From the NCBI GenBank assembly GCA_963760795.1, contig CAVXEP010000009.1, positions 1 through 64,000 on the forward strand: a stretch of 64,000 nt of DNA, in the 5' to 3' direction. The DNA comes from an uncultured delta proteobacterium. GTDB lineage: Bacteria > Desulfobacterota > Binatia > UBA9968. The notes below the pieces were generated by a model that was not told the origin of the DNA, made no database searches, and saw only the letters and a list, made by a program, of their open reading frames with translations. The translations under genes and the position numbers were made by a program. Below, one piece after another: positions 1 to 64,000 of the stretch (position 1 is the stretch's first letter; each line of letters begins with the position of its first letter).

Positions 1-645
1 CCGCCTTTGCTCCGTCAATACTCGGGTCATCGCTGGTGACGCGAAACCAGCAACGACGGGGATAGGATTTTCAAACACCGATTTTTGCGTAAGCTCCAAT
101 GTATCGCCGCCGTGTCGCGGGGTTAATCTGGTATAGGGAAATTTAAACCACCTTTTTTTCTGATCCGAGCAATAGCGCCGGACCGTGGCCTTGTCAAACT
201 CATTTCTGTTTGATGAAAATCCCGTGCTGCTTCGGCAGACTCTCAACCGAAGAGATCGACTCCTTGATGGAGTTGCGATAATCAGGTTGATCGCGGCTAG
301 CCAGCAATTCTAGTGCCCGGCGCAGGTGGATTTGAACTGGCCCACGAGACCTTGCCAGGGCGTCCTCGATTTCTTCAACCTCCTGCTGTTCCGTGATCCG
401 GCGATGACGCCATCGACGAAACGATAGGCGGAGACCTCGCGCTCAAGGGCAAAATTGCAGGAATCCACAAACCTGTCGGTGAACTGATTCCGTTCGTAGT
501 TGTTCGACGACGAACTCAATGAAGTCATAAACCTCATACCACTCGGCTTCGAAGAAGTGGCGACGAAGTTGGGCACGGACGTTGTTCCAGTCGTCGTCCA
601 ATAGGTCGAGAGGCTTCTTGAAGTACGAGTACCACAGGCGCCGGC
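1..645 (-). pseudogene. AbiJ-NTD4-like abortive-infection protein, 5'-truncated and frameshifted
   Basis: Joining minus-strand frames gives [79 protein letters not shown], typical of this family. No intact start; the 3' end is degenerate. Confidence 0.7.
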
Positions 646-936
646 AGTGCGACCCTCGTTCACGATCTTAGAAGAACCGCAGTTCGAAACATGATTCGCG
701 CCGGTGTACAGGAGCGTATTGCAATGGCTCTAAGCGGACATAAGACGCGAAGTGTCTTCGATCGCTATGATATTGTTAGCGAGTCGGATCTCCAGGAAGC
801 CAGCAGGAAGGTCCAACGTCATATAGCGGAGCAGCCGAAAAGTGGCGTAGTCGTCTCCCTCCAATCAGCACAAAAGGTCCGGCGGTTTGAGGCTAGACAC
901 GGACAGAACACGGACAATTTCCCGTCAGCCCCGTAA
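622..936 (+). pseudogene. Tyrosine recombinase/integrase C-terminal remnant
   Basis: [28 protein letters not shown] gives the catalytic HxxR, H and Y. An in-frame stop lies upstream at 619-621 and the N-terminal part is absent. Confidence 0.85.
897..916. repeat. 9-bp direct repeat ACACGGACA x2 (candidate integrase arm-type sites)
   Basis: acacggaca-ga-acacggaca in the last codons of the integrase remnant, just before the tRNA fragment. Confidence 0.45.
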
Positions 937-964
937 TAAGTGATTCGTAAGTGTTTGAAAAAAC

Positions 965-991
965 TGGAGCCACCCGCCAGAATCGAACTGG
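965..991 (-). other. tRNA 3'-end fragment (T-arm + acceptor + CCA, Thr-like), probable att-site remnant
   Basis: Reverse complement CCAGTTCGATTCTGGCGGGTGGCTCCA. No D or anticodon arm follows. Confidence 0.7.
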
Positions 992-997
992 GGGCGG

Positions 998-2030
998 GAA
1001 TAGTGTCAGGCTTGAATATCTTAATCTAGTTGCCGCAAAGTATGGTCGAGCAGACGACGAAATCCCGACTCCTGTCCGAGCCGCGCCTCAGCTCGCCTAA
1101 CCGCATGGCTTGCCGTCGACAACTCCCGAACCTGCAGAAATCGCCTCAGCTCCTCCAACCCCGCCTCTCCATGCCGTCGCCCCAGGTAGCACACCAACTC
1201 CCGACACCGCTTGATGTCCTCACTCCGCTGTCGCCCGCGCATCTCCGCCTCGTTCTTGCCCGTCACTTTGCTCACCGCTTGCACAATCCGCTTTAGTGTT
1301 GGCCGTACTTCCCGTCCGGACGTCCGCTCCATTTTCCTTCGTACCACTCCCTCGAATTCTTCATCGCCAATAAAAATCTGCTTTCTCACCTCCGGCGCCA
1401 GGTTCCGCACCCTTTCTCCCCGCTTCCCCTCGACAAACTCCCGATACTGCTCAACCCGACGGCTCTTGCTTCCGGTGAAATAGTCCAATACCGATTCCGC
1501 CTTTGATCCCGCAATCCCTTTACCCTTCAGATAAGACCCGTAGCTGCTCCATCGGTAGTCTTGCGGCCGCTCGGCCAATTTCGCTTCCACAGCATTGAGG
1601 TGAATGTATCGGCTGACCTGAAGCAGGTAGTTATCCTTGTCCACTAACATGGCTTTGTAACGCTGCTCAAAAACATGGCCCGTCCGACCGTGGCGCCGGT
1701 TAAAATAAAGCGTGTAGCTTGTCTGTAACGCTTGCATCATCTTGGACAGATTGCCCTCGGGAGTCTCCAACAGTACATGCACGTGGTTCGACATCAGGCA
1801 GTACGCCACAAGATCCACTTTCTTCTCCTGGCAGTACAGGGACAGCTTCTCCACATATCGCTTGCGGTCTAGGTCGTCACGGAAAATCGCCTGGCGGTTA
1901 TTTCCCCGGCAAATCACGTGATAAACCGCTCCGGGGTATTCTATGCGTAGCGGGCGGGCCATTCCCATCCTATACCGCGTGGGAATGCAGTTTGCAAATA
2001 AATAACTATATGCAAGCCTGACCCTAATTC
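998..2030 (-). mobile_element. RAYT-type HUH transposase element with imperfect ~22-bp terminal inverted repeats
   Basis: 998-1019 gaatagtgtcaggcttgaatat versus reverse complement of 2008-2030 gaattagggtcaggcttgcatat. Confidence 0.75.
1021..1962 (-). CDS. REP-associated tyrosine (Y1/HUH) transposase with C-terminal HTH-like domain
   Basis: MARPLRIEYPGAVYHVICRGNNR, HVH motif, RYIHLN, YRWSSY. Start placed at the MARP ATG. Confidence 0.9.
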   Translation of the reverse strand: MARPLRIEYPGAVYHVICRGNNRQAIFRDDLDRKRYVEKLSLYCQEKKVDLVAYCLMSNHVHVLLETPEGNLSKMMQALQTSYTLYFNRRHGRTGHVFEQRYKAMLVDKDNYLLQVSRYIHLNAVEAKLAERPQDYRWSSYGSYLKGKGIAGSKAESVLDYFTGSKSRRVEQYREFVEGKRGERVRNLAPEVRKQIFIGDEEFEGVVRRKMERTSGREVRPTLKRIVQAVSKVTGKNEAEMRGRQRSEDIKRCRELVCYLGRRHGEAGLEELRRFLQVRELSTASHAVRRAEARLGQESGFRRLLDHTLRQLD

Positions 2031-2281
2031 TATAACTTAACATTGCCAATCCACCATCATCATGGAACCTAATTACGGACGCCTATGCCGTTCAAGCCAA
2101 GTAGTTGCGAATTGCCGGCGCTTAGGGCTGATCTCCCATGTCGTCTGGTTGAAAACTTTCGCGTGTCGCTATCGGAATATAATGTTCTCGCCTCTCTTAA
2201 AACGGGTCGTTAACCGCTCACGCAAATCAATTATAGTAGCCTCGCAAGCTGTTCGTTTTCGTGTGGTACACCTGATAGGGC

Positions 2282-2539
2282 TCAAGTGAACTGTTCGTAC
2301 TGCGCGTCGTCCTCCTTCCAAACTCCATTGAATCGTAAGTGACCGATCTCCATTAAGGTATGCAATTTTTCCGAAGCCTGGTTCCAGAGCACTGTGCCGT
2401 CGTAAAGAGAAAAAAGGGGGAATGGCTCATCGAAAATTTCGGAAGATACTTTCCAAAGTTTCTGCCAAATTAAGGCAAAAAACGATCGGCGGTATTCTGT
2501 GACCAATTCACTGATGTGACTTGAATGACTCTTCTTCAT
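2282..2539 (-). CDS. Small low-GC hypothetical protein, candidate immunity protein of the Rhs tip
   Basis: 85 aa, AT-rich, co-oriented immediately downstream of the Rhs C-terminus. Confidence 0.4.
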   Translation of the reverse strand: MKKSHSSHISELVTEYRRSFFALIWQKLWKVSSEIFDEPFPLFSLYDGTVLWNQASEKLHTLMEIGHLRFNGVWKEDDAQYEQFT

Positions 2540-2599
2540 AAATATATTATTTTGCTACCTGGACAGCAATTACTCTACGCCAATTCCTATCACCGTCAT

Positions 2600-5500
2600 C
2601 AGTGCGTACCTATAATAAACGGGAATATTACTCCACGGACCAAGCCTGATTTAAAATTAATTGGTATGTTTAACCAATTCCAGCCTGAGTTTCGGACTTT
2701 AATATCTTTCCGATTCTATAACCGCTCGTCTCCCAGACAAATTTGCAGCATCGCTGCCCGAAGCGGCATACCAAATACCGCGGGGAAGCGCAGTTTAAAA
2801 ATACTTTAGCGTCTGCAGTTCAACAGGCTACCGATTGAAGTATTACCTATCGTAGTGCCTTCTTTTGCTGCACGAACCGCCGCGCTGAGCGGCGAGTAAA
2901 TAGACCAGGGTTCGGAACTAGCACGCCATTTAAGCCGCTGCCCACATAATGGACGGTACCGATAGCGACCACCACTGTATTTCCCAGCTGCGTATGCAGT
3001 GCTGCATTGATCGACTATGTCGTTCAGGCCAATCGTTGCCACCAATTCTTGTCGCAGCAATTGCGAAATGGGAATCGCACTTTGCCCTAGAAGTCTTTCC
3101 GACAAATTGAATGAGTTCATAAAGCCGCCTGAGAGGTAGTCGCCCGCTCCAGCGGAAAAATTGGAAACATCCGTTAACCAGTCAAGTCCGTAAGGATCTA
3201 CGCGCCCAATCGGGTTGCCACCCACATAACCATAAAAATTAACACCAGCACCAAAACCTTTGGGATCTTCGCTAATAAATCGCCCGCTCGTCGAATCATA
3301 ATATCGAATACGGTAATAATGTAAGCCACTTTCCGAATCAAACTCCCTCGACGTGAACGTATACGGCTGGAAAAAGTTGGCATCGAGCTGCGATTCGATC
3401 TTGCCGAAGGACGAATAGGTGTAGCGTTGAGCAACGGCACCAGTCTGGGTCGTCAATTCGGTGATGCTGCCGAGACCGTCTTTATGGTAGTAGAACGACT
3501 GAGTGTTCTTCTCCATCATCAGAGGCTCATCGATGCCGGGACCGTGGGTGTAGCGGGCTACGATTTGATTGGCGCCGTTGAGTTCGAGCAAGATGTCTTC
3601 GTTGTCGTAGACGTACTTGGTCACCGTCGTGGTGCCGGCGATCACTTCCTTCTCGACTCTTCTGCCTAGACCATCATATCGATAGTTCGCCGTGTTGCTT
3701 GGTGACACAACGCGAACCAGTTTGTTGTCCGCATCGTACTCGTATTGCGTGATAGCGCCGCCCAACTTCGCAGTCTTGCGGGTCAAGGTTCCCGTTGTTG
3801 TCGTACTGGTATGTGAAGTTTGCGTCTTCCAACAACTGGTTCGCCTGGTTGAAAATCGACGCGCCGTTCTGGTTGGAGCCGGTTCGGTTGCCGACCGGAT
3901 CGTAATTAAAAGTTTCGAGCGGATTCGTTGGCAGTGGATTCACCGCATGCGTCAACCGGTTCAACACATCGTAGGTGTAGTTCGCTATGCCAGCCATTGT
4001 CGCCCTTCGACTGCCGATTCCCTACCTTGTCATACGTGTAAGCGAACGCGTTGATCGTCACGCCGCTTCGCTGGTGTGTGAGGTTTAATAACTGCGACGC
4101 CGCATCGTAGGTGTAGTTCGTCACAACACCGTTGGCGTGCGTCATGGACGTTCTTCGACCTAACGCGTCGTACGTGAACGAAATGACTTGCCCTTTGTTG
4201 TTCGTGATCGAGGTCAGCCGGTTGAGCGCGTCGTACGCGTACGTCGTTAGGCCAGTCGGATCGATCATTGACGTCCGGTTGCCGTTGAGATCGTAGGTGT
4301 AGACGGGGTCGAGATCATCCAACTTTGGATTTTGGGTTTCCGATTTTGGATTTGACACCGAGATTTCGGAAATACCACTCCCCGCTGCATTAACGCTGGT
4401 TGTTGCGAAGGGTTGGAGTTTTCCTGCCGCAATCATGGCGAGATAAAGGTTCGCGTATTGACGATCCGCCGCCGGTTCCGTAACCTCGAAGACGTCAGAC
4501 GCAAACACTTTTCGTTGCTGCAAATCTGTGTCGGCAGTAGGTGTTTGCACCGCAGTGCTGCCGATAACGGTGTTCCCACTGCTCAGGGAAGCGTTAGCTT
4601 GCTCCATACCCGACACGACGGGACTGACTGGCCGCCGTATTCCTCGCAAACTTCCTTGCGCGGTCATCACCGGCATTGCGTCACCAAACGTCGGACTTAG
4701 CTTGGCGATCTGCTGTTGCAAATGGATCGTACCGCTCTGGCCGTTCGGTGCGCCGCTACCAATTCCGCCGTTTACTGTAATATTAGATAAATTGAAACCA
4801 GTGGCGCTCCCGTAGTAGACCGCAACTCTACCGCCCCCGCCACCACCACCGCCGGAAGGTGTACCGGGACTTCCGTTGGCGCCAATAAGTCCGGTACCAG
4901 AAAGTGTACCGACATCAATACGGATTCCACCTCCGCTACCGCCGGCGCTGAATCCTTCGGCTAAACCTCCACCCGCGCGCACAGCTCCGTTGAGCACAAA
5001 TGTTTGTGCCGCTATGCGCGCAAGACCCCCACCATTTCCGGCAGGACTGCCATTAAATCCACCTCCACCGCTGCCGACGTCATTTGGATTCGTAGCAACA
5101 CCATACAATGGGTTTGTCGAACCGCTGAATGCACCGCCTAATCCGCCATAGCTTCCAGCGGTACCCGAACTATTTACCGCCTTGAATCCTAAAGTCATAC
5201 CATTCGTAGAACTCGGGTTCCCCAGTCGTCCACCACCCAAAAACCCGATGCCAATGACATCGATCCGACTCGTGCCGTCGATTGTTAAATTTTCAGTCGC
5301 CAAATCAAGTTTGAACGCCGCGGTCCCGGTCGTCGCCGTGTGGGTGAGTATCGAGTTGTTGGTCAAGCTAGTGCTATTCGAGATAACCCGAACACCAGAT
5401 GCATATTCGCTGTTGTTCGAGACTTCTAATGTTCCCGTAAGATTCAGAGTTCCATCGAATTTCGCCCGAGCATTGCGCCGAATTCGGAGGTGGCTGAACG

Positions 5501-8500
5501 AAAGTGTCGTCGATGACGCACCTTGAATTGGAGTCCTCGAAGCGGCCAGCAACGTCAAATTATTATTATCAATAACTAACTCGCCACTTTCTCTAGCCTG
5601 GCCCCTCCAGGTAAACAGTACCCGCGCCTCCATTTGGAGAGCCGGCACCCAGAGCTCCGAATGAGTTAACATTATTAAAGGAAAAACTAGTTCCGTTTTG
5701 ATAATAGATCGCTATCCGCCCACCACCGCCGCCGCCGCCACCCGCCGGCACGAATCCCGCACTTCCGTTGGCTGAAATTGTCCCGCTCCCTTGCAGTGTT
5801 CCAACATCGATCCGGATTCCGCCGCCACTACCTCCAGCGCCAGAACCATCTGCGGGTCCTCCGTTCGCCCTAATAGACCCATTCACCGACATTGATTGTG
5901 CAACGATCCGCGCCAAGCCGCCCCCATTACCGGCGGGGGCGCCTTGGAATCCACCCCCACCGCTACCTACTTCATTAGGATTCCTAAAGTCGCCGTACAC
6001 GGGATTAGTTGCACCAGAAAAGTTGCCGCCCAGGCCGCCATAGCTTCCCGCCGTTCCTGATTGGTTCGTCGATTGGAACCCTACCGTCATTCCATTCGTC
6101 GTGCTTGGGTTTCCAGGTCGCCCACCAGCCAAGAAGCCTCGACCACTGACATCAATCCGGCTCGTGGCGTCGATAGTAATGTTCTGGGCATTTATGTCGA
6201 GTTTGAAGGTTTGGGCCGACGTTGTTGATAGCGTGTCCCAGCTTGCCCCCGGTGATCAGCTCAATCGTATTGGCTGTAATACCATTACCGATCACGAATT
6301 CGCCGTTAGAAGCAATTTCCAAGGCACCTGAAATATTTAACGAACTGTCCAACTTCGCGAGAGCTGTTCGACGAACCCGCAAATGCGTTAATGACAAAGT
6401 AGTACTAGCAGCACCTAGTATCGGTGTCGTCGAGGTAACTGGAACCGTCAGGTTGTTATTGTCGACAATTAGCTCGCCGCTCTCTCTAGTTGGACCCTGC
6501 AAATATACGGTTCCCGCGCCACCATTGATCGAACTGCCACTGAAAGCCGCGCCAAAAGCGCTCACAGTCGTAAAATTGAAGGTCGTCGCACTCTGATAGT
6601 AAATAGCCACTCTGCCACCACCGCCACCTCCGCCACCCGCAGGCACAAATGCTGGACTTCCGTTTGCGGCAATTGAACCCATTCCCGAGATCGATCCAAC
6701 GTCGATCCTAATACCTCCGCCACTCCCGCCAGCGCCGGACCCATCCGCAGAACCTCCGTTAGCTCGAATGGATCCATTGAGCACAATTGATTGCGCAACG
6801 ATCCGCGCTAAGCCACCGCCATTACCCGCAGGGGCGCCTTGGAATCCGCCACCACCGCTGCCAACTTCACTGGGATTCCTAAAGTCGCCGTATACGGGAT
6901 TCGTTGAACCGGAAAAGTTACCGCCCAGGCCGCCATAGCCTCCCGCAGTTCCCGATTGGTTTGTCGCCTGGAATCCTACCGTCATTCCATTCGTTGTGCT
7001 GGGATTTCCCGGTCGCCCACCAGCCAAGAAGCCTCGACCACTCACATCAATCCGGCTCGCGGAGTCGATTTGGATCGTGCCTGTTACAACAAGATCGAGC
7101 TTGCCGAGCGTGGCCTCCGTCGTTGGAGTATGTGTCAAGACGGCGCCGTTCAGCAGGACTACGTTCGCAAAGGTGTGTTGCCCGTTGACGGTCAATGTTC
7201 GGCCGTTAACTTGTAACGTCTGACCTTCAAACTGAAAATTGGTTGCGCTGATGGTTGTATCAACGTTTATAGGAACGACTGCCGTGGAGAGCGCCGATTC
7301 CGGGGTCGAGCTACTGGAAGCCAACCGATTAGCGGCATCGTAGGTATTGAAGACACCCGTCGTCGGATTGATCACCGACGAAAGATTGCCAACAGTGTCA
7401 TAGGCAAAATTCGTGACGTAAGGGTTGGTTTCCGTCGACGTCGGTGGACGGGTTTTGCTGATAAGACGGTTCAACGCGTCGTAGTTGAATACGATTATCT
7501 GGCTGTTGCGGTTTGTCGTGGAAGTCAGATTGCCATTACCGTCGTAGGTAAACGTTTCGGTAAACCCCAGCGGATTGGTTGCGGACGCGAGACGATCTAG
7601 ACCATCGTAAACGAAAGTTGACAGCTGATTCTTGGCGTCGCGGACCTGGGTTAGATTACCCTTCGGATCGTAGCCGTACTGGGTCGTTTTGAGATCAGCG
7701 TCTAAAACCGTAATAAGCCGATTGCGCGCATCATAGGTAAACTGCGTGACACGATTCTCGGCGTCGGTGGAGTTACTGACGTTGCCGGCGCTGTTATAAG
7801 CCAACGTCGTCACGTCGCCTTTCGGATTCGTCGTCGTAACCAGATTACCGTTTCCGTTGTAAGCGAAATTCGTCGTCGTTTGAACGGCAGTTCCGACCGC
7901 GGAAGTAACTAACAATAGCAATCCGCGCGCGTCGTAGCTCATTTGAGTGCGATTGCTGAGCGCGTCGATGATCTCGATGGGGTTGCCCTTCACGTCGTAG
8001 TTGATCGTAGTGGTGTTCCCCTTGGGATCGCGGATCGTTTTGACCTGATTAAAAACCGGCTCGTAGGTAAAAATTGTCGTGGCGCCGACGGGGTCGGTTG
8101 TAGTCAGCAGATTTCCCTTCGCATCGTACGCCATGGTCGTGACTGCGCCGTTGGGTCGGGTGATCCGTGTCGGCAAGCCGTTGGCGTCGCGTACCGTAAC
8201 CGTTGTTTGACCGAGGGTGTCGGTTTGAGATGTCACTTGTCCGAGCGCGTCTAGAACAAATGTGCTCTGGTTTCCTCTTCCGTCGGTAAGCGACGCTGTG
8301 GCGTTTTGGCTTGTCACAATCGGTGCCGGGTTGGTCGGCGTACCCTGGCCTAACGCGGTGTCCACAAGACCGCGAAGCTTGCTGGAAACTAGCGCGCGCG
8401 TCTCGCCGGTCGGGCGGGTCGACTGGGCGAATCGCCCGGCGAAGTCGTACGCATATGTGGTGCTTTGCCCCCGCTCATCGGTTGCCTGTATGACATGACC

Positions 8501-11500
8501 CTTGCCGTCGTAGGCATAGGCGATGAAGCTCGCATCTGGGTTGATAATCCGAAGCAAATTTCCCGCTGAGTCATGCTGGAAGAGCGTTTGCCGTCCAGCG
8601 GGATCGGCGATGCTCTGGAGCCTCGCGCCGCTATAGGTCAGAGACGTCACCAATCCAGCCGGATCGGTGACGGCAAGCAGTCTAGCGCTGCCATCGTAGG
8701 TAAACGTTGCCGTATTCAGGTTTCGATCGACGACCGAGGTCTGAAGGCCCTGGGCGTTGAAATTGACTCTTAGTTCCGTCCTTGTACGTTCGCGTGTACG
8801 TGCCGTCTGCGGAGTTTCTGGCTAATGTCGAGAACTCGCGCGCGGGAGAAGTAAACGTATCGGGGCCTCCGGAGAAAAACAGCGCCGTGCCGTCGCCGCT
8901 GGTCAATAGAACATCGCCGCTGGATTGGACATGGAGTTGCTGAAGATCGCTGATCGCCCAACCAGCGCCAATGGCACTGCTCTTTCGATTAAATACAATC
9001 ACATTGCCGGCAGAAATCCCGCCAACGGATGAATTGAGATAGTTGCTAAAAACCGTGGCTTCAAAAGGATAGCGCCCGGTCGCCAAATTCGACGCATCGA
9101 ACTGGACCGACATGCGCGACGTCGAATCGGAGTCTTCCAGCAACGAACTACTGTTGGTGTGAATCTCGCCACCCTGCTGAACGCCGCCAACTTTGAGCCG
9201 AGTTGAAAATGAATTGGGTACAGCAGCACGGACACTCAACGTGCTGTCTAAGGAAATAATCGGCCTGGGGTCGGCAGTTATAGAACTGTAAGTGAGTGAC
9301 AGGTTCCGGCTTTGTCCGAGAGAGCGATAGGAAGACAAGCCATGTGAGAGGTATAAGCTACCTTCTTCCAAGTTGGCCTCTGATCCAACGGCAGTGCGGC
9401 AAGATCCGCAGAAATTGTTTCCCTGACTCGGGTTCGAAGTCGTACTCGTCGCGAGCGGGAAATGCCAAGCACTGGCGGACACGCCGCCTTCAACCGTGAC
9501 AACGCTCACGCCATCGGCGGACACCGCACTCTTGCCAACGATATTGAACTTTCCAGTGTCAGGGCTCAGCGACCAGAGATTGAACTCATTACCTGGCGGG
9601 ACGCCATCGGCGTTCGGGAATGTGATCCGCGCGGGCGGGTTAAAGCGAATGCCTGCCGGCTGGATGGTCACCGCCATGCCAGGACGCAATTCTTCAGGAC
9701 GCGACTCCGGCCGGCCATAATCAGGGACCGGATTGATCGACAGTTTGCCGGTGAAGGGAGTACCGTCTGCGTTGAATGCCGAGCCGCCGGCGATTTCAAG
9801 CATAGCGCCCGGCAGGTTGGGGTTGGTAACCACGGTCTCAAATACCGCACTGACCTGGACCTCGGCTTCCACGTCGACGTCAGGGAGTGAAATCGCTGAA
9901 TTCAAATCGTTGAGCACACCGTTAATTAGCTCCACCGCCACGGCAATGATCGCAAACACGCCGAGGTTGGCGTTACGGCCGTTAACGATGAGTTGCTGGG
10001 TTGCGGAAGGAACGCCAGTGATAGTGAAAATACCGTTAGCGTCAGTCACTCCCGTGTGGCCGCTGGATCGCAGCGTCACTTGCACGTTGCTGAGCGGGAC
10101 ATTTTGCAGATTGACAACCTTGCCGCGAACTGCGGTGGTGCCGCCTGGCGGCGGATTGGGCACGGTGATGGTGATGGTTTCTGAGGCGGAATTTGATCCG
10201 GCGGTAGCGGAGAAAGTGAGTTGATAACTTCCCACCTGGGTCGTGCTCGGCCGGAAAGTGAACACACCCGTAGCGGCATTGAACGTCGCATGGGTCATCA
10301 GCGGCAGCGGTGCGACGAACAGGCTTCCCGAACCGGTCGCGCTGATGGCGCTCACGGTAAAAGTCAGCGTCTCACCGAGATTGACCGTCTTGTTGCCGAT
10401 CGGGTTAAGCGCCAATGCCGGACCGATGGTCGCCGTAGTTTGCGAAACCGCGCTCGTGCCGAAGGTGTCGATCACCGTCAAAGTGACGGTGTATATACCG
10501 GTCGCAGCGTAAGTGTAGGTCGGATTCGCTCCCGTGCCTATGCCGCCGCCTGTGGTGAGCGGCGTCGAACCATCGCCGAAGGTCCAGGAAAATGTGAGCG
10601 GATTGCCATCCGGGTCGTTGCCGGTGCCGTTGAATTGAATTGGTGTACCGACATTGCCGCTGTACGGACCGCCGGCATTGGCCGTGGGCGGTAGATTGAC
10701 GAGAATAACATTGATCGAAACCGTGGCAGGCGCGCTGGTGCCTAGGCCGTCGCTTGCGATGAACGTGAAACTATCGGCGCCGAAATAATGGCTCGTCGGT
10801 GTGTAGCTCACCGTCGCCGTACAGGTCGCACCCTGGCCCTGAACCGGGCAGTTGGGCGCGCCGATATTGCCGAGGGTTCCGTTGCTCGGGGGAATGGCGA
10901 TGTTGAACGTTAGTACTTTGCTATCGATGTCGCTGGCATTGAAGATGACGATCACCGGCGTGTTTTGATTGGTGTTGATCGACTGCGACTGCGCCACCGG
11001 AGGATCGTTGACATTGACAACCGTGACCTGCGCCATCGCCATGTTGCTGTATAGGGTTCCGTCGAAAACTCTATAGGTAAACGTATCGACGCCGTTAAAG
11101 TTGGCCTCGGCAGTGTAATTGAACGAGCCGTTGGCGTTGAGACTAAAACTAGTCGCGTGAGTCGGCCCGGTGACCAGCTCAACGGTCAGAGTCTGGCCGA
11201 CATCGAGGTCGCTGTCGTTTGCCAGCACGCCGGGCGCGGCGATTCCCAAGACGCTGTCTTCCGCCACACTGTAATTATCGTTGTCGGCCACCGGGGCGTC
11301 GTTTACCGGGTTCACCGCGATGGTCACCATCGCCAAATTGCTGTCGCTCACGCCGTCGTTCGCCTTGTAAGTAAAACTATCCGCGCCATTGAAGTTCGTT
11401 GCCGGCGCGTAGCTAAACGAACCATCAGGATTGAGGGTAAAAGATGCCGCGTGGCTCGGTCCGGTGACCAGAATCGCGGTGAGATCGGCCTGCGGAGTAT

Positions 11501-14294
11501 CGATATCGTTGTCGTTGGCTAATACGCCGCGAGCCAGGACATCCAGCGAAGTATCTTCGTCGGTATTGTAAACGTCATTGGTTGCCACCGGTGCGTCGTT
11601 GACCGGGTTAACCGCGATCGTCACCGTCGCTTCATTGCTGTCGGTGCTACCGTCTTTAACTTTGTAGGTAAACGTATCGGTGCCGTTATAGTTAGCCGCC
11701 GGGGTGTAACTGAACGAACCATCGGGATTGAAGGTGAAGGACGCCGGGTGGCTGGGTGCTGAGACCAGAACCGCGCTTAAGTTCGCGGCCGGGGTATCGA
11801 TATCATTGTCATTGCCCAAGACTCCGGGCGCACCCGTGCTGAGCACCGTATCCTCATTGGTATTGTAAAAATCAGCGCTGGCCACCGGGGCATCGTTGAT
11901 GACATTGACGACCATGGAAATCGTCGCAGCATTGGAATCCACAGCGCCGTCGTTGACCCTGAATGTAAAACTATCCGAACCACCGGAGTTGGCGCCGGGG
12001 GTGTACGTGACCGTGGCGGTGCAGTTTGTTCCTGGCGTGCCGGTGTTATTGGGCACAGCGGTACATGAGGGCGCACCGATAGCGCTGAGGGAGCCGTTGC
12101 TCGGACTGATGACGATGCTGAATGTTAGGCCATTACTATCGAAGTCGGTACCACTCAGTGTAATGAGAATCGGGTTGTCTTCGTTGGTCTGCGCGGTGCC
12201 GTTGCTGGCGACTGGCGCATCATTGACTGGCAGGACGGCGAGCGAAACCGTGGCGACGGTGGAGTCAAAGGCGCCATCGTTGGCTTTAAAAGCGAAGTTG
12301 TCCTGGCCGTTGTAGTTGGCCGCGGGAGTATAAATCACCGTCACGGTGCAATTTGACCCCGCGCCGCTAGCGACGCAATTTGGCGATGAAACAGCGCCGA
12401 GTGCGCCGTTGGTTGGAGCGGTAACGACACTGAAGCTTAAGCTCGAGCTGTCCACGTCGCTCGCTGCGAGCGTGATAACTACCGGCACGTCTTCGTTGGT
12501 GGATACAGTGGCGCCGTTGGCGGTCGGCGCGTCAGCGACAGACACCACCGTAATCGAGGCGGTGTTTACGTTGCTGGTGGCGAGGCCGTCACTGACCGCG
12601 AATATGAAGCTGTCCGCGCCATTGAAGTTGGCCGCCGGGGTGTAGGTAACGCTGCCGGTGCAATTCCCGCTCGAACAGGTGAGCGTGCCGCTGTTGGCAT
12701 TGAGCGTGCCGTTACTCGGAGCAGCGACGACGTTGAAACTCAAAGTCGCATCGTCGAGATCGATAGCGCTGAGCGTGACACTGACGGGCGTGTCTTCGTT
12801 GGTGGTTGCGCTAACATTGTTGGCGGTCGGTGGGTGGTTGATGGCGGTAACGGTCACCGTGGCTGGCGCGCTATTGAATTGCCCGTCGTTGACTATCAAC
12901 CGAAGGATATAATCGCCTATGACCAGCGGCGTGAATGTCGGATTAGCTGTGTTGGCGCCGGTGAGCGTGATGTTACTGCCGCCGGCCTGGGAGACAATCG
13001 TCCAGAGAAATCCCAGCGGCGCGCCTTCGGGATCGCTGCTCTGAGTACCGTTGAGTGTAACGAGCTGGCCCGTCGGCACGGTCTTAATGGCACCAGCGTT
13101 GGCCACCGGCGGTGCGTTGGGATACTCGAAAGCGCCGGCATCGAAAGCTGGAACACGGTCCGCGTTACCATCGGCAGGGCGAATACCCTCGATCACGAAG
13201 TCGGCCTGAAATATTGGGTTGTAAGAGGGATTGAAGCCAAGCGTGCGCGGGTCCATGCCGACGTCGCTGGCGAGCGAATTGGGCTTGAGATTAAAATCAT
13301 CGTCCGCCGTGTTGGGTTGGTTGTCCGGGCCGTTCTTGTTGCCGAATAGATTTGCCGGCAGCTCGCATCCCGGTAGCGGTCCGACACCCGCACCTTCAAT
13401 TCCCAAAGACGTGAAGTTGCTGGAATCCGTCGCGTCGAGTACTTGACTGGAAATCTGTCCCTGTGTGTTGCCACAGACAAGATTGTTTAACAGTTTGATC
13501 CCCGCGGGCTGCGGAGTGTTGGAACTCTCTCTCCTCACGCCAAACCGGCCGCCGGTAGTTCCCGACGCCGTGCCGTTGCCGTTGATGATGTTGTTGGCGA
13601 GTATGACTACGTGGGTGCGCGCGACATCTATACCGTTCCACTGGTTGCCATAGATCGTATTGGCGATGACGTAATGCGGCCCGCCATCGGCATCGATGAA
13701 ACTAATAGCATTTCGCCCGTTCGCGTAGATTAGATTGTTGACGATCAACGTGCCGGGGTTGCCGCGATTGACCGTGATGCCGCCGTCGCACGAGCTGCCG
13801 CCGTTGGCGAAAATACGGTTGAGCTCGATGTGAACGTCTTGATTCTGATTGTTGCCGCCGAGTAGCGAGATCGCTTGACCGCCGGTGCCGGTAATCGTCA
13901 GACCGCGGATGGTAATGAACTTAGACTGTTGTACGCGGATAGCATAATTCCCCGTACAAGTGCCGGGCACACCGGTTAATTTGACCTGCCCTGGATTCGT
14001 AGCGGGGTCGGCCTCGATGATGATGCGGTCGACCTCGCTGGCTCCAGGAAAATTGTTTCTCCCGGTAATCGAAAGCTGTTCGGGATAGGTGCCAGCCTGG
14101 ATTTGAACGAAGTCGCCGGGACCGGCCCCGTTGATCGCGGCTTGAATCGTACTGAAACACGGAGACTGGCCGTTGCAAGTGGGATCGGTGCGGTTGACGT
14201 AGCGAAAGGTCTGAGCTTGCGCTGTACTTATATTGAGACCGAGAAGAATGAACAGAGACAGGGAAAGCACAGTAAACCGTTCATGTTTAACCAT
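2600..14294 (-). CDS. Giant secreted Rhs/YD-repeat (teneurin-like) protein, ~3800-3900 aa, split by frameshifts
   Basis: Abutting ORFs 8682-14294, 6152-8653, 5593-6132, 3906-5672, 3674-3997 and 2806-3786. Signal peptide ending AQA, beta-helix, PKD, cadherin-like repeats, carboxypeptidase-regulatory-like domain, YD repeats, Rhs core ..YYRIRYYD..GRFISEDP..NPIGRVDPYGL. 3' end approximate. Confidence 0.85.
4720..7260 (-). repeat. Three ~0.9-kb (~298 aa) glycine-rich modules within the Rhs gene
   Basis: RIDV.G.GFL.GGR.GNPS.TNGMT.GF..GSGGGG..GNGGGLARI.A..GGSGGGIRIDVG..GGGGGGGGR.A.YY three times. DNA period ~893-895 bp (e.g. cagccaagaagcctcgaccact at 6126 and 7021). Confidence 0.9.
10700..12840 (-). 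repeat. About seven tandem cadherin-like/Big_9 (~100 aa) repeats
   Basis: Repeated N[DH][AP]P.A..T.ED..YTP..N[FY]NG.D.F.[FY]..SDG units. Confidence 0.85.
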
Positions 14295-14510
14295 CGCTGA
14301 CTCCTTGCTGAAACAGACGATCGGACGTTTGAGGAAAAGAAAAAGGAGTCAGGAGTCTTTTTTCTGGACGAAAGCGGCGCGGACCGAAGCAAATCGCAGC
14401 CACCTAAGACAAACCCTGAACACTTTCAAAACGAGGAATCCACGCCGCCAATTGCGGCATGGCGGAAGAATTTACCGCTTCGTCGAAACTGCCGCGCTTG
14501 ACGAAACACA

Positions 14511-14526
14511 ACCAAGGATCGTGCCA
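14511..14526 (-). promoter_or_regulatory. Possible sigma54 promoter upstream of the giant Rhs gene
   Basis: TGGCAC-GATCC-TTGGT: perfect -24 box, one mismatch at -12. Confidence 0.4.
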
Positions 14527-14647
14527 GCACCGTTACGAGGCTAAACACCGAAATAAGTTTGAGCTATTGTCAGAGAAAGACCGTTGGGCTCCAATTTCTT
14601 GACGGGTCAGATTGGATCAGCGATGCGATCGAAGATCGCGCCGCGGC

Positions 14648-15145
14648 TTACAAGGCACGCTGCTCGACCTTCGCCTGAAGCTTTTCGTAGGCTTTGAGCA
14701 GATCGGTGGAAGTCAGAATGCCGGCGACCCGGCCGTCGGGTCCGATCACCGGTAAGCAGTTGACGCGCTTTTCGAGCATCAAGCGCACCGCAGCGGAAAT
14801 CGCGCTCTCGGGCGTGGTCGTGATCGAATCGGGGTTCATGATCTCGGCCACGCTCTTCTTGCTCCAGTCCGGCGTGCGCGACAGCGCGCGCAGCACGTCG
14901 CGATCGGAAATCACGCCGTGAAGGCGTTCGTCCTCATCGACGACCAGCATATGATGGAAGGAGCGGGTCGCCATCATGCCGACCACCTCGGCGAAACTTT
15001 GATCGGGCAGCATGGTCCGGACGTCTTTGGTCATGATGTCGCCCACCTGTCCAGGAGCGTTTATCGAAACTTGCAGAGTTATTGGCATTTGAGTTTGTGT
15101 ACTTGTCGTTTTATCCACGGCTATTCTCCCTCCTTGGCGTTCCAC
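14648..15145 (-). CDS. CBS-domain pair protein
   Basis: VGDIMT..GVISDRDVLR..VAEIMN..CLPVI..GILTSTDLL. Confidence 0.9.
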   Translation of the reverse strand: MERQGGRIAVDKTTSTQTQMPITLQVSINAPGQVGDIMTKDVRTMLPDQSFAEVVGMMATRSFHHMLVVDEDERLHGVISDRDVLRALSRTPDWSKKSVAEIMNPDSITTTPESAISAAVRLMLEKRVNCLPVIGPDGRVAGILTSTDLLKAYEKLQAKVEQRAL

Positions 15146-15167
15146 TCACGGAAATATCTTTGTTCGA

Positions 15168-15527
15168 CTACTCCTGGAGCGTCGCCGCGTTAAACGGCTT
15201 GGCGATGAAATTGCTAACCCCGGCCTGGACCGCTTCGACGATGTTGTCCTGTTTGGCTTCCGCCGTCATCATCAGCACCGGCGTGGTCTTCAAGCCGTCG
15301 ACGGCGCGGATCGCCTTCAACAGCTCGATCTCGGCCATCCCCGGCATGTTCCAGTCGGAGACCACCAGGTCGGCTTTTTTCTTTTTCAGTTCGGCCAACG
15401 CCAACTGACGGTTTCCCGCTACGCGCATGTATTTCATACCGAGATCCTTCAACAAACCGCGCACGACGCGACGCATCGCCGAAGCGTCGTCGGCGATCAA
15501 CACGTCCATATCAGGATCAACAGCCAT
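15168..15527 (-). CDS. cheY: CheY-like response regulator (C-terminus possibly damaged)
   Basis: LIADD, SDWNMPGM, MMTAEA, AKPF. Early stop, with KIFP in a neighbouring frame. Confidence 0.75.
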   Translation of the reverse strand: MAVDPDMDVLIADDASAMRRVVRGLLKDLGMKYMRVAGNRQLALAELKKKKADLVVSDWNMPGMAEIELLKAIRAVDGLKTTPVLMMTAEAKQDNIVEAVQAGVSNFIAKPFNAATLQE

Positions 15528-15625
15528 TTCGATTCTCTTTCAGTCTTCCGTCGTTTTAACTGTGTAATCGATCGTGGATCGCCAGGGTGGCGGGCGTTTA
15601 ACAAATCACTCGGTGCACTTTAAAT

Positions 15626-15652
15626 TCATCGGAAAGATAAGCCGGTTCTTTA
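15626..15652 (-). promoter_or_regulatory. sigma28 (FliA)-type promoter for cheY-CBS
   Basis: TAAA-N15-TCCGATGA versus consensus TAAA-N15-GCCGATAA, about 100 bp upstream of cheY. Confidence 0.7.
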
Positions 15653-15736
15653 ACCGAAATTCACCGGCGGCGAGGTTAAACCGAGATCCCTCCTGGCATT
15701 TGAGCGGACACTGGACGACTCAACCTTACCGGGCAC

Positions 15737-15769
15737 AAAAAAAGGGCGGGAACCGAAAGGCTCCCGCCC
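15737..15769 (-). terminator. Rho-independent terminator after flgE
   Basis: GGGCGGGAGCC-TTTC-GGTTCCCGCCC followed by T7. Confidence 0.9.
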
Positions 15770-15805
15770 AGAAATAAAATGATAATCGTCGTCAGGCGTC
15801 GTCGA

Positions 15806-17101
15806 TTATCGTTTCAGGTTGGACACTTCCTCCAGTAGTGAATCGGTCACCGTGATGGTTCGCGACGAGGCTTGAAACGCCCGCTGGGTGGTCACCATCT
15901 TGACGAACTCAGTGGCCAAATCGACGGTTGAAAGTTCCAGCGAGCCGGACAGGACGGTACCGAAACTGCCGTCGCCGGGATTGCCGGCGAGCGCCTGGCC
16001 GGACTCGGGTGACTGGAGGTATAGCGAATTACCGATATGAGCGAGCCCCTGGGGGTTGGCGAAGTCGGCTAAAGCGATGCGAAACAGCGGCTGGTTGCCG
16101 CCGGAAGTGAACTGCCCGGTGATAATCCCGTCGGTGCCGATGTTAATACCTTTGAGAATGCCTGATTGCGCGCCGTTCTGATGGACTTGGGTCACCGAGG
16201 ACGGCACGGCAAATTGGGTCGTGCCGGTGAAGTCCATATCGGCCGCGGCGACGGTTTGCGGGTTGGCGCCGTTACCCCAGGCGATCGCACTGACGGCGGT
16301 GATGTTAGAGTTCGCCGTGTCCAGCGAACCGTCGGGGTTGAAAGCGATTAAACCGCCGGCGGCGTTAATCTGCTGTAGCTCGCCGGCGGTGCCGCCGGTA
16401 ATTTCACTGGCGTTGGCGACTACGCGATAGTCCCATTCGTTTGCCGTAGCGGTCTTGCTAAACAGATAAGTCAGGTCATGCCCCTGGCCAAGCGAATCGT
16501 AAATGGTCACGACGGTGGAGAAGGTCGCCCCGGCGAACCAATTGCCGGCGGTGTCCTCGGTGCCGGCCGCATCTGCCGGTAGCGCCGCGGTCGGCACCGG
16601 CCTGGTGGCGTCGAGATTGAGGGAGAGATCGATCTCGGTGGTTTCCTCCGGCGAGACCACCAACTGACTGATGACGATATTGGTAAGGCCGCTGATCGGA
16701 TTGCCACTGGCGTCCAATTGGGTTCCCTGGACCCTCAGACCGCCGGGATTGACGAGATTGCCGTCCTTGTCGACGCTGAATTGTCCGGCGCGGCTGAAAA
16801 ACGTTCCGCCTTGGGGTTCGCGCAGAATGAACAGCCCCTTGCCTTGAACCGCCAGATCGGTGGTGCTGTTGGTGGTCTCCACGCCGCCCTGGACAAAAAG
16901 CCGGTCGGAAGTCGCCAAGCGCGATCCCAGACCGATCTTGGTGCCGCCGACATCGGCGCTCAAGAGATCGAAAAACACCGCGCGGCTCGATTTGAAACCG
17001 ATCGTATTGGCGTTGGCGATGTTGTCACCGATGATATTCATCGCGTTACCGTTGCTGTTGATGCCGCTGACGCCCGCGAACAATGCTCCTGTTAATGCCA
17101 T
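15806..17101 (-). CDS. flgE: Flagellar hook protein FlgE (copy 1)
   Basis: IIGDNIANANTIGFK..RAGQF..GSLELSTVDLATEFVKMVTTQRAFQASSRTI. Confidence 0.95.
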   Translation of the reverse strand: MALTGALFAGVSGINSNGNAMNIIGDNIANANTIGFKSSRAVFFDLLSADVGGTKIGLGSRLATSDRLFVQGGVETTNSTTDLAVQGKGLFILREPQGGTFFSRAGQFSVDKDGNLVNPGGLRVQGTQLDASGNPISGLTNIVISQLVVSPEETTEIDLSLNLDATRPVPTAALPADAAGTEDTAGNWFAGATFSTVVTIYDSLGQGHDLTYLFSKTATANEWDYRVVANASEITGGTAGELQQINAAGGLIAFNPDGSLDTANSNITAVSAIAWGNGANPQTVAAADMDFTGTTQFAVPSSVTQVHQNGAQSGILKGINIGTDGIITGQFTSGGNQPLFRIALADFANPQGLAHIGNSLYLQSPESGQALAGNPGDGSFGTVLSGSLELSTVDLATEFVKMVTTQRAFQASSRTITVTDSLLEEVSNLKR

Positions 17102-17192
17102 GAAAAACCTCCGTTAATGATATGTAGAATTTATATTGCTGCCCAAGATTTTAGGTGCCGGTTACTTGACCCCGTGCGCTTTTTGCGTCGAT

Positions 17193-18450
17193 TTAGCCTT
17201 TCAGCTCCGCCGCTATGCTGTACATTTGATCGGCGGTGGTGATCACCCGTGAATTGACCTGAAACGCCCGCTGCAAGCTGATCAGCGAAACAAACTCCCG
17301 CGCCAGCTCAACAGTCGATAGCTCGAGGCTGCCCGCCACCAGGCTGCCAAAGCCATTCTGACTGGGAGTACCGGCTTGCGCGGCGCCGGATTCGAAGTTC
17401 GGGGCGAACAGCGTATTGCCGAGCGGATCGAGATCGTCAACGTTGTTGAAGTTAGCCATGGTGATTGACGCGAGCTGCTGCGTGAGACCATTGGTAAATT
17501 GGCCATTGACGTTTCCTTGCGAGTCGACGGTCACCGCATTCATAGTACCGGCGGCGTAACCGTCCTGGTTGAACCCAAAAAGAAACGATGGCTGAGCGAA
17601 TTGCACGGTACCGGCAAAATCGATGGCGCCGGCAGGAATCGTTTGGGCCGCCCCATTGGTCCAGTTGAGTCCGTTAATGTCGCCGATCGTACTGGCGGCG
17701 CCATTGAGCTGCCCGGTGGCAGTAAAAACCAGCGTCCCCGGCGTACCCACTTGGCGCAGATCGGTGCTTGACGGCGTCGTGCCATCGAGTTCGCTGCGCG
17801 GCGCCACCACCTGGTAGTCCCAGGTATTGGGCGCGCTCAGACGAAACAGGAAAGTCAGATCATGGCTGGCGCCCTGACTGTCGTAGATCGTCGCCACCGT
17901 GGAGAAATTGCTTGACCGCGACCCATTGGGCGGGACTGGCATCGGGCCCCGCTGGAAATGGCGTACTCGGGGTGGTCGCCGACGCATCGAGATTGAGTTG
18001 CATGGCGAGATTGCCGGTGGCCTGCGCCGGGATCGCGAGCGCGCTATTGATAACGATATCGCCGGCAGAGCCTTGAAGAATCTGCCCGCCCGGATTGACC
18101 ATCTGGCCGGCGCTGTCGAGGTGGAACTCGCCGGCACGCGTATAGCGCAGGCTATTTGACAGCGGGTCGCGCACGACGAAAAAACCGTTGCCGGAAATCG
18201 CCAGGTCCAACGCCCCATTGGTGGTTTCGAGGGCACCCTGTTGGAACGGCTTGCCGACATCGGCCAAGCGCGCGCCATTGCCAGTTTCGATTTCACCCCA
18301 CACCGTCGGCATGACATCGTCGAAGCTGAAGCGGCTGGATCTGAAGCTCACGGTATTGAGATTGGCGATATTGTCGCCGGTGATCTGCATGGCGTTACTG
18401 AACATCTCCATGGCGTTGCCGGCGACTAGCATGGGTCCGAGAATCGACAT
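17193..18450 (-). CDS. flgE: Flagellar hook protein FlgE-like (copy 2, frameshift near 17915)
   Basis: GDNIANLNTVSFR..YTRAGEF in one ORF and GSLELSTVELAREFVSLISLQRAFQVNSR in the next. Confidence 0.85.
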
Positions 18451-18463
18451 CGAATTTCCTCCG

Positions 18464-19129
18464 TTAGCGTGACGCCCGCACCGCGATGACGCTGCTGAGC
18501 GGCACATCGACACCGTTCACTTCCAACACCGGCTCGGTGCCGTCGAGCCGCACACCGGTAACCAGGCCCTGGAGTTTGCCGGATGCGGCAATCTTCTTGC
18601 CATTGACATCGACAGCATTGATGTCGAACCCGTAAACGCCCGGGCGCACGCTTTTGCCGGCGCTGTCTTTGCCGTCCCACACCAGGGTTTGCTCGCCGGC
18701 GTTGCGCGCGCCGGCATCGATACGGCGGACGATCTCGCCATTGGCGTCAAACACGCTGACCACCACCTTGGCCGCGTTGGCGCCCAACTGATAGCCGATG
18801 TTGGACGCTGCGCCGGCGCTGACGCCGACTTGATTGCCGGCGGAGGTGATCTGCTTGCCGATCAAGGAAGCCGCATTGTACTGATTCATCGAGCCTTGGC
18901 CATTGTTCATCGCGCCGAGCTTCTCGTTGATCTCGATCAACTGGCCGAGACTGTTGAAGGTCGCCAACTGCGCCGCGAATTCTTGATTGTCCATCGGCTG
19001 CAGCGGATCTTGATTCTGTAATTGCGTGATCAAGAGCTTGAGAAAATCGTCCTGGCTAGCGACCTGGTTCTTGAGCGGATTCGTCGCTGTGCTTGCAGCC
19101 GCGGCGGCGTTGACATTTTGTACGGCCAT
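18464..19129 (-). CDS. flgD: Flagellar hook capping protein
   Basis: DDFLKLLITQLQNQDPLQPMDN..WDGKD. Confidence 0.95.
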   Translation of the reverse strand: MAVQNVNAAAAASTATNPLKNQVASQDDFLKLLITQLQNQDPLQPMDNQEFAAQLATFNSLGQLIEINEKLGAMNNGQGSMNQYNAASLIGKQITSAGNQVGVSAGAASNIGYQLGANAAKVVVSVFDANGEIVRRIDAGARNAGEQTLVWDGKDSAGKSVRPGVYGFDINAVDVNGKKIAASGKLQGLVTGVRLDGTEPVLEVNGVDVPLSSVIAVRASR

Positions 19130-19155
19130 GATCGATCCTTATAGTTATAGATTTT

Positions 19156-20941
19156 CTACGCCCACATGCTGACGCGCCCATCGGCGCTAGGCGGCGAAGG
19201 TTGTGCCGATGATTCTGTGATCGCCTCGTCAGCGACCCCGAAGCTAACCACGTCACGAGGAGATTCCTGGCGCCCTTGCGGCGATTGGTTAAAGTCTTGC
19301 GCCAGCGCGCCGCCAGGGTTCCATTCGCCCTGGCTCACCCGCACTGCGCCGACGTCAATTTGGCCGGCGCGCAGAGCCTGGTGCAACTCGGGCAAATGAT
19401 GCTCAATCAGCGCTTGCGATTCCTGGCCTTCGGCGGCGATGTCGGACGTGCAGCTGGCCGCCTTCGATGCGCAGATCGATTTTTACCTTGCCCAGTTCGG
19501 GCGGCTCCAATCGCAATACCGCTTGTTGTTCGCCGACGCGAAAATGCTCGCCAATATCCCGCGCCAGCCGCTCCACCACGGGACGCCAGGCTGGCGCCGC
19601 GGTTTCGCCCCGGTCGGAATGATGCACTCGCGCCGGCGCCGCGCCGACAACCATGGACGGATTGGCTGGCGCATCGCCTTCGCGCGGCTGATTTTGCCAA
19701 CCATCCTTGGCGGCGCTGTGCTCGTCGCCCTGCGACGCTGCGGCCATGCCGGTTCGGCTCTTCTCGGCAGCCTGCGTAACCGTGATGCCATCCGCTGCGC
19801 CCGAAGTCGACGGATTCGGCTCGGCATCTATTTCCAGCGGCCGCTCCGTTAACGGTAAACGGCGCATGCCGTCTGACGGTTTCACAACAGTCGTTGCGTT
19901 GGCGATAAAAGAATCGTTGAGAGTTATCGACCCGTGGTCTTCGGTACGCAACGATTGCGCATTGAAGCGATCGCGATCATCCGACCTCGCCGGCGCTTTC
20001 CTTGCGGCAATCGGCGATTCAACTTGCTGCTTGGTCGTCAAGTCATCGTTGGCTTGGTTAAGAGGTGCTAGAGGCTGACTCTCCGTGGCAGTGGCCGTTT
20101 CACTGGCGAGCGAAGTCGGCATATCGACGATCGGCGATCGCGGCACGGCACTGCCATCGAGTCCAGCGGATTTACTGAGAGGCGATGCGTTCTGTCGCAG
20201 GTCAATACTCAGTGCCCTTTTGGCCGAGGCCTCGAACATGGCTGGCAGCCCGACGCCGATCGGCGACTGGGTTAACGTCATCTGCGGCGTCCCAGCCACG
20301 CCAGTCTCGGCTAAATCATTGGCTGGCGGCTCTTCATCGCGCCGCGAGCGGCGCGCCATTGTCACCGGCGCAGAGTCAACGGCATCAGTAGATTGCGTAT
20401 CTCCAGTCGCTTGCGACCTCGCAACGCCAGCAGCCCCTTGGCTTGTCTCAATCACTGGCCCGGCAAAGGTCGGCGTGGTAGCGACGAATTCGGCAATCGT
20501 AAAACCGGACAGTTCGCTGGTTGGCAGCTCCGGCAAACCGCCAACACTGAGCGACTTTCCATCTCGCTGGGGTAGCGCTGCGCCGGCAAGGGTCGGCGTG
20601 ATGGCGGCGGATTCGGCGACCGTGAAACCGGATAGTTCGCTGGTTGGCAACTCCGGCAAATCACGAATACTGAGAGATTTTTCGTCTAGGCGAATGACCT
20701 CGGCGCCGATGAGCTCGGCCGGATCGCTTGCCGGCGCTGGCGCTGCTGACGGCAACATGGAGAATGCCGCACTTGTGGCTGAATCTGCCGGCGCGGGCGG
20801 GGCAATTTGAGCCGCTGGCGCCGGCGCCAAAAACATATTGAACAGTTGCGCAAAAACATTGGCCGGTGCGGCTTCATCGGACTCATCCGGTAAACTTGGC
20901 AGCGGCAGCAGAGAAGCAGGTTGGGTATCTTGGACGATCAT
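19156..20941 (-). CDS. fliK: Flagellar hook-length control protein (frameshift near 19440)
   Basis: A/P/S/T-rich linker, LRLEPPELGKVKIDL motif, located between fliJ and flgD. Start uncertain. Confidence 0.85.
20461..20690 (-). repeat. 123-bp (41-aa) tandem duplication inside fliK
   Basis: DEKSLSIRDLPELPTSELSGFTVAESAAITPTLAG / DGKSLSVGGLPELPTSELSGFTIAEFVATTPTFAG, copies at 20461 and 20584. Confidence 0.9.
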
Positions 20942-20957
20942 GCCGGACAGCGACATG

Positions 20958-20973
20958 AGCAAGAGGAGGGCCA
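20958..20973 (-). promoter_or_regulatory. sigma54 promoter for fliK-flgD-flgE
   Basis: TGGCCC-TCCTC-TTGCT with GG-N10-GC spacing. Confidence 0.6.
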
Positions 20974-21096
20974 GAGAGAAAATCGCCGTAAAACCATCGG
21001 CACGGACGGAAAACTCTTTAGCCAAGGCGGTCCACGGAGTACGCCACGGAGAAATGACATCAACGCGACTAGGCAGATTTTGCGCGAACCGGGAAA

Positions 21097-21549
21097 TTAT
21101 TTCCGGCTTGGACCGACAACGAATTTTCGCTGCGCCACTTCGTCAATGAACTTTTGCTCGGCGCCATCCTGTTCGCGGCGGAATTTTTCCGTTTGGTGTT
21201 CGCGCAGCCGCTCCAGAGACTTAACCCCGCGCTGTGCTTCGACGAGCTCGCCGCGCTTGCCGGCGATCGCCGCATCGAGCTTGGTCAACGCCGCGGCTTT
21301 GGCTTTAATACGCTGGTCGATGCGCTGGGAATATTGGCTGGCAAACTGTAAGTCGATGACCGATAGAATCGCGCCGATGGCTGCGCCCTGGGCAGCGTCC
21401 ATCGTCCGGAGTTCCTGTTCCAGGACGGCGATTTCCGCCTCCAGGACATGCTTCGCGTCGTTGAGCGCGTGCAGTTCCCACTCTTTTTCTTCCTTGAAAC
21501 GCTGGCGTAAACGCAACACCGCCTCGAGGCGAAATTTGAATGCGGCCAT
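21097..21549 (-). CDS. fliJ: Flagellar export protein FliJ
   Basis: FKFRLEAVLRLR..EQKFIDE, directly after fliI. Confidence 0.92.
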   Translation of the reverse strand: MAAFKFRLEAVLRLRQRFKEEKEWELHALNDAKHVLEAEIAVLEQELRTMDAAQGAAIGAILSVIDLQFASQYSQRIDQRIKAKAAALTKLDAAIAGKRGELVEAQRGVKSLERLREHQTEKFRREQDGAEQKFIDEVAQRKFVVGPSRK

Positions 21550-21559
21550 AAATTATCGT

Positions 21560-22876
21560 TTAGACACTCAGGAGTTCGGTAAGCGCGGCGGCGCTATCGT
21601 TGAGCGTGGCATCTTCGCCGCGGTCTTGGCACAAGAAGGCACGAATCCGCGGCAGCAGTTCCAGGGCGCGGTCGACGTCGGCGTTGCGCCCTTTGGTATA
21701 GGCGCCGATCTGGATCAGATCCTCGGCATCGCGATAGGCCGCCATGATGCGGGTAAACTCGTTGACGGCACTCTGATGTTCGGCGGCGGTCACCTGTTTG
21801 CGCAAGCGGCTGACCGATGAGAGCACGTCGATGGCCGGGAATTGCCCCTGTTCGGCGAGCCGGCGCGACAGATGGATATGGCCGTCGCTGAGCGAGCGCA
21901 CGGCGTCGGCGATCGGTTCGTGGGGATCATCCCCTTCCATCAGTACGGTATAGAGCCCGGTGATACTGCCCTTGCCCTTCCAACTGCCGGCGCGTTCGAG
22001 CAACCGCGGCAAGAGCGCGAACACCGACGGCGTGTAACCTTTAGTCGACGGCGGCTCGCCGGCGGCAAGACCGGCTTCGCGCTGGGCCATGGCGAAACGG
22101 CTGAGCGAGTCCATTAACAACAAAACATGTTGGCCGCGGTCGCGAAAATATTCGGCAATAGCGGTGGCGATAAACGCGCCGCGCACGCGCACTAACGCCG
22201 GCGCTTCGGATGTGGCGGCGACCACGATCATGCGCTCGCGCTCCTCGGCCGGCAGTGTGCGGGTGACGAAGTCCTCGACTTCGCGGCCGCGCTCGCCGAT
22301 CAGCGCGATGATTTTCACATCGGCGCGGGTGTTGCGCGCGATCATCGATAGCAGCGTGCTCTTACCGACGCCGGCACCGGACATGATCGCCACCCGCTGG
22401 CCTCTGCCAAGGGTCACCAAAGCGTTGATCGCACGGATGCCGATATCGAGCGGTTCGCTAATCTCCTGGCGATCGAGCGGATTCGAATTGGCGACATAGA
22501 TGGGATAGGAATGCGCCGCGACGATGCCCTTGCCATCGATCGGTCGTCCCAAACCATCGAGCACGCGGCCCAATAGTTTTTCGCTGACCGGCAGATGCGC
22601 TTCCTTGGTGAGAGCGACGACCTTGCTGCCCGGACCGATGCCGCGCAGGTCGTTGAGCGGCATTAACAATATGCGTTCGTCGCGAAAGCCGACCACTTCG
22701 GCGAGCACCGGCTTGGCGCCGCCAGTCGGATAGATATGGCAAACCCCGCCGACGGGGAGCCATGGGCCGCGGCTGACAATCAACAGGCCGGTGATCTCGG
22801 TCACCGTGCCGCACAGACGATAAGGCGAAATCGACTTCAGCCGCTCGCGATACGGTGCCAGCAAGTTTTCTGTCAT
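21560..22876 (-). CDS. fliI: Flagellar export ATPase FliI
   Basis: GAGVGKS, LIGERGREV, MDSLSRFAMAQRE, PAIDVLSSVSR. Confidence 0.95.
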   Translation of the reverse strand: MTENLLAPYRERLKSISPYRLCGTVTEITGLLIVSRGPWLPVGGVCHIYPTGGAKPVLAEVVGFRDERILLMPLNDLRGIGPGSKVVALTKEAHLPVSEKLLGRVLDGLGRPIDGKGIVAAHSYPIYVANSNPLDRQEISEPLDIGIRAINALVTLGRGQRVAIMSGAGVGKSTLLSMIARNTRADVKIIALIGERGREVEDFVTRTLPAEERERMIVVAATSEAPALVRVRGAFIATAIAEYFRDRGQHVLLLMDSLSRFAMAQREAGLAAGEPPSTKGYTPSVFALLPRLLERAGSWKGKGSITGLYTVLMEGDDPHEPIADAVRSLSDGHIHLSRRLAEQGQFPAIDVLSSVSRLRKQVTAAEHQSAVNEFTRIMAAYRDAEDLIQIGAYTKGRNADVDRALELLPRIRAFLCQDRGEDATLNDSAAALTELLSV

Positions 22877-23097
22877 TGGTGTACGACCCTGGTTAATTGC
22901 CGCAGTTCTTCAGGTATCCCTGTGGATAGCCTGTCCCGGTTGCTGAAATTCCATTTACCGGAAAGGTCACGAAAAGCACGAAGGTCGGAGTTTAATTTAT
23001 CCAAACCCTTCATGACCTTCGTGGTGAGTATCATCTATGCCAAACTCAGAGGATCCAATGCAGCATTACAACAACGCACGCTTTTCTCGTCTTCGCT

Positions 23098-23823
23098 TTA
23101 CAGCTCAGTGTCCAAGAGCTGCCGGCGAATCTCATCGATCTGAGTCGGTAGGGTGGCATCGACGATACCCGATTCGGTCTCCAAGCGGCACCCGCCGCGG
23201 GCGATCTCGTCGCTGGCGACAATCTTGATGGTGCGTTTGCCGTCGCTGCCGATTTTGACCAAGTCCGGTCTGAGGTCAGCAAGCAACCGGTGGTCGGTCG
23301 GGTTGAGCCAGATGCGCAGCTGTTTGGCGTCTAGGGCCTCGTGTTTGGCGCGTTCGAGCACGGCGGCGACGATCTCGGCGTCGGCGTCGACCGCTTTGGC
23401 GATCACCTTGGCCGCGATCTCCAGCGCCAAATCAACGAGCTGCGGCGCGCAGCGCGACAGCAACTGTTCTTCGAAGGCAATCAGGGATTGGCCGGCGTTG
23501 GCCAACGCCGCTAGCGCCGGCAAGAGTTCCTGCATCGCCCGCTCGCGGTCCGCCACGGCGCTTTCGCGTGAGGCTTGCTGGCGCAGCGTGTCCGCTTGCA
23601 GCGCCGCCTGGGCGATGATCTCAGCGGCTTGTTCCTGAGCGGACTGAAGGATCCACCATGGCGCGAGCTCGAGCAGGTCGAGAGATTCTAACTCAAATCT
23701 GCGATAGTCCGTGTCAGCGTTACCGATCGGTGCCGGCGCCATTGTATCGCCGTCCAGATCCGCTTGGCGATAGAGGTTAACTTCCGCCGCCCGCAAGTCG
23801 TCGCGCGCCACCAGCCTAGACAA
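23098..23823 (-). CDS. fliH: Flagellar assembly protein FliH
   Basis: LALEIAAKVI..NPTD..GGCRLETESGIVDA, between fliG and fliI. TTG start inferred. Confidence 0.85.
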   Translation of the reverse strand: MSRLVARDDLRAAEVNLYRQADLDGDTMAPAPIGNADTDYRRFELESLDLLELAPWWILQSAQEQAAEIIAQAALQADTLRQQASRESAVADRERAMQELLPALAALANAGQSLIAFEEQLLSRCAPQLVDLALEIAAKVIAKAVDADAEIVAAVLERAKHEALDAKQLRIWLNPTDHRLLADLRPDLVKIGSDGKRTIKIVASDEIARGGCRLETESGIVDATLPTQIDEIRRQLLDTEL

Positions 23824-24844
23824 GCAGATCCTCCTTGGTCTTGCCGCTGGAGAGAAAAACTTTGCCCTCGCCTTCGAGTTGGCGCGCGCGGTCGATGACT
23901 TCGCGTTGGACAGCTTCAACGTCGCGCAGCCGCACCGGCCCCATGTTCTCGATTTCTTCTTTGAGCAAGGCACCGGCGCGCTCCGACATGTTGGCGAAGA
24001 GTTTCTTTTTGAGGGCGGGACTCGCCGTGCGCATGGCCATGACCCATTTGTCTTTTTCGATTTCCCGGACCAGCACCTGCATGCTGGCATCGTCGATTTT
24101 GCCCAAGTCTTCGAAGGTGAACATCAACTGGCGAATGCCGTCGGCTAACTGAGGTTCGTATTCGCCCAACCCAGCCATCACCCGCTCTTCAGTGGCTTTG
24201 TCGACAAAGTTTAAGATTTCCGCCACTGGGCGCACGCCGCCCACCTGCTTGCCCTGGACTTGGCGCACGGCGTTGCGCAGCACTTTGCTGATCTCCTCGA
24301 TGGCGCCCGGAGAGGTGCTACCGAGACTGGTAATGCGATAGGCGACCTCCGCCTGTTTGTCTTCCGAAAGCGTCCCGAAGACCTCGCCGGCATGGGCCGG
24401 GTAGAGGTGGGCTAACACAAAGGCGATGGTCTGCGGGTGTTCCTCTTGGAGAAACTGGCCGAGGACTTTAGCGTCCATCTCGTGCAGCGAATCGATGCCG
24501 TAGGATTCATCGCCTTCCTCGGTAAAAATACGGCTCAATACGGTCGCGGCCTTCTCCGCCCCCATCGCTTTGGTCAATACCCGTTGCAGATAATCGTTCG
24601 TCCCCTCAGCGAAGATATTGGCCTTCTTGAGAATCTTGCAGGTTTCTTCGAAGACCTCGTCGATATGCTCGGTTTCGATCTGCGCCATGCGATGGACGCC
24701 CTGGCGCAGCATGACAATCTCTTTTTCCTGCAACTCGCCGGCGATGGCGCCGGCGAGTTCTTCGCCGACCAAGGCCAAGAAAATCGCCGCCTTCTCGGGA
24801 CCGGTTAAAGTTGGTTTTTTCTTCGCTCTGCCGTCGTCAGCCAT
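23816..24844 (-). CDS. fliG: Flagellar motor switch protein FliG
   Basis: GPEKAAIFL, EEHPQTIA, MFTFEDL, MGPVRLRDVEAVQ. Confidence 0.95.
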   Translation of the reverse strand: MADDGRAKKKPTLTGPEKAAIFLALVGEELAGAIAGELQEKEIVMLRQGVHRMAQIETEHIDEVFEETCKILKKANIFAEGTNDYLQRVLTKAMGAEKAATVLSRIFTEEGDESYGIDSLHEMDAKVLGQFLQEEHPQTIAFVLAHLYPAHAGEVFGTLSEDKQAEVAYRITSLGSTSPGAIEEISKVLRNAVRQVQGKQVGGVRPVAEILNFVDKATEERVMAGLGEYEPQLADGIRQLMFTFEDLGKIDDASMQVLVREIEKDKWVMAMRTASPALKKKLFANMSERAGALLKEEIENMGPVRLRDVEAVQREVIDRARQLEGEGKVFLSSGKTKEDLLV

Positions 24845-24851
24845 ATTTCAA

Positions 24852-26483
24852 TTACGGGTTGGCAACGATGCCGCCACTAGCTGCGGCCGCACGGGCCTTC
24901 GCCGCGTCCTCTTGTAACCAGGTTCGAATGATCCGCACCGAGGCGTCATGATAGTCATGAGCGATCTGCGCCAACTGCTCTTTGCGCGGGTCTTCCGACA
25001 CGACGATCTTTTGCGCCGCCGCCGCCACTTCTTCCTGTATCGCCGCCGCGCTGGCGGGACGGTTCCGCGGCAGCGCGGCCATCGCCGCCGCCGGCTCGGC
25101 GGCGCTCGACGCCGGTTTTTTTCGCCGGAGCATGAAGAAGGCCAAGGTGCCCAGGACCAAGAGCGCGCCGCCGCCGGCGGCCATGCCCATTGGGGTTTGC
25201 GCCATATCCTTCAAGGTCGGTGCAACCAGCGGATTGAGCGGGCTCGCCGGTTGGATCTTAAACGGCACATTGGCGATTTCGATCTCATCGCCGCGATCGG
25301 TGTCAAAGCCGACGGCGCGCTTGACGATGCTCTTGATGACTTCCATCTCTGCGGCGCTGCGCGCGATATACTTTTGGTTGTCATATTTGCCGTCGACCAT
25401 GACGGCCACCGACAGCTTCTGGATCTGGCCGCGCGGCTCCATGATCCGGCTGGTGGTGTGCCCGACTTCGTAGGTGATCATCTCGCTGCTGCGTTTCGCG
25501 CCGCCGTCATTGGCTTTGGTGGCGTCGCCGCCGGGCACGTTAGCTTGCACGCCGGGATTGCCGCCCTTGGCGCCACTGTCGTCGCTCGATTGGCGCTGGC
25601 TGCGCACGACTTTATTGTCCGGATCGAACTCCTCTTTAGTCATCAGGGTTTCCTGAAGACTGACCTGCACGTTGGCGCGGACAATCACTTTGCCGGCGCC
25701 CAGCACCGGGTCGAGCATGGTTTCAACCCGCCGTTGCAACTCGGCTTCATGCTTGAGCTTGAGCGCATTGACTTTCTCCGCCTCGGTGCTGGCCACGGCC
25801 ACGACGATTTCTTTGAGCGGACGCCCCGAGCCATCGATGACCGTGACCTTGTCGCTGCTGAGCTTGGGCACCGAACCGGCGACCAAATTGACAATACCCT
25901 GAACCTGATCGGGACTGAGATGGTAACCAGGCCGCAGTTCGACCACCACCGACGCCGACGGTTTCTCTTCCGGACCGAGAAAATTTGTCCGCGACGGGAT
26001 CGCCAGGTGGATCCGGCTCGACTGCACCGCGGTGATCGAATTGATCGTCCGCGATAGTTCGCCTTGCTGGGCGCGCAAGTAATTCACCTGCTGGGTAAAT
26101 TCGCTGGCGCCGAACTGGTTTTTTTCAAAGATCTCAAAACCAACGCCGCCACCGGCCGGAATGCCTTTGCCGGCGAGCTTCAAACGCGTCTGGTACAGCA
26201 CGCCGCGCGGCACTTCGATGACCGTGCCGCCATTGGTGATCGCGTACGGTATCTTCGCGGCATCGAGTTCCTTGACCACGGCAGAACCGTCCTGAGGGGC
26301 TAAATTGGTGTAGAGCGGCCCGTAATTCATCTGCTCGAAGGCGAACATGCCGGCGTAGCCAAGCGCGCCGAAGACCGGTAGACCGATGAAGATCAGCCGT
26401 TTCTGCTGCGGCGTGAGAAACGCCAGCAGGCGGGCCAGCATTTGGCGCAGGTCGCCGAGAAATTTTTCCAGTTGTTCAGGCAC
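24852..26483 (-). CDS. fliF: Flagellar MS-ring protein FliF
   Basis: GVGFEIF..YLRAQQGELSRTI..PSASVVV..LSVAVMVDG, two TM segments. Confidence 0.95.
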   Translation of the reverse strand: MPEQLEKFLGDLRQMLARLLAFLTPQQKRLIFIGLPVFGALGYAGMFAFEQMNYGPLYTNLAPQDGSAVVKELDAAKIPYAITNGGTVIEVPRGVLYQTRLKLAGKGIPAGGGVGFEIFEKNQFGASEFTQQVNYLRAQQGELSRTINSITAVQSSRIHLAIPSRTNFLGPEEKPSASVVVELRPGYHLSPDQVQGIVNLVAGSVPKLSSDKVTVIDGSGRPLKEIVVAVASTEAEKVNALKLKHEAELQRRVETMLDPVLGAGKVIVRANVQVSLQETLMTKEEFDPDNKVVRSQRQSSDDSGAKGGNPGVQANVPGGDATKANDGGAKRSSEMITYEVGHTTSRIMEPRGQIQKLSVAVMVDGKYDNQKYIARSAAEMEVIKSIVKRAVGFDTDRGDEIEIANVPFKIQPASPLNPLVAPTLKDMAQTPMGMAAGGGALLVLGTLAFFMLRRKKPASSAAEPAAAMAALPRNRPASAAAIQEEVAAAAQKIVVSEDPRKEQLAQIAHDYHDASVRIIRTWLQEDAAKARAAAASGGIVANP

Positions 26484-26504
26484 GAATCATCTCACCTGTA
26501 ATAA

Positions 26505-26680
26505 ATTCAAAACAAAATCCGAATTTCGAAAGAAGCCCCGCGGACCGAAACAAATTCAAATGAACAAAATAGGTAAACTCCCAACAAGCTTCCTTCGGAT
26601 TCCGAGTTTTAGACTTTGCCGATTTGAGATTTATTTGTCTCGGAGTTTGTTTCGGATTTCGGGTTTTCATTTGATTTTCA
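26505..26680. repeat. AT-rich imperfect palindromic (MITE-like) intergenic element
   Basis: aaatccgaatttcgaaa..ccgaaacaaattc versus gagtttgtttcggatttcgggtttt. Confidence 0.6.
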
Positions 26681-26688
26681 GCATTGAA

Positions 26689-26988
26689 TCACACCTGCAT
26701 GCGCATGATCTCCTGGTAGGCGTCGAGGACTTTATTACGGATTTGCATCATCAGTTTGAAGGATACGTCCGCCTTCTCGAGGGCGATCATGGTTTCCTGG
26801 AGATCGCCCTTGCCCTCGCCGACCATTTGTTGAATCGACTGATTGGCTTTCGCCTGCAACTCGCCGACTTCGCCCATGGCGTTCTTGAGCACATTGTTGA
26901 AGTCGCCCTTGGCCGGCTCATCGAGATTCTTAGCGTTGGCGAGGGGCGCCGGACGATAAACTAGATCGACGTTTTTGACGATACTCAT
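26689..26988 (-). CDS. fliE: Hook-basal body protein FliE
   Basis: EKADVSFKLMMQIRNKVLDAYQEIMRMQV. Confidence 0.95.
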   Translation of the reverse strand: MSIVKNVDLVYRPAPLANAKNLDEPAKGDFNNVLKNAMGEVGELQAKANQSIQQMVGEGKGDLQETMIALEKADVSFKLMMQIRNKVLDAYQEIMRMQV

Positions 26989-27022
26989 GGCGATGGTTGC
27001 TCCTTAAACAAAGACTTCGCGG

Positions 27023-27472
27023 TTACTGGGTTCGGCCGAGATCCAGGATTTTTCGAATCAAGGCTTTGGTGCTGTTGAATGCCGACAGATTGGCTTCGTA
27101 AGAGCGCACCGCTGAGAGCATGTCGACCATTTCTTCAATTGGGTTGATATCCGGCAGCGCGACATAACCCTCGCCGCTGGCATCGGGATGGCTGGGATCG
27201 AAGATTTGGCGCGGCGGCCGGTTGCTCTGCTTGACACCGACCACCTCCACGCCCTGGGCGCGCTCTCGATCCGCGGCGATGTCATTGAGTTCGTCGGTAA
27301 ATTCACCGGGGGGCGGCGCCGCCTGAAAAATGATGTCGCGGCGGCGGTAGGGGCCACCGTCGACGGTGCGCGTCGATTCGCTATTGGCCAAGTTGCCAGC
27401 GACCACGCTCATCCGGCTCTTCTGGGCGGCCATGCCGGAGCCGCTGATGGAGAATATTTTAAACAGATCCAT
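27023..27472 (-). CDS. flgC: Basal-body rod protein FlgC
   Basis: ISGSGMAAQ..NLANSES..GPYRRR..DPSHPDA..RSYEAN. Confidence 0.95.
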   Translation of the reverse strand: MDLFKIFSISGSGMAAQKSRMSVVAGNLANSESTRTVDGGPYRRRDIIFQAAPPPGEFTDELNDIAADRERAQGVEVVGVKQSNRPPRQIFDPSHPDASGEGYVALPDINPIEEMVDMLSAVRSYEANLSAFNSTKALIRKILDLGRTQ

Positions 27473-27474
27473 GA

Positions 27475-27903
27475 TTACCTTCTTCCTTCGCCGATGGCGT
27501 AGCGTAGCCCTGCCAGCGCCCGCGACAACAGAGTTAGGGAGGTTTCGTAAGCCAGCGAGTTTTCGGTGATCAGCGCCATTTGCCGATCGATGCTGACCGC
27601 GTTGCCGTCGAGCCGGTCTTCGCCGTGGCGGCTATCGGGATACTCCGGCTCGTAAATCGCCGACTGTAGGTCCAGCCCGGCGGTGGCTGATGCGGCGCCG
27701 CGCTGGGGAGTTTCGCCGGAGCCTAGGGCGCCGCTCTCCGCGGCGGAGCGCATCGCGGCGTTGAATTCCAAATCGCGCGGCCGGTAACCGGGGGTATCGG
27801 CGTTGGCGATGTTGGCACTGAGCACTTCATGACGCGCCGCGCGCCCGCGCAGAGACAACTCAAGTAACCGATGCGTCGAATCGAAAAGCCTTAGTCCGGC
27901 CAT
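27475..27903 (-). CDS. flgB: Basal-body rod protein FlgB
   Basis: NIANADTPGY..DGNAVSID. Confidence 0.95.
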   Translation of the reverse strand: MAGLRLFDSTHRLLELSLRGRAARHEVLSANIANADTPGYRPRDLEFNAAMRSAAESGALGSGETPQRGAASATAGLDLQSAIYEPEYPDSRHGEDRLDGNAVSIDRQMALITENSLAYETSLTLLSRALAGLRYAIGEGRR

Positions 27904-27904
27904 T

Positions 27905-29290
27905 TCATGCCTCCACCAATTGGATTCGTTCGCGATAACTCTTCAACTTGTTACGCAGCGTGCGCACGCTGATACCCAATAACTTGGCCGCCTGCGTGCG
28001 GTTATTGTTGGCTTGCTTGAGGGTTTGAAAAATCAGTTGTTCTTCCATCTCGCGCACCGAGCGTTGCCGGCTGCCAGCGTATTCCTGGCTCGCCCGTGGC
28101 AGCGCACTCTCGGCAACCGGCCAGGTGTCAGACAGCGCCGCCGCCGGAGCGGCAATCCGGCTCCACGACGGCAGTTCATCTTCGAGGAGTAAGTGCTCCG
28201 GTAAGATCGCGCCATCTTCGGCCATGATCGCGGCCCGTTCGAGCACGTTAAACAGCTCGCGCACGTTGCCGCGCCAGGGATTCTCTTCCAACCGCGCCAA
28301 AGTCGACGGCGCTAAGGACAGCCCCGGATAACCGCGCTTGGAGAAAAAGGCCGCTGCCAGCGGCGCGATGTCATCGAGCCGTTCGCGCAGCGGAAAAATC
28401 CGCGTCGGCACGACGTTGATGCGGTAAAACAAGTCCTCGCGAAAACTGCCGGCGCGAATCATTTCGCGGAGCTCCCGATTGGTCGTGGAAATCACCCGAA
28501 TATCGATCGGCAGCGGCCTCTTGCCTCCCAACCGGTCGACCTCCCGTTCCTGCAGGACGCGCAAGAGCTTAGCCTGCAGCGCGAGCGGCATTTCGCTGAT
28601 CTCGTCGAGCAGCAAGGTGCCGTCATGGGCGAGTTCGAATTTTCCCGCCTTGCCGGTAACCGCGCCGGTAAAAGCGCCGCGCTCGTAACCGAACAGCTCG
28701 GACTCCAAGAGCCCCTCGGGCAACGCCGCGCAATTGACCGCGACAAAGGGGCCGGCATGGCGCCGGCTATGGCTGTGCAGATAGCGCGCCAACAGTTCCT
28801 TGCCCGTGCCGCTTTCGCCTTGGATCAGGATCGAAGCGTGGGACTTGGCTATCTGACGGGCAAATTCGAGCAAGGCTTGCATGCGCGGGTTGGTGGTGAC
28901 GAACTCGTCGGCGGCGCGCCCGCTCGAGCTATCGGCGATTTTGCCCGCCAGGGCCGTTTCGACTAGCGAAATCAATTCACGGTGCGAAAACGGCTTGACG
29001 AGGAAATCATATGCCCCCAGTTTCATGGCATCGACGGCTTGCGGCACGGTGGCAAAACCGCTGATGAGAATGAATCGCAGCTGCTGGAAGCGCTTTAATA
29101 ACTCGAGGCCGCTCAACCCCGGCATGCGCACGTCGCTGATGACCAGATCGGCGCCCTCGCGGAGCAAGTGTGCTTGGGCCTCGTCGCCATTGGCAAAAAT
29201 TTCTACCTCATGGCCGAGGCCGCCGAGCGCCTCGCTTAGCGCCACGCGCATGGTCGGGTCGTCGTCGACGATGGCGATACGCTTCAACAT
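27905..29290 (-). CDS. sigma54-dependent response regulator (FleR/FlgR-like; REC-AAA+-HTH)
   Basis: IVDDD/SDVRMP receiver, GESGTGKE, GAFTGA, Fis-type HTH. Confidence 0.92.
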   Translation of the reverse strand: MLKRIAIVDDDPTMRVALSEALGGLGHEVEIFANGDEAQAHLLREGADLVISDVRMPGLSGLELLKRFQQLRFILISGFATVPQAVDAMKLGAYDFLVKPFSHRELISLVETALAGKIADSSSGRAADEFVTTNPRMQALLEFARQIAKSHASILIQGESGTGKELLARYLHSHSRRHAGPFVAVNCAALPEGLLESELFGYERGAFTGAVTGKAGKFELAHDGTLLLDEISEMPLALQAKLLRVLQEREVDRLGGKRPLPIDIRVISTTNRELREMIRAGSFREDLFYRINVVPTRIFPLRERLDDIAPLAAAFFSKRGYPGLSLAPSTLARLEENPWRGNVRELFNVLERAAIMAEDGAILPEHLLLEDELPSWSRIAAPAAALSDTWPVAESALPRASQEYAGSRQRSVREMEEQLIFQTLKQANNNRTQAAKLLGISVRTLRNKLKSYRERIQLVEA

Positions 29291-30526
29291 GCGGCGGCAA
29301 TCTCCTCGGCGGCTGCCAAACCAATGGTAAATTCACTGCCTGTCTGCGGCGCTGAGGCGATTTCGATGGAGCCGCGGTGAGCGCTGATAATCTTATGGGC
29401 GAATGCCAATCCCAGGCCGGTTCCCTGGCTCTTGGTGCTGAAAAACGGATCAAAAATGTGCTCGCGATTTTCCGCCGCGATGCCGACGCCGTGATCCCGC
29501 ACCTTGATTTCAACGGCCTTGTGGATCTGCCCGTTGAGCGTCGCGAACGGTGACAGCCGCGCCTTCAAGCAGACCCGGCCGCCCTTGGGCATCGCTTCCT
29601 TGGCGTTAACAATAAAGTTGACCAACGCTTGCACGAGCAGACCGCGATCGCCCCACACCGGCGGCAGATCGCGCTCGATGTCGACAACGATGGACCACGC
29701 GGGATCGTCGAACAGAGCGACGCACTCTTGCAAAACATCTTTCATCAGGGTGGCAACCGATAAAACATCCGATGCGATCGCCGGCTCCGCGGCGAACGCC
29801 AACAGCTTGGACACCGTCGTCGACAGACGTCGAGTAGCGCCGAGAATTTCACCGGCGAGCCGTTGCGAGTCGCCTGTTGATTTTTCCTTCAAGAGCGAGG
29901 CGCACAGCTCGATGCCGCCAAGGGGATTTTTCACTTGATGCGCCAACTCGGATGCCATCATGCCGAGGGAAGCCAACCGGCGCGTGCGCGCCGCCTCCGC
30001 CTCCATGCGCTTCAACGATCGTGACATCTTGAAAGACCAGCACATAATGACTTGCCGGATCGCCGGTGGCGACCTCGGCGACGGAGAAATGCACCGGCAC
30101 CATCGCACCGTCCGGTCCCTGGACTACTTTTTCGCATTCGAAAGGCAGAAAACAGTTGTCACCGCCCTGGAGACTAGCGACCAATTTGTCGCCCAGCCAT
30201 TGGCGGATGCGCTGGTCGTTGACCTTGCCGGCGAGCTCGGTCAGACGGCGATTGACGAAGGTTGGATGAAGTTCGTGGTCGAGCACGGCGACCCCGCCCT
30301 TGAGACTCTCGAGCACCGAAAGTAAGTACGCCCGCGCTTGTTCACGCGCTTGCAAACTTTTCTCGAGCTCGCGATTCTTTACCTCCAACTGATTTTTTAG
30401 GTAATCGAGGCGCGCCTCAAGCCGGCGATACTCGTCGATCAGTTCCACGCTGTTGTGGTTGAACCAGCCGATCAAGCTGTTGAGCGATTCGACATTCCCT
30501 GCGGGATCGGCCATCGGCGTTACCAT
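29284..30526 (-). CDS. Sensor histidine kinase (FleS/FlgS-like), frameshift near 30015
   Basis: LAHQVKNPLGG H-box, DHGVG, FFSTK, GTGLGL, PAS-like N-terminal part. AGGAG precedes the ATG at 30526. Confidence 0.88.
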
Positions 30527-30581
30527 GGAGTTACTCCTGTGAGAATTTATGATCGTTCCAGGCGTCATTATTTCACCGTTG

Positions 30582-30597
30582 AGCAAGCGTAATGCCA
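30582..30597 (-). promoter_or_regulatory. sigma54 promoter for the kinase-regulator-flgB operon
   Basis: TGGCAT-TACGC-TTGCT. Confidence 0.8.
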
Positions 30598-30639
30598 GTG
30601 GATACTGTAACTGGATACGCGGCTAGATCGCCGACTTTG

Positions 30640-31781
30640 CTAGGCTTCCGCCGGCATGGGCACTGGCAAATTCCAGTTGGGAAAGAGCGGCGCCGTCAAT
30701 GAAATATTTGCCTCCGTCAGTTTCTCGACAGTCTCTGGGCGCACCGCGGCGCTGCGCGCCGATTGCAGCATGCCCTTCTTGCGCAGCCGTTCGATGAAAG
30801 TCGTGCGGTTCAAGCGCAACAGTTCGGCGGCCATGGTTTTGTTGCCGCGCGCGCGTTCGAGCGCCCGCTCAATAAAGCCGTTCTCGATTTTCTCCAGAAC
30901 ACCGTCGAGATCGACGCCATCGGAAGGCAACGCTATCTGCGTCGCCTGCTGATGCTGCGGCACGCGCGTTATTGAGAATGTAGTCGGGCAGATCGCTCGG
31001 ACGGATGACCCCATCGTCGTTGAGCACCACCAAGCGCTCGACCAAGTTTTCCAGCTCGCGGACGTTGCCCGGCCAGCTGTAGCGCTCCAGCGCGCTCATG
31101 GCGGCGTTTTCGACCTGCAAGATTTTTTTGTTTTTCCGGCGCCCTTGCACATCCAGGAAATAACCGATCAACAGAGCGACATCGCCCTCCCGTTCGCGCA
31201 GCGATGGCAACTCCAGAGGCAGGACGTTCAAGCGATAGAACAAATCTTCGCGAAACCGTCCCTCATGCACGGCGAGCCGCAGATCGCGATGGGTCGCGGT
31301 CACCACCCGAACGTCAACTTGCACCGCGTGGTCGCTGCCCACCGGTTCGCACTCGTGTTCCTGCAAGACGCGCAGGAGCTTGACCTGAAGCTTTGGGCTC
31401 ATCTCGCCGATCTCATCGAGAAATAGCGTGCCGCCGTTGGCGAGTTGGAAACGGCCCTGGCGGCCATTTACGGCGCCGGTAAATGCGCCGCGCACATGGC
31501 CGAACAATTCACTCTCCAACAATTCTTCCGGAATCGCGCCGCAATTCACTGGAACGAATGCTTGCTCGCGGCGGCAGCTCAAGTTGTGGATCGCCCGCGC
31601 TGCGAGCTCCTTACCCGTGCCGCTCTCACCCGTGATCAACACGGTGGAATCGTTCGCCGCAACTCTCGCGATCAAGGCCCGCGCCATACCCATGCGTGGG
31701 CTGGCACCGATCAATTGATTGGCCAGGTCATGTAAGCCTTGCGGCGCGCGCCGTAGCCTCGAGCCTAGTTTCTAAGTGCAT
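30640..31781 (-). CDS. sigma54 enhancer-binding protein lacking an N-terminal sensor domain (frameshifted)
   Basis: GESGTGKE, GAFTGA, WPGNVRELEN in 30869-31714 and an HTH in 30640-31014. RBS and ATG at 31781. Confidence 0.85.
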
Positions 31782-31835
31782 CGTCTCTCCTTCACCATCA
31801 TTGGGGTTAAGATTGCGCATTCCTTCGGGTCATTG

Positions 31836-31851
31836 AGCAATGCCAGTGCCA
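31836..31851 (-). promoter_or_regulatory. sigma54 promoter
   Basis: TGGCAC-TGGCA-TTGCT, a consensus match. Confidence 0.85.
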
Positions 31852-32440
31852 GTTCTGCAATTCTGCGAAAAACCGTTGCTAACACGTTGGAATCACGTTC
31901 GAATCGTCGATCTATTGACGGCACTGGGCAAATCTTTCCAGGCGTCGAAAAATTAACGCTTTGGGCTTTGGCGCTAAAATATTGGCGCTAAAATTTTCGC
32001 CGCCATGGCCGGCGATCAGGTTCAGTTAGAGGGATAGAAACGAAATCGCCGCGCTATTTCGCCGCAAGTGTCGACAAGCGAACGCGACCAACGATCGAAT
32101 CTTGACGCAGTGCCATGGCGGCGCCGACTGGCAGATCGACGAACGCGCTATCGCGGCGCCGGAAACGCGCCGCTACGCCGATGTCGCTGTCAACATTCCC
32201 ACCTGCGATTGGTAGGACTCGGAGCTTGGCCGGATACCGCAGCACCAGTTTCTCTCGCAGAATCAATCCGCTGGACTGACTTGGCCGATTAATCGAGACG
32301 AGTGCCGATGCCAAATGCTAAAGCCGCCGCCGTATGTCCGTGGGAAGCTCGGAAAATTACCGCAAATAGGTACAGGCTTTACCCGATAGTGCGTTCGCGG
32401 CCATTCAGTGTAATATTCATAGTCAAACCGGTCTGATAAA

Positions 32441-33584
32441 TTGGGACGAAGCGACAATAGTCATGAGGATCTGGCACAGTTGATTGAAACCCCTGCATAC
32501 CTGAATCCTGCTCAAGCGCGCGACGCTTCGAGAAAACCGCCGGAAAAGTTTGCTAGTTTGGATCGATCGAGTGTGGCGCCAAGCGCCGCTCTCCCGGGGT
32601 TTATCATTGGCGAGCATCCTTTGATGCAGCGCATCAATGCCTTGATAACACGGGTTGCCAACACCGACGCCACCGTCCTGATCACCGGAGAAAGCGGCAC
32701 CGGAAAAGAAGTCGTCGCCCGGGCCATCCACAGTCTTAGCCAGCGGGTGCACCGTCCCTTCGTGCCAATCAACTGCGCGGCTATTCCCCACGAGTTGCTG
32801 GAGAGCGAGCTGTTCGGCCATGCCCGCGGCGCGTTTACCGGCGCCCATTCGGCCCGCGCCGGCATGTTTCAATTGGCCGAGGGCGGCACGATCTTTCTCG
32901 ACGAAGTGGGCGAGATTCCAATCACTTTGCAGCCCAAGCTCTTGCGCGTATTGCAATGCGGCGAAGTACGCCCAGTAGGCTCCGATCAAACGACGGCGAT
33001 CGATGTGCGCGTGATCGCCGCCACCAATAAAGATCTAGCCAAAGAGCTTCAGGCCGGTACTTTTCGCGAGGATCTCTTTTACCGGCTACAGGTCATTCCC
33101 ATCCACTTGCCGCCGCTGCGTTCGCGCCGCTCCGATGTGCCGTTGCTGCTCGGCCACTTTTTGGAAAAATCGAACCGCAAGTACGCTGCCTCGGCCATAA
33201 TCTCGGAGGAAGCGAGCGTTTATCTGTGGGAATATGACTGGCCGGGCAACGTCCGCGAACTGGAAAACGTCGTAGAGCGGCTCGTGGTTCTCTGCGAAAA
33301 TGGCCAGATTGGCCTCAACGATTTACCGGCCAATATTGCTTCTTTCGTATCGGAAAAAAAGCTTCCTCAACCGACGCTGATCAACAATGACATGGACTTT
33401 CGCTCGGCACTTAGAGCAATTCGAGCAGCGTCTGATCGATGAAGCCCTAAGACTTGCTAACGGCAATAAAGCGATGGCGGCGCGGATGTTAAAGATCAAG
33501 CGCACGACGCTGGTCGCCAAACTACACAGCCGATCGACAAGAAAGGAAGACGATGAATACCCAATCATACGTATCACCAACTAA
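32441..33584 (+). CDS. Second sigma54 enhancer-binding protein lacking a receiver domain (frameshifted)
   Basis: GESGTGKE, GAFTGA, WPGNVRELEN. HTH GNKAMAARMLKIKRTTLV in 33387-33584. Start uncertain. Confidence 0.85.
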
Positions 33585-34032
33585 GCCGCTACCCGCTGAT
33601 TTTAAGATTCTCATCGTCGACGACAACCGCGATTTTGTCGAATTTATCAGGCTTTTACTCGCCCACCACGGCTACACCGTGCGCTCGGCTTTCAGCGGCC
33701 GGGAATGCCTTGAAAGCGTGCGCCTTGAGCCCATCGACCTCGTCATCCTAGACGTGATGATGCCGCAAATGGACGGCTTGACCGTGTGCCGTGAATTGAA
33801 ACAGCTTCGTCCGGCGTTGCCAGTCATCCTGTTGACCGCCAAGGATGACATGGCAACACGGGCTGCCGCCATGACTTTGGGCGTTAGCGAGTTTCTCGCC
33901 AAACCCGTCAATATCGTCGATTTCCTCACCCGCGTGCGCACGCAACACGACAATCGACAGTGGGACGAAGAGCTAAATGCCACCCTGAGTGCAAGTACCG
34001 AGGCAAACAATCTCACGCCGCTCAATACCTAA
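33553..34032 (+). CDS. Single-domain response regulator
   Basis: IVDDN, LDVMMPQMDG, LTAK, AKPV. Confidence 0.9.
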   Translation: MNTQSYVSPTKPLPADFKILIVDDNRDFVEFIRLLLAHHGYTVRSAFSGRECLESVRLEPIDLVILDVMMPQMDGLTVCRELKQLRPALPVILLTAKDDMATRAAAMTLGVSEFLAKPVNIVDFLTRVRTQHDNRQWDEELNATLSASTEANNLTPLNT

Positions 34033-34590
34033 CTGCTTTCTTGCCGTCCTCCGTTCCCCTTCGCCGAAACAAACCCCTCAAACTCGGTGCGGTACCAAAG
34101 GCTTGACTCGGAGCCTCGAGTCACAACCCGATTTGCCGGTCTAATGCGATTGTCGCGCTCGGCTTAAAATCAGTCCGATTTAAGGGATGGACAGTACATC
34201 CGCACGATCGGCCACTTACGAGTCCGTCATTTGGTAATCTCAGACAGTTATGGTATGAGCTTTGATGCGAGCGCTGCTAGCGATTGCCAAGGAACAATAA
34301 CTGCGTCAATTCTGCGGTTCACGCAGACAAAGGCGCATGTGTATAGCCGGCAGTCAGCTAAACTAAGCAAGGTGCAGGCACCTCCATGTCATTGCGATCT
34401 TCACTTACGGTAGTGCAGTGTAATCCTCCTTGTTCCGCTGCCGACATTTTTTTCAGCAATGACGCCGAACCGATGGACTACCAAGGCCGGCAGCCACCGG
34501 CCACGTATGCAAATTGGAAATCAGATTGCTCGACAAGATATTTTTGAGAGAGGCTGTTGCGCGCGATCGCACTCGTCGCAATATAAACTG

Positions 34591-35253
34591 ATGGCAAAGA
34601 TCGACGCCGAAGGGAAAAACCCGGCGACACGGGTGTTGTTGGCTGACGACCATGTGGTCGTTCGCAGCGGATTGAAAAGCCTGCTGGTCACCGAAGGCTT
34701 CGAAATCGTCGCCGAGGCATCCAATGGCCAGGAGGCCGTTGAGATGGTGAATACACTTGGCCCCGACGTGGCGGTACTCGACATCACCATGCCACTACTC
34801 AACGGCATCGACGCCGCCCGCCAAATCTGCGCGACGAGTCCGCGAACCAAAGTGATACTCCTGACCCAGCATAAGGAGGAACAATACGCGCTCGAAGCGC
34901 TGCGCTCAGGGGTCAAAGGCTATGTACTGAAGAGCCAAGCCACAGCCGACTTGGTGCAAGCAATCCGAACAACTTTACTAGGCGATATTTACCTGAGCCC
35001 GGGCATCTCCGAAAGCGTGGTCAACGCTGCGTTAGCCAAAGGCATCGGGAGAGCCGATCCCTTGACGCAACGGGAACGACAAATCTTACAACTCATCGCC
35101 GAAGGCAAGAGTAACAAAGAATGCGCGCAGCAGCTCGACCTGAGCGTCAAGACCGTGGAGTCCCATCGCTCCAATCTGATGAAAAAACTCGATCTCCACG
35201 AGACCGCAGGACTGGTCCGTCACGCCATTAGAATCGGCTTAATCGAGCCGTGA
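34591..35253 (+). CDS. NarL/LuxR-family response regulator
   Basis: LADDH receiver, LTQRERQILQLIAEG..SVKTVESHR HTH. Confidence 0.93.
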   Translation: MAKIDAEGKNPATRVLLADDHVVVRSGLKSLLVTEGFEIVAEASNGQEAVEMVNTLGPDVAVLDITMPLLNGIDAARQICATSPRTKVILLTQHKEEQYALEALRSGVKGYVLKSQATADLVQAIRTTLLGDIYLSPGISESVVNAALAKGIGRADPLTQRERQILQLIAEGKSNKECAQQLDLSVKTVESHRSNLMKKLDLHETAGLVRHAIRIGLIEP

Positions 35254-35692
35254 TATGCCGCGGCTGCGAAAGCTGAACTAGTCGGAACTCCGCAGTCGAA
35301 AAACAGCAGAACATCCTGCGACGGGTAAGATAAGAATGGAATGGTGAACCACCCAACGGTGTGGTGGCAAATATTTATTCCATCCTTCGCCCCGCAGTCA
35401 AATTACATCTGCGGATTCCGAGCTTAGCCAACCCGACCCACAGGTCAAAGCCTAACCCATTATGGGCTCAAGCCATTTACCCCAATCGTCTCAGGTATTA
35501 GCCGGACTACTCGCCTAATATTCCGAGGCTAGACCCAGCAGTCTTAGCGACACAAAAGGGAGACTCGTTCCGACGAGTCACGGGCCGAGCAATGCACCGG
35601 GAGAGTTCAAGCTGATTACCGGACACACATCCGTGCGAATCGGTGAAATGAAAGGCGCTTGTCCCGAGGCAACGTAGCGGCGCAGCCCGCCG

Positions 35693-36860
35693 CTATTGGT
35701 TGACGGCGAGCGGCGAGCGATCGTAATCGCCTAGTTTAATGGATTCCGAAAGATGAGTATCGATGAACGGATTGTTCGCCGGATCGCGCACAACGCCCAT
35801 GGGATCTAGACCCTGTTGCACTTTTTTCATCTCGCGAAACATTACCGCGCGCAGCAGAATCACGCCGCGGTCCGAGCTGGTAAGCCGCTCCTGCAGTCCG
35901 GTCGCAAATCGGTCCCTGAGTTTCCCACGCCATATGGTCCTGCGCCTGCACCGAATCCATGCGAAAGCGCGTAAACGGATGAAGCGCGTCGGGAGGATTC
36001 TTATACGACTTGAGGTACTCCACCGGCGGCTCGTCGTTCTCGACAATCTCGCCGTTCTCGGTGGGATAAAAGCGCACAAAATAGATTTTCGTATGGGTGT
36101 CGTCCATTGGCACACGGATCTGACCGACATTGCCCTGGCGTAATATGTTCGGGAAGATCACCGGATGCTCGTCGATCATGCCGTTTTTATAGGTGCGCCG
36201 TTTCATCAAACCGTAAGGCACTTCATAGAAGTCGAACTCGGCGACATCGTCGGTGAGTCCGCGCGTGCTGTCCTGAATTTCTCGGCCGCGATTGGCGGTT
36301 TCCTGGTGGAGAATTTGTAAATGCGCCGGGTCCATGGAGTTTTCCATGGGCTGGAACCAGTTGGCGTCGAGCTGCGGTTGGATGACGATCTTGCGGCGGC
36401 CGTCTTTGCGAAACCACACGTCGAAATTGGCGATCAGCGGCGCCGGCAGCGGACCGAGATAGGCCCAGTAAAGCCCGACCAGTTTTTGCACCGGATAGGA
36501 TTTCTGTTTGACGGTGCGATGGAATTTGCTATCGCAGGGCTCCGCCGGTGTCTCTAAACAGTTCCCTTTGGTATCGTACAGCCAGCCATGATACGCGCAG
36601 GCGATACCGCGCGCTTCGACCCGACCATAAGACAAGGACACGCCGCGATGGGAGCAACGGTCGTCGAGCAAGCCGACATTGCCGCTCTTATCGCGGAACA
36701 ACACCAAGGTCTCGCCCAGGATGCGCACCACTTGGGTTGGGTTCTCCGCGGTGAGTTCGCTCGCCACGCCGACCGGCAACCAGTAGCGGCGCAGCAACTC
36801 GCCCGCCGGCGTGCCCGGCCCGACTCGCGTCAACATCTCGTTTTCTGCTCTCGTCAGCAT
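35693..36860 (-). CDS. Rieske non-heme iron oxygenase alpha subunit (LigXa/phthalate-dioxygenase-like), frameshift near 35885
   Basis: CSHRG..CAYHGW, ENSMDPAHLQILH, QDHMAWETQG. Confidence 0.9.
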
Positions 36861-37134
36861 AACCTTACTCCTACGATTAACGATTCGAGTTACTTTTTAC
36901 CCGCTTCGTTCAGTGCGTCGTCGACGATCTTCAATGCCGCGTCGATCATCGACGTAAATATTAGCCAAGGAACCGCCTACTACGCAAGCCCTTATTGATA
37001 AAAAAGCTTGCAAAATCAATAAGTTAACTTACGCATGGAATTTTAATGTATTAACGATCGGGCGGAAGAGGAACGCCAAAAATGGCTGCTGATTGCCAAG
37101 CAGTTAGGATAAGTGGATGGAAGGAGCGAAATGG

Positions 37135-38314
37135 TTAGGAGACCGCACGTGCTGGCGGCGTGGGCGCTTGGGCGTACAGACCGATGCGTTCATTGATGAC
37201 GCCAAGATCGATGAGCTGGTTCTTCGCCGAGTCTCGGATCACGCCGAGCGGGTCGAAACCCTGCTGCACTCGTTCGATCTGCTCTCTGAGAAGCTTGCGC
37301 AGCTCGATAACCCCCTCATCACCGACGCCGAGATGCTCGGTGGCACGATCGGTAGGCGCACCTTGAGTTTCCCACGCCATCGAATCCTGTGCCGACACCA
37401 TGTCCATACGGTATTCGCGCGGCGCGGTTTTAAGCGGCGTGAACCGATACGGCACCGGCGCATCGGCGGGCGAGCGCTCGGTCTCGGACGGCACGAAGTT
37501 GGCGCGAAACACCTGCGTATGATGATCGTCCACCGGCACGCGAATCTGTAGATTATGCCGTACCGACTTGCCGTCGTCGAACGGCGCGACGTGGCGCAGC
37601 ACCGACGGAAACAACAACGGATGCTCGTCGACCTCCGGCTCACTGCCGGTGGCGAGCGATAACGTCGTGCGGCGTTTTTTGATGCCATATTCGAAACGGA
37701 TGAATTCATGCCGCTCAGAATATTTTTTCACCCGCGGCGCCAGATGCGCGGTGTCGCCATGCAGCCAGAACAGGTGCGAAGGATCGACGGAGTTTTCCAT
37801 CGGTTGCAGCCAATTGCATTCGATCACCGACTCTTTGACGATCCACCGCTTGCCATGTTCCCAGACCAAAACATCCCAGCGCGGCAACAGCGGCGCCGGC
37901 GCGGGACCCAGGTAAGCGTAAATCAGCCCGCCCAGGTATTGCACCGGATAGGCGACCTGTTTGATGCGGTCTTTGAACGTACTGTCGACGCGGTTCCGCC
38001 GGCTGCTCCAGACATTTTCCCGTGCCGTCGAACTTCCAGCCGTGATAGGGGCAGCGAATGCCTTGCTCATCGACTCGGCCGTAGGCGAGGGATGCCAAAC
38101 GATGCGGACAATGCTCGCCGACCAATCCGTAGTTGCCCGACCGGTCGCGGTAAACCACCAACTCTTCGCCGAGAATCTTGACGGCGCGAATCGGCTTTTC
38201 ATCGGTCAATTCGGCGGCCGCGGCTACCGGATGCCAATAACGCCGCAACAGTTCGCCGCACGGCGTGCCCCGGCCAACTTGCGTCAACAATAAATTTTCT
38301 TCATGCGTCAGCAT
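37135..38314 (-). CDS. Rieske oxygenase alpha subunit, frameshift near 37990
   Basis: CPHRL..CPYHGW, ENSVDPSHLFWLH, QDSMAWETQG. Confidence 0.9.
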
Positions 38315-38508
38315 ATTAGGTTTTTACCTGCGCACAAAACTTCCGCCAATCCGCCATCCTCGATCTTCGATCCTCGAAGAGATTCTAAACTAAGCCTTAC
38401 GCTGCAACTCATGATACTGGTGAAACTTGCGCGCTTCGTCGAGGCGCAGCGGAAACTCCTGCCGCCGAAAGTGTTTTGAAAGCTTCGACGACCGCGTCCG
38501 TCAACAAT

Positions 38509-39177
38509 TTACTCCTGCTTCTTGTTGAGCATCTGCTCGTATCCAAGTCTCTCCAACATTTCGCGGCCCGAATAGCCCTTGCGGATACCGGCGGCCATTT
38601 CCTGTTCCTTGGCGTAGATCCCCTCAGCGGCAGAGACCACTTCTTGCTCTTTTTCTTTGGGCACAATGATGATGCCGCTGCCGTCGGCGAGCACCAGATC
38701 GCCGGGACGGCACTGCACGCCGGCGAACTGAATTTCTTGATTGTAAGATTCCTGGACCACGCGATTGCGCGCCGTCATCGGCACCGCGCCGCGGGCGTAC
38801 ACCGGGAACTCCAACTCGCGCGCCTCGTCGATGTCGCGCGACGCGCCGTCGATCACCACGCCGCTCACGCCCTTGAGCTTGGCCGAGAGCGCCAGCAGAC
38901 CACCCCAACAGGAGAACTCCAGCTTGCCGCCGTTATCGATGACGATAACATCGCCCGGCTGCGCCGCTTCAATCGGAGCCGTGCCCAAATGCTGCGTCGG
39001 CTGCTGCAAGCCTGCCGGCTTGATCTTCATCGTCACCGCCCGGCCGGCGATCTTCGGGCAAGGCCACTGCGGCCGCACGCCCCAGGTCGCCCCCTTGAGA
39101 CTCAAACTGTCCAACGCATCCGACACCGCGCAGGTGTCGAGTTTGATCAGTCGTTCAATTATCGGCTCACGTGCCAT
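38509..39177 (-). CDS. RraA/HMG-CHA aldolase family protein
   Basis: AVSDALD..GRAVT..CWGGLL..DGASRDIDE..PGDLVLAD. Confidence 0.9.
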   Translation of the reverse strand: MAREPIIERLIKLDTCAVSDALDSLSLKGATWGVRPQWPCPKIAGRAVTMKIKPAGLQQPTQHLGTAPIEAAQPGDVIVIDNGGKLEFSCWGGLLALSAKLKGVSGVVIDGASRDIDEARELEFPVYARGAVPMTARNRVVQESYNQEIQFAGVQCRPGDLVLADGSGIIIVPKEKEQEVVSAAEGIYAKEQEMAAGIRKGYSGREMLERLGYEQMLNKKQE

Positions 39178-39275
39178 TACAACTCCACCAGCCAATTTCT
39201 GCCAATGACGCGATTTAGCGTCTTGAATCCGATTTAACTTTGCACTTTTGAACCTGGAACCTTGAACCAATCTTT

Positions 39276-40232
39276 TTACTGCCAGTACGCGAATCCCATG
39301 CCGCAGCCGGTCGCCGCCGGCGAGCGATAGGTCGTGACATATTCGAGATATTTCAGATCGCGATTCTCCATCGCGCCGGCAAGCGCTACCCAGTTCAAAA
39401 TCTCCGACGTGCCACCGGTCAATTTTTGCCGCGGCAATTGAAACAGCACCTCCGGCTTCTTATTTTTCAGTCCATCGATCACCATGGCGTCGATTTCCTC
39501 GTCGATCACCACATGGCTCAGCCCGCCCGACGCCAACAGAGCCACGCGCTTGGTGCTATCCCAAGACTCGATGGCTTTGCGCACCGCCTGGCCAAAGGCG
39601 TAACAACGCTTCGGTGTCGGCTGGTTGGGCGGATAGTAAGTGTTCACCATCACCGGCACCATCGGCAACTTGGTTCCAGGTAATATGCGCCGATAGAGAA
39701 AACTGAACGCATGGCCGACACCGATCTCGGCGCGCAGTTTGTTACAGCGCGCGATGTCGAACTCCGCGTCGGTGAGGCCGCGAATCAAATGATTCGCCAA
39801 GTCGGATGCGGTCTCGTATTCCGGCGCGGTTTCCGACCAGCCCTGCTCTTCGGCATTTTTCCATGCCGCCGGCCGTAGGTTGTTATGCTTCACCACCGGC
39901 AAACCCTTACCGTGGTAGATGGCGAACATCGGCATGTTGTCGTCGTGAAATTGTTCCTGCTGATCGTCGCCGAAAACCACCACCACATCGGCGTTGGCTT
40001 TTTGCAATGCGTCGCCTAGATTTTTAATCGCCTTCAGACAAGCTTCGTCGCGCTCGTGAAATTTCTCCGGCGTAAGCTCCGCGGCCAATCCGGGCTTCGC
40101 CTTCGCCAGCAAACCTTGGTAGTCGAGCCGCGGATCAGTTTGATCCTTTTTGAGCAGATGATCCCAGTCTTTGGCCCGGATGCTCAACTGCGGACTATGC
40201 GATGTGCCGATACCGATAACGATCTCTGCCAT
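39276..40232 (-). CDS. LigB-family (type II) extradiol ring-cleavage dioxygenase-like protein
   Basis: GTSHSPQL, GHAF, ASGGLSH, GTSEILNW. Confidence 0.85.
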   Translation of the reverse strand: MAEIVIGIGTSHSPQLSIRAKDWDHLLKKDQTDPRLDYQGLLAKAKPGLAAELTPEKFHERDEACLKAIKNLGDALQKANADVVVVFGDDQQEQFHDDNMPMFAIYHGKGLPVVKHNNLRPAAWKNAEEQGWSETAPEYETASDLANHLIRGLTDAEFDIARCNKLRAEIGVGHAFSFLYRRILPGTKLPMVPVMVNTYYPPNQPTPKRCYAFGQAVRKAIESWDSTKRVALLASGGLSHVVIDEEIDAMVIDGLKNKKPEVLFQLPRQKLTGGTSEILNWVALAGAMENRDLKYLEYVTTYRSPAATGCGMGFAYWQ

Positions 40233-40575
40233 AAATTTACTCCTCCTTGGCCATTGGGCCATTGAACCGGTCGCGCAGCTTGTGAATGTGTAAATGATCT
40301 ACAAGTAAACTTCCGTCTCTGTCAAGCAAGCGGCGGTCGCGCGAAGCAGCCGTAACCGAGGGAATTAAGAGATTTCACCGCAAAGTACGCAAATAGGAGT
40401 ATTCACCGCAGAGACCCTGAGTTCGCACGGATTCAAAAAATTTCACTCTCCGCGTGCTCTGCGCCTCCGCGATCAAAGTTGACTTTCCCATTCGTAGTGC
40501 AGTCACGTTTCGCCTACCACTTGACGCGAACACCCGGGTTGCCTTAACAATTGCGCAAAAGCTTGGAGGTGATCC

Positions 40576-41667
40576 ATGGCGGCAACCAGCCGAGGCGCAA
40601 CGTTACTCGGACCGGACAAACTGGAAATCAGGGAATATCCCATCCCTGATATTAGCGCCGACGGCGGCCTGGTCAAAGTCGAAATGGGCGGCGTCTGCGG
40701 TTCCGATTTCAAATATCTCCATGGTGGCAAGAACGGCCTGCCCTACCCGCTAATCCTCGGCCACGAAATTTTAGGCCGTGTCGAAAAACTCGGCAAGGAA
40801 GCGGCAGCGATCCACGGCATTAAAGAAGGCGACCGCATCATTATGAAAGGCGCTAAGGGCTGCGGCCGCTGCGCCCACTGCCGGCGCGGCGCGGCGCGCT
40901 TTTGCAAAGCGCGTATTGGCTACGGCGGCCAGACCACCTGCGCCAACCCGCCCCATCTATTCGGCGGCTTCGCCGACTATCTTTACCTCGTGCCCGACAT
41001 TCTCGTCACCAAAGTCAGTAACGACCTGCCCGCCGAAGCGGCGGTGCTCATCGGCGCCGTCATGGCCAACGGCTATCAATGGGCGGTGCGCCAAGGCGGC
41101 GTCAAGATGGGCGACAGCGTGCTGATTCAGGGGCCGGGCCAGCAAGGTCTCGCCTGCACTTTCGCGGCAAAGATGGCTGGTGCAGCAAAAATTATCATCA
41201 CCGGATTAAGCCGTGACGCCGAACGCTTGGAAGTCGCAAAAAAATTTGGCGCCACGCGCACGATCGACGTCGAAAAAGAAAATGTCCTTGAAGTCATCCG
41301 CGCAGAAACCGACGGCGAACTGGTCGACGTCGCAGTCGATGTTTCCGGCAACGTCCAAGCGATCCGTACTTCGGTCGAATGCGTCCGTACCCTCGGCACG
41401 CTGGTCGTCGGCGGCCTGACGCGAGACGGCATCGACGTGCCGTTGAACGTGAATCTAATCGTCCGCCGGCAAATCCGTTTTCAAGGCGCCTTCACCACCG
41501 ACAACGACGCCACCGAGATCGCCATGAACGCCATCCAAGCGAGTAAATTCCCCGTCCAGCAAATGGTCACCCACACTTTTCCGCTCGATGAAACCGAAAA
41601 ATGCATCCGGGCCGTCGGCGGCGAGATCGAAGGGCTATATCCGGTGAAGGCGTTGATTAAACCGTAA
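40576..41667 (+). CDS. Zinc-binding alcohol dehydrogenase (MDR family)
   Basis: GVCGSD, GHE, CGRCAHC..C, GPGQQG. Confidence 0.92.
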   Translation: MAATSRGATLLGPDKLEIREYPIPDISADGGLVKVEMGGVCGSDFKYLHGGKNGLPYPLILGHEILGRVEKLGKEAAAIHGIKEGDRIIMKGAKGCGRCAHCRRGAARFCKARIGYGGQTTCANPPHLFGGFADYLYLVPDILVTKVSNDLPAEAAVLIGAVMANGYQWAVRQGGVKMGDSVLIQGPGQQGLACTFAAKMAGAAKIIITGLSRDAERLEVAKKFGATRTIDVEKENVLEVIRAETDGELVDVAVDVSGNVQAIRTSVECVRTLGTLVVGGLTRDGIDVPLNVNLIVRRQIRFQGAFTTDNDATEIAMNAIQASKFPVQQMVTHTFPLDETEKCIRAVGGEIEGLYPVKALIKP

Positions 41668-41738
41668 CGCGTCTGCGGTGGGTGCGGCGGTCCGGCCCGA
41701 AGCGGCAATCTAAATTTTGCGCGCTGGAGATTTCAGAC

Positions 41739-42380
41739 CTATCGTTCGAGTATGGATGTGTCGATGCCCTCGTTTGAGTTTGGGTCCGAAACTGCGGCCA
41801 GGGCGGAGGGATGCGCAAGCTGGGACTTTGCTGAGTTCATTGCCGGCGGCGCGAACACAGCCATGCGACTATTCCCCGCGAGGTGTTCGCCTAACGCTTG
41901 GGCTTGCTGATTAAAGACCGACACCATTCCCCGTATGCCGTCGCGCATGCGATTCACTTCGGCGGTAAGCGCGTTTACTTCGGAAACCCGGCTTGCCAAA
42001 GTTTCGTCCTTGGTTTTTACCTCGCTCTTCAGTTCACTGACTGTCGCGGTCAAATCCCGTTCGCGCGCTTGACTGGCCAACTCTTTTCTTTCAAGGAGAT
42101 CCCGTGTCTCTTTCAACTTGGTGTCGAGTGCTGTGATTTCACCGTTGAGTTTCTCGACAGTTTGCGCGGCTTGCTGACTTTCAATTGCCACTGCCACCTC
42201 GGCATCATTCGCTGCTACCCTTAATCTCCCGATGCGCTCGCCAAATAGTTTCTCAAACTCCACTAACTCCTTGCGCAAGCCGGTAGCGGTACCGCGAATT
42301 ACCCCATCGGTTAAAGCGGCGTTGCTCGGTTCGAAAGGGTTTACTCCCACCTCGTTAAGGGCGTCATATATTTTGCTCAT
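41739..42380 (-). CDS. Hypothetical coiled-coil protein
   Basis: 213 aa, GGAGG RBS, heptad-rich, begins MSKIYDAL. Confidence 0.7.
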   Translation of the reverse strand: MSKIYDALNEVGVNPFEPSNAALTDGVIRGTATGLRKELVEFEKLFGERIGRLRVAANDAEVAVAIESQQAAQTVEKLNGEITALDTKLKETRDLLERKELASQARERDLTATVSELKSEVKTKDETLASRVSEVNALTAEVNRMRDGIRGMVSVFNQQAQALGEHLAGNSRMAVFAPPAMNSAKSQLAHPSALAAVSDPNSNEGIDTSILER

Positions 42381-42457
42381 ATTGCCTCCGGTGTGGCCAT
42401 GCTTTTGTCACAACTCGTCCGGTTAGTTTGCTTGCGTTGGCCAATTTAGCCGGAGAA

Positions 42458-42473
42458 AGCATATTTTATGCCG
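42458..42473 (-). promoter_or_regulatory. Possible sigma54 promoter
   Basis: CGGCAT-AAAAT-ATGCT with GG-N10-GC spacing. Confidence 0.5.
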
Positions 42474-42945
42474 ACACCGGAGCCAGCGATTAACCTATCG
42501 ATAACTAACGATCTAGTTAGCGATCGATGGTTTCAGAGATGACAGTTTTGGACAAAATCTCGACTTGAATGCAGTGCCGCTTGCGCGCGCGGCGACAGCG
42601 GTGTTGGCCGATCTCAGTGGCGGTGGCTACCGTGAAATAGGCGCTGGCTACAACCCAGAGTGACAGAGCCTGGTAATCCGTTTGGGCGGACGTGACGGAA
42701 ATTCTCCTCGGCTGAATTGGTGATCACCAAGGTGAAGTAACCATGATGTAGCAATGATTCAGGTTTAGCGAGTCACACTGCTAGTCAAACATTTATGTAG
42801 GGGTTTTTTTGACCGGCGGATTTTGATAGAAATCGTGTTAGCCATTGATCGACGAGCGCACCCGCGGAATCGCTACAATATCAGCCGCGCGTCGTACAGC
42901 GATCATTTACGATTAACCGTCTGCGGTTAGTGAGAGGGCAAGCCG

Positions 42946-44994
42946 ATGAAATCCAAACTTTTCGATGCGCTAAAGTTGGCATTTTCTCGATTTCTCCTGG
43001 GAGCCTTAGGAATATGGTGCACCCTCGGCCCAATCCTGCTCATGAACGCATCCGAATCAGCGAGTCAGGAACTAAAGGTTCTGCTGGTTCTCTTACTTGC
43101 CCCATGTTACGCCATCGTGCTCGTCATCTGCTTGCGTGCCAAGTGGGACGCTCTTAGAGAGCTTGCGGAGGATACCAGGCTCGCCCTGTGCTTCATGCTC
43201 GCCGGCTTATTGTTAAGCGAAATGACCGGGATCTTCCTGGCAGCCAAACATAAGCTCGTGCCGGTGTATGTCTACGTCGGGTTTTTACTTACTGAAATCG
43301 CAAAACCAAGACGATTCATCAAAGCGTGCAGCGAATATTTACGCGCGCACTCGACCAGTTCTAATAGAGCCCCCATCAAGAACGCTCTCGCCGAACAGCA
43401 GTCGCAGGGAGAGCTGCCCATGCACATCGGCGGACTCGCGCACCAGAGCGCCGAGCATTGCGACCGGCCAGCGGATAGCCAAAGAACCTTAGCCGAATAC
43501 GAGCAGCAGGAGCGTAGTTTGATGAGTGCGCAAATAGAGATCCAGCAGCTGCGCGAAAGCATCGACAACCTCGGAAACCAGCTCCAAGCAAGCCAGGTCG
43601 AGTTCAAACAAGCGACGGTCAGATATCACGAAGCCGATGGTGTCAATGAGACGTTGCAACGCACGGTCGCGGCATTGAATCGAAATCTCGCGGAACGAGA
43701 TAACAGAATAGAAATACTCCAGAGCGCCGCACAAGACACGGCGAGAATGCAAATTGAAAATCAACAACTCCGCGTTGAAAACCAGGGATTGCACGAAGAA
43801 GTGACTAGCCAACGATTCCAACTCAATGCGCGAGAAACTCAGTTGCGGGAATTGGCCCGCCAGAATCTCGAGGGTGCCGATCGTTTCGAACGTCTTGAAA
43901 CGGAAGTCAACGACCTTCACCGGCGGCTCAACAACAACCAGTCAAAGGAACAAGAATTAGCAACCGCGCGCCAACAACTAACCAACCTCGAAGAACGCGA
44001 AAAGTATCATAGCAGGCAACTACCGCAGTTAGAGGCGCGACTCGCAGACATGGAGCGCGAAATCATAGACGCAAGAAACCAAGCCCAAGTGCTCGATGAT
44101 ACTCATCGGCGCTTGCACGATACCCAGCAAATCTGTCACGAACTGGCCGATGAGAATCGCCGACTATGGCAAGAAGTTTTGAGATGGCAGGAAAGCTTCG
44201 CTGTTAGCCTGGCAACTCGCGTGGCGACTGACTCCAATGACACAAAGCTTGTTCAAACCAGGGAAGATGGCGGCGCCGAATTATCCCCGGATAGGCACAG
44301 CTTATTGCCTGCCAATAGCGACGAATATATGCCAGCCGAAATTTCCGGCTGGGAAGTAAAATCGCCGAATAACCGCTTTCAGAGAACCGGCGGCGAGTAT
44401 CCGCAGCTTAGTTCTTTAGATTCGACTGCGGGTGTCTCCATGGAAACGGCAGAAGATACGAATTGGGGGGTCTTGAAGTCAGTCAAGCAACAATGGCACT
44501 TCGGAGCCCTTGCCGCCTCCGTGGTTGCGGTCGCTGGCGCAGTCGCCTTGGGAATGTTGGGAAACAGATTTTCACCGCCAAAAGAGGCGGCGGTTGCGAT
44601 CACAAGCGGCTCTCAGGAATATCCAGTGGAAGCTGCCTCGAAACCCCAAAGCGAACCTGAGCCGCAACTGCGAGGCACCTTTTCGCCAAAAAGCACCACC
44701 CTGGAATATCGGACTCAAGCTGTCGCAAAGCCCCAGAGCAAACCAGCGCCGCAACAACGTGGCGTCGTTCAAACGGTTCGTCCAACGCCAAGACGCGGGA
44801 CATTTGAAACCGTACTTGCAACCCAAGTTTACGACGGACCAAGTGAGAACGCAGCGCTGGTCGCCTCGATCCAGGCCGGGATGAAAGTCAATGTTGTAAA
44901 CTCTAGCCAAGGTTGGTTAGAGATTCGCTCCAGATACGGACGCCCGCCCGGCTTCATTCGTCAAGACACAGCGATCATGGTTGCCCAGAACTAA
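42946..44994 (+). CDS. Membrane-anchored long coiled-coil protein with C-terminal SH3b-like domain
   Basis: N-terminal hydrophobic helices, Q/E/L-rich coiled coil, one TM segment, then VYDGPS..GMKVNV..GWLEIRS..PGFI. Confidence 0.75.
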   Translation: MKSKLFDALKLAFSRFLLGALGIWCTLGPILLMNASESASQELKVLLVLLLAPCYAIVLVICLRAKWDALRELAEDTRLALCFMLAGLLLSEMTGIFLAAKHKLVPVYVYVGFLLTEIAKPRRFIKACSEYLRAHSTSSNRAPIKNALAEQQSQGELPMHIGGLAHQSAEHCDRPADSQRTLAEYEQQERSLMSAQIEIQQLRESIDNLGNQLQASQVEFKQATVRYHEADGVNETLQRTVAALNRNLAERDNRIEILQSAAQDTARMQIENQQLRVENQGLHEEVTSQRFQLNARETQLRELARQNLEGADRFERLETEVNDLHRRLNNNQSKEQELATARQQLTNLEEREKYHSRQLPQLEARLADMEREIIDARNQAQVLDDTHRRLHDTQQICHELADENRRLWQEVLRWQESFAVSLATRVATDSNDTKLVQTREDGGAELSPDRHSLLPANSDEYMPAEISGWEVKSPNNRFQRTGGEYPQLSSLDSTAGVSMETAEDTNWGVLKSVKQQWHFGALAASVVAVAGAVALGMLGNRFSPPKEAAVAITSGSQEYPVEAASKPQSEPEPQLRGTFSPKSTTLEYRTQAVAKPQSKPAPQQRGVVQTVRPTPRRGTFETVLATQVYDGPSENAALVASIQAGMKVNVVNSSQGWLEIRSRYGRPPGFIRQDTAIMVAQN

Positions 44995-45201
44995 CACGGG
45001 CACAGCAACAAAACCCAACTTCGGGCGTCGCGCGCGATTGCTTGGCCGTCAATCATGTAATGATCATGATCTACGCCGTCACTGATCTACCGCGAAACAG
45101 ACAGAAGAACATAATCAAGAGTCTTCACCTGATTGAAAGCTTTCCCGGCGTAAGGGCGCAGCATGCCGCGCCCTACCAAATACGCACCCTATTTGAAACG
45201 A

Positions 45202-46251
45202 TCACGAACCACTAAAACCATTCCTATTTCTTCTTCGGCAATAAGAATATCCTTCAGCCGCGCCACCGTCGCCGGTTTCAGATCGTAGAGACCGGACAAG
45301 CGTCTTGGCGATCGTCGGCCCGTCCACCGGACCGATGTCGAGCTGGGCTTTTTTAGCTTCGGCGACAAGATCGGCATCGCTAAAGGTTTTGATAAACGCT
45401 CGTTGCAGCAGCTCCAGCCGATCCTTGGCCATTCCTGGCGGTACCGAGAAGGGAAACTGCGCGCCGTGGACATCGTCGGCGATCTTGAGCAGCTCGCGCG
45501 ACTCTTCGGTCTTGGCGAAACTCATCGCCACCGGAATTTGTTTGTACTTGGGATTGGGCTTCAGCGTCGCTTGTAGCACCGGGATGATTTTCTTGCTGTC
45601 GTAAGCGCTGCGCCACACCGTCTCCACCGTCCCCCAGGAGCCGCAGTAACCGTCGACTTCGCCCGATTCCACGGCGAGACGCGCGTCCGCGCCGCCCTTG
45701 TAACCGTCGATCACGTCCATCGGCAGGTTGAGCGCGACTTTAAGCAATTTGGGAATGTCGGACGTACTGGTACCGGGACCGATGGTGGAAATTTTTTGCG
45801 GCCGTTTGGCGTTAACCCAATCGTCCATCTTGGTAATGCCGCTTTTCTGGTTGAAGGTGCACACGGTATCGTACTCGGATGGAATGCCGAGATAGCCGAA
45901 GCGCCTGCCGTCAAACTGCGCCGCCTCATTGCCCATGATATGCTGCAACACCAGCGGCGACGCCCAGGCGCCGATGGTCAAACCGTCGGGCTTGACGCGA
46001 TTGTACAGATGATTGGCCGCGATCATGCCGCCGGCGCCGGTCATGTTCTCGACGATGCGTGTGGGATTGCCCGGCAAGTAGCGGCCGATGTAACGCGCCA
46101 GCACCCGCGCATAGAGATCGAACGAGCCGCCCGGCGAGTAGCCGACGACGATCGTCAACGTCTTGTCCTTGTACTCCTGCGCTCCGACGGCTGACTGACT
46201 CGCAATCATAACAACGCCGGCCAGAGCCAGCGCGCGCGAACACTTGTTCAT
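45202..46251 (-). CDS. Bug/TctC tripartite tricarboxylate transporter substrate-binding protein (3' frameshift)
   Basis: Signal peptide, IVVGYSPGGSFD..VENMTGAGG..PDGLT..GYKGG..ESGEVDG. Confidence 0.9.
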   Translation of the reverse strand: MNKCSRALALAGVVMIASQSAVGAQEYKDKTLTIVVGYSPGGSFDLYARVLARYIGRYLPGNPTRIVENMTGAGGMIAANHLYNRVKPDGLTIGAWASPLVLQHIMGNEAAQFDGRRFGYLGIPSEYDTVCTFNQKSGITKMDDWVNAKRPQKISTIGPGTSTSDIPKLLKVALNLPMDVIDGYKGGADARLAVESGEVDGYCGSWGTVETVWRSAYDSKKIIPVLQATLKPNPKYKQIPVAMSFAKTEESRELLKIADDVHGAQFPFSVPPGMAKDRLELLQRAFIKTFSDADLVAEAKKAQLDIGPVDGPTIAKTLVRSLRSETGDGGAAEGYSYCRRRNRNGFSGS

Positions 46252-46413
46252 AAAATCTCCTCGTGATTAGAAACTTGGTGCTTCAGGTTCTTGTGTGGAT
46301 AAAGGCTCGCAACTAGCCAGGAGGGCGGGTTTAAAACCCGCCCCTACATTTCGGATTCATTCTTTGCGCTCTTTGCGTTCTTTGCGGCCATACTTCTTGA
46401 CGAGCCAGAAACT

Positions 46414-47016
46414 TTAACCGCGGCCGACGAACGGCATCGCTCTTTCCTCGGTGCGCTCGAGATATCTGACGAAGGTATATTTATTTTCGGCGAGATCGGT
46501 GTTGGGACGGGGAATCTCGCGATGCAGCAAGCTCTCTTCGACCTTGCAGACAAAAAAGCCCAACTCGTTTTTGCTCAACGCGTCGATACCCGATTTTTTG
46601 AAATCCTCGAAGTCACGGATGGTTTGCGCATTCTTGATCCCCGCGCCCTGGGCCATGGCCGCCAAATCCGTGTTGCCGGAGGTCGCGGTGGGATAGCTGA
46701 TGCGGCTGCCGCTGTAAACGCCGTTGTCGAAAACATAGACGACCAAGTTTTTCGGCTGCAAGTTACCCAGCGTCGCCAAGTTGAATAAGGAAAGCAGCAC
46801 GCTGCCGTCGGAATCGAGGGCGATCACTTTCCGGTGCGGCAGCGCCAACGCCAACCCGGTGGCCACGCCGATGGCGCAGCCCATCATGCCGACCAGCAGG
46901 TTGCCCTCATGACGCGACAGGTGCGACCACTCGATGCGCTGGCCGCTTTGCGAGGTCACGACCAATTGATCGGTCATCTTAGTGGCCAAGAGCTGCAAAC
47001 ATTCGTAGCGAATCAT
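46414..47016 (-). CDS. TPP-dependent decarboxylase beta subunit (ComE-like)
   Basis: GMMG..GLALA..DSDGS..FDNGVY. Confidence 0.85.
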   Translation of the reverse strand: MIRYECLQLLATKMTDQLVVTSQSGQRIEWSHLSRHEGNLLVGMMGCAIGVATGLALALPHRKVIALDSDGSVLLSLFNLATLGNLQPKNLVVYVFDNGVYSGSRISYPTATSGNTDLAAMAQGAGIKNAQTIRDFEDFKKSGIDALSKNELGFFVCKVEESLLHREIPRPNTDLAENKYTFVRYLERTEERAMPFVGRG

Positions 47017-47519
47017 TCGGAAAACTCCCCGGCGAACAGCAACGCGTAGGGACCGCGCAAAGCATTTGCCGCGCGCACCGCGTCTTTGATTTTGATCTCA
47101 AGCTTCGCGCCGTCTTCGATCAACGTATGCTCGACGCCCAAGCCGTCGAGCACCGGAATCGAGTGCTTACCGATGGTCGCGTAGAGAAAACTATTGCGCC
47201 AATCCGGCACGCCGCCGAGGTAGGCGATCACCAACAGCAACGGCACGCCGAGTTGCTTGCCCACCGTCAGTAAACTGTAACAGGACGTATAGATGCCGGT
47301 GTTTTCCATATACACCGCGGCCTGTTTGCCACCGAGCGTCGCCCCGGCGGCGATGGTGATCGCCTCTGATTCGTTGGCCACCGCGATCAGTTCCATGTCC
47401 GGGTCATCGCGAATCAGCGGCACGATCTGGCTCAACCGGGTTTCCGGCAAATAGGTTACGAAATTAATCCCAGCGTCTTTGAGACTCTGAACCAGTCTCT
47501 TGGCGAGTTCGTCTTTCAT
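47013..47519 (-). CDS. TPP-dependent decarboxylase alpha subunit (ComD-like)
   Basis: YLPET..ANESEAITIAAGA..MENTG. Confidence 0.85.
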   Translation of the reverse strand: MKDELAKRLVQSLKDAGINFVTYLPETRLSQIVPLIRDDPDMELIAVANESEAITIAAGATLGGKQAAVYMENTGIYTSCYSLLTVGKQLGVPLLLVIAYLGGVPDWRNSFLYATIGKHSIPVLDGLGVEHTLIEDGAKLEIKIKDAVRAANALRGPYALLFAGEFSE

Positions 47520-47662
47520 ACTTGGTAGTTTGAATTAGCAGGGAAAATCGCCAGTCGCAATGGGAAATGAACCAGGAGGGCAACCACAGGGGGTTGCCCC
47601 GACAAATTCCGAATTCGTTTTGCGTTCTTTGCGGTTAACACTCCGAATCCGAATCATCTCTT

Positions 47663-49929
47663 TTATGTGATCCTTATGCCCTTTGTGGTTAAATCATCCG
47701 AAGATTCTTTCAGCGCCGTCAATACCTTCTCCGCCGTGATCGGCAGATCGTAAATCCGCACACCCATCGCATCGTGAACCGCATTGGCGATGGCCGCCGC
47801 CGCCACCAGCACCGGCGGCTCGCCGATGCTCATGCCGCCATAGGGGCCGTTGCCGACGGGAAATTCCTGAATGACAGTCTTAAGCGGTGGGATGTCACGG
47901 ATCGACGGAATCTTGCTCTCGCCAAAGTTCGTCGTGATGACTTTACCCTGATCAATGATCAACTGCTCCATCAGCGCATAGCCGATCGCCGTTACGACGC
48001 CGCCGTCGATCTGCCCTTGGTGCATCAGCGGATTGATGATCGTGCCGGTGCTATGTGCGGTGGTAAAGTGTTTCACTGCCACCTGGCCGGTCTCACGGTC
48101 GACCTCGACTTCGGCAACTTGCACGACCATAGCGGCTGCGGGACCGTTAGCGAAATTTTTGTACGCACCTTCGCAGCGAACCTCGCCGCCGAGCCGTTCG
48201 ACGATGCGCGCCGTAAGAGACCGGTTTGCCGCTGCGGGCTGCGAATCGATCCGCTGCCAGTGAAGGAAAGCTCATCCACCGGCACACCGAGGATTCGCGC
48301 TCGCGCCCTGCAACAACTTCTCTTTGACTTGAAGCGCCGCGGCATGGGTTGCATTGCCGAATATCCGCGTCGCCCTGCTGGCGCCGACACCGGTATCCGC
48401 GGCGGCGCCACTGGTGTCGAGAATTTGACAACGAACTTGCTCCACCGGCACCTGCAGCTCATTGGCGGCGATCTGCCGCATCGCCGTGTAGGTGCCCGCT
48501 CCCTGGTCGACCATGGCGGTCGACACTGTGATGACACCGCCAGCATCCACCGTCACGAAGGCATGCCCTTCGCCGCCCAACGGCAGCCATTGCGCCAGCG
48601 CCAAGCCGCGGCCGATATATTTTCGTTTTGGCTTACTGTAGCCCGACGCCGCCAGCGCCTGCGCCAAGGTCTCCTCGCTCTTGATATGCGGCAGCGCGTG
48701 GCCGATGGGCGAGACATCGCCGTCATGCATGAGATTTTTCCGTCGAAATGCGATCGGGTCCATGCCCAGCCGCCGCGCCACCAGATCCATCTGCGATTCG
48801 TTGGCGAAAAAGCCCTGCGGCTCGCCCGGCGCGCGCATATGGCCGCAGGGGATTTTATTGGTGTAAACGATTTTCTCGTTGATATGGACGTTGGGGATCT
48901 TGTACGGCCCGGCCGCTTCCTTGGGTCCGACTAAGTATCCTTGCGGTTTGAACGCGCCATAGGCGCCGCTATCGTAGACATAGTCCATGCGGTGCGCGAT
49001 CAGCCGGCCATCTCTGCTTCACGCCGGTCTTCACTTCGATCACCGCGGCGTGGCGTGGATTGCCGGCGATGAACTCCTCCGCATAATCCATCACCATCTT
49101 CACCGGCCGGCCGCTCTTGAGCGACAGTAAATAGCACACCGGCACGTCCATGAAGTCGCCCTTGCCGCCGAAGCAGCCGCCGATGTAACTGGGGTGCATG
49201 AGAAAATCGCCCACCGGCCGGCGAAACGCCGTGGCGACTTGCTCGCGCAGCGCAAAGGGCACTTTCGAACAAGCCCAGACATCGGCGCCGCCCGCGCTAT
49301 GCGCCTGCACGACGCAAGAATGGGGCTCGATGTAAGCCTGATGCATCGGCTGGGTGGTGAAAGTGTTTTCGATGATCAAGTCAGCGTCGCGGAACCCCGC
49401 TTCGACATCGCCCTTGGTCCAGGTCAGATCGACGAAGACATTGCTTGGCGTCGTGATTTCGTGCAGCAAGCCTCGGTAGTTTTGCACGTCGGGATGCAGC
49501 ACCGTCGCGCCCGGCTGAAGCGCTGCCAGCGGATCGAGGAGCGCGTCTAACTCTTCATAATGAACATCGATCAATTCGGTCGCCGCCTCGGCGATCTCCT
49601 CGGTCTCCGCCGCGACCACCGCGACTTTCTCGCCGATGAAGCGCACCACCTCGTCTGGAAGAACCGGCATGTCGTAGATTTTGCGCCCGATCAGTTGGCC
49701 TTTGACATCGGCGCCGGTAACCACGCCGTGAACACCCGGCAGCGCCAGCGCTTTGCTGACATCGATCTTTACTGATCCGCCCGTAAGCGATTGGGCTGCG
49801 CAGCGCTTTCGCCCAGAGCATGTTGGGGAGGACTACGTCGGTGGCATAGATCGCCGCGCCGGAAACTTTTTCGCGGCCTTCGGATCTTGGCGTCGGCACT
49901 CCAATAATCTTGCGCGGGTTCACTGCCAC
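47663..49929 (-). CDS. Xanthine dehydrogenase/CoxL-family molybdopterin-binding subunit, split by several frameshifts
   Basis: KVSGAAIYATD, HQAYIEPH, GGCFGGK, MRAPG, DQGAG, GQIDGG, IGEPP across five abutting ORFs. Confidence 0.88.
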
Positions 49930-49935
49930 GAAAAA

Positions 49936-50535
49936 CTAACCCCGTCCCTTGAATATCGCCTTGCCTTCGGTGCGCTCCAGATAGCGGACAAACTGATATT
50001 TATTTTCCAGCAGATCGACGGTGGTTCTCTCGATCTCGCGGTGACCGCGGCTCTCTTCCACCTTGGCGACGACAAATCTGAGCCCAGCTACGCCGATCGC
50101 TCCGGCTGCTTTACTCTTGAACTCAACGACATCGCGCACGGTGACCGCGTTTTCGATTCCCGCGCTGCGCGCCATTCCCGCCAAGTCGGTCTTGCCCGCC
50201 GTCGCCGTGGGTTCACTAATCTTGGTCCCGCTATAAGCCTGATTATCGAATACGAAGACGGCAAGATTCGCCGGGTTCATCTTCGCCACCGTCGGCAGGT
50301 TGAACAGCGACAGCAGCAAGCTGCCGTCGGATTCGAGCACGATGACTTTTCTATTCGGCAGCGCCAGCGCCAGTCCCAATCCGACCGCAAGCGCGTTGCC
50401 CATCGACCCCAGCAGTAAATTTCCCTCATGCTTGGACAAATGGCCCCATTCAACCCGCTGGCCGCTCAGCGACGTGACCACAAGTTGGTCGGTGATTAAC
50501 GGAGCTAACTGCTCGAGACATTCGTAACGCTGCAT
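49936..50535 (-). CDS. TPP-dependent decarboxylase beta subunit (ComE-like), second copy
   Basis: GSMG..ESDGS..FDNQAY, a clear paralogue of 46414-47016. Confidence 0.85.
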   Translation of the reverse strand: MQRYECLEQLAPLITDQLVVTSLSGQRVEWGHLSKHEGNLLLGSMGNALAVGLGLALALPNRKVIVLESDGSLLLSLFNLPTVAKMNPANLAVFVFDNQAYSGTKISEPTATAGKTDLAGMARSAGIENAVTVRDVVEFKSKAAGAIGVAGLRFVVAKVEESRGHREIERTTVDLLENKYQFVRYLERTEGKAIFKGRG

Positions 50536-50541
50536 GGTTGC

Positions 50542-51520
50542 CTAATCTCTGGGCGTCTCGCCCATTTCTCTGAGAATTTCCCGGACAATGCTGAAATCGA
50601 ATACCTCGTCCAACGACACTTCGCGTTTGAGATCGATGTTAAGCTTGGTGCTGTGAATGACTTTCTCCAAGGCATCCCGCGGCGCCAGCAAGTTACGGCT
50701 AAAATTTGCCGACGACGATAGATATCCCTGCTCCGCCACCGCCAAGGACGTGCGTCCCCAACGCTGGAGAATATCGACGGCGCCCTTCTTGTCGTCGAGA
50801 ATGAATCGGTTGGCCCTGAGCAGCGCGCGCAGCACGCGCTTCACTTCACCGCGATGATTCTTCAGCTTCTGTTCGTGCAGGCCGACGCCATTGACGGGGA
50901 AGATCAGAATATCGCGAGTCCGCACCAAACTCTTGAAACCGCGCGACTCGGCGATCGCATCCGACGGCGGCGCCACCACCGCGGCGTCGACCAGGCCGGA
51001 CTCCAACTGGGCCAGCCGTCCGGAACCGCCGCCTGCCGCGATGAACTGGACATCTTTGCTGGGATTGAGCTTGAAATGTTCCACCGTCAGGCGCGCCAAG
51101 ATATCCGTCGCCGAGCCGAAGGAACTCACCGCGATCTTTTTCCCTTTGAGATCGGCAAACCGGGTGATTTTCGGATTGACGACGACGACGTGATTGGGCC
51201 GCTCGATCAAAATCCCCGCGACCTTGATCGGCAATCCGCGCAGATTACCCGTGACCACGGATTGCAGAATCAGATTGTAATCGACATTGCCCGCCGGCCA
51301 GCGCGGCAATCGATACGTTGGCGCTGATCTGCACCAGCTCCGCATCCAACCCTTCCTCTTTGAAAAAGCCCTTGAACTTGGCCACGCCGCCGCTGAGAAA
51401 CGACATGTCGGGGTTGGAGACGGCGATGCTGATCTTCTGCGCCTGCGCCGAAGAGAGAAACAGCGAAAAGGACATCATCGCAACCGCGATCACCAATCGC
51501 ATCTTGTCAGCATGTTTCAT
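50542..51520 (-). CDS. NMT1/THI5 (SsuA-like) substrate-binding protein, frameshift near 51295
   Basis: Signal peptide, GFFKEEGLDAELV, DLKGKKIAVSSFGS. Confidence 0.85.
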
Positions 51521-51557
51521 CTTGCTGCTAACTCCTTACCCTTCACCCCTTACCTCC

Positions 51558-52064
51558 TCAAATCGTAAACTCACCGGTAAACAGCAGCGCCACCGGCTGC
51601 TTCAGTCCATGCATCAGCCGCACCGCGTTCTTGATATGAGTTTCGATGCCCGTGGCTTCCTTGACGATTTCGTACTGGATTCCCAACGCCTCGAGTTGCG
51701 GCACCATATGGGTGCCGTAATGCGAGTAAAGAAATGTGCCGCGCCGGTCGTCCATGCCGCCGATATAGCTGATCAGCAATAGCATCGGCACGCCATAGCG
51801 CTCCCCGAGGGTCAGTAAATTGTACGACGAGACAAACAGGCCGGTGCCTTCCATGTACAGCGCCGGCTGCTTGCCGCCGAGGGAAGCGCCCGCGGCGATG
51901 CCGACCGCTTCCGCTTCGCTGGCCACCGGCACGAGCATGAACGAATTGTCCGCTTTCAAGACCGGCAGGATCTCGCTCAACCGCGTCTCAGGGAGATACG
52001 CGACGAAGTCGATGCCGGCTTGCTTGAGTCCGGCGACAACTTTGTTGGCAGCTTCAGGCGTCAA
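51558..52064 (-). CDS. TPP-dependent decarboxylase alpha subunit (ComD-like), second copy
   Basis: YLPET..ASEAEAVGIAAGA..MEGTG. Confidence 0.85.
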   Translation of the reverse strand: MTPEAANKVVAGLKQAGIDFVAYLPETRLSEILPVLKADNSFMLVPVASEAEAVGIAAGASLGGKQPALYMEGTGLFVSSYNLLTLGERYGVPMLLLISYIGGMDDRRGTFLYSHYGTHMVPQLEALGIQYEIVKEATGIETHIKNAVRLMHGLKQPVALLFTGEFTI

Positions 52065-52076
52065 ATTCGCCTCGCC

Positions 52077-52967
52077 TCACTGACCGAGAATGCCGTTGTC
52101 GCGCAGCTCGCGCTCCAGTTTGGCGATCTCGTCCTTGGGCATCTGCTCGGTTTCCCACTTGGGGAAACGTTTCACCGCGAAACCGCGCATGCGATAGACT
52201 TCTTGCAGCGGCACCCGGCCCCATTTGCGCAAGCGCGCGGCGACGATGCGCGCCGCGGTATCGACCTTCTGCTGCGCCGCGACTGCGCCGGCATAGTCCT
52301 GGCTATCGAGTTTCTTGAATAAGTCGACGCAGATTTCCGGCGCGAAACTGGTCGGTGGGTTGATCATGCCGGCGACGCCAAACGGCACCAGGCCAAACAG
52401 ATCGGCATTGCCGGTAAAGACCGAAACATCCGGCAGCAAGCGCACGTATTCGAGTAGTGCGCCTTGGCCGTACGCGACTTTGATGCCCTGCAATGCCGGC
52501 ACCTGCTCTTTCATGCGCACGGCGAAGCCCGGCGGGATCGAGATGCCGGAGTATTTCGGATTCTCGTAAATATAGATCGGCAGCGGCATCGCTTTATGCA
52601 CCGCTTTGTAGTGCGCCATGATTTCGAACTCGGTGTGATCGGAATAATAATACGGCGGCACGATCGCCACCGCGTCGGCGCCATGAGCCGCGGCATGCTC
52701 GGCCAGCTCCACCGCGCTGCCGGCGTCGGCGGTGCCGACATGAATCACCACCGGCACGCGCTTCTTGGCCTGATCCAACGCGATCGCCGCGGTCTGCTTG
52801 CGCTCCTCCGTCGTCATGGCCGGCCCCTGGCCGGTGGAGCCCAACACGAACAAACCTTGCACGCCCGCTTTGATGTGAAAATCGACCAACTGGCGCATCA
52901 TCTGCTCATCGACACGAACCTTGTCATCGAACGGCGTGATGATCGGTAACAAAACTCCACGAATCAT
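52077..52967 (-). CDS. DapA/NAL-family class I aldolase
   Basis: PIITPF, GSTGQG, PPYY, Schiff-base lysine in GIKV. Confidence 0.9.
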   Translation of the reverse strand: MIRGVLLPIITPFDDKVRVDEQMMRQLVDFHIKAGVQGLFVLGSTGQGPAMTTEERKQTAAIALDQAKKRVPVVIHVGTADAGSAVELAEHAAAHGADAVAIVPPYYYSDHTEFEIMAHYKAVHKAMPLPIYIYENPKYSGISIPPGFAVRMKEQVPALQGIKVAYGQGALLEYVRLLPDVSVFTGNADLFGLVPFGVAGMINPPTSFAPEICVDLFKKLDSQDYAGAVAAQQKVDTAARIVAARLRKWGRVPLQEVYRMRGFAVKRFPKWETEQMPKDEIAKLERELRDNGILGQ

Positions 52968-53120
52968 GTTTTCCTCCTAGTGCAATGAACAACTCTTAGT
53001 GAGTCTCCCGAGTCTCTTACCCCCTCGCCCTCTGGGAGAGCTGGGGTGAGGGCAAAGGCGACCGCCGGTCGCCCCTACAAGGCAACCTCATCCTTTTACC
53101 TAATTATCCATTTTCAATTT

Positions 53121-54359
53121 TTAATTGACCTTCTGCCGCACTCCCACCTCCGTATCCAAATGAATCGTTTCTTGCGCCCGTTGTTTCGCCAGCACACCCT
53201 TCGGCGTGCCACCCTTCATCGCCGTGGTAATCGCGTCCATCACAATCTTGCGAAACTTGATAACCCCACGGTCCGATCGGCCGAGCTGCTCCTGACGCTC
53301 TCCCAAGAGTCCCTGGGTTCCCTGGGTCATGATGTCTTCTTTGCGCACGTTGCCTTTGTACGGCATGTATTTGCGTTTGTCGTAGGGCTTTACTTCCTGG
53401 ATCGGCGTTTCCTTGGCGCGCATCTCCCGCAATTTGTCGAAGAAATTCTCCACCGGCCCGAGATAATTATCGGCGGTGAACAACATGAAGTGGTCATCGT
53501 CATTGGGCGTGACGAACATCCAGTGCTCGCAGCGCGAGCCTTGGTTAACCAAAGACGCCGCATCCATCTTGGCATGGACGAACTCGGTGTCGCCCACCTG
53601 CACGATACCCGGTAACGCCAAGCTCATCTCGTCGACGAATTCCGTCCCCGGCCGCGGCCCAGGCTTGGTCATCACCACTTTCATGCCGTAGTCCATCTCG
53701 ACGAATTCCACGTCCGGCATATCGGTGTAACTAAAAAAATGATCGCCCCAGGACTGCTGGCCGTAGCCGGCGTGGCGATGGAGCACGCAAACATGGGCCG
53801 GGTCGGCGGAGTTTTCGAAAAAATTGAACCAATTGTAATCGGCCTGGCGCACCGGTTCGACCTGGCGCTGGCCGCCGCGCTCGAGCAGCGGCGCATACTG
53901 CGGCAGCGGCGGTGGATTGGCTTGGTCCGGTCCCAGGTAGGCGAAGATCAGCCCGCCCAGCTCGCGCACCGGATAGGATAGCTGCTTGACCTTCTGGCAG
54001 AAGTTACTGTCCTTGGGCTCCGCCGGCATTTCCAAACAGTGGCCGTGAACGTCGAACAGCCAGCCATGATAAGGACAGCGCAGACCGCCATCTTCGATAT
54101 CGCCGTACTCAAGCGAGGTGCCGCGGTGCGGACAATGCTCGCCGAGCAGACCGAGTTGGCCATTGCTATCGCGAAACAACACCAACTCCTCGCCAAGAAC
54201 TTTCACGGCCTGGGGAATGTCGTGCAGTTCATGCACCGTGCCGACCACCAGCCAATAGCGGCGAAACCATTCGCCGGCCGGCGTCCCCGGACCGACGTGG
54301 GGAATGTCGGCAACGGTCAGTTTATTCTTTGTCGCTTTCTTAGATTTATTCACGGTCAT
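53121..54359 (-). CDS. Rieske oxygenase alpha subunit
   Basis: CPHRG..CPYHGW, ENSADPAHVCVLH, EDIMTQ. Confidence 0.92.
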   Translation of the reverse strand: MTVNKSKKATKNKLTVADIPHVGPGTPAGEWFRRYWLVVGTVHELHDIPQAVKVLGEELVLFRDSNGQLGLLGEHCPHRGTSLEYGDIEDGGLRCPYHGWLFDVHGHCLEMPAEPKDSNFCQKVKQLSYPVRELGGLIFAYLGPDQANPPPLPQYAPLLERGGQRQVEPVRQADYNWFNFFENSADPAHVCVLHRHAGYGQQSWGDHFFSYTDMPDVEFVEMDYGMKVVMTKPGPRPGTEFVDEMSLALPGIVQVGDTEFVHAKMDAASLVNQGSRCEHWMFVTPNDDDHFMLFTADNYLGPVENFFDKLREMRAKETPIQEVKPYDKRKYMPYKGNVRKEDIMTQGTQGLLGERQEQLGRSDRGVIKFRKIVMDAITTAMKGGTPKGVLAKQRAQETIHLDTEVGVRQKVN

Positions 54360-54360
54360 A

Positions 54361-54493
54361 GTTCCAGGTTACCGGTACCGTTCAAGGTTCAACAGTTCAA
54401 AAGTTCAACGAGTTCGGAAAATACACTAGGTTCAGTCCAAGCGGCAAATTCCTGCTCCGAACCTTGAACCTTTGAACCCTTGAACTTTTGAAC
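54361..54493. repeat. Inverted arrays of 7-8-mer GTTCAA(N) / (N)TTGAAC repeats
   Basis: gttcaaggttcaacagttcaaaagttcaac .. ttgaacctttgaacccttgaacttttgaac. Confidence 0.75.
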
Positions 54494-54510
54494 AGGCGCG
54501 CTTCGCGCTC

Positions 54511-55887
54511 CTACTTAAATCCATACTCTTTCCACTTCTGCAAAACCATTTCGCGCATGCCCGCCGTCGGCTCAGCCACTTCGCCGCGAAAGTTCTCTTT
54601 GATGGTCAAATCGAGCATCAACTTCGACGTAAGGCCGTCCGCTTCCGCCGAGGGTTCGAGGGAACTCGTGATGCTCCGCGGAATTACGAACATATCCGTC
54701 GCCGGCTGGAATCGCGTCGTCAGCGCCCACAGCACCTGGTTGGGATCCTCCATATTGATATCTTCGTCGACGACGATCACATGCTTCCATTTGCCGCTGC
54801 GGGTGTAGAGCGATGACGCCAGGATATTGTTCGCGATCCCCCGGCGCATCAGACGTTTTTCCATTTGCAATATCAAAACGATCGACACGCCCCAGGGCGG
54901 CGCATAGGCTTTTTTTAACGCCGGATAGGCCGGCTTCAATTCCTGGTAAGCCGCCACGGCATAGGTTAGAGCGTCGACATACAGATGTTCATGCGGCGGC
55001 TTGCCGAGCCAGATGTTGTGATAGACGGGGTGGCGCCGATGGGTGATCGCCTTGATCGTCATGACTCTCTCGTTCGGCACTTGCGCCGTCGTGTAACCGC
55101 AAAACTCGCCAAACGGCCCTTCGTCGCCGGTTTTCGCCGGGATCGTCAGTTCCCCTTCGAGGATTATCTCCGCCAACGCCGGCACCTCCAGGTCGATGGT
55201 CCGGCATTTCACCACATCCACCGGTTCACCTGCCAGGCCGCCGGCGATTTCCAACTCAAAGACGCCGGCACGGGGTTCGAACTGTGAGGCAACGTAGACC
55301 GCCGGCGGCACACCGATGCATACGGCGACTTGGAATTTTTCTTGCCCGCGCTTCTCGGCGTTTTTGATGAAGTCATGGCCATCATGGCCGGGAGTAAAGC
55401 GGATCGTCACCTCGTTCTTCGACACCAACATCATGCGGTAAATCGCCAGATTATTGCCATACTCCGGATCGCGAATGATCACGTGGCCGGCGGTGATGTA
55501 CGGCCCGCCGTCGCGCGGATTGTTGGTGCAGAGCGGCAACTTGGTCACATCGACGTCTTTGCCCTCGTTCACAACTTCTTGGCACGGGCCGCTGGCAACC
55601 AACCGGGTCGGAATTGGCTGACTTGCCCGGCGCACGGTTTCGTCAAAGACGTTTGCTTGGGATAGTCCTAACGAGAGAGCGACACGTTTATCGCTGGCCA
55701 ACAGCTGGCCGACAACTGGCATGTTGTAGCCTTTGACGTTTTCAAAGAGCAGCGCCGGACTGTTGGGCCTTTCATTATGAATTTTGCAAATCGCGCCCAG
55801 TTCATGCTTGGGATCGACTTCGGCTTTGATCTTCTGCAGTTCATGCTCTTCTTCCAAGACTTTGAGAAATTCCCGTAGGTCCATCAT
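54511..55887 (-). CDS. UbiD-family (prFMN) decarboxylase
   Basis: DLREFL, ALLFENV, DGGPYIT, EGPFGEF, VVDEDI, WALTTR. Confidence 0.93.
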   Translation of the reverse strand: MMDLREFLKVLEEEHELQKIKAEVDPKHELGAICKIHNERPNSPALLFENVKGYNMPVVGQLLASDKRVALSLGLSQANVFDETVRRASQPIPTRLVASGPCQEVVNEGKDVDVTKLPLCTNNPRDGGPYITAGHVIIRDPEYGNNLAIYRMMLVSKNEVTIRFTPGHDGHDFIKNAEKRGQEKFQVAVCIGVPPAVYVASQFEPRAGVFELEIAGGLAGEPVDVVKCRTIDLEVPALAEIILEGELTIPAKTGDEGPFGEFCGYTTAQVPNERVMTIKAITHRRHPVYHNIWLGKPPHEHLYVDALTYAVAAYQELKPAYPALKKAYAPPWGVSIVLILQMEKRLMRRGIANNILASSLYTRSGKWKHVIVVDEDINMEDPNQVLWALTTRFQPATDMFVIPRSITSSLEPSAEADGLTSKLMLDLTIKENFRGEVAEPTAGMREMVLQKWKEYGFK

Positions 55888-55945
55888 GATGACTATTTCG
55901 CTCCCCTTGCACTTTCGGTCATGGCCGCGCACACCGGAATGACAG

Positions 55946-56830
55946 TCAATTCACCAAAGACAGTTTCGCTTCGAAGCCTAAAACATTTTTCGCTTTGCTT
56001 ACACTATACCCACTGCAAGCGCCGTCCAAGCCGGCGCGTAAATCGCTGACCTGCGGCAGGTACCGGCCAACCAGCTCACGGGTGGGAATATCCACGAGGC
56101 TATTCGGCGCGGCTATGTTGAAAATCTGATGGCCGGATAAATCAGCTTCCAGCGCCACCCGGCAGGCGCGCGCGGCATCGCGGGCATCGATGTAACTCCA
56201 CAACGCGCCGGTGCCGCGCGCCAGCGGATTCTTCTTGCGCTCAAGCAGCAATGGCCGGTGCGCTTCGGTATAGATCCCCGAAAAGCGCAGGCTGGTCACC
56301 GCGACACCGCTCCTTTGGCTCAACGCGTCGCAGAGTTTTTCACCTACTAGTTTAGTGAGCCCGTAAGGATCCTGCGGCCGCAGTGGATGGATTTCGTCAA
56401 CCGGCAAGTATTCTGGCAGGAGTTCCGTGGACGGATAGTAAAGTCCATAGACTGCCAGGCTCGAGCCGCAGATGACTTTCTTTATGCCAAGGATTTCAGC
56501 GGCCGCCAGAATATTATTCGTCATCGCCAGGTTTTGATTGAAGCGCTCGGCGTCACCAACAAGATCGCCAAACCGCCATTTCTGCGCCGCGTCATCGAAG
56601 CCGGTTTCCGTGTAGGGAAAACGAATTCGCGCCAGGTGAATCACCGCATCGGCATTTTTGAAATGGTCGAGCAACGAGTTGAACCTAGTTAGGTCAGCGA
56701 CGTAAGTCGGCGCCGGGCACTCCCTCGGCTTGACGCTGTCGAGGGACGACACTTGATGGGCGTGGGTAAACAACTCGCGAACGACATACTGCCCCAACCG
56801 CCCCGACCCGCCGGTGACGACTACGCGCAT
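55946..56830 (-). CDS. NAD-dependent epimerase/dehydratase (extended SDR)
   Basis: VTGGSGRLG, YGLTK. Confidence 0.9.
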   Translation of the reverse strand: MRVVVTGGSGRLGQYVVRELFTHAHQVSSLDSVKPRECPAPTYVADLTRFNSLLDHFKNADAVIHLARIRFPYTETGFDDAAQKWRFGDLVGDAERFNQNLAMTNNILAAAEILGIKKVICGSSLAVYGLYYPSTELLPEYLPVDEIHPLRPQDPYGLTKLVGEKLCDALSQRSGVAVTSLRFSGIYTEAHRPLLLERKKNPLARGTGALWSYIDARDAARACRVALEADLSGHQIFNIAAPNSLVDIPTRELVGRYLPQVSDLRAGLDGACSGYSVSKAKNVLGFEAKLSLVN

Positions 56831-56834
56831 TGAG

Positions 56835-57806
56835 TCACCGCCCCAACCCTTTGAACCAGCCGGACTTTTCCAACTCTTGCAGCAAGCTGTTATCGATGAA
56901 GTCCGCCGCTTTGGCTTCGCGCGCTTCCTTGCCCGGGGTGCGCCGGAGGATTTCGTCGATGCTTTCGGACCGCACATAGGGAATTCGGTCGCCGCTGTAG
57001 CGCACACCGAAAGTTTGATGCAGCTGGGCCAAGGTCTCGGTATCGGTCACCTTGGTGTACTTGGACAAGACTTTCATGCTGAACTCTTTGTCCGTGCGCA
57101 GCCGCTGCAATCCCTGGGCGAAGCCGCGCATGAAGCGCAGACTGGTGTCGCGGTTGGCGCGCATGTACGAGCGCGTCGTCGACAGCGGCGTGTTAGGGAA
57201 AACTATCTTCAATTGCCCGACATCTTCGAGCTCATGCATGCCGGCTTTGGCGGCGCGAAAATTACTCGGCGGCGACAATACCACAGCGTCGAGGGCCCCG
57301 GCGCTGAGCGCCGCCAAACCTTCCGGCATGCCGCCGGTTTGAATGACCGTGACCTGGCCGCGTTCAATACCCCAGTGTTTGAGCGCCGCATCCAACGCCC
57401 AGTCGGTCGAGCCGCCGAGGCGAGTCACGCCGATTTTCTTGCCGCGCAACTGCGCCGGCTGCTTGAACTCCGGCCGCGACATGATCGAAAACACCAAACT
57501 ATTGCCGGTGTTGCCGATCAGCACCAAGTCGGAACCGCGCAGCGTTGCGTTGATCACCGGCACCGACGGCCCATAGGCGAACGGCACATCGCCGCTCAGC
57601 ATGGACTGAATCAGCAGCGAACCGCCGCCGATGTAAAGTAGCTCCGTGTCCAATCCCTCGCGCTTAAAATACCCGCCTTCCTGCGCTACCCACAAGGTCG
57701 ACATGGCGCCGCTGATGGCGCTATAGGCGATGCGCAGCGGCGCGGCGGCCGACGAGTTCGCCGTGGCGATCAGCACGGCAAAAGCGCACAGAACAATCTG
57801 CAACAT
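56835..57806 (-). CDS. NMT1/THI5-like substrate-binding protein
   Basis: Signal peptide, GYFKREGLD, LRGKKIGVTRLGG. Confidence 0.9.
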   Translation of the reverse strand: MLQIVLCAFAVLIATANSSAAAPLRIAYSAISGAMSTLWVAQEGGYFKREGLDTELLYIGGGSLLIQSMLSGDVPFAYGPSVPVINATLRGSDLVLIGNTGNSLVFSIMSRPEFKQPAQLRGKKIGVTRLGGSTDWALDAALKHWGIERGQVTVIQTGGMPEGLAALSAGALDAVVLSPPSNFRAAKAGMHELEDVGQLKIVFPNTPLSTTRSYMRANRDTSLRFMRGFAQGLQRLRTDKEFSMKVLSKYTKVTDTETLAQLHQTFGVRYSGDRIPYVRSESIDEILRRTPGKEAREAKAADFIDNSLLQELEKSGWFKGLGR

Positions 57807-57809
57807 GAT

Positions 57810-59030
57810 TTAGCTCATCCGTTTCCTGCGCAGGCCGGTGAAAGAATCTATCTTCACCGCTCCATCCTGCTCTTGAGCGTGCGCCAGGGCGCGCGGCGGT
57901 TTGCCACTGCGAACCGATTCAATATCGTTAAGAATTAACTTGCGCAACATAATCACGCCGCGATCCGACGCCGCCAATTGCTCGCGCCGCTCGCCCAAAA
58001 CCTTTTGTGACGCCTGACAGGCAATGTCTTCCGTGCGGACGCTGCCGCGGAACGGCGCGAACTTGCGCCGGTCGTAGACAGGTCGCTGCACCGCTTGAGC
58101 TTCAACTTTGCGACTGGGCGCCAGCTTGTCGAAAAACTCGCTATCAGGACCGGTGTAATGGTTCACCGTGTACAAGGTAAAGCTGCTGTCGTCGTTGGGC
58201 GTCACGAACATAAGGTGGGCATTGTGCGAACCGGCGGCGAGCGCTTCGCGAGATGCTTTGAAATGGGTGAACTCGGTGTCGCCGATCTGCAAGATCGCCG
58301 GCAGCGCGAAACTTTTCTCGTCGACATATTCACAATCAGGGGTCGGTCCGGGCTTGCGTGAGATCACTTTCATGCCGTAAGGCATCTCGACGGCGTCGAA
58401 CGGTGGAATGTCGCGAAAGTTGAAAAACCAACTGCGCCAGGTGCCGTCGTTGGGGTCGGCGCGGTGCAAGATGGAAAAATGCGCCGGGTCGGCGCCATTC
58501 TCGATGAAGTTGAACCAGTTATAGTTGTACAGACGCGTCGCTTCGAGGGAGCGCTGCCCCTCCTCGCTGACCAGCGGCAAGTAACGCGGCAATGGCGGCG
58601 CATCCGGCGCCGTTCCCATGAAAGCGAACAGCAAACCGCCCTGCTCCCGAACCGGATAGGACAAATGGCGCACCTTCTGGGTAAAGCCGCGTTCCACCGG
58701 CTCCGTCGGCATGGCCAAACAGCGGCCACCGACGTCGAACAGCCACCCATGGTAGGGACAGCGAATCCCGCCGTCTTCGATGTCGCCATATTCCAGGGAC
58801 GCACCGCGGTGCGGGCAATGTAAGCCGAGCAAACCGATGCGGCCAGTATCGTCGCGAAACAGCACCAGCTCTTCGCCGAGCACTTTGACCGCTTGGGGAA
58901 TATCGCGCAGCTCGCGATTCGTGCCCACGACCAGCCAATGGCGTCGAAACCACTCGCCGGCCGGCGTGCCGCCACCCACATACGGGAGATCAGCGAGCGC
59001 AAGCTTCTTCGGCCGTTTAATCACGGGCAT
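57810..59030 (-). CDS. Rieske oxygenase alpha subunit (close paralogue of 53121-54359)
   Basis: CPHRG..CPYHGW, ENGADPAHFSILH. Confidence 0.92.
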   Translation of the reverse strand: MPVIKRPKKLALADLPYVGGGTPAGEWFRRHWLVVGTNRELRDIPQAVKVLGEELVLFRDDTGRIGLLGLHCPHRGASLEYGDIEDGGIRCPYHGWLFDVGGRCLAMPTEPVERGFTQKVRHLSYPVREQGGLLFAFMGTAPDAPPLPRYLPLVSEEGQRSLEATRLYNYNWFNFIENGADPAHFSILHRADPNDGTWRSWFFNFRDIPPFDAVEMPYGMKVISRKPGPTPDCEYVDEKSFALPAILQIGDTEFTHFKASREALAAGSHNAHLMFVTPNDDSSFTLYTVNHYTGPDSEFFDKLAPSRKVEAQAVQRPVYDRRKFAPFRGSVRTEDIACQASQKVLGERREQLAASDRGVIMLRKLILNDIESVRSGKPPRALAHAQEQDGAVKIDSFTGLRRKRMS

Positions 59031-59101
59031 GATCTGAAAAATGACGGAATCCGCTCGACTCTAGGCGGACGGATTTGCGATCCGAGGGTGACAATTTGAA
59101 A

Positions 59102-59178
59102 TGGTGGTCGCAGTAGGACTTGAACCTACGACCTCGCGCATGTGAGGCGCGCGCTCTAACCAACTGAGCTATGCGACC
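59102..59178 (-). tRNA. tRNA-Val(CAC)
   Basis: GGTCGCATAGCTCAGTTGGTTAGAG-CGCGC-CTCACAT-GCGCG-AGGTCGTAGGTTCAAGTCCTACTGCGACCACCA. Confidence 0.97.
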
Positions 59179-59264
59179 ACTAGGAAATCTTATCTAACAC
59201 CTGGAACCCAAAGCTTCAACTGCGGCCGTCTTGTGACCAATAATATATTACTGGAGGACGAAAA

Positions 59265-59420
59265 ATGAAAAAGCAACGTGGCATGGGAACAGTCTATCAG
59301 CGGGGTCAATCCTGGGTGGTGGATTATTATATATGGGGCGAGTGCGCGGGACAGTTGAGGGTGCCGAGACCGAATCCTAGGCACGCCAGAAGCACCGGCT
59401 CACACCGGTTGGGATTATGA
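59265..59420 (+). pseudogene. Probable integrase N-terminal remnant
   Basis: GGAGG RBS, then MKKQRGMGTVYQRGQSW.. resembling the G.G.VY.RG..WW arm-binding start of phage integrases. Stops after 51 codons. Confidence 0.5.
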
Positions 59421-59470
59421 ACGTCATTAAAATAATTGCGATTAAGTTTTCAGGTAGTTCCTCTTGTTGC

Positions 59471-59674
59471 TCAATGGCCCGGCGGGTTCTTCGCGTTCTT
59501 CTTCAGCCAAGCTTCAACCAATTCTCGCTTAAATCGCCATTGGTTGCCGACTTTAAACGCTGGCAGACCCTTTTGAGACAGCAGCCGATAGACGGTGAAT
59601 TTGTTCACATTGAGGTATTCGGCAACTTGCTCAAGCGTAAGCAAGCTTTGCGAGGAGTGGCCAATTTTTTTCAT
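59471..59674 (-). CDS. Excisionase-family HTH DNA-binding protein
   Basis: LLTLEQVAEYLNVNKFTVYRL..LPAFKVGNQWRF. Confidence 0.88.
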   Translation of the reverse strand: MKKIGHSSQSLLTLEQVAEYLNVNKFTVYRLLSQKGLPAFKVGNQWRFKRELVEAWLKKNAKNPPGH

Positions 59675-59906
59675 ACCTTGGCCAATGACAAGGCAAGGAG
59701 TGCGCCATGGATGAAAGAGCCAGAAAAGGCTCAATAGTTGCATTGAATAACTAGAAAACGAATTCGACTGGCGAGAACTAACCTGATTTGCTTTAGCAGC
59801 TATGGAAAGCGGGCAATAAAGCCCTTTAGATTAGATACGTCGAATGAGAATAAATCTCGTTCCCGGTGTACACGGCAACGCGCTTCTCGACTCGTCAACA
59901 TGATGC

Positions 59907-60017
59907 GTGGCCAAGTCACTGCCGGACAAAATCAGCTTCATTGAACCGATGTACGCGCTCAGCGTCCGTAACCTGCCCGAAGGGCCGGACTGGCTTTACG
60001 GACCAGCACCGTACTGA
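59907..60017 (+). pseudogene. ATP-dependent DNA ligase (LigD/LigC-type) N-terminal remnant
   Basis: FIEPMYALSVRNLPEGPDWLY, broken just before the expected E.K.DG motif. Confidence 0.6.
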
Positions 60018-60035
60018 ACATCCCGGACCGGGCCA

Positions 60036-60479
60036 TCACGGCAGCACCGCGATAGGCTGGACCTCGATAAAGCTAGTCGGCCGCGCCAAATGACTGACCT
60101 CGACGAATGTGATCGCCGGAAAACCTTTCTTGAAAATCTCCTTGGCCATCTTGCTGAACTGCGGCGTGTAACGCAGGTCGGTCAGAAACACGCCCATCGA
60201 GACAATATCGTCGAGGCTGCCGCCAGCCTTCGCTAGCGTGTTGCCGATCTTGTCGAACACGGCTTTGAACTGCGCTGCGAAGTCGCCCAAGTCGGCATCC
60301 GGCCGCGGCTGGCTCGCCGTATGGCCGGCAAGAAACACCATCGTCCCACCTTTGACTTTCACTGCCGTCGAACGCGAGTCCTGCGGCTGCGGCTCGATGA
60401 ACTCCTTCTTAAGCTCTTGGCATTCAACGGAAGCGAACGAGCCAAGTAAGACTAGCGCCAACGAAATTAGAGTTTTCAC
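60036..60479 (-). CDS. Rid (YjgF/UK114) family protein with signal peptide
   Basis: FLAGHT..AGGSLDDIV..IEVQPIAV, hydrophobic leader. Confidence 0.85.
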   Translation of the reverse strand: MKTLISLALVLLGSFASVECQELKKEFIEPQPQDSRSTAVKVKGGTMVFLAGHTASQPRPDADLGDFAAQFKAVFDKIGNTLAKAGGSLDDIVSMGVFLTDLRYTPQFSKMAKEIFKKGFPAITFVEVSHLARPTSFIEVQPIAVLP

Positions 60480-60505
60480 GATTCCTCCAAAAAGCAGCCG
60501 CTTCG

Positions 60506-60955
60506 TTATTCTTTCACCACCGCGATCGCCTGAATCTCGATCATCGCGCCGGGAGTCAACAACTTGCGCGCTTCCATGAACGCGCTCGACGGATAACCGG
60601 TCTTGAAGACTTCTTTGCGCATGTCGGTGAAGATTTCGCCCCAGCGCCGCTCGGTGGTGTAAACGGTCATGGTCACGATATCGTCCACCGATCCGCCCAC
60701 TTTAGCCATGATGCGCCGCATATGCTCCCAGGTCGCGTGCACCTGACCGCGGTAGTCGCCCGGCGCGTGTAGGACACCCTTCTCATCCGTCGGACCGACG
60801 CCGGAAAGAAACACCAATGCGCCGCCTTTGACCTTGACCGCCTGCGAGTAGGCCGATTGCGGCACCGGCAGAATCATCTCGCGCTCCTGGGCAAACGCGG
60901 GCCGATCGAAACTGAGAAAAAACCAACTTAGCAACAGAACTAATTTCATCATCAC
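60506..60955 (-). CDS. Rid family protein with signal peptide
   Basis: YSQAVK..FLSG..GGSVDDIV..IEIQAIAV, leader ending AFA-Q. Confidence 0.88.
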   Translation of the reverse strand: MMMKLVLLLSWFFLSFDRPAFAQEREMILPVPQSAYSQAVKVKGGALVFLSGVGPTDEKGVLHAPGDYRGQVHATWEHMRRIMAKVGGSVDDIVTMTVYTTERRWGEIFTDMRKEVFKTGYPSSAFMEARKLLTPGAMIEIQAIAVVKE

Positions 60956-60961
60956 ATCACC

Positions 60962-61657
60962 TCAGTAGCCGGACTCGCTCTTTGCCGCGCGAGCCGGTGT
61001 GCTTTGCGTCACATGACGATAAGCCGCCTCGATATTATTCGGGAATCGGTCGCGCCCCTCCCAACCTTCGGTTTCCGGCATGCGCAAATCTTTTTGAATT
61101 TCGTCCAGGGACTTTTCCGCTTTCACCATGGCGCCGACCCGTTCCACCAGCAGCGTGTAATAACGCTCCATATCGTCGAGAATCTTGACGGTGCCCGGCG
61201 CGCCATGCCCCGGCACGACGATCTCGGGGTTGAGCGCCTTCATCATCTTGATGCCATCCAAAGTATCGGCAATCTTTACAAACGGACGCAAGTTGCTGAA
61301 GCGCCGCACACCGACAGACGCCGCGGCGAAAACGATGCGCTCCTTGGGCAGCCAGACCGCCGAGTCGGCTTCGCTGTGTACACTTTTCAAAAATCGCAGT
61401 TCAAAGGTTCGTTCGCCTACTTCGAGTTTCATCCAGTCCCGGAACTCGATATGCGGCAAGACCGGGCGGAAGTTTTTGATTTCAGGCAGCTGCGCATTCT
61501 CTGCGATAATTTTTTTCACCCGTTCAGGATTGAGACCTTCGCGCATCGCCTCTCTGGCGCCGGCGTGGGCGACGATCAGCGCCGGCGGCGAAAACAGCCA
61601 GTGACCGGTGGTGTGATCGGTGTGCGGTTCGGTATTGATCAAATAGCGCACCGGCAA
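60962..61657 (-). CDS. MBL-fold hydrolase, N-terminus missing or damaged
   Basis: NTEPHTDH, HSEAD, VPGHG. Paralogue of the upstream gene lacking ~80 N-terminal residues. Confidence 0.7.
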   Translation of the reverse strand: MPVRYLINTEPHTDHTTGHWLFSPPALIVAHAGAREAMREGLNPERVKKIIAENAQLPEIKNFRPVLPHIEFRDWMKLEVGERTFELRFLKSVHSEADSAVWLPKERIVFAAASVGVRRFSNLRPFVKIADTLDGIKMMKALNPEIVVPGHGAPGTVKILDDMERYYTLLVERVGAMVKAEKSLDEIQKDLRMPETEGWEGRDRFPNNIEAAYRHVTQSTPARAAKSESGY

Positions 61658-61705
61658 AGGGGGATACTCGGAACACGTTCGCCAGCCAATTTCCGGGGCA
61701 ATGCA

Positions 61706-62618
61706 TCATTTAGTCTGCAACGCTCTATACGCCGCCTCGACATTCGTTGGAAAGCGCTCCTTGCTCGCCCAGTGATCGTATTCCGGCATTTTTACTTCCT
61801 TCTGAATCTCGTCCAGCGACTTGCCGGCTTTCATCAGCTTGCCGACGCGCTCCAGCAAGAGCGCGTAATATTTCTCCGTGTCGTCGAATATCTTCACCGT
61901 GCCGGGGTTGCCGTGGCCGGGAATCACATGCTCGGGATTCAACGCTTTCATCATTTTGGCCGCCGCCAAGATGTCCGGAATCGTCACGAAAGGACGGAAA
62001 ATGTTGATCTGATCGACGACGATCCCCGAGGCCGAGAAAAGCACGCGTTCCTTCGGCAACCACACCGCCGTGTCCGCTTCGCTGTGGACATTTTTTTGGT
62101 AGAGCAGCTCTAAAGTCCGCTCGCCGACGTTGAGCGTCATCTTTTGCCGGTACTCGACATGAGGGACCACGAAACGAAACCCGTCGAAAGCCGCGCGCAT
62201 CTCCGGCGACTCGGCCATGAGCTTTTCATTTCGCTTCGGGTTGAACGCCGCCTTCATCGAATCCGTCGCGCCTTCATGCGCCACGATCAAGGCCGGCGGC
62301 GAGAAAACAAAGTGACCCGTTGTGTGATCGCCGTGGGGCTCGGTATCGATCAGATAGCGCACCGGGAGAGGCGTAAGCTTCTTCACGGCGGCGAGAATCG
62401 CCCGCGAATCCGTCGGGTTGTGGCCACTATCGATCAGCACCACGCCTTCCTGGGTAACGACGATGCCGCAATTGGAATTAAAATTGGTCCCGACGTAGAC
62501 GTAAATCCCGTCGGCAATCTTGCGAATGTTAGCGACCGAGATCCTGTGCCTGTGCCAGACTGGTTAATAGAAGCACAGCGAGCATCGTGAACAGCGACGC
62601 GAAGCGAACAGTCTTCAT
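61706..62618 (-). CDS. Exported MBL-fold hydrolase (cyclase-like), frameshift near 62530
   Basis: Leader MKTVRF..AQA, IDSG, DTEPHGDH, HSEAD, IPGHG. Confidence 0.85.
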
Positions 62619-62632
62619 GGCATCCTCCTTGG

Positions 62633-63128
62633 TCACTTCCCTTGTTTCGATCCTCTGACTACGGCAACCGCTTCGACTTCCACCATTGCGCCTGGCGGGC
62701 GCAAGTTTTTCGCCTCGACGAAGGCGCTCGCCGGGCCCCAATCGCTGAACGCCTCGCGAGCGCTTTTTTCCAACACGTCGCGCAACGAGCTATCGGCGCC
62801 GTAGACCGTCAACGTCACGAAATGGGCCGGCGACAACGCCTACTCGCGAGGCCATGAGCCGCAGGTTCACCAGCGCTTGTCTTACTTGCCCGGTCAAATC
62901 CCCCGCGCCAACCAGGTCACCTTTCCTGTCCACGGGTCCGACCCTGGGAAACACGAACACGGTCTCCAGCGCGTTCCTGAACACTTGAACGTCGCCCGTC
63001 GGCGGCGCCGGTTCTTGCGCGAATGTCGACGCGGCATCGAGCATTAACAGCAAGCCGGCGGAGAGCCAAGCAGAAATTCTAACGCTTCGAATCATCGCTA
63101 AGAAAAATCGCACCGCCCCATGACTCAA
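62633..63128 (-). CDS. Divergent Rid-like protein with signal peptide (frameshifted)
   Basis: GDLTGQVRQALVNL..GPASAFVEAKNL..MVEVEAVAV. Confidence 0.7.
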
Positions 63129-64000
63129 CGCCCTGGATAGAGCCGGGCAAAAAAACCTTCCTGTTCGAGTTCGCGCACCACGCTCGAGTCGGTCAGCGTT
63201 TCGGCTGATTTTCCTTTAAGGCCCGGCTTGGCTGCGAACTCTGCGATACCCAGCGCGACGTTATCGATTTTCGGATAAGGCTTTTCCGGGATCGCGTGCT
63301 GGACATAAGTCCGGTACATGAATTCTAGCAACCCCGAGTCGCTCACTTTCAAATAACGGGTGTAAATGCCATTCGCCGCCCCACGGTCGCGCCGCGCCAA
63401 GGCGATCGCTTCGCTGAGCGCCTGGGTAAATCGCTTCACAGCGTCCCGCGAGCCGGCGAATAATTTGCGCGTCACTGCGAAGTCGACACCGGCGCCGATG
63501 TAGAGTTTCAGACTGTCGTTGTCGGCGAGCACGCGAACCTTTTCGATCTCGCCGCGCCGTTCCAAATCGAAGATATTATCTTCATTGCTGGTGGTCGCGT
63601 CGATCTCGCCTTTGAGCAGCGCATTAACCCGCAGCACGCTGCGGCTGCCGAAGGGCACCAGGGTAACGTCTTTGTCAGCATCCAAGCCGAGACGGCGCAA
63701 GGTTTCGCGCGTGATGCGGTCTTGCGAGCTGCCTGCTTCGCCGGTGCCGACCGCTTGCCGCGCAGTTGCTCCGGCCGAGTGATCGATGGCTGCGATAACA
63801 GCTTGAGCACGCTGTAACCGGTGTTGGCGAAGAAAACCAAATCCGCGCCGTCACCGATGGCCGACACCATCCAGTTGGCGGTGGCGACATAAATATCCGC
63901 GGCATTAGTGCGCGCGCCGTCAGCGATCGCCTCGCCCGAGTTGGGCGTTTTGATTTCAACGTTCAAACCATATTTCGTGAAAAGCCCCGCGTCCTGGGCC
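63125..64000 (-). CDS. NMT1/THI5-like substrate-binding protein (5' end outside window, frameshifted)
   Basis: AQDAGLFTKYGLNVE..EQLRGK..GLDADKDV..VRELEQEGF. Confidence 0.8.

Follow-up and report, generated by a model that had tools for sequence, protein, structure and literature searches.

The window, i.e. the whole stretch of 64,000 nucleotides from an uncultured delta proteobacterium that was analyzed, harbors an Rhs/YD polymorphic-toxin gene of ~3,800 aa (2806..14294), which is distributed over six frame pieces (frame path 1>2>0>1>2>0). All features of the gene and its insert are located on the minus strand and follow the order (N to C) signal peptide, Ig/cadherin stalk, YD shell part 1, three glycine-rich modules, tether, YD shell part 2, Rhs core, and tip. 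A probable Sec signal peptide, MVKHERFTVLSLSLFILLGLNISTAQAQ (14211..14294), was recognized by inspection of the translation. It is followed by the N-terminal stalk (9900..14210, lower boundary approximate), defined by Pfam hits on a 1870-aa piece and consisting of a beta-helix-like region, a K319L-like PKD domain, about eight Big_9/cadherin-like domains, PKD, He_PIG, and CarboxypepD_reg. PF13229 (Beta_helix) is detected in the orthologue L013, which bears on the beta-helix-like region of the stalk.

YD shell part 1 (7307..8821) comprises 11 RHS_repeat stretches (PF05593, E 2.5e-78) and is also delimited by the alignment of the related protein P0269 (1949 aa, 97-98% identical) to the solved Rhs shell 7q97_A; the shell probably starts further upstream, near 9600. 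As described beforehand, the YD run halts at ...NTYDAANRLASSSS (~7307) and restarts at ...VYTYDLNGNRTSMIDPTG (~4305). The intervening sequence encodes a ~48-aa lead-in together with module 1 (6272..7306, core 6431-7165), supported by an AlphaFold2 model and its beta-helix neighbors, module 2 (5377..6271), module 3 (4711..5376), and, between module 3 and the shell, a poorly conserved tether recognized by comparison with orthologues, whose 135 aa (4306..4710) agree with the ~135-aa linker of the preliminary description. YD shell part 2 (3184..4305; PF05593, E 2.2e-25) ends in the Rhs-associated core (…DPYGL; TIGR03696, E 3.2e-22). The gene terminates with a variable C-terminal tip of 125 aa plus stop codon (2806..3183), for which no family match was obtained.

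The five frame changes within the 11.5 kb of the gene all have the same direction. Each corresponds to one extra base in the window, and every covering contig from four public soil-metagenome runs (X1, X2, X3, X6; 3 studies) has one base fewer at the respective position: 8763..8765 (all four runs), 6230..6231 (X1, X3), 5599..5600 (X1, X3, X6), 3992..3994 (all four runs), and 3785 (X1, X2, X3). P0269 reads uninterruptedly through three of the five sites (6230..6231, 5599..5600, and 3992..3994). The window also contains a second FlgE gene that is split likewise, and the locus L005 of a near-identical MAG is broken as well, but at other positions. Since the extra bases are absent from the public contigs, and given the split FlgE gene and the different breaks in L005, the pattern points to consensus errors. 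The frameshifts noted in the preliminary description are thus present in the assembly, but these comparisons point to sequencing/assembly errors and not to real frameshifts. The apparent pseudogene being an assembly artefact, caution is also advisable with other split genes of this genome.

The frame changes, the state of the source genome (35 contigs, 88.9% complete, 6.15% contamination), and inter-repeat joints in the public contigs could be taken to mean that the whole architecture arose by the chimeric joining of distinct genes, or that the gene is a dead one with real frameshifts. The sides of these joints span 18-24 letters within runs of glycine codons, which is below the 30-letter guide of the tool itself. 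The joint with the longest side (170), which leads back 838 bases with 56 letters in between and would put module 1 back onto module 2, is confined to a single contig of run X2 and absent from the other runs. In related genomes, one uninterrupted reading frame of 3,639-3,864 aa holds the architecture, and stop-free frames of 3805, 3864, 3770, and 3179 aa carry YD repeats, three modules, tether, and YD repeats. A chimeric join or separate genes, as considered in the preliminary description, are therefore not borne out, as P0269 and the four unbroken orthologous frames keep the identical order of parts. An artefact or dead gene is extremely improbable; judging from the compared sequences, 2806-14294 and its orthologues almost certainly represent a single gene with an insert inside the YD shell.

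The two YD stretches flanking the insert are collinear with the solved Rhs shells 7q97 and 8h8a. Residues 2-357 and 1408-1779 of P0269 align to 436-790 and 902-1290 of 7q97_A, and residues 166-343 and 1415-1778 to 453-625 and 807-1151 of 8h8a_A, so that the insert is placed about two thirds along the shell. In L011, a relative without modules, the two YD halves are only ~22 aa apart. Together with the intact orthologue frames, these data corroborate the proposal of a module array inserted in a YD shell. The insertion point is identical in all seven full proteins examined, and conservation of both site and module number (three) extends across the order, where a match spanning the junction occurs in 13 of 123 genomes, including that of the window. 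Across the phylum, such a match was found in only 2 of the 401 genomes sampled (again including the window's own). The tether measures 100-135 aa in six three-module proteins and is 25-75% identical to that of P0269. Of the five orthologues compared, it is the least conserved segment in all but L013, where it ranks second lowest.

The Rhs-associated core with its DPxGL motif stands directly before the toxin tip (...VDPYGL; TIGR03696 covers residues 175-252 of the last piece with 78.8 bits against a cut-off of 32.5). Near the core, identity to P0269 drops from ~97% to ~50%. The tips of four orthologues differ from one another, one being weakly PLA2-like. The tip encoded in the window resembles the 166-aa tip of its relatives over no more than ~48 residues at its start; the toxin tip of this copy may be truncated or further mis-assembled. 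The C-terminal toxin tip is, on these comparisons, polymorphic. Imm74 is tied to toxins used between bacteria (Zhang et al., 2012, PMC3482391, as far as the available text goes). An Imm74 gene (PF15603, 46.2 bits, cut-off 27.1) starts 5 nt after the stop codon of the orthologue in L014, and another is situated downstream of the orthologue in L013. No Imm74 homologue was found within positions 1-3600 of the window, and an 85-aa ORF at 2282-2539 has no family match. YD repeats, DPxGL core, and variable tip assign the gene to the Rhs/YD-repeat polymorphic toxins.

The modules are three repeats of ~298 aa each with a start-to-start distance of 895 nt and a DNA identity of 73% over 300 nt. At the protein level, module 2 is 77-78% and module 3 58-65% identical to module 1. 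The motifs GSGGGG, GNGGG, GGSGGG, and G8R, reported previously for these repeats, are invariant across all three copies, and spacing and identities likewise confirm the earlier delineation. Tandem Repeats Finder reported no repeat for the array; assembly collapse is excluded here on sequence grounds, because the repeats are too diverged. In an alignment of 117 module sequences, 25 columns are nearly invariant; apart from a single Y and a single P, they hold G, A, or S, and D, E, H, K, and R are all absent from them. Catalytic or other polar residues are thus not conserved. The module has no sequence match in Pfam, NCBIfam, or PDB.

An AlphaFold2 model built from the 117-sequence alignment (pLDDT 91.4, pTM 0.90, 25 short strands) suggests that the module very probably folds as a right-handed parallel beta-helix. 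Structural comparison with VIA-align ranked the HMW1 secretion domain (Z 11.2, 206 aligned residues, rmsd 5.7) and EtpA (Z 11.2) first, where Z 11 lies only moderately above the stated background of Z 7-8 and concerns a very common fold. Awp1 (Z 9.8) and UpaB (Z 9.0) followed, and then tailspikes and pectate lyases. In total, 172 chains scored Z >= 5, and the best 50 of these 172 are nearly all beta-helix or beta-solenoid proteins. Foldseek gave no match to the PDB at E <= 0.001.

The preliminary description had proposed polyglycine-II bundles as in the glycine-rich domain of ALK/LTK. Glycine runs (G4-G8) indeed come back once per coil, ~50 residues of the model (124-173) are of high confidence but without DSSP strands, and Foldseek matches to viral models are glycine-rich, collagen-like proteins of giant viruses (E 3e-6 to 3e-4). 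However, PF12810, the ALK/LTK domain family, matched neither the module at E <= 10 nor anything genome-wide at E <= 1. Residues 6-353 of the model superpose on ordinary right-handed beta-helices, nearest those of adhesins, and no ALK or LTK chain is among the best 50 of the 172 structural matches, which does not amount to an exclusion. The idea is not supported by these results and is considered very improbable.

The module is not restricted to Rhs proteins. At E <= 0.001 it matches 6,307 representative proteins (1,357 at E <= 1e-30), with up to 12 tandem copies. Many of these are giant proteins with Ig-like, cadherin-like, dockerin, TIG, or TSP3 domains, and module-only proteins show no Pfam family in the precomputed column. 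Among the best 150 representatives, 13 also have YD repeats, but there the modules form N-terminal arrays. The occurrence of related sequences in giant proteins fits an extracellular adhesive building block.

The explanation favored here, considered somewhat probable as a whole, is an in-shell beta-helix binding arm of a Sec-exported Rhs toxin. A ~3,800-aa toxin of an uncultured soil bacterium would form a ~1,150-aa YD shell encoded in two segments. The chain would leave the shell wall about two thirds along, at a conserved position between repeats, and form three tandem ~298-aa glycine-rich right-handed beta-helix modules, giving a rod of presumably ~15 nm. The ends of a beta-helix should sit at opposite ends of the rod, hence the need for a tether; the 100-135-aa, fast-evolving one found here would supply the return path, after which the chain completes the shell, whose end is formed by the Rhs core (DPxGL) and the variable C-terminal toxin tip. 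The natural reading of the ~900-aa beta-helix rod is that of an external arm, which would project outside the cocoon. By analogy with the receptor domains in the shell of SGS1 and with beta-helical adhesins, the rod may, without being an enzyme, bind or target the surface of the toxin-receiving cell, the odds being slightly below even.

Right-handed beta-helices also occur in enzymes, and the modules could instead be polysaccharide lyases or depolymerases, of the kind known from phage tailspikes and pectate lyases, that strip capsule or exopolysaccharide from the target cell and so give the cocoon access. VIA-align retrieved PL6 lyases, pectate lyase, and tailspike proteins at Z 7-8.5, and the highest-ranking Foldseek hits were PL6 alginate lyases (E 0.05). 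This is nevertheless unlikely, considering that none of the 25 nearly invariant columns holds an acidic or basic residue, that neither Pfam lyase families nor PF13229 (Beta_helix) match the module at E <= 10, and that the highest-scoring structural neighbors are adhesin helices without enzymatic function.

A passive structure without a ligand of its own (a rigid spacer, an oligomerization rod, or a fold-assisting scaffold) would account for a conservation almost purely of glycines and for the giant multi-repeat proteins the module also builds. It would also be in line with homogenization within proteins, as seen in structural repeats: the three modules of L015, L016, and P0274 cluster by protein (bootstrap 91-100%, depending on the protein). 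Yet a spacer has no obvious reason to be situated in the shell wall, where both of its ends return to one point, and the conserved number and site of the modules argue against it. In addition, the modules of distant orthologues diverge somewhat faster than the shell (53-61% vs 59-75% identity); parts involved in surface recognition often diverge faster. A purely passive role is considered rather unlikely.

A further, tentative step beyond the binding arm, less likely than not, is a self-contained delivery particle built by an order of soil bacteria, in which a Sec-exported Rhs cocoon has a receptor-binding rod mounted through its shell wall. If this were true, the rod, and not a T6SS or CDI machine, would pick the neighbor receiving the toxin; the specificity could be reset, as the three modules evolve in concert; and the rod would derive from a very large uncurated family of glycine-rich beta-helix modules and be connected by a disposable tether. 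The usual picture of an Rhs cocoon is that of a closed capsule, with targeting by N-terminal domains or the secretion machine. A conserved ~1,000-aa rod in the shell wall implies that bacterial YD shells can accommodate very large inserts at one particular position, which makes this position a natural test bed for shell folding and for the way a toxin finds its target. The module itself accounts for 6,307 representative clusters but has yet to be curated as a family; with a profile and an experimental structure, thousands of giant surface proteins now called "hypothetical" could be annotated.

Among known systems, the predicted fold is shared with beta-helical adhesins (the TPS helices of HMW1 and EtpA/FHA; the autotransporter passengers UpaB, Pet, and IcsA; the Candida Awp adhesins) at 9-16% identity (Z 11.2 for 2odl and 8cpk, 10.9 for 8vba). 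These are free helical passengers, whereas the helix encoded in the window is embedded in another domain and lacks a match to a sequence family. A two-partner-secretion or autotransporter adhesin was rejected as a candidate, since no Pfam family of a TPS secretion domain or autotransporter barrel occurs in any gene piece or in the orthologues; the resemblance is one of fold only. The module is a clear member of the unnamed glycine-rich family of giant bacterial surface proteins described above, but most members string modules together with other domains, whereas this protein places them inside a YD shell.

In the TcB sequence, a beta-propeller is located between YD stretches. The TcB-TcC complex (e.g., 4o9x, 6h6e) likewise combines a YD cocoon with an extra domain, and the C-terminal core region gives a match at E ~1e-11 to 1e-13. 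According to the available text of the RhsA paper (PMC8765631), the propeller belongs to the cocoon-forming chain and closes the cocoon. It gates the cocoon and docks on TcA, whereas the insert described here is a putative beta-helix rod located elsewhere; a TcA partner is absent from the window. The bacterial Rhs effectors 7q97 ("Rhs family protein"), 8h8a, Tre23 (7pq5), Tse15 (8uy4), and Salmonella bongori Rhs (8qjb) have the YD shell, DPxGL core, and variable toxin tip in common with the window protein, with sequence matches of E 1e-36 to 8e-55. Their shells are continuous in sequence, in contrast to the interrupted one found here, and, as described in the available parts of their reports, they travel as T6SS cargo and possess PAAR, VgrG, or clade domains instead of a signal peptide and an Ig/cadherin stalk.

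The nearest precedent is SGS1 of mosquitoes, an Rhs/YD shell bearing putative receptor domains; residues 1533-1850 of P0269 match its shell (8fjp, E 2.3e-12). According to the available text of PMC9935623, the segments coding for four of its domains interrupt the run of Rhs/YD repeats, which leaves the earlier premise that accessory domains are normally N-terminal incomplete. The inserts of SGS1 (beta-propeller, CBM, lectin-CRD, and wedge) comprise ~100-400 aa each and are distributed over several sites of a eukaryotic protein. The window protein, instead, carries a single insert of ~1,050 aa (three beta-helix modules plus tether) at one site of a polymorphic toxin from a bacterium, whose core is autoproteolytic. 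The homologue search proposed earlier yielded both a conserved insert and an insert-free relative. The earlier suggestion of an undescribed system was too strong: the locus encodes a polymorphic Rhs toxin, and inserts in YD shells are already known in kind from SGS1, but the insertion of predicted beta-helix modules in a bacterial Rhs toxin is new.

The Rhs/YD gene at 2806-14294 (-), encoding ~3,800 aa, is laid out as six long open pieces between 2800 and 14400 (-), which in stop-to-stop reading are consecutive with short overlaps (14348-8685, 8821-6155, 6255-5596, 5711-3909, 4021-3677, and 3939-2809). Each piece is shifted by one frame against the preceding one, always in the same direction. 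The first starts with a hydrophobic leader ending in AQA-Q, read by inspection as a putative Sec signal peptide, and harbors about eight Big_9/cadherin-like domains as well as PKD domains and CarboxypepD_reg (Pfam). On the second piece, RHS repeats take up the first 500 residues (11 stretches, E 2.5e-78); they resume at the close of the fourth and are also present in the fifth and sixth. The Rhs-associated core (NCBIfam TIGR03696, 78.8 bits) ends in ...VDPYGL, and the 125 residues following it gave no family match. Repeats, core, and a variable tip are all present, which places the window protein among the Rhs polymorphic toxins.

The YD run ends at ...NTYDAANRLASSSS and restarts at ...VYTYDLNGNRTSMIDPTG. 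The interval between them holds three repeats that recur every 895 nt and share 73% identity in DNA over 300 nt. Their GSGGGG, GNGGG, GGSGGG, and G8R motifs do not vary, and at the protein level repeat 1 shares 77% identity with repeat 2 and 58% with repeat 3. A stretch of 135 aa after the repeats joins back to the YD repeats. Motifs, period, and linker confirm the preliminary description of a YD run that is interrupted by a triple glycine-rich module and then resumed. Since Tandem Repeats Finder reported no array, the copies are considered old and diverged and not the product of assembly collapse or duplication. The module is absent elsewhere in the genome (6.58 Mb, 35 contigs).

The frame changes raise the question of real stops separating individual genes. 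Logan contigs from four soil-metagenome runs (three studies) were compared with window 3600-9000, and at exactly five places (3785, 3992/3994, 5599/5600, 6230/6231, and 8763/8765) all covering contigs are one base shorter than the window. These differences coincide with the five frame changes of the Rhs gene. P0269, a database protein of 1,949 aa that is 97-98% identical to the window protein, passes through the breaks at 6230, 5600, and 3994 in a single frame, and a near-identical locus of a metagenome-assembled genome (L005) is broken at different places. A second FlgE-like hook gene at 17193-18513 (-) is likewise split over two overlapping ORFs, one with Flg_bb_rod (the N-terminal rod) and D1 (17860-18513 (-)) and one with FlgE_D2 and the C-terminal domain (17193-18317 (-)), probably by a further single-base assembly error. 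Additional overlapping pairs or triples of long same-strand ORFs resembling split genes (23098-24844, 29284-30586, 37135-38314, 47663-48988, and 55946-57806, all (-)) suggest frame errors all along the contig. On these sequence comparisons, the breaks in the Rhs gene are assembly errors and not stops between separate genes. In view of the contigs, P0269, the split FlgE gene, and L005, the Rhs gene is therefore treated as one reading frame of ~3,800 aa; all analyses beyond the frame breaks used single-frame pieces or naturally intact relatives, and the window gene was left unmended. Joints between repeats also occur in the public contigs, mostly with sides of 18-24 letters within runs of Gly codons, and were not taken to show shorter alleles. 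One contig of run X2 jumps back 838 bases with a side of 170 letters; this joint is read as a repeat mis-join because it is absent from every other run.

The position of the insert within one shell, also proposed beforehand, was established by comparing P0269 with all PDB sequences. In the Rhs protein 7q97_A, residues 436-790 align with P0269 residues 2-357, and residues 902-1290 with 1408-1779; in 8h8a_A, residues 453-625 align with 166-343, and residues 807-1151 with 1415-1778. The YD halves thus align in order to solved shells and are collinear with a continuous shell, with the 1,000-aa insert located about two thirds along. At the distant, insert-free locus L011, the regions matching the two halves are ~22 aa apart. 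In seven of seven full proteins (P0269, P0274, P0142, and the open frames of loci L013-L016 with 3,805, 3,864, 3,770, and 3,179 aa), the pre-insert alignment stops at one query residue (397-398), the first module begins ~55 residues further on, and the post-insert alignment begins at query residue 1. These identical ends indicate a conserved site at which the chain leaves the shell and returns to it.

Homologues with and without the insert were sought by comparing an 889-aa piece with 123 genomes of the order, the window's own included. Matches at E <= 1e-20 were found in 26 of the 123, a tally that takes in G074, an unpublished genome with YD-only matches. The YD-to-module junction is spanned by a match in 13 of the 123 (rows read by eye), namely the window's own genome and G084, G079, G065, G081, G077, G115, G042, G083, G106, G036, G114, and G001; three module matches are present in 10 of the 12 others. 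Open frames of 3,639-3,864 aa occur in four genomes of the order. Among an even sample of 401 genomes of the phylum, seven show a module match at E <= 1e-30, and the junction is spanned in two only (the window's own and G114). The 357 database proteins fetched comprise 293 with modules only, 33 with YD repeats then modules, 28 with modules then YD repeats, and three with YD repeats on both sides; one-sided proteins with short gaps are mostly fragments from short contigs. An alternative architecture consists of an N-terminal module array with the YD shell ~400-2,500 aa later (e.g. P0012, P0022, and P0045). By own count among the matches listed, PF05593 is present in 12 of 120 near-length and 35 of 120 longer matches, and those bearing it are named only 'RHS repeat protein', 'YD repeat-containing protein', or 'hypothetical protein' at the source.

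Neither Pfam (E <= 10) nor NCBIfam (E <= 1) nor the PDB sequences (E <= 10) yielded a meaningful match for the module itself. In an exhaustive HMMER search, the representative proteins matching it numbered 6,307 at E <= 0.001, 3,875 at E <= 1e-10, and 1,357 at E <= 1e-30; many of them comprise 2,000-7,000 aa, with up to 12 tandem copies. The Pfam column of module-only proteins is empty. Families co-occurring with the module include Ig-like (Big_5, Big_7, Big_9, and Big_13), cadherin-like, TIG, I-set, dockerin, and bacterial TSP3 domains. AlphaFold2 on the single sequence yielded an unusable model (pLDDT 39.9), and with 117 aligned sequences a model of 25 short strands (pLDDT 91.4, pTM 0.90). 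VIA-align against 48,161 chains placed 172 at Z >= 5, and of the best 50 of these almost all are beta-helices or beta-solenoids. Highest were the HMW1 secretion domain (Z 11.2, 206 residues aligned, rmsd 5.7, 16% identity), EtpA (8cpk, Z 11.2; 8vba, Z 10.9), Candida Awp1 (Z 9.8), and UpaB (Z 9.0). Lower neighbours are tailspikes, pectate lyases, and other autotransporter passengers. Foldseek against the PDB found nothing at E <= 0.001, the top row being a PL6 lyase (E 0.05). Against viral models (BFVD), the model of window 6271-7330 obtained six matches (E 3e-6 to 3e-4) to glycine-rich proteins from prasinoviruses, Pandoravirus dulcis, Orpheovirus, and one uncultured phage, plus one unnamed entry. 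Those from the prasinoviruses, Pandoravirus dulcis, and Orpheovirus are 'collagen-like' or PA14 proteins (17-22% identity), and the module may have its fold in common with giant-virus surface proteins. The ESM Atlas contributed unnamed clusters only, together with one that has G8 in 41% of its members and serves as a lead only.

The 25 nearly invariant columns of the module consist of glycines, two alanines, one serine, one tyrosine, and one proline, with no charged residues. The predicted structure is read as a non-enzymatic, glycine-stitched, right-handed beta-helix. A relationship to the glycine-rich domain of ALK/LTK, considered earlier, finds no support, as PF12810 has no match in the module (E <= 10) or in the rest of the genome (E <= 1). 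Model residues 124-173 are of high confidence and have no strands assigned, and the beta-helix may hold polyglycine-II-like segments.

Relative to P0269, shell halves, modules, and tether were compared segment by segment. Identities of the two halves, the modules, and the tether are 88/82%, 74-96%, and 75% for L013; 79/78%, 75-86%, and 45% for L014; 72/72%, 56-59%, and 33% for L015; 59/70%, 53-60%, and 25% for L016; and 70/75%, 58-61%, and 29% for P0274. The tether measures 100-136 aa in six of six three-module proteins and 288 aa in the five-module protein P0142, where about half of it is a further beta-helix-cap-like part followed by a K/E-rich stretch. Scaling of tether length with module number is not established by this single five-module protein. 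In both P0142 (3029-3315) and P0313 (1396-1611), the last module is succeeded by an extra beta-helix-like cap with a low-complexity, K/E-rich stretch behind it, so these four-/five-module relatives differ from the three-module clade with its tether. In a maximum-likelihood tree of the 18 modules, those from the genus cluster according to position, with strong support for modules 2 and 3 and only partial resolution for module 1. In the three distant proteins, each protein's own modules cluster together. Support is 99-100% in L015 and in P0274; in L016, a pair of modules 2 and 3 has 100%, with module 1 placed just outside it. Grouping by protein indicates concerted evolution of the three copies; independent triplications at one site would account for it less simply.

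The C-terminal tips differ between orthologues. That of L015 (G106) is weakly phospholipase-A2-like at residues 3693-3769 (PF09056, 26.0 bits, below the cut-off of 29.4; also PF06951). In P0269 and L014 the tip is 166-170 aa long; that of the window, 2806-3183 (-), is similar to no more than its first ~48 residues and stops where the relative's tip goes on. The tip of L013 likewise ends early. Truncation, divergence, or more assembly errors could explain the short window tip. A 99-aa Imm74 gene (46.2 bits) lies at L014 13909-14208 (+), 5 nt past the Rhs stop codon, and a 64% identical copy at L013 887-1183 (-), ~1.1 kb past the Rhs gene; Imm74 was not detected in window 1-3600. For Tox-ARC toxins, Imm74 is given as the principal immunity protein, and an inter-bacterial use is argued (Zhang et al., 2012, PMC3482391). 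Downstream of the window gene, a fusion of an IS200-like Y1 transposase and a DnaA-C-type HTH is encoded at 1021-2049 (-), and a similar 268-aa ORF (by eye) is situated downstream of the orthologue at L014 14265-15071 (-), so this association recurs. A 117-aa ORF at window 310-663 (-) weakly matches AbiJ N-terminal domain 4 (22.7 bits, below the cut-off of 34).

Since a beta-helix advances monotonically along its axis, the three-module array would be a rod with widely separated ends, each module contributing, by rough estimate, 10-12 coils and ~5 nm. An insert in the shell wall would have to begin and finish at one point, and the poorly conserved tether (about 100-135 aa) could represent the return path, with the rod pointing outward. 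By analogy with the shell-inserted receptor domains of SGS1 (PMC9935623) and with beta-helical adhesins, the rod might bind a structure on the recipient-cell surface and thereby aim the cocoon.

Receptor domains inserted in the shell are reported for SGS1 (PMC9935623). The window protein likewise carries accessory domains within its shell, and that kind of insertion is already known. The beta-propeller of TcB is positioned inside the TcB sequence. Tc cocoons bear such a propeller (PMC8765631). The giant-gene preprint (10.1101/2023.11.21.568195) describes folds other than that of the module. In the open-access literature searched, no paper reporting a beta-helix inserted into the shell of a bacterial Rhs protein was found. 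Compared with these systems, what is new is the type of insert and how large it is, that its site and its copy number are conserved across an order of soil bacteria, and that its building block is a very large domain family lacking a curated model.
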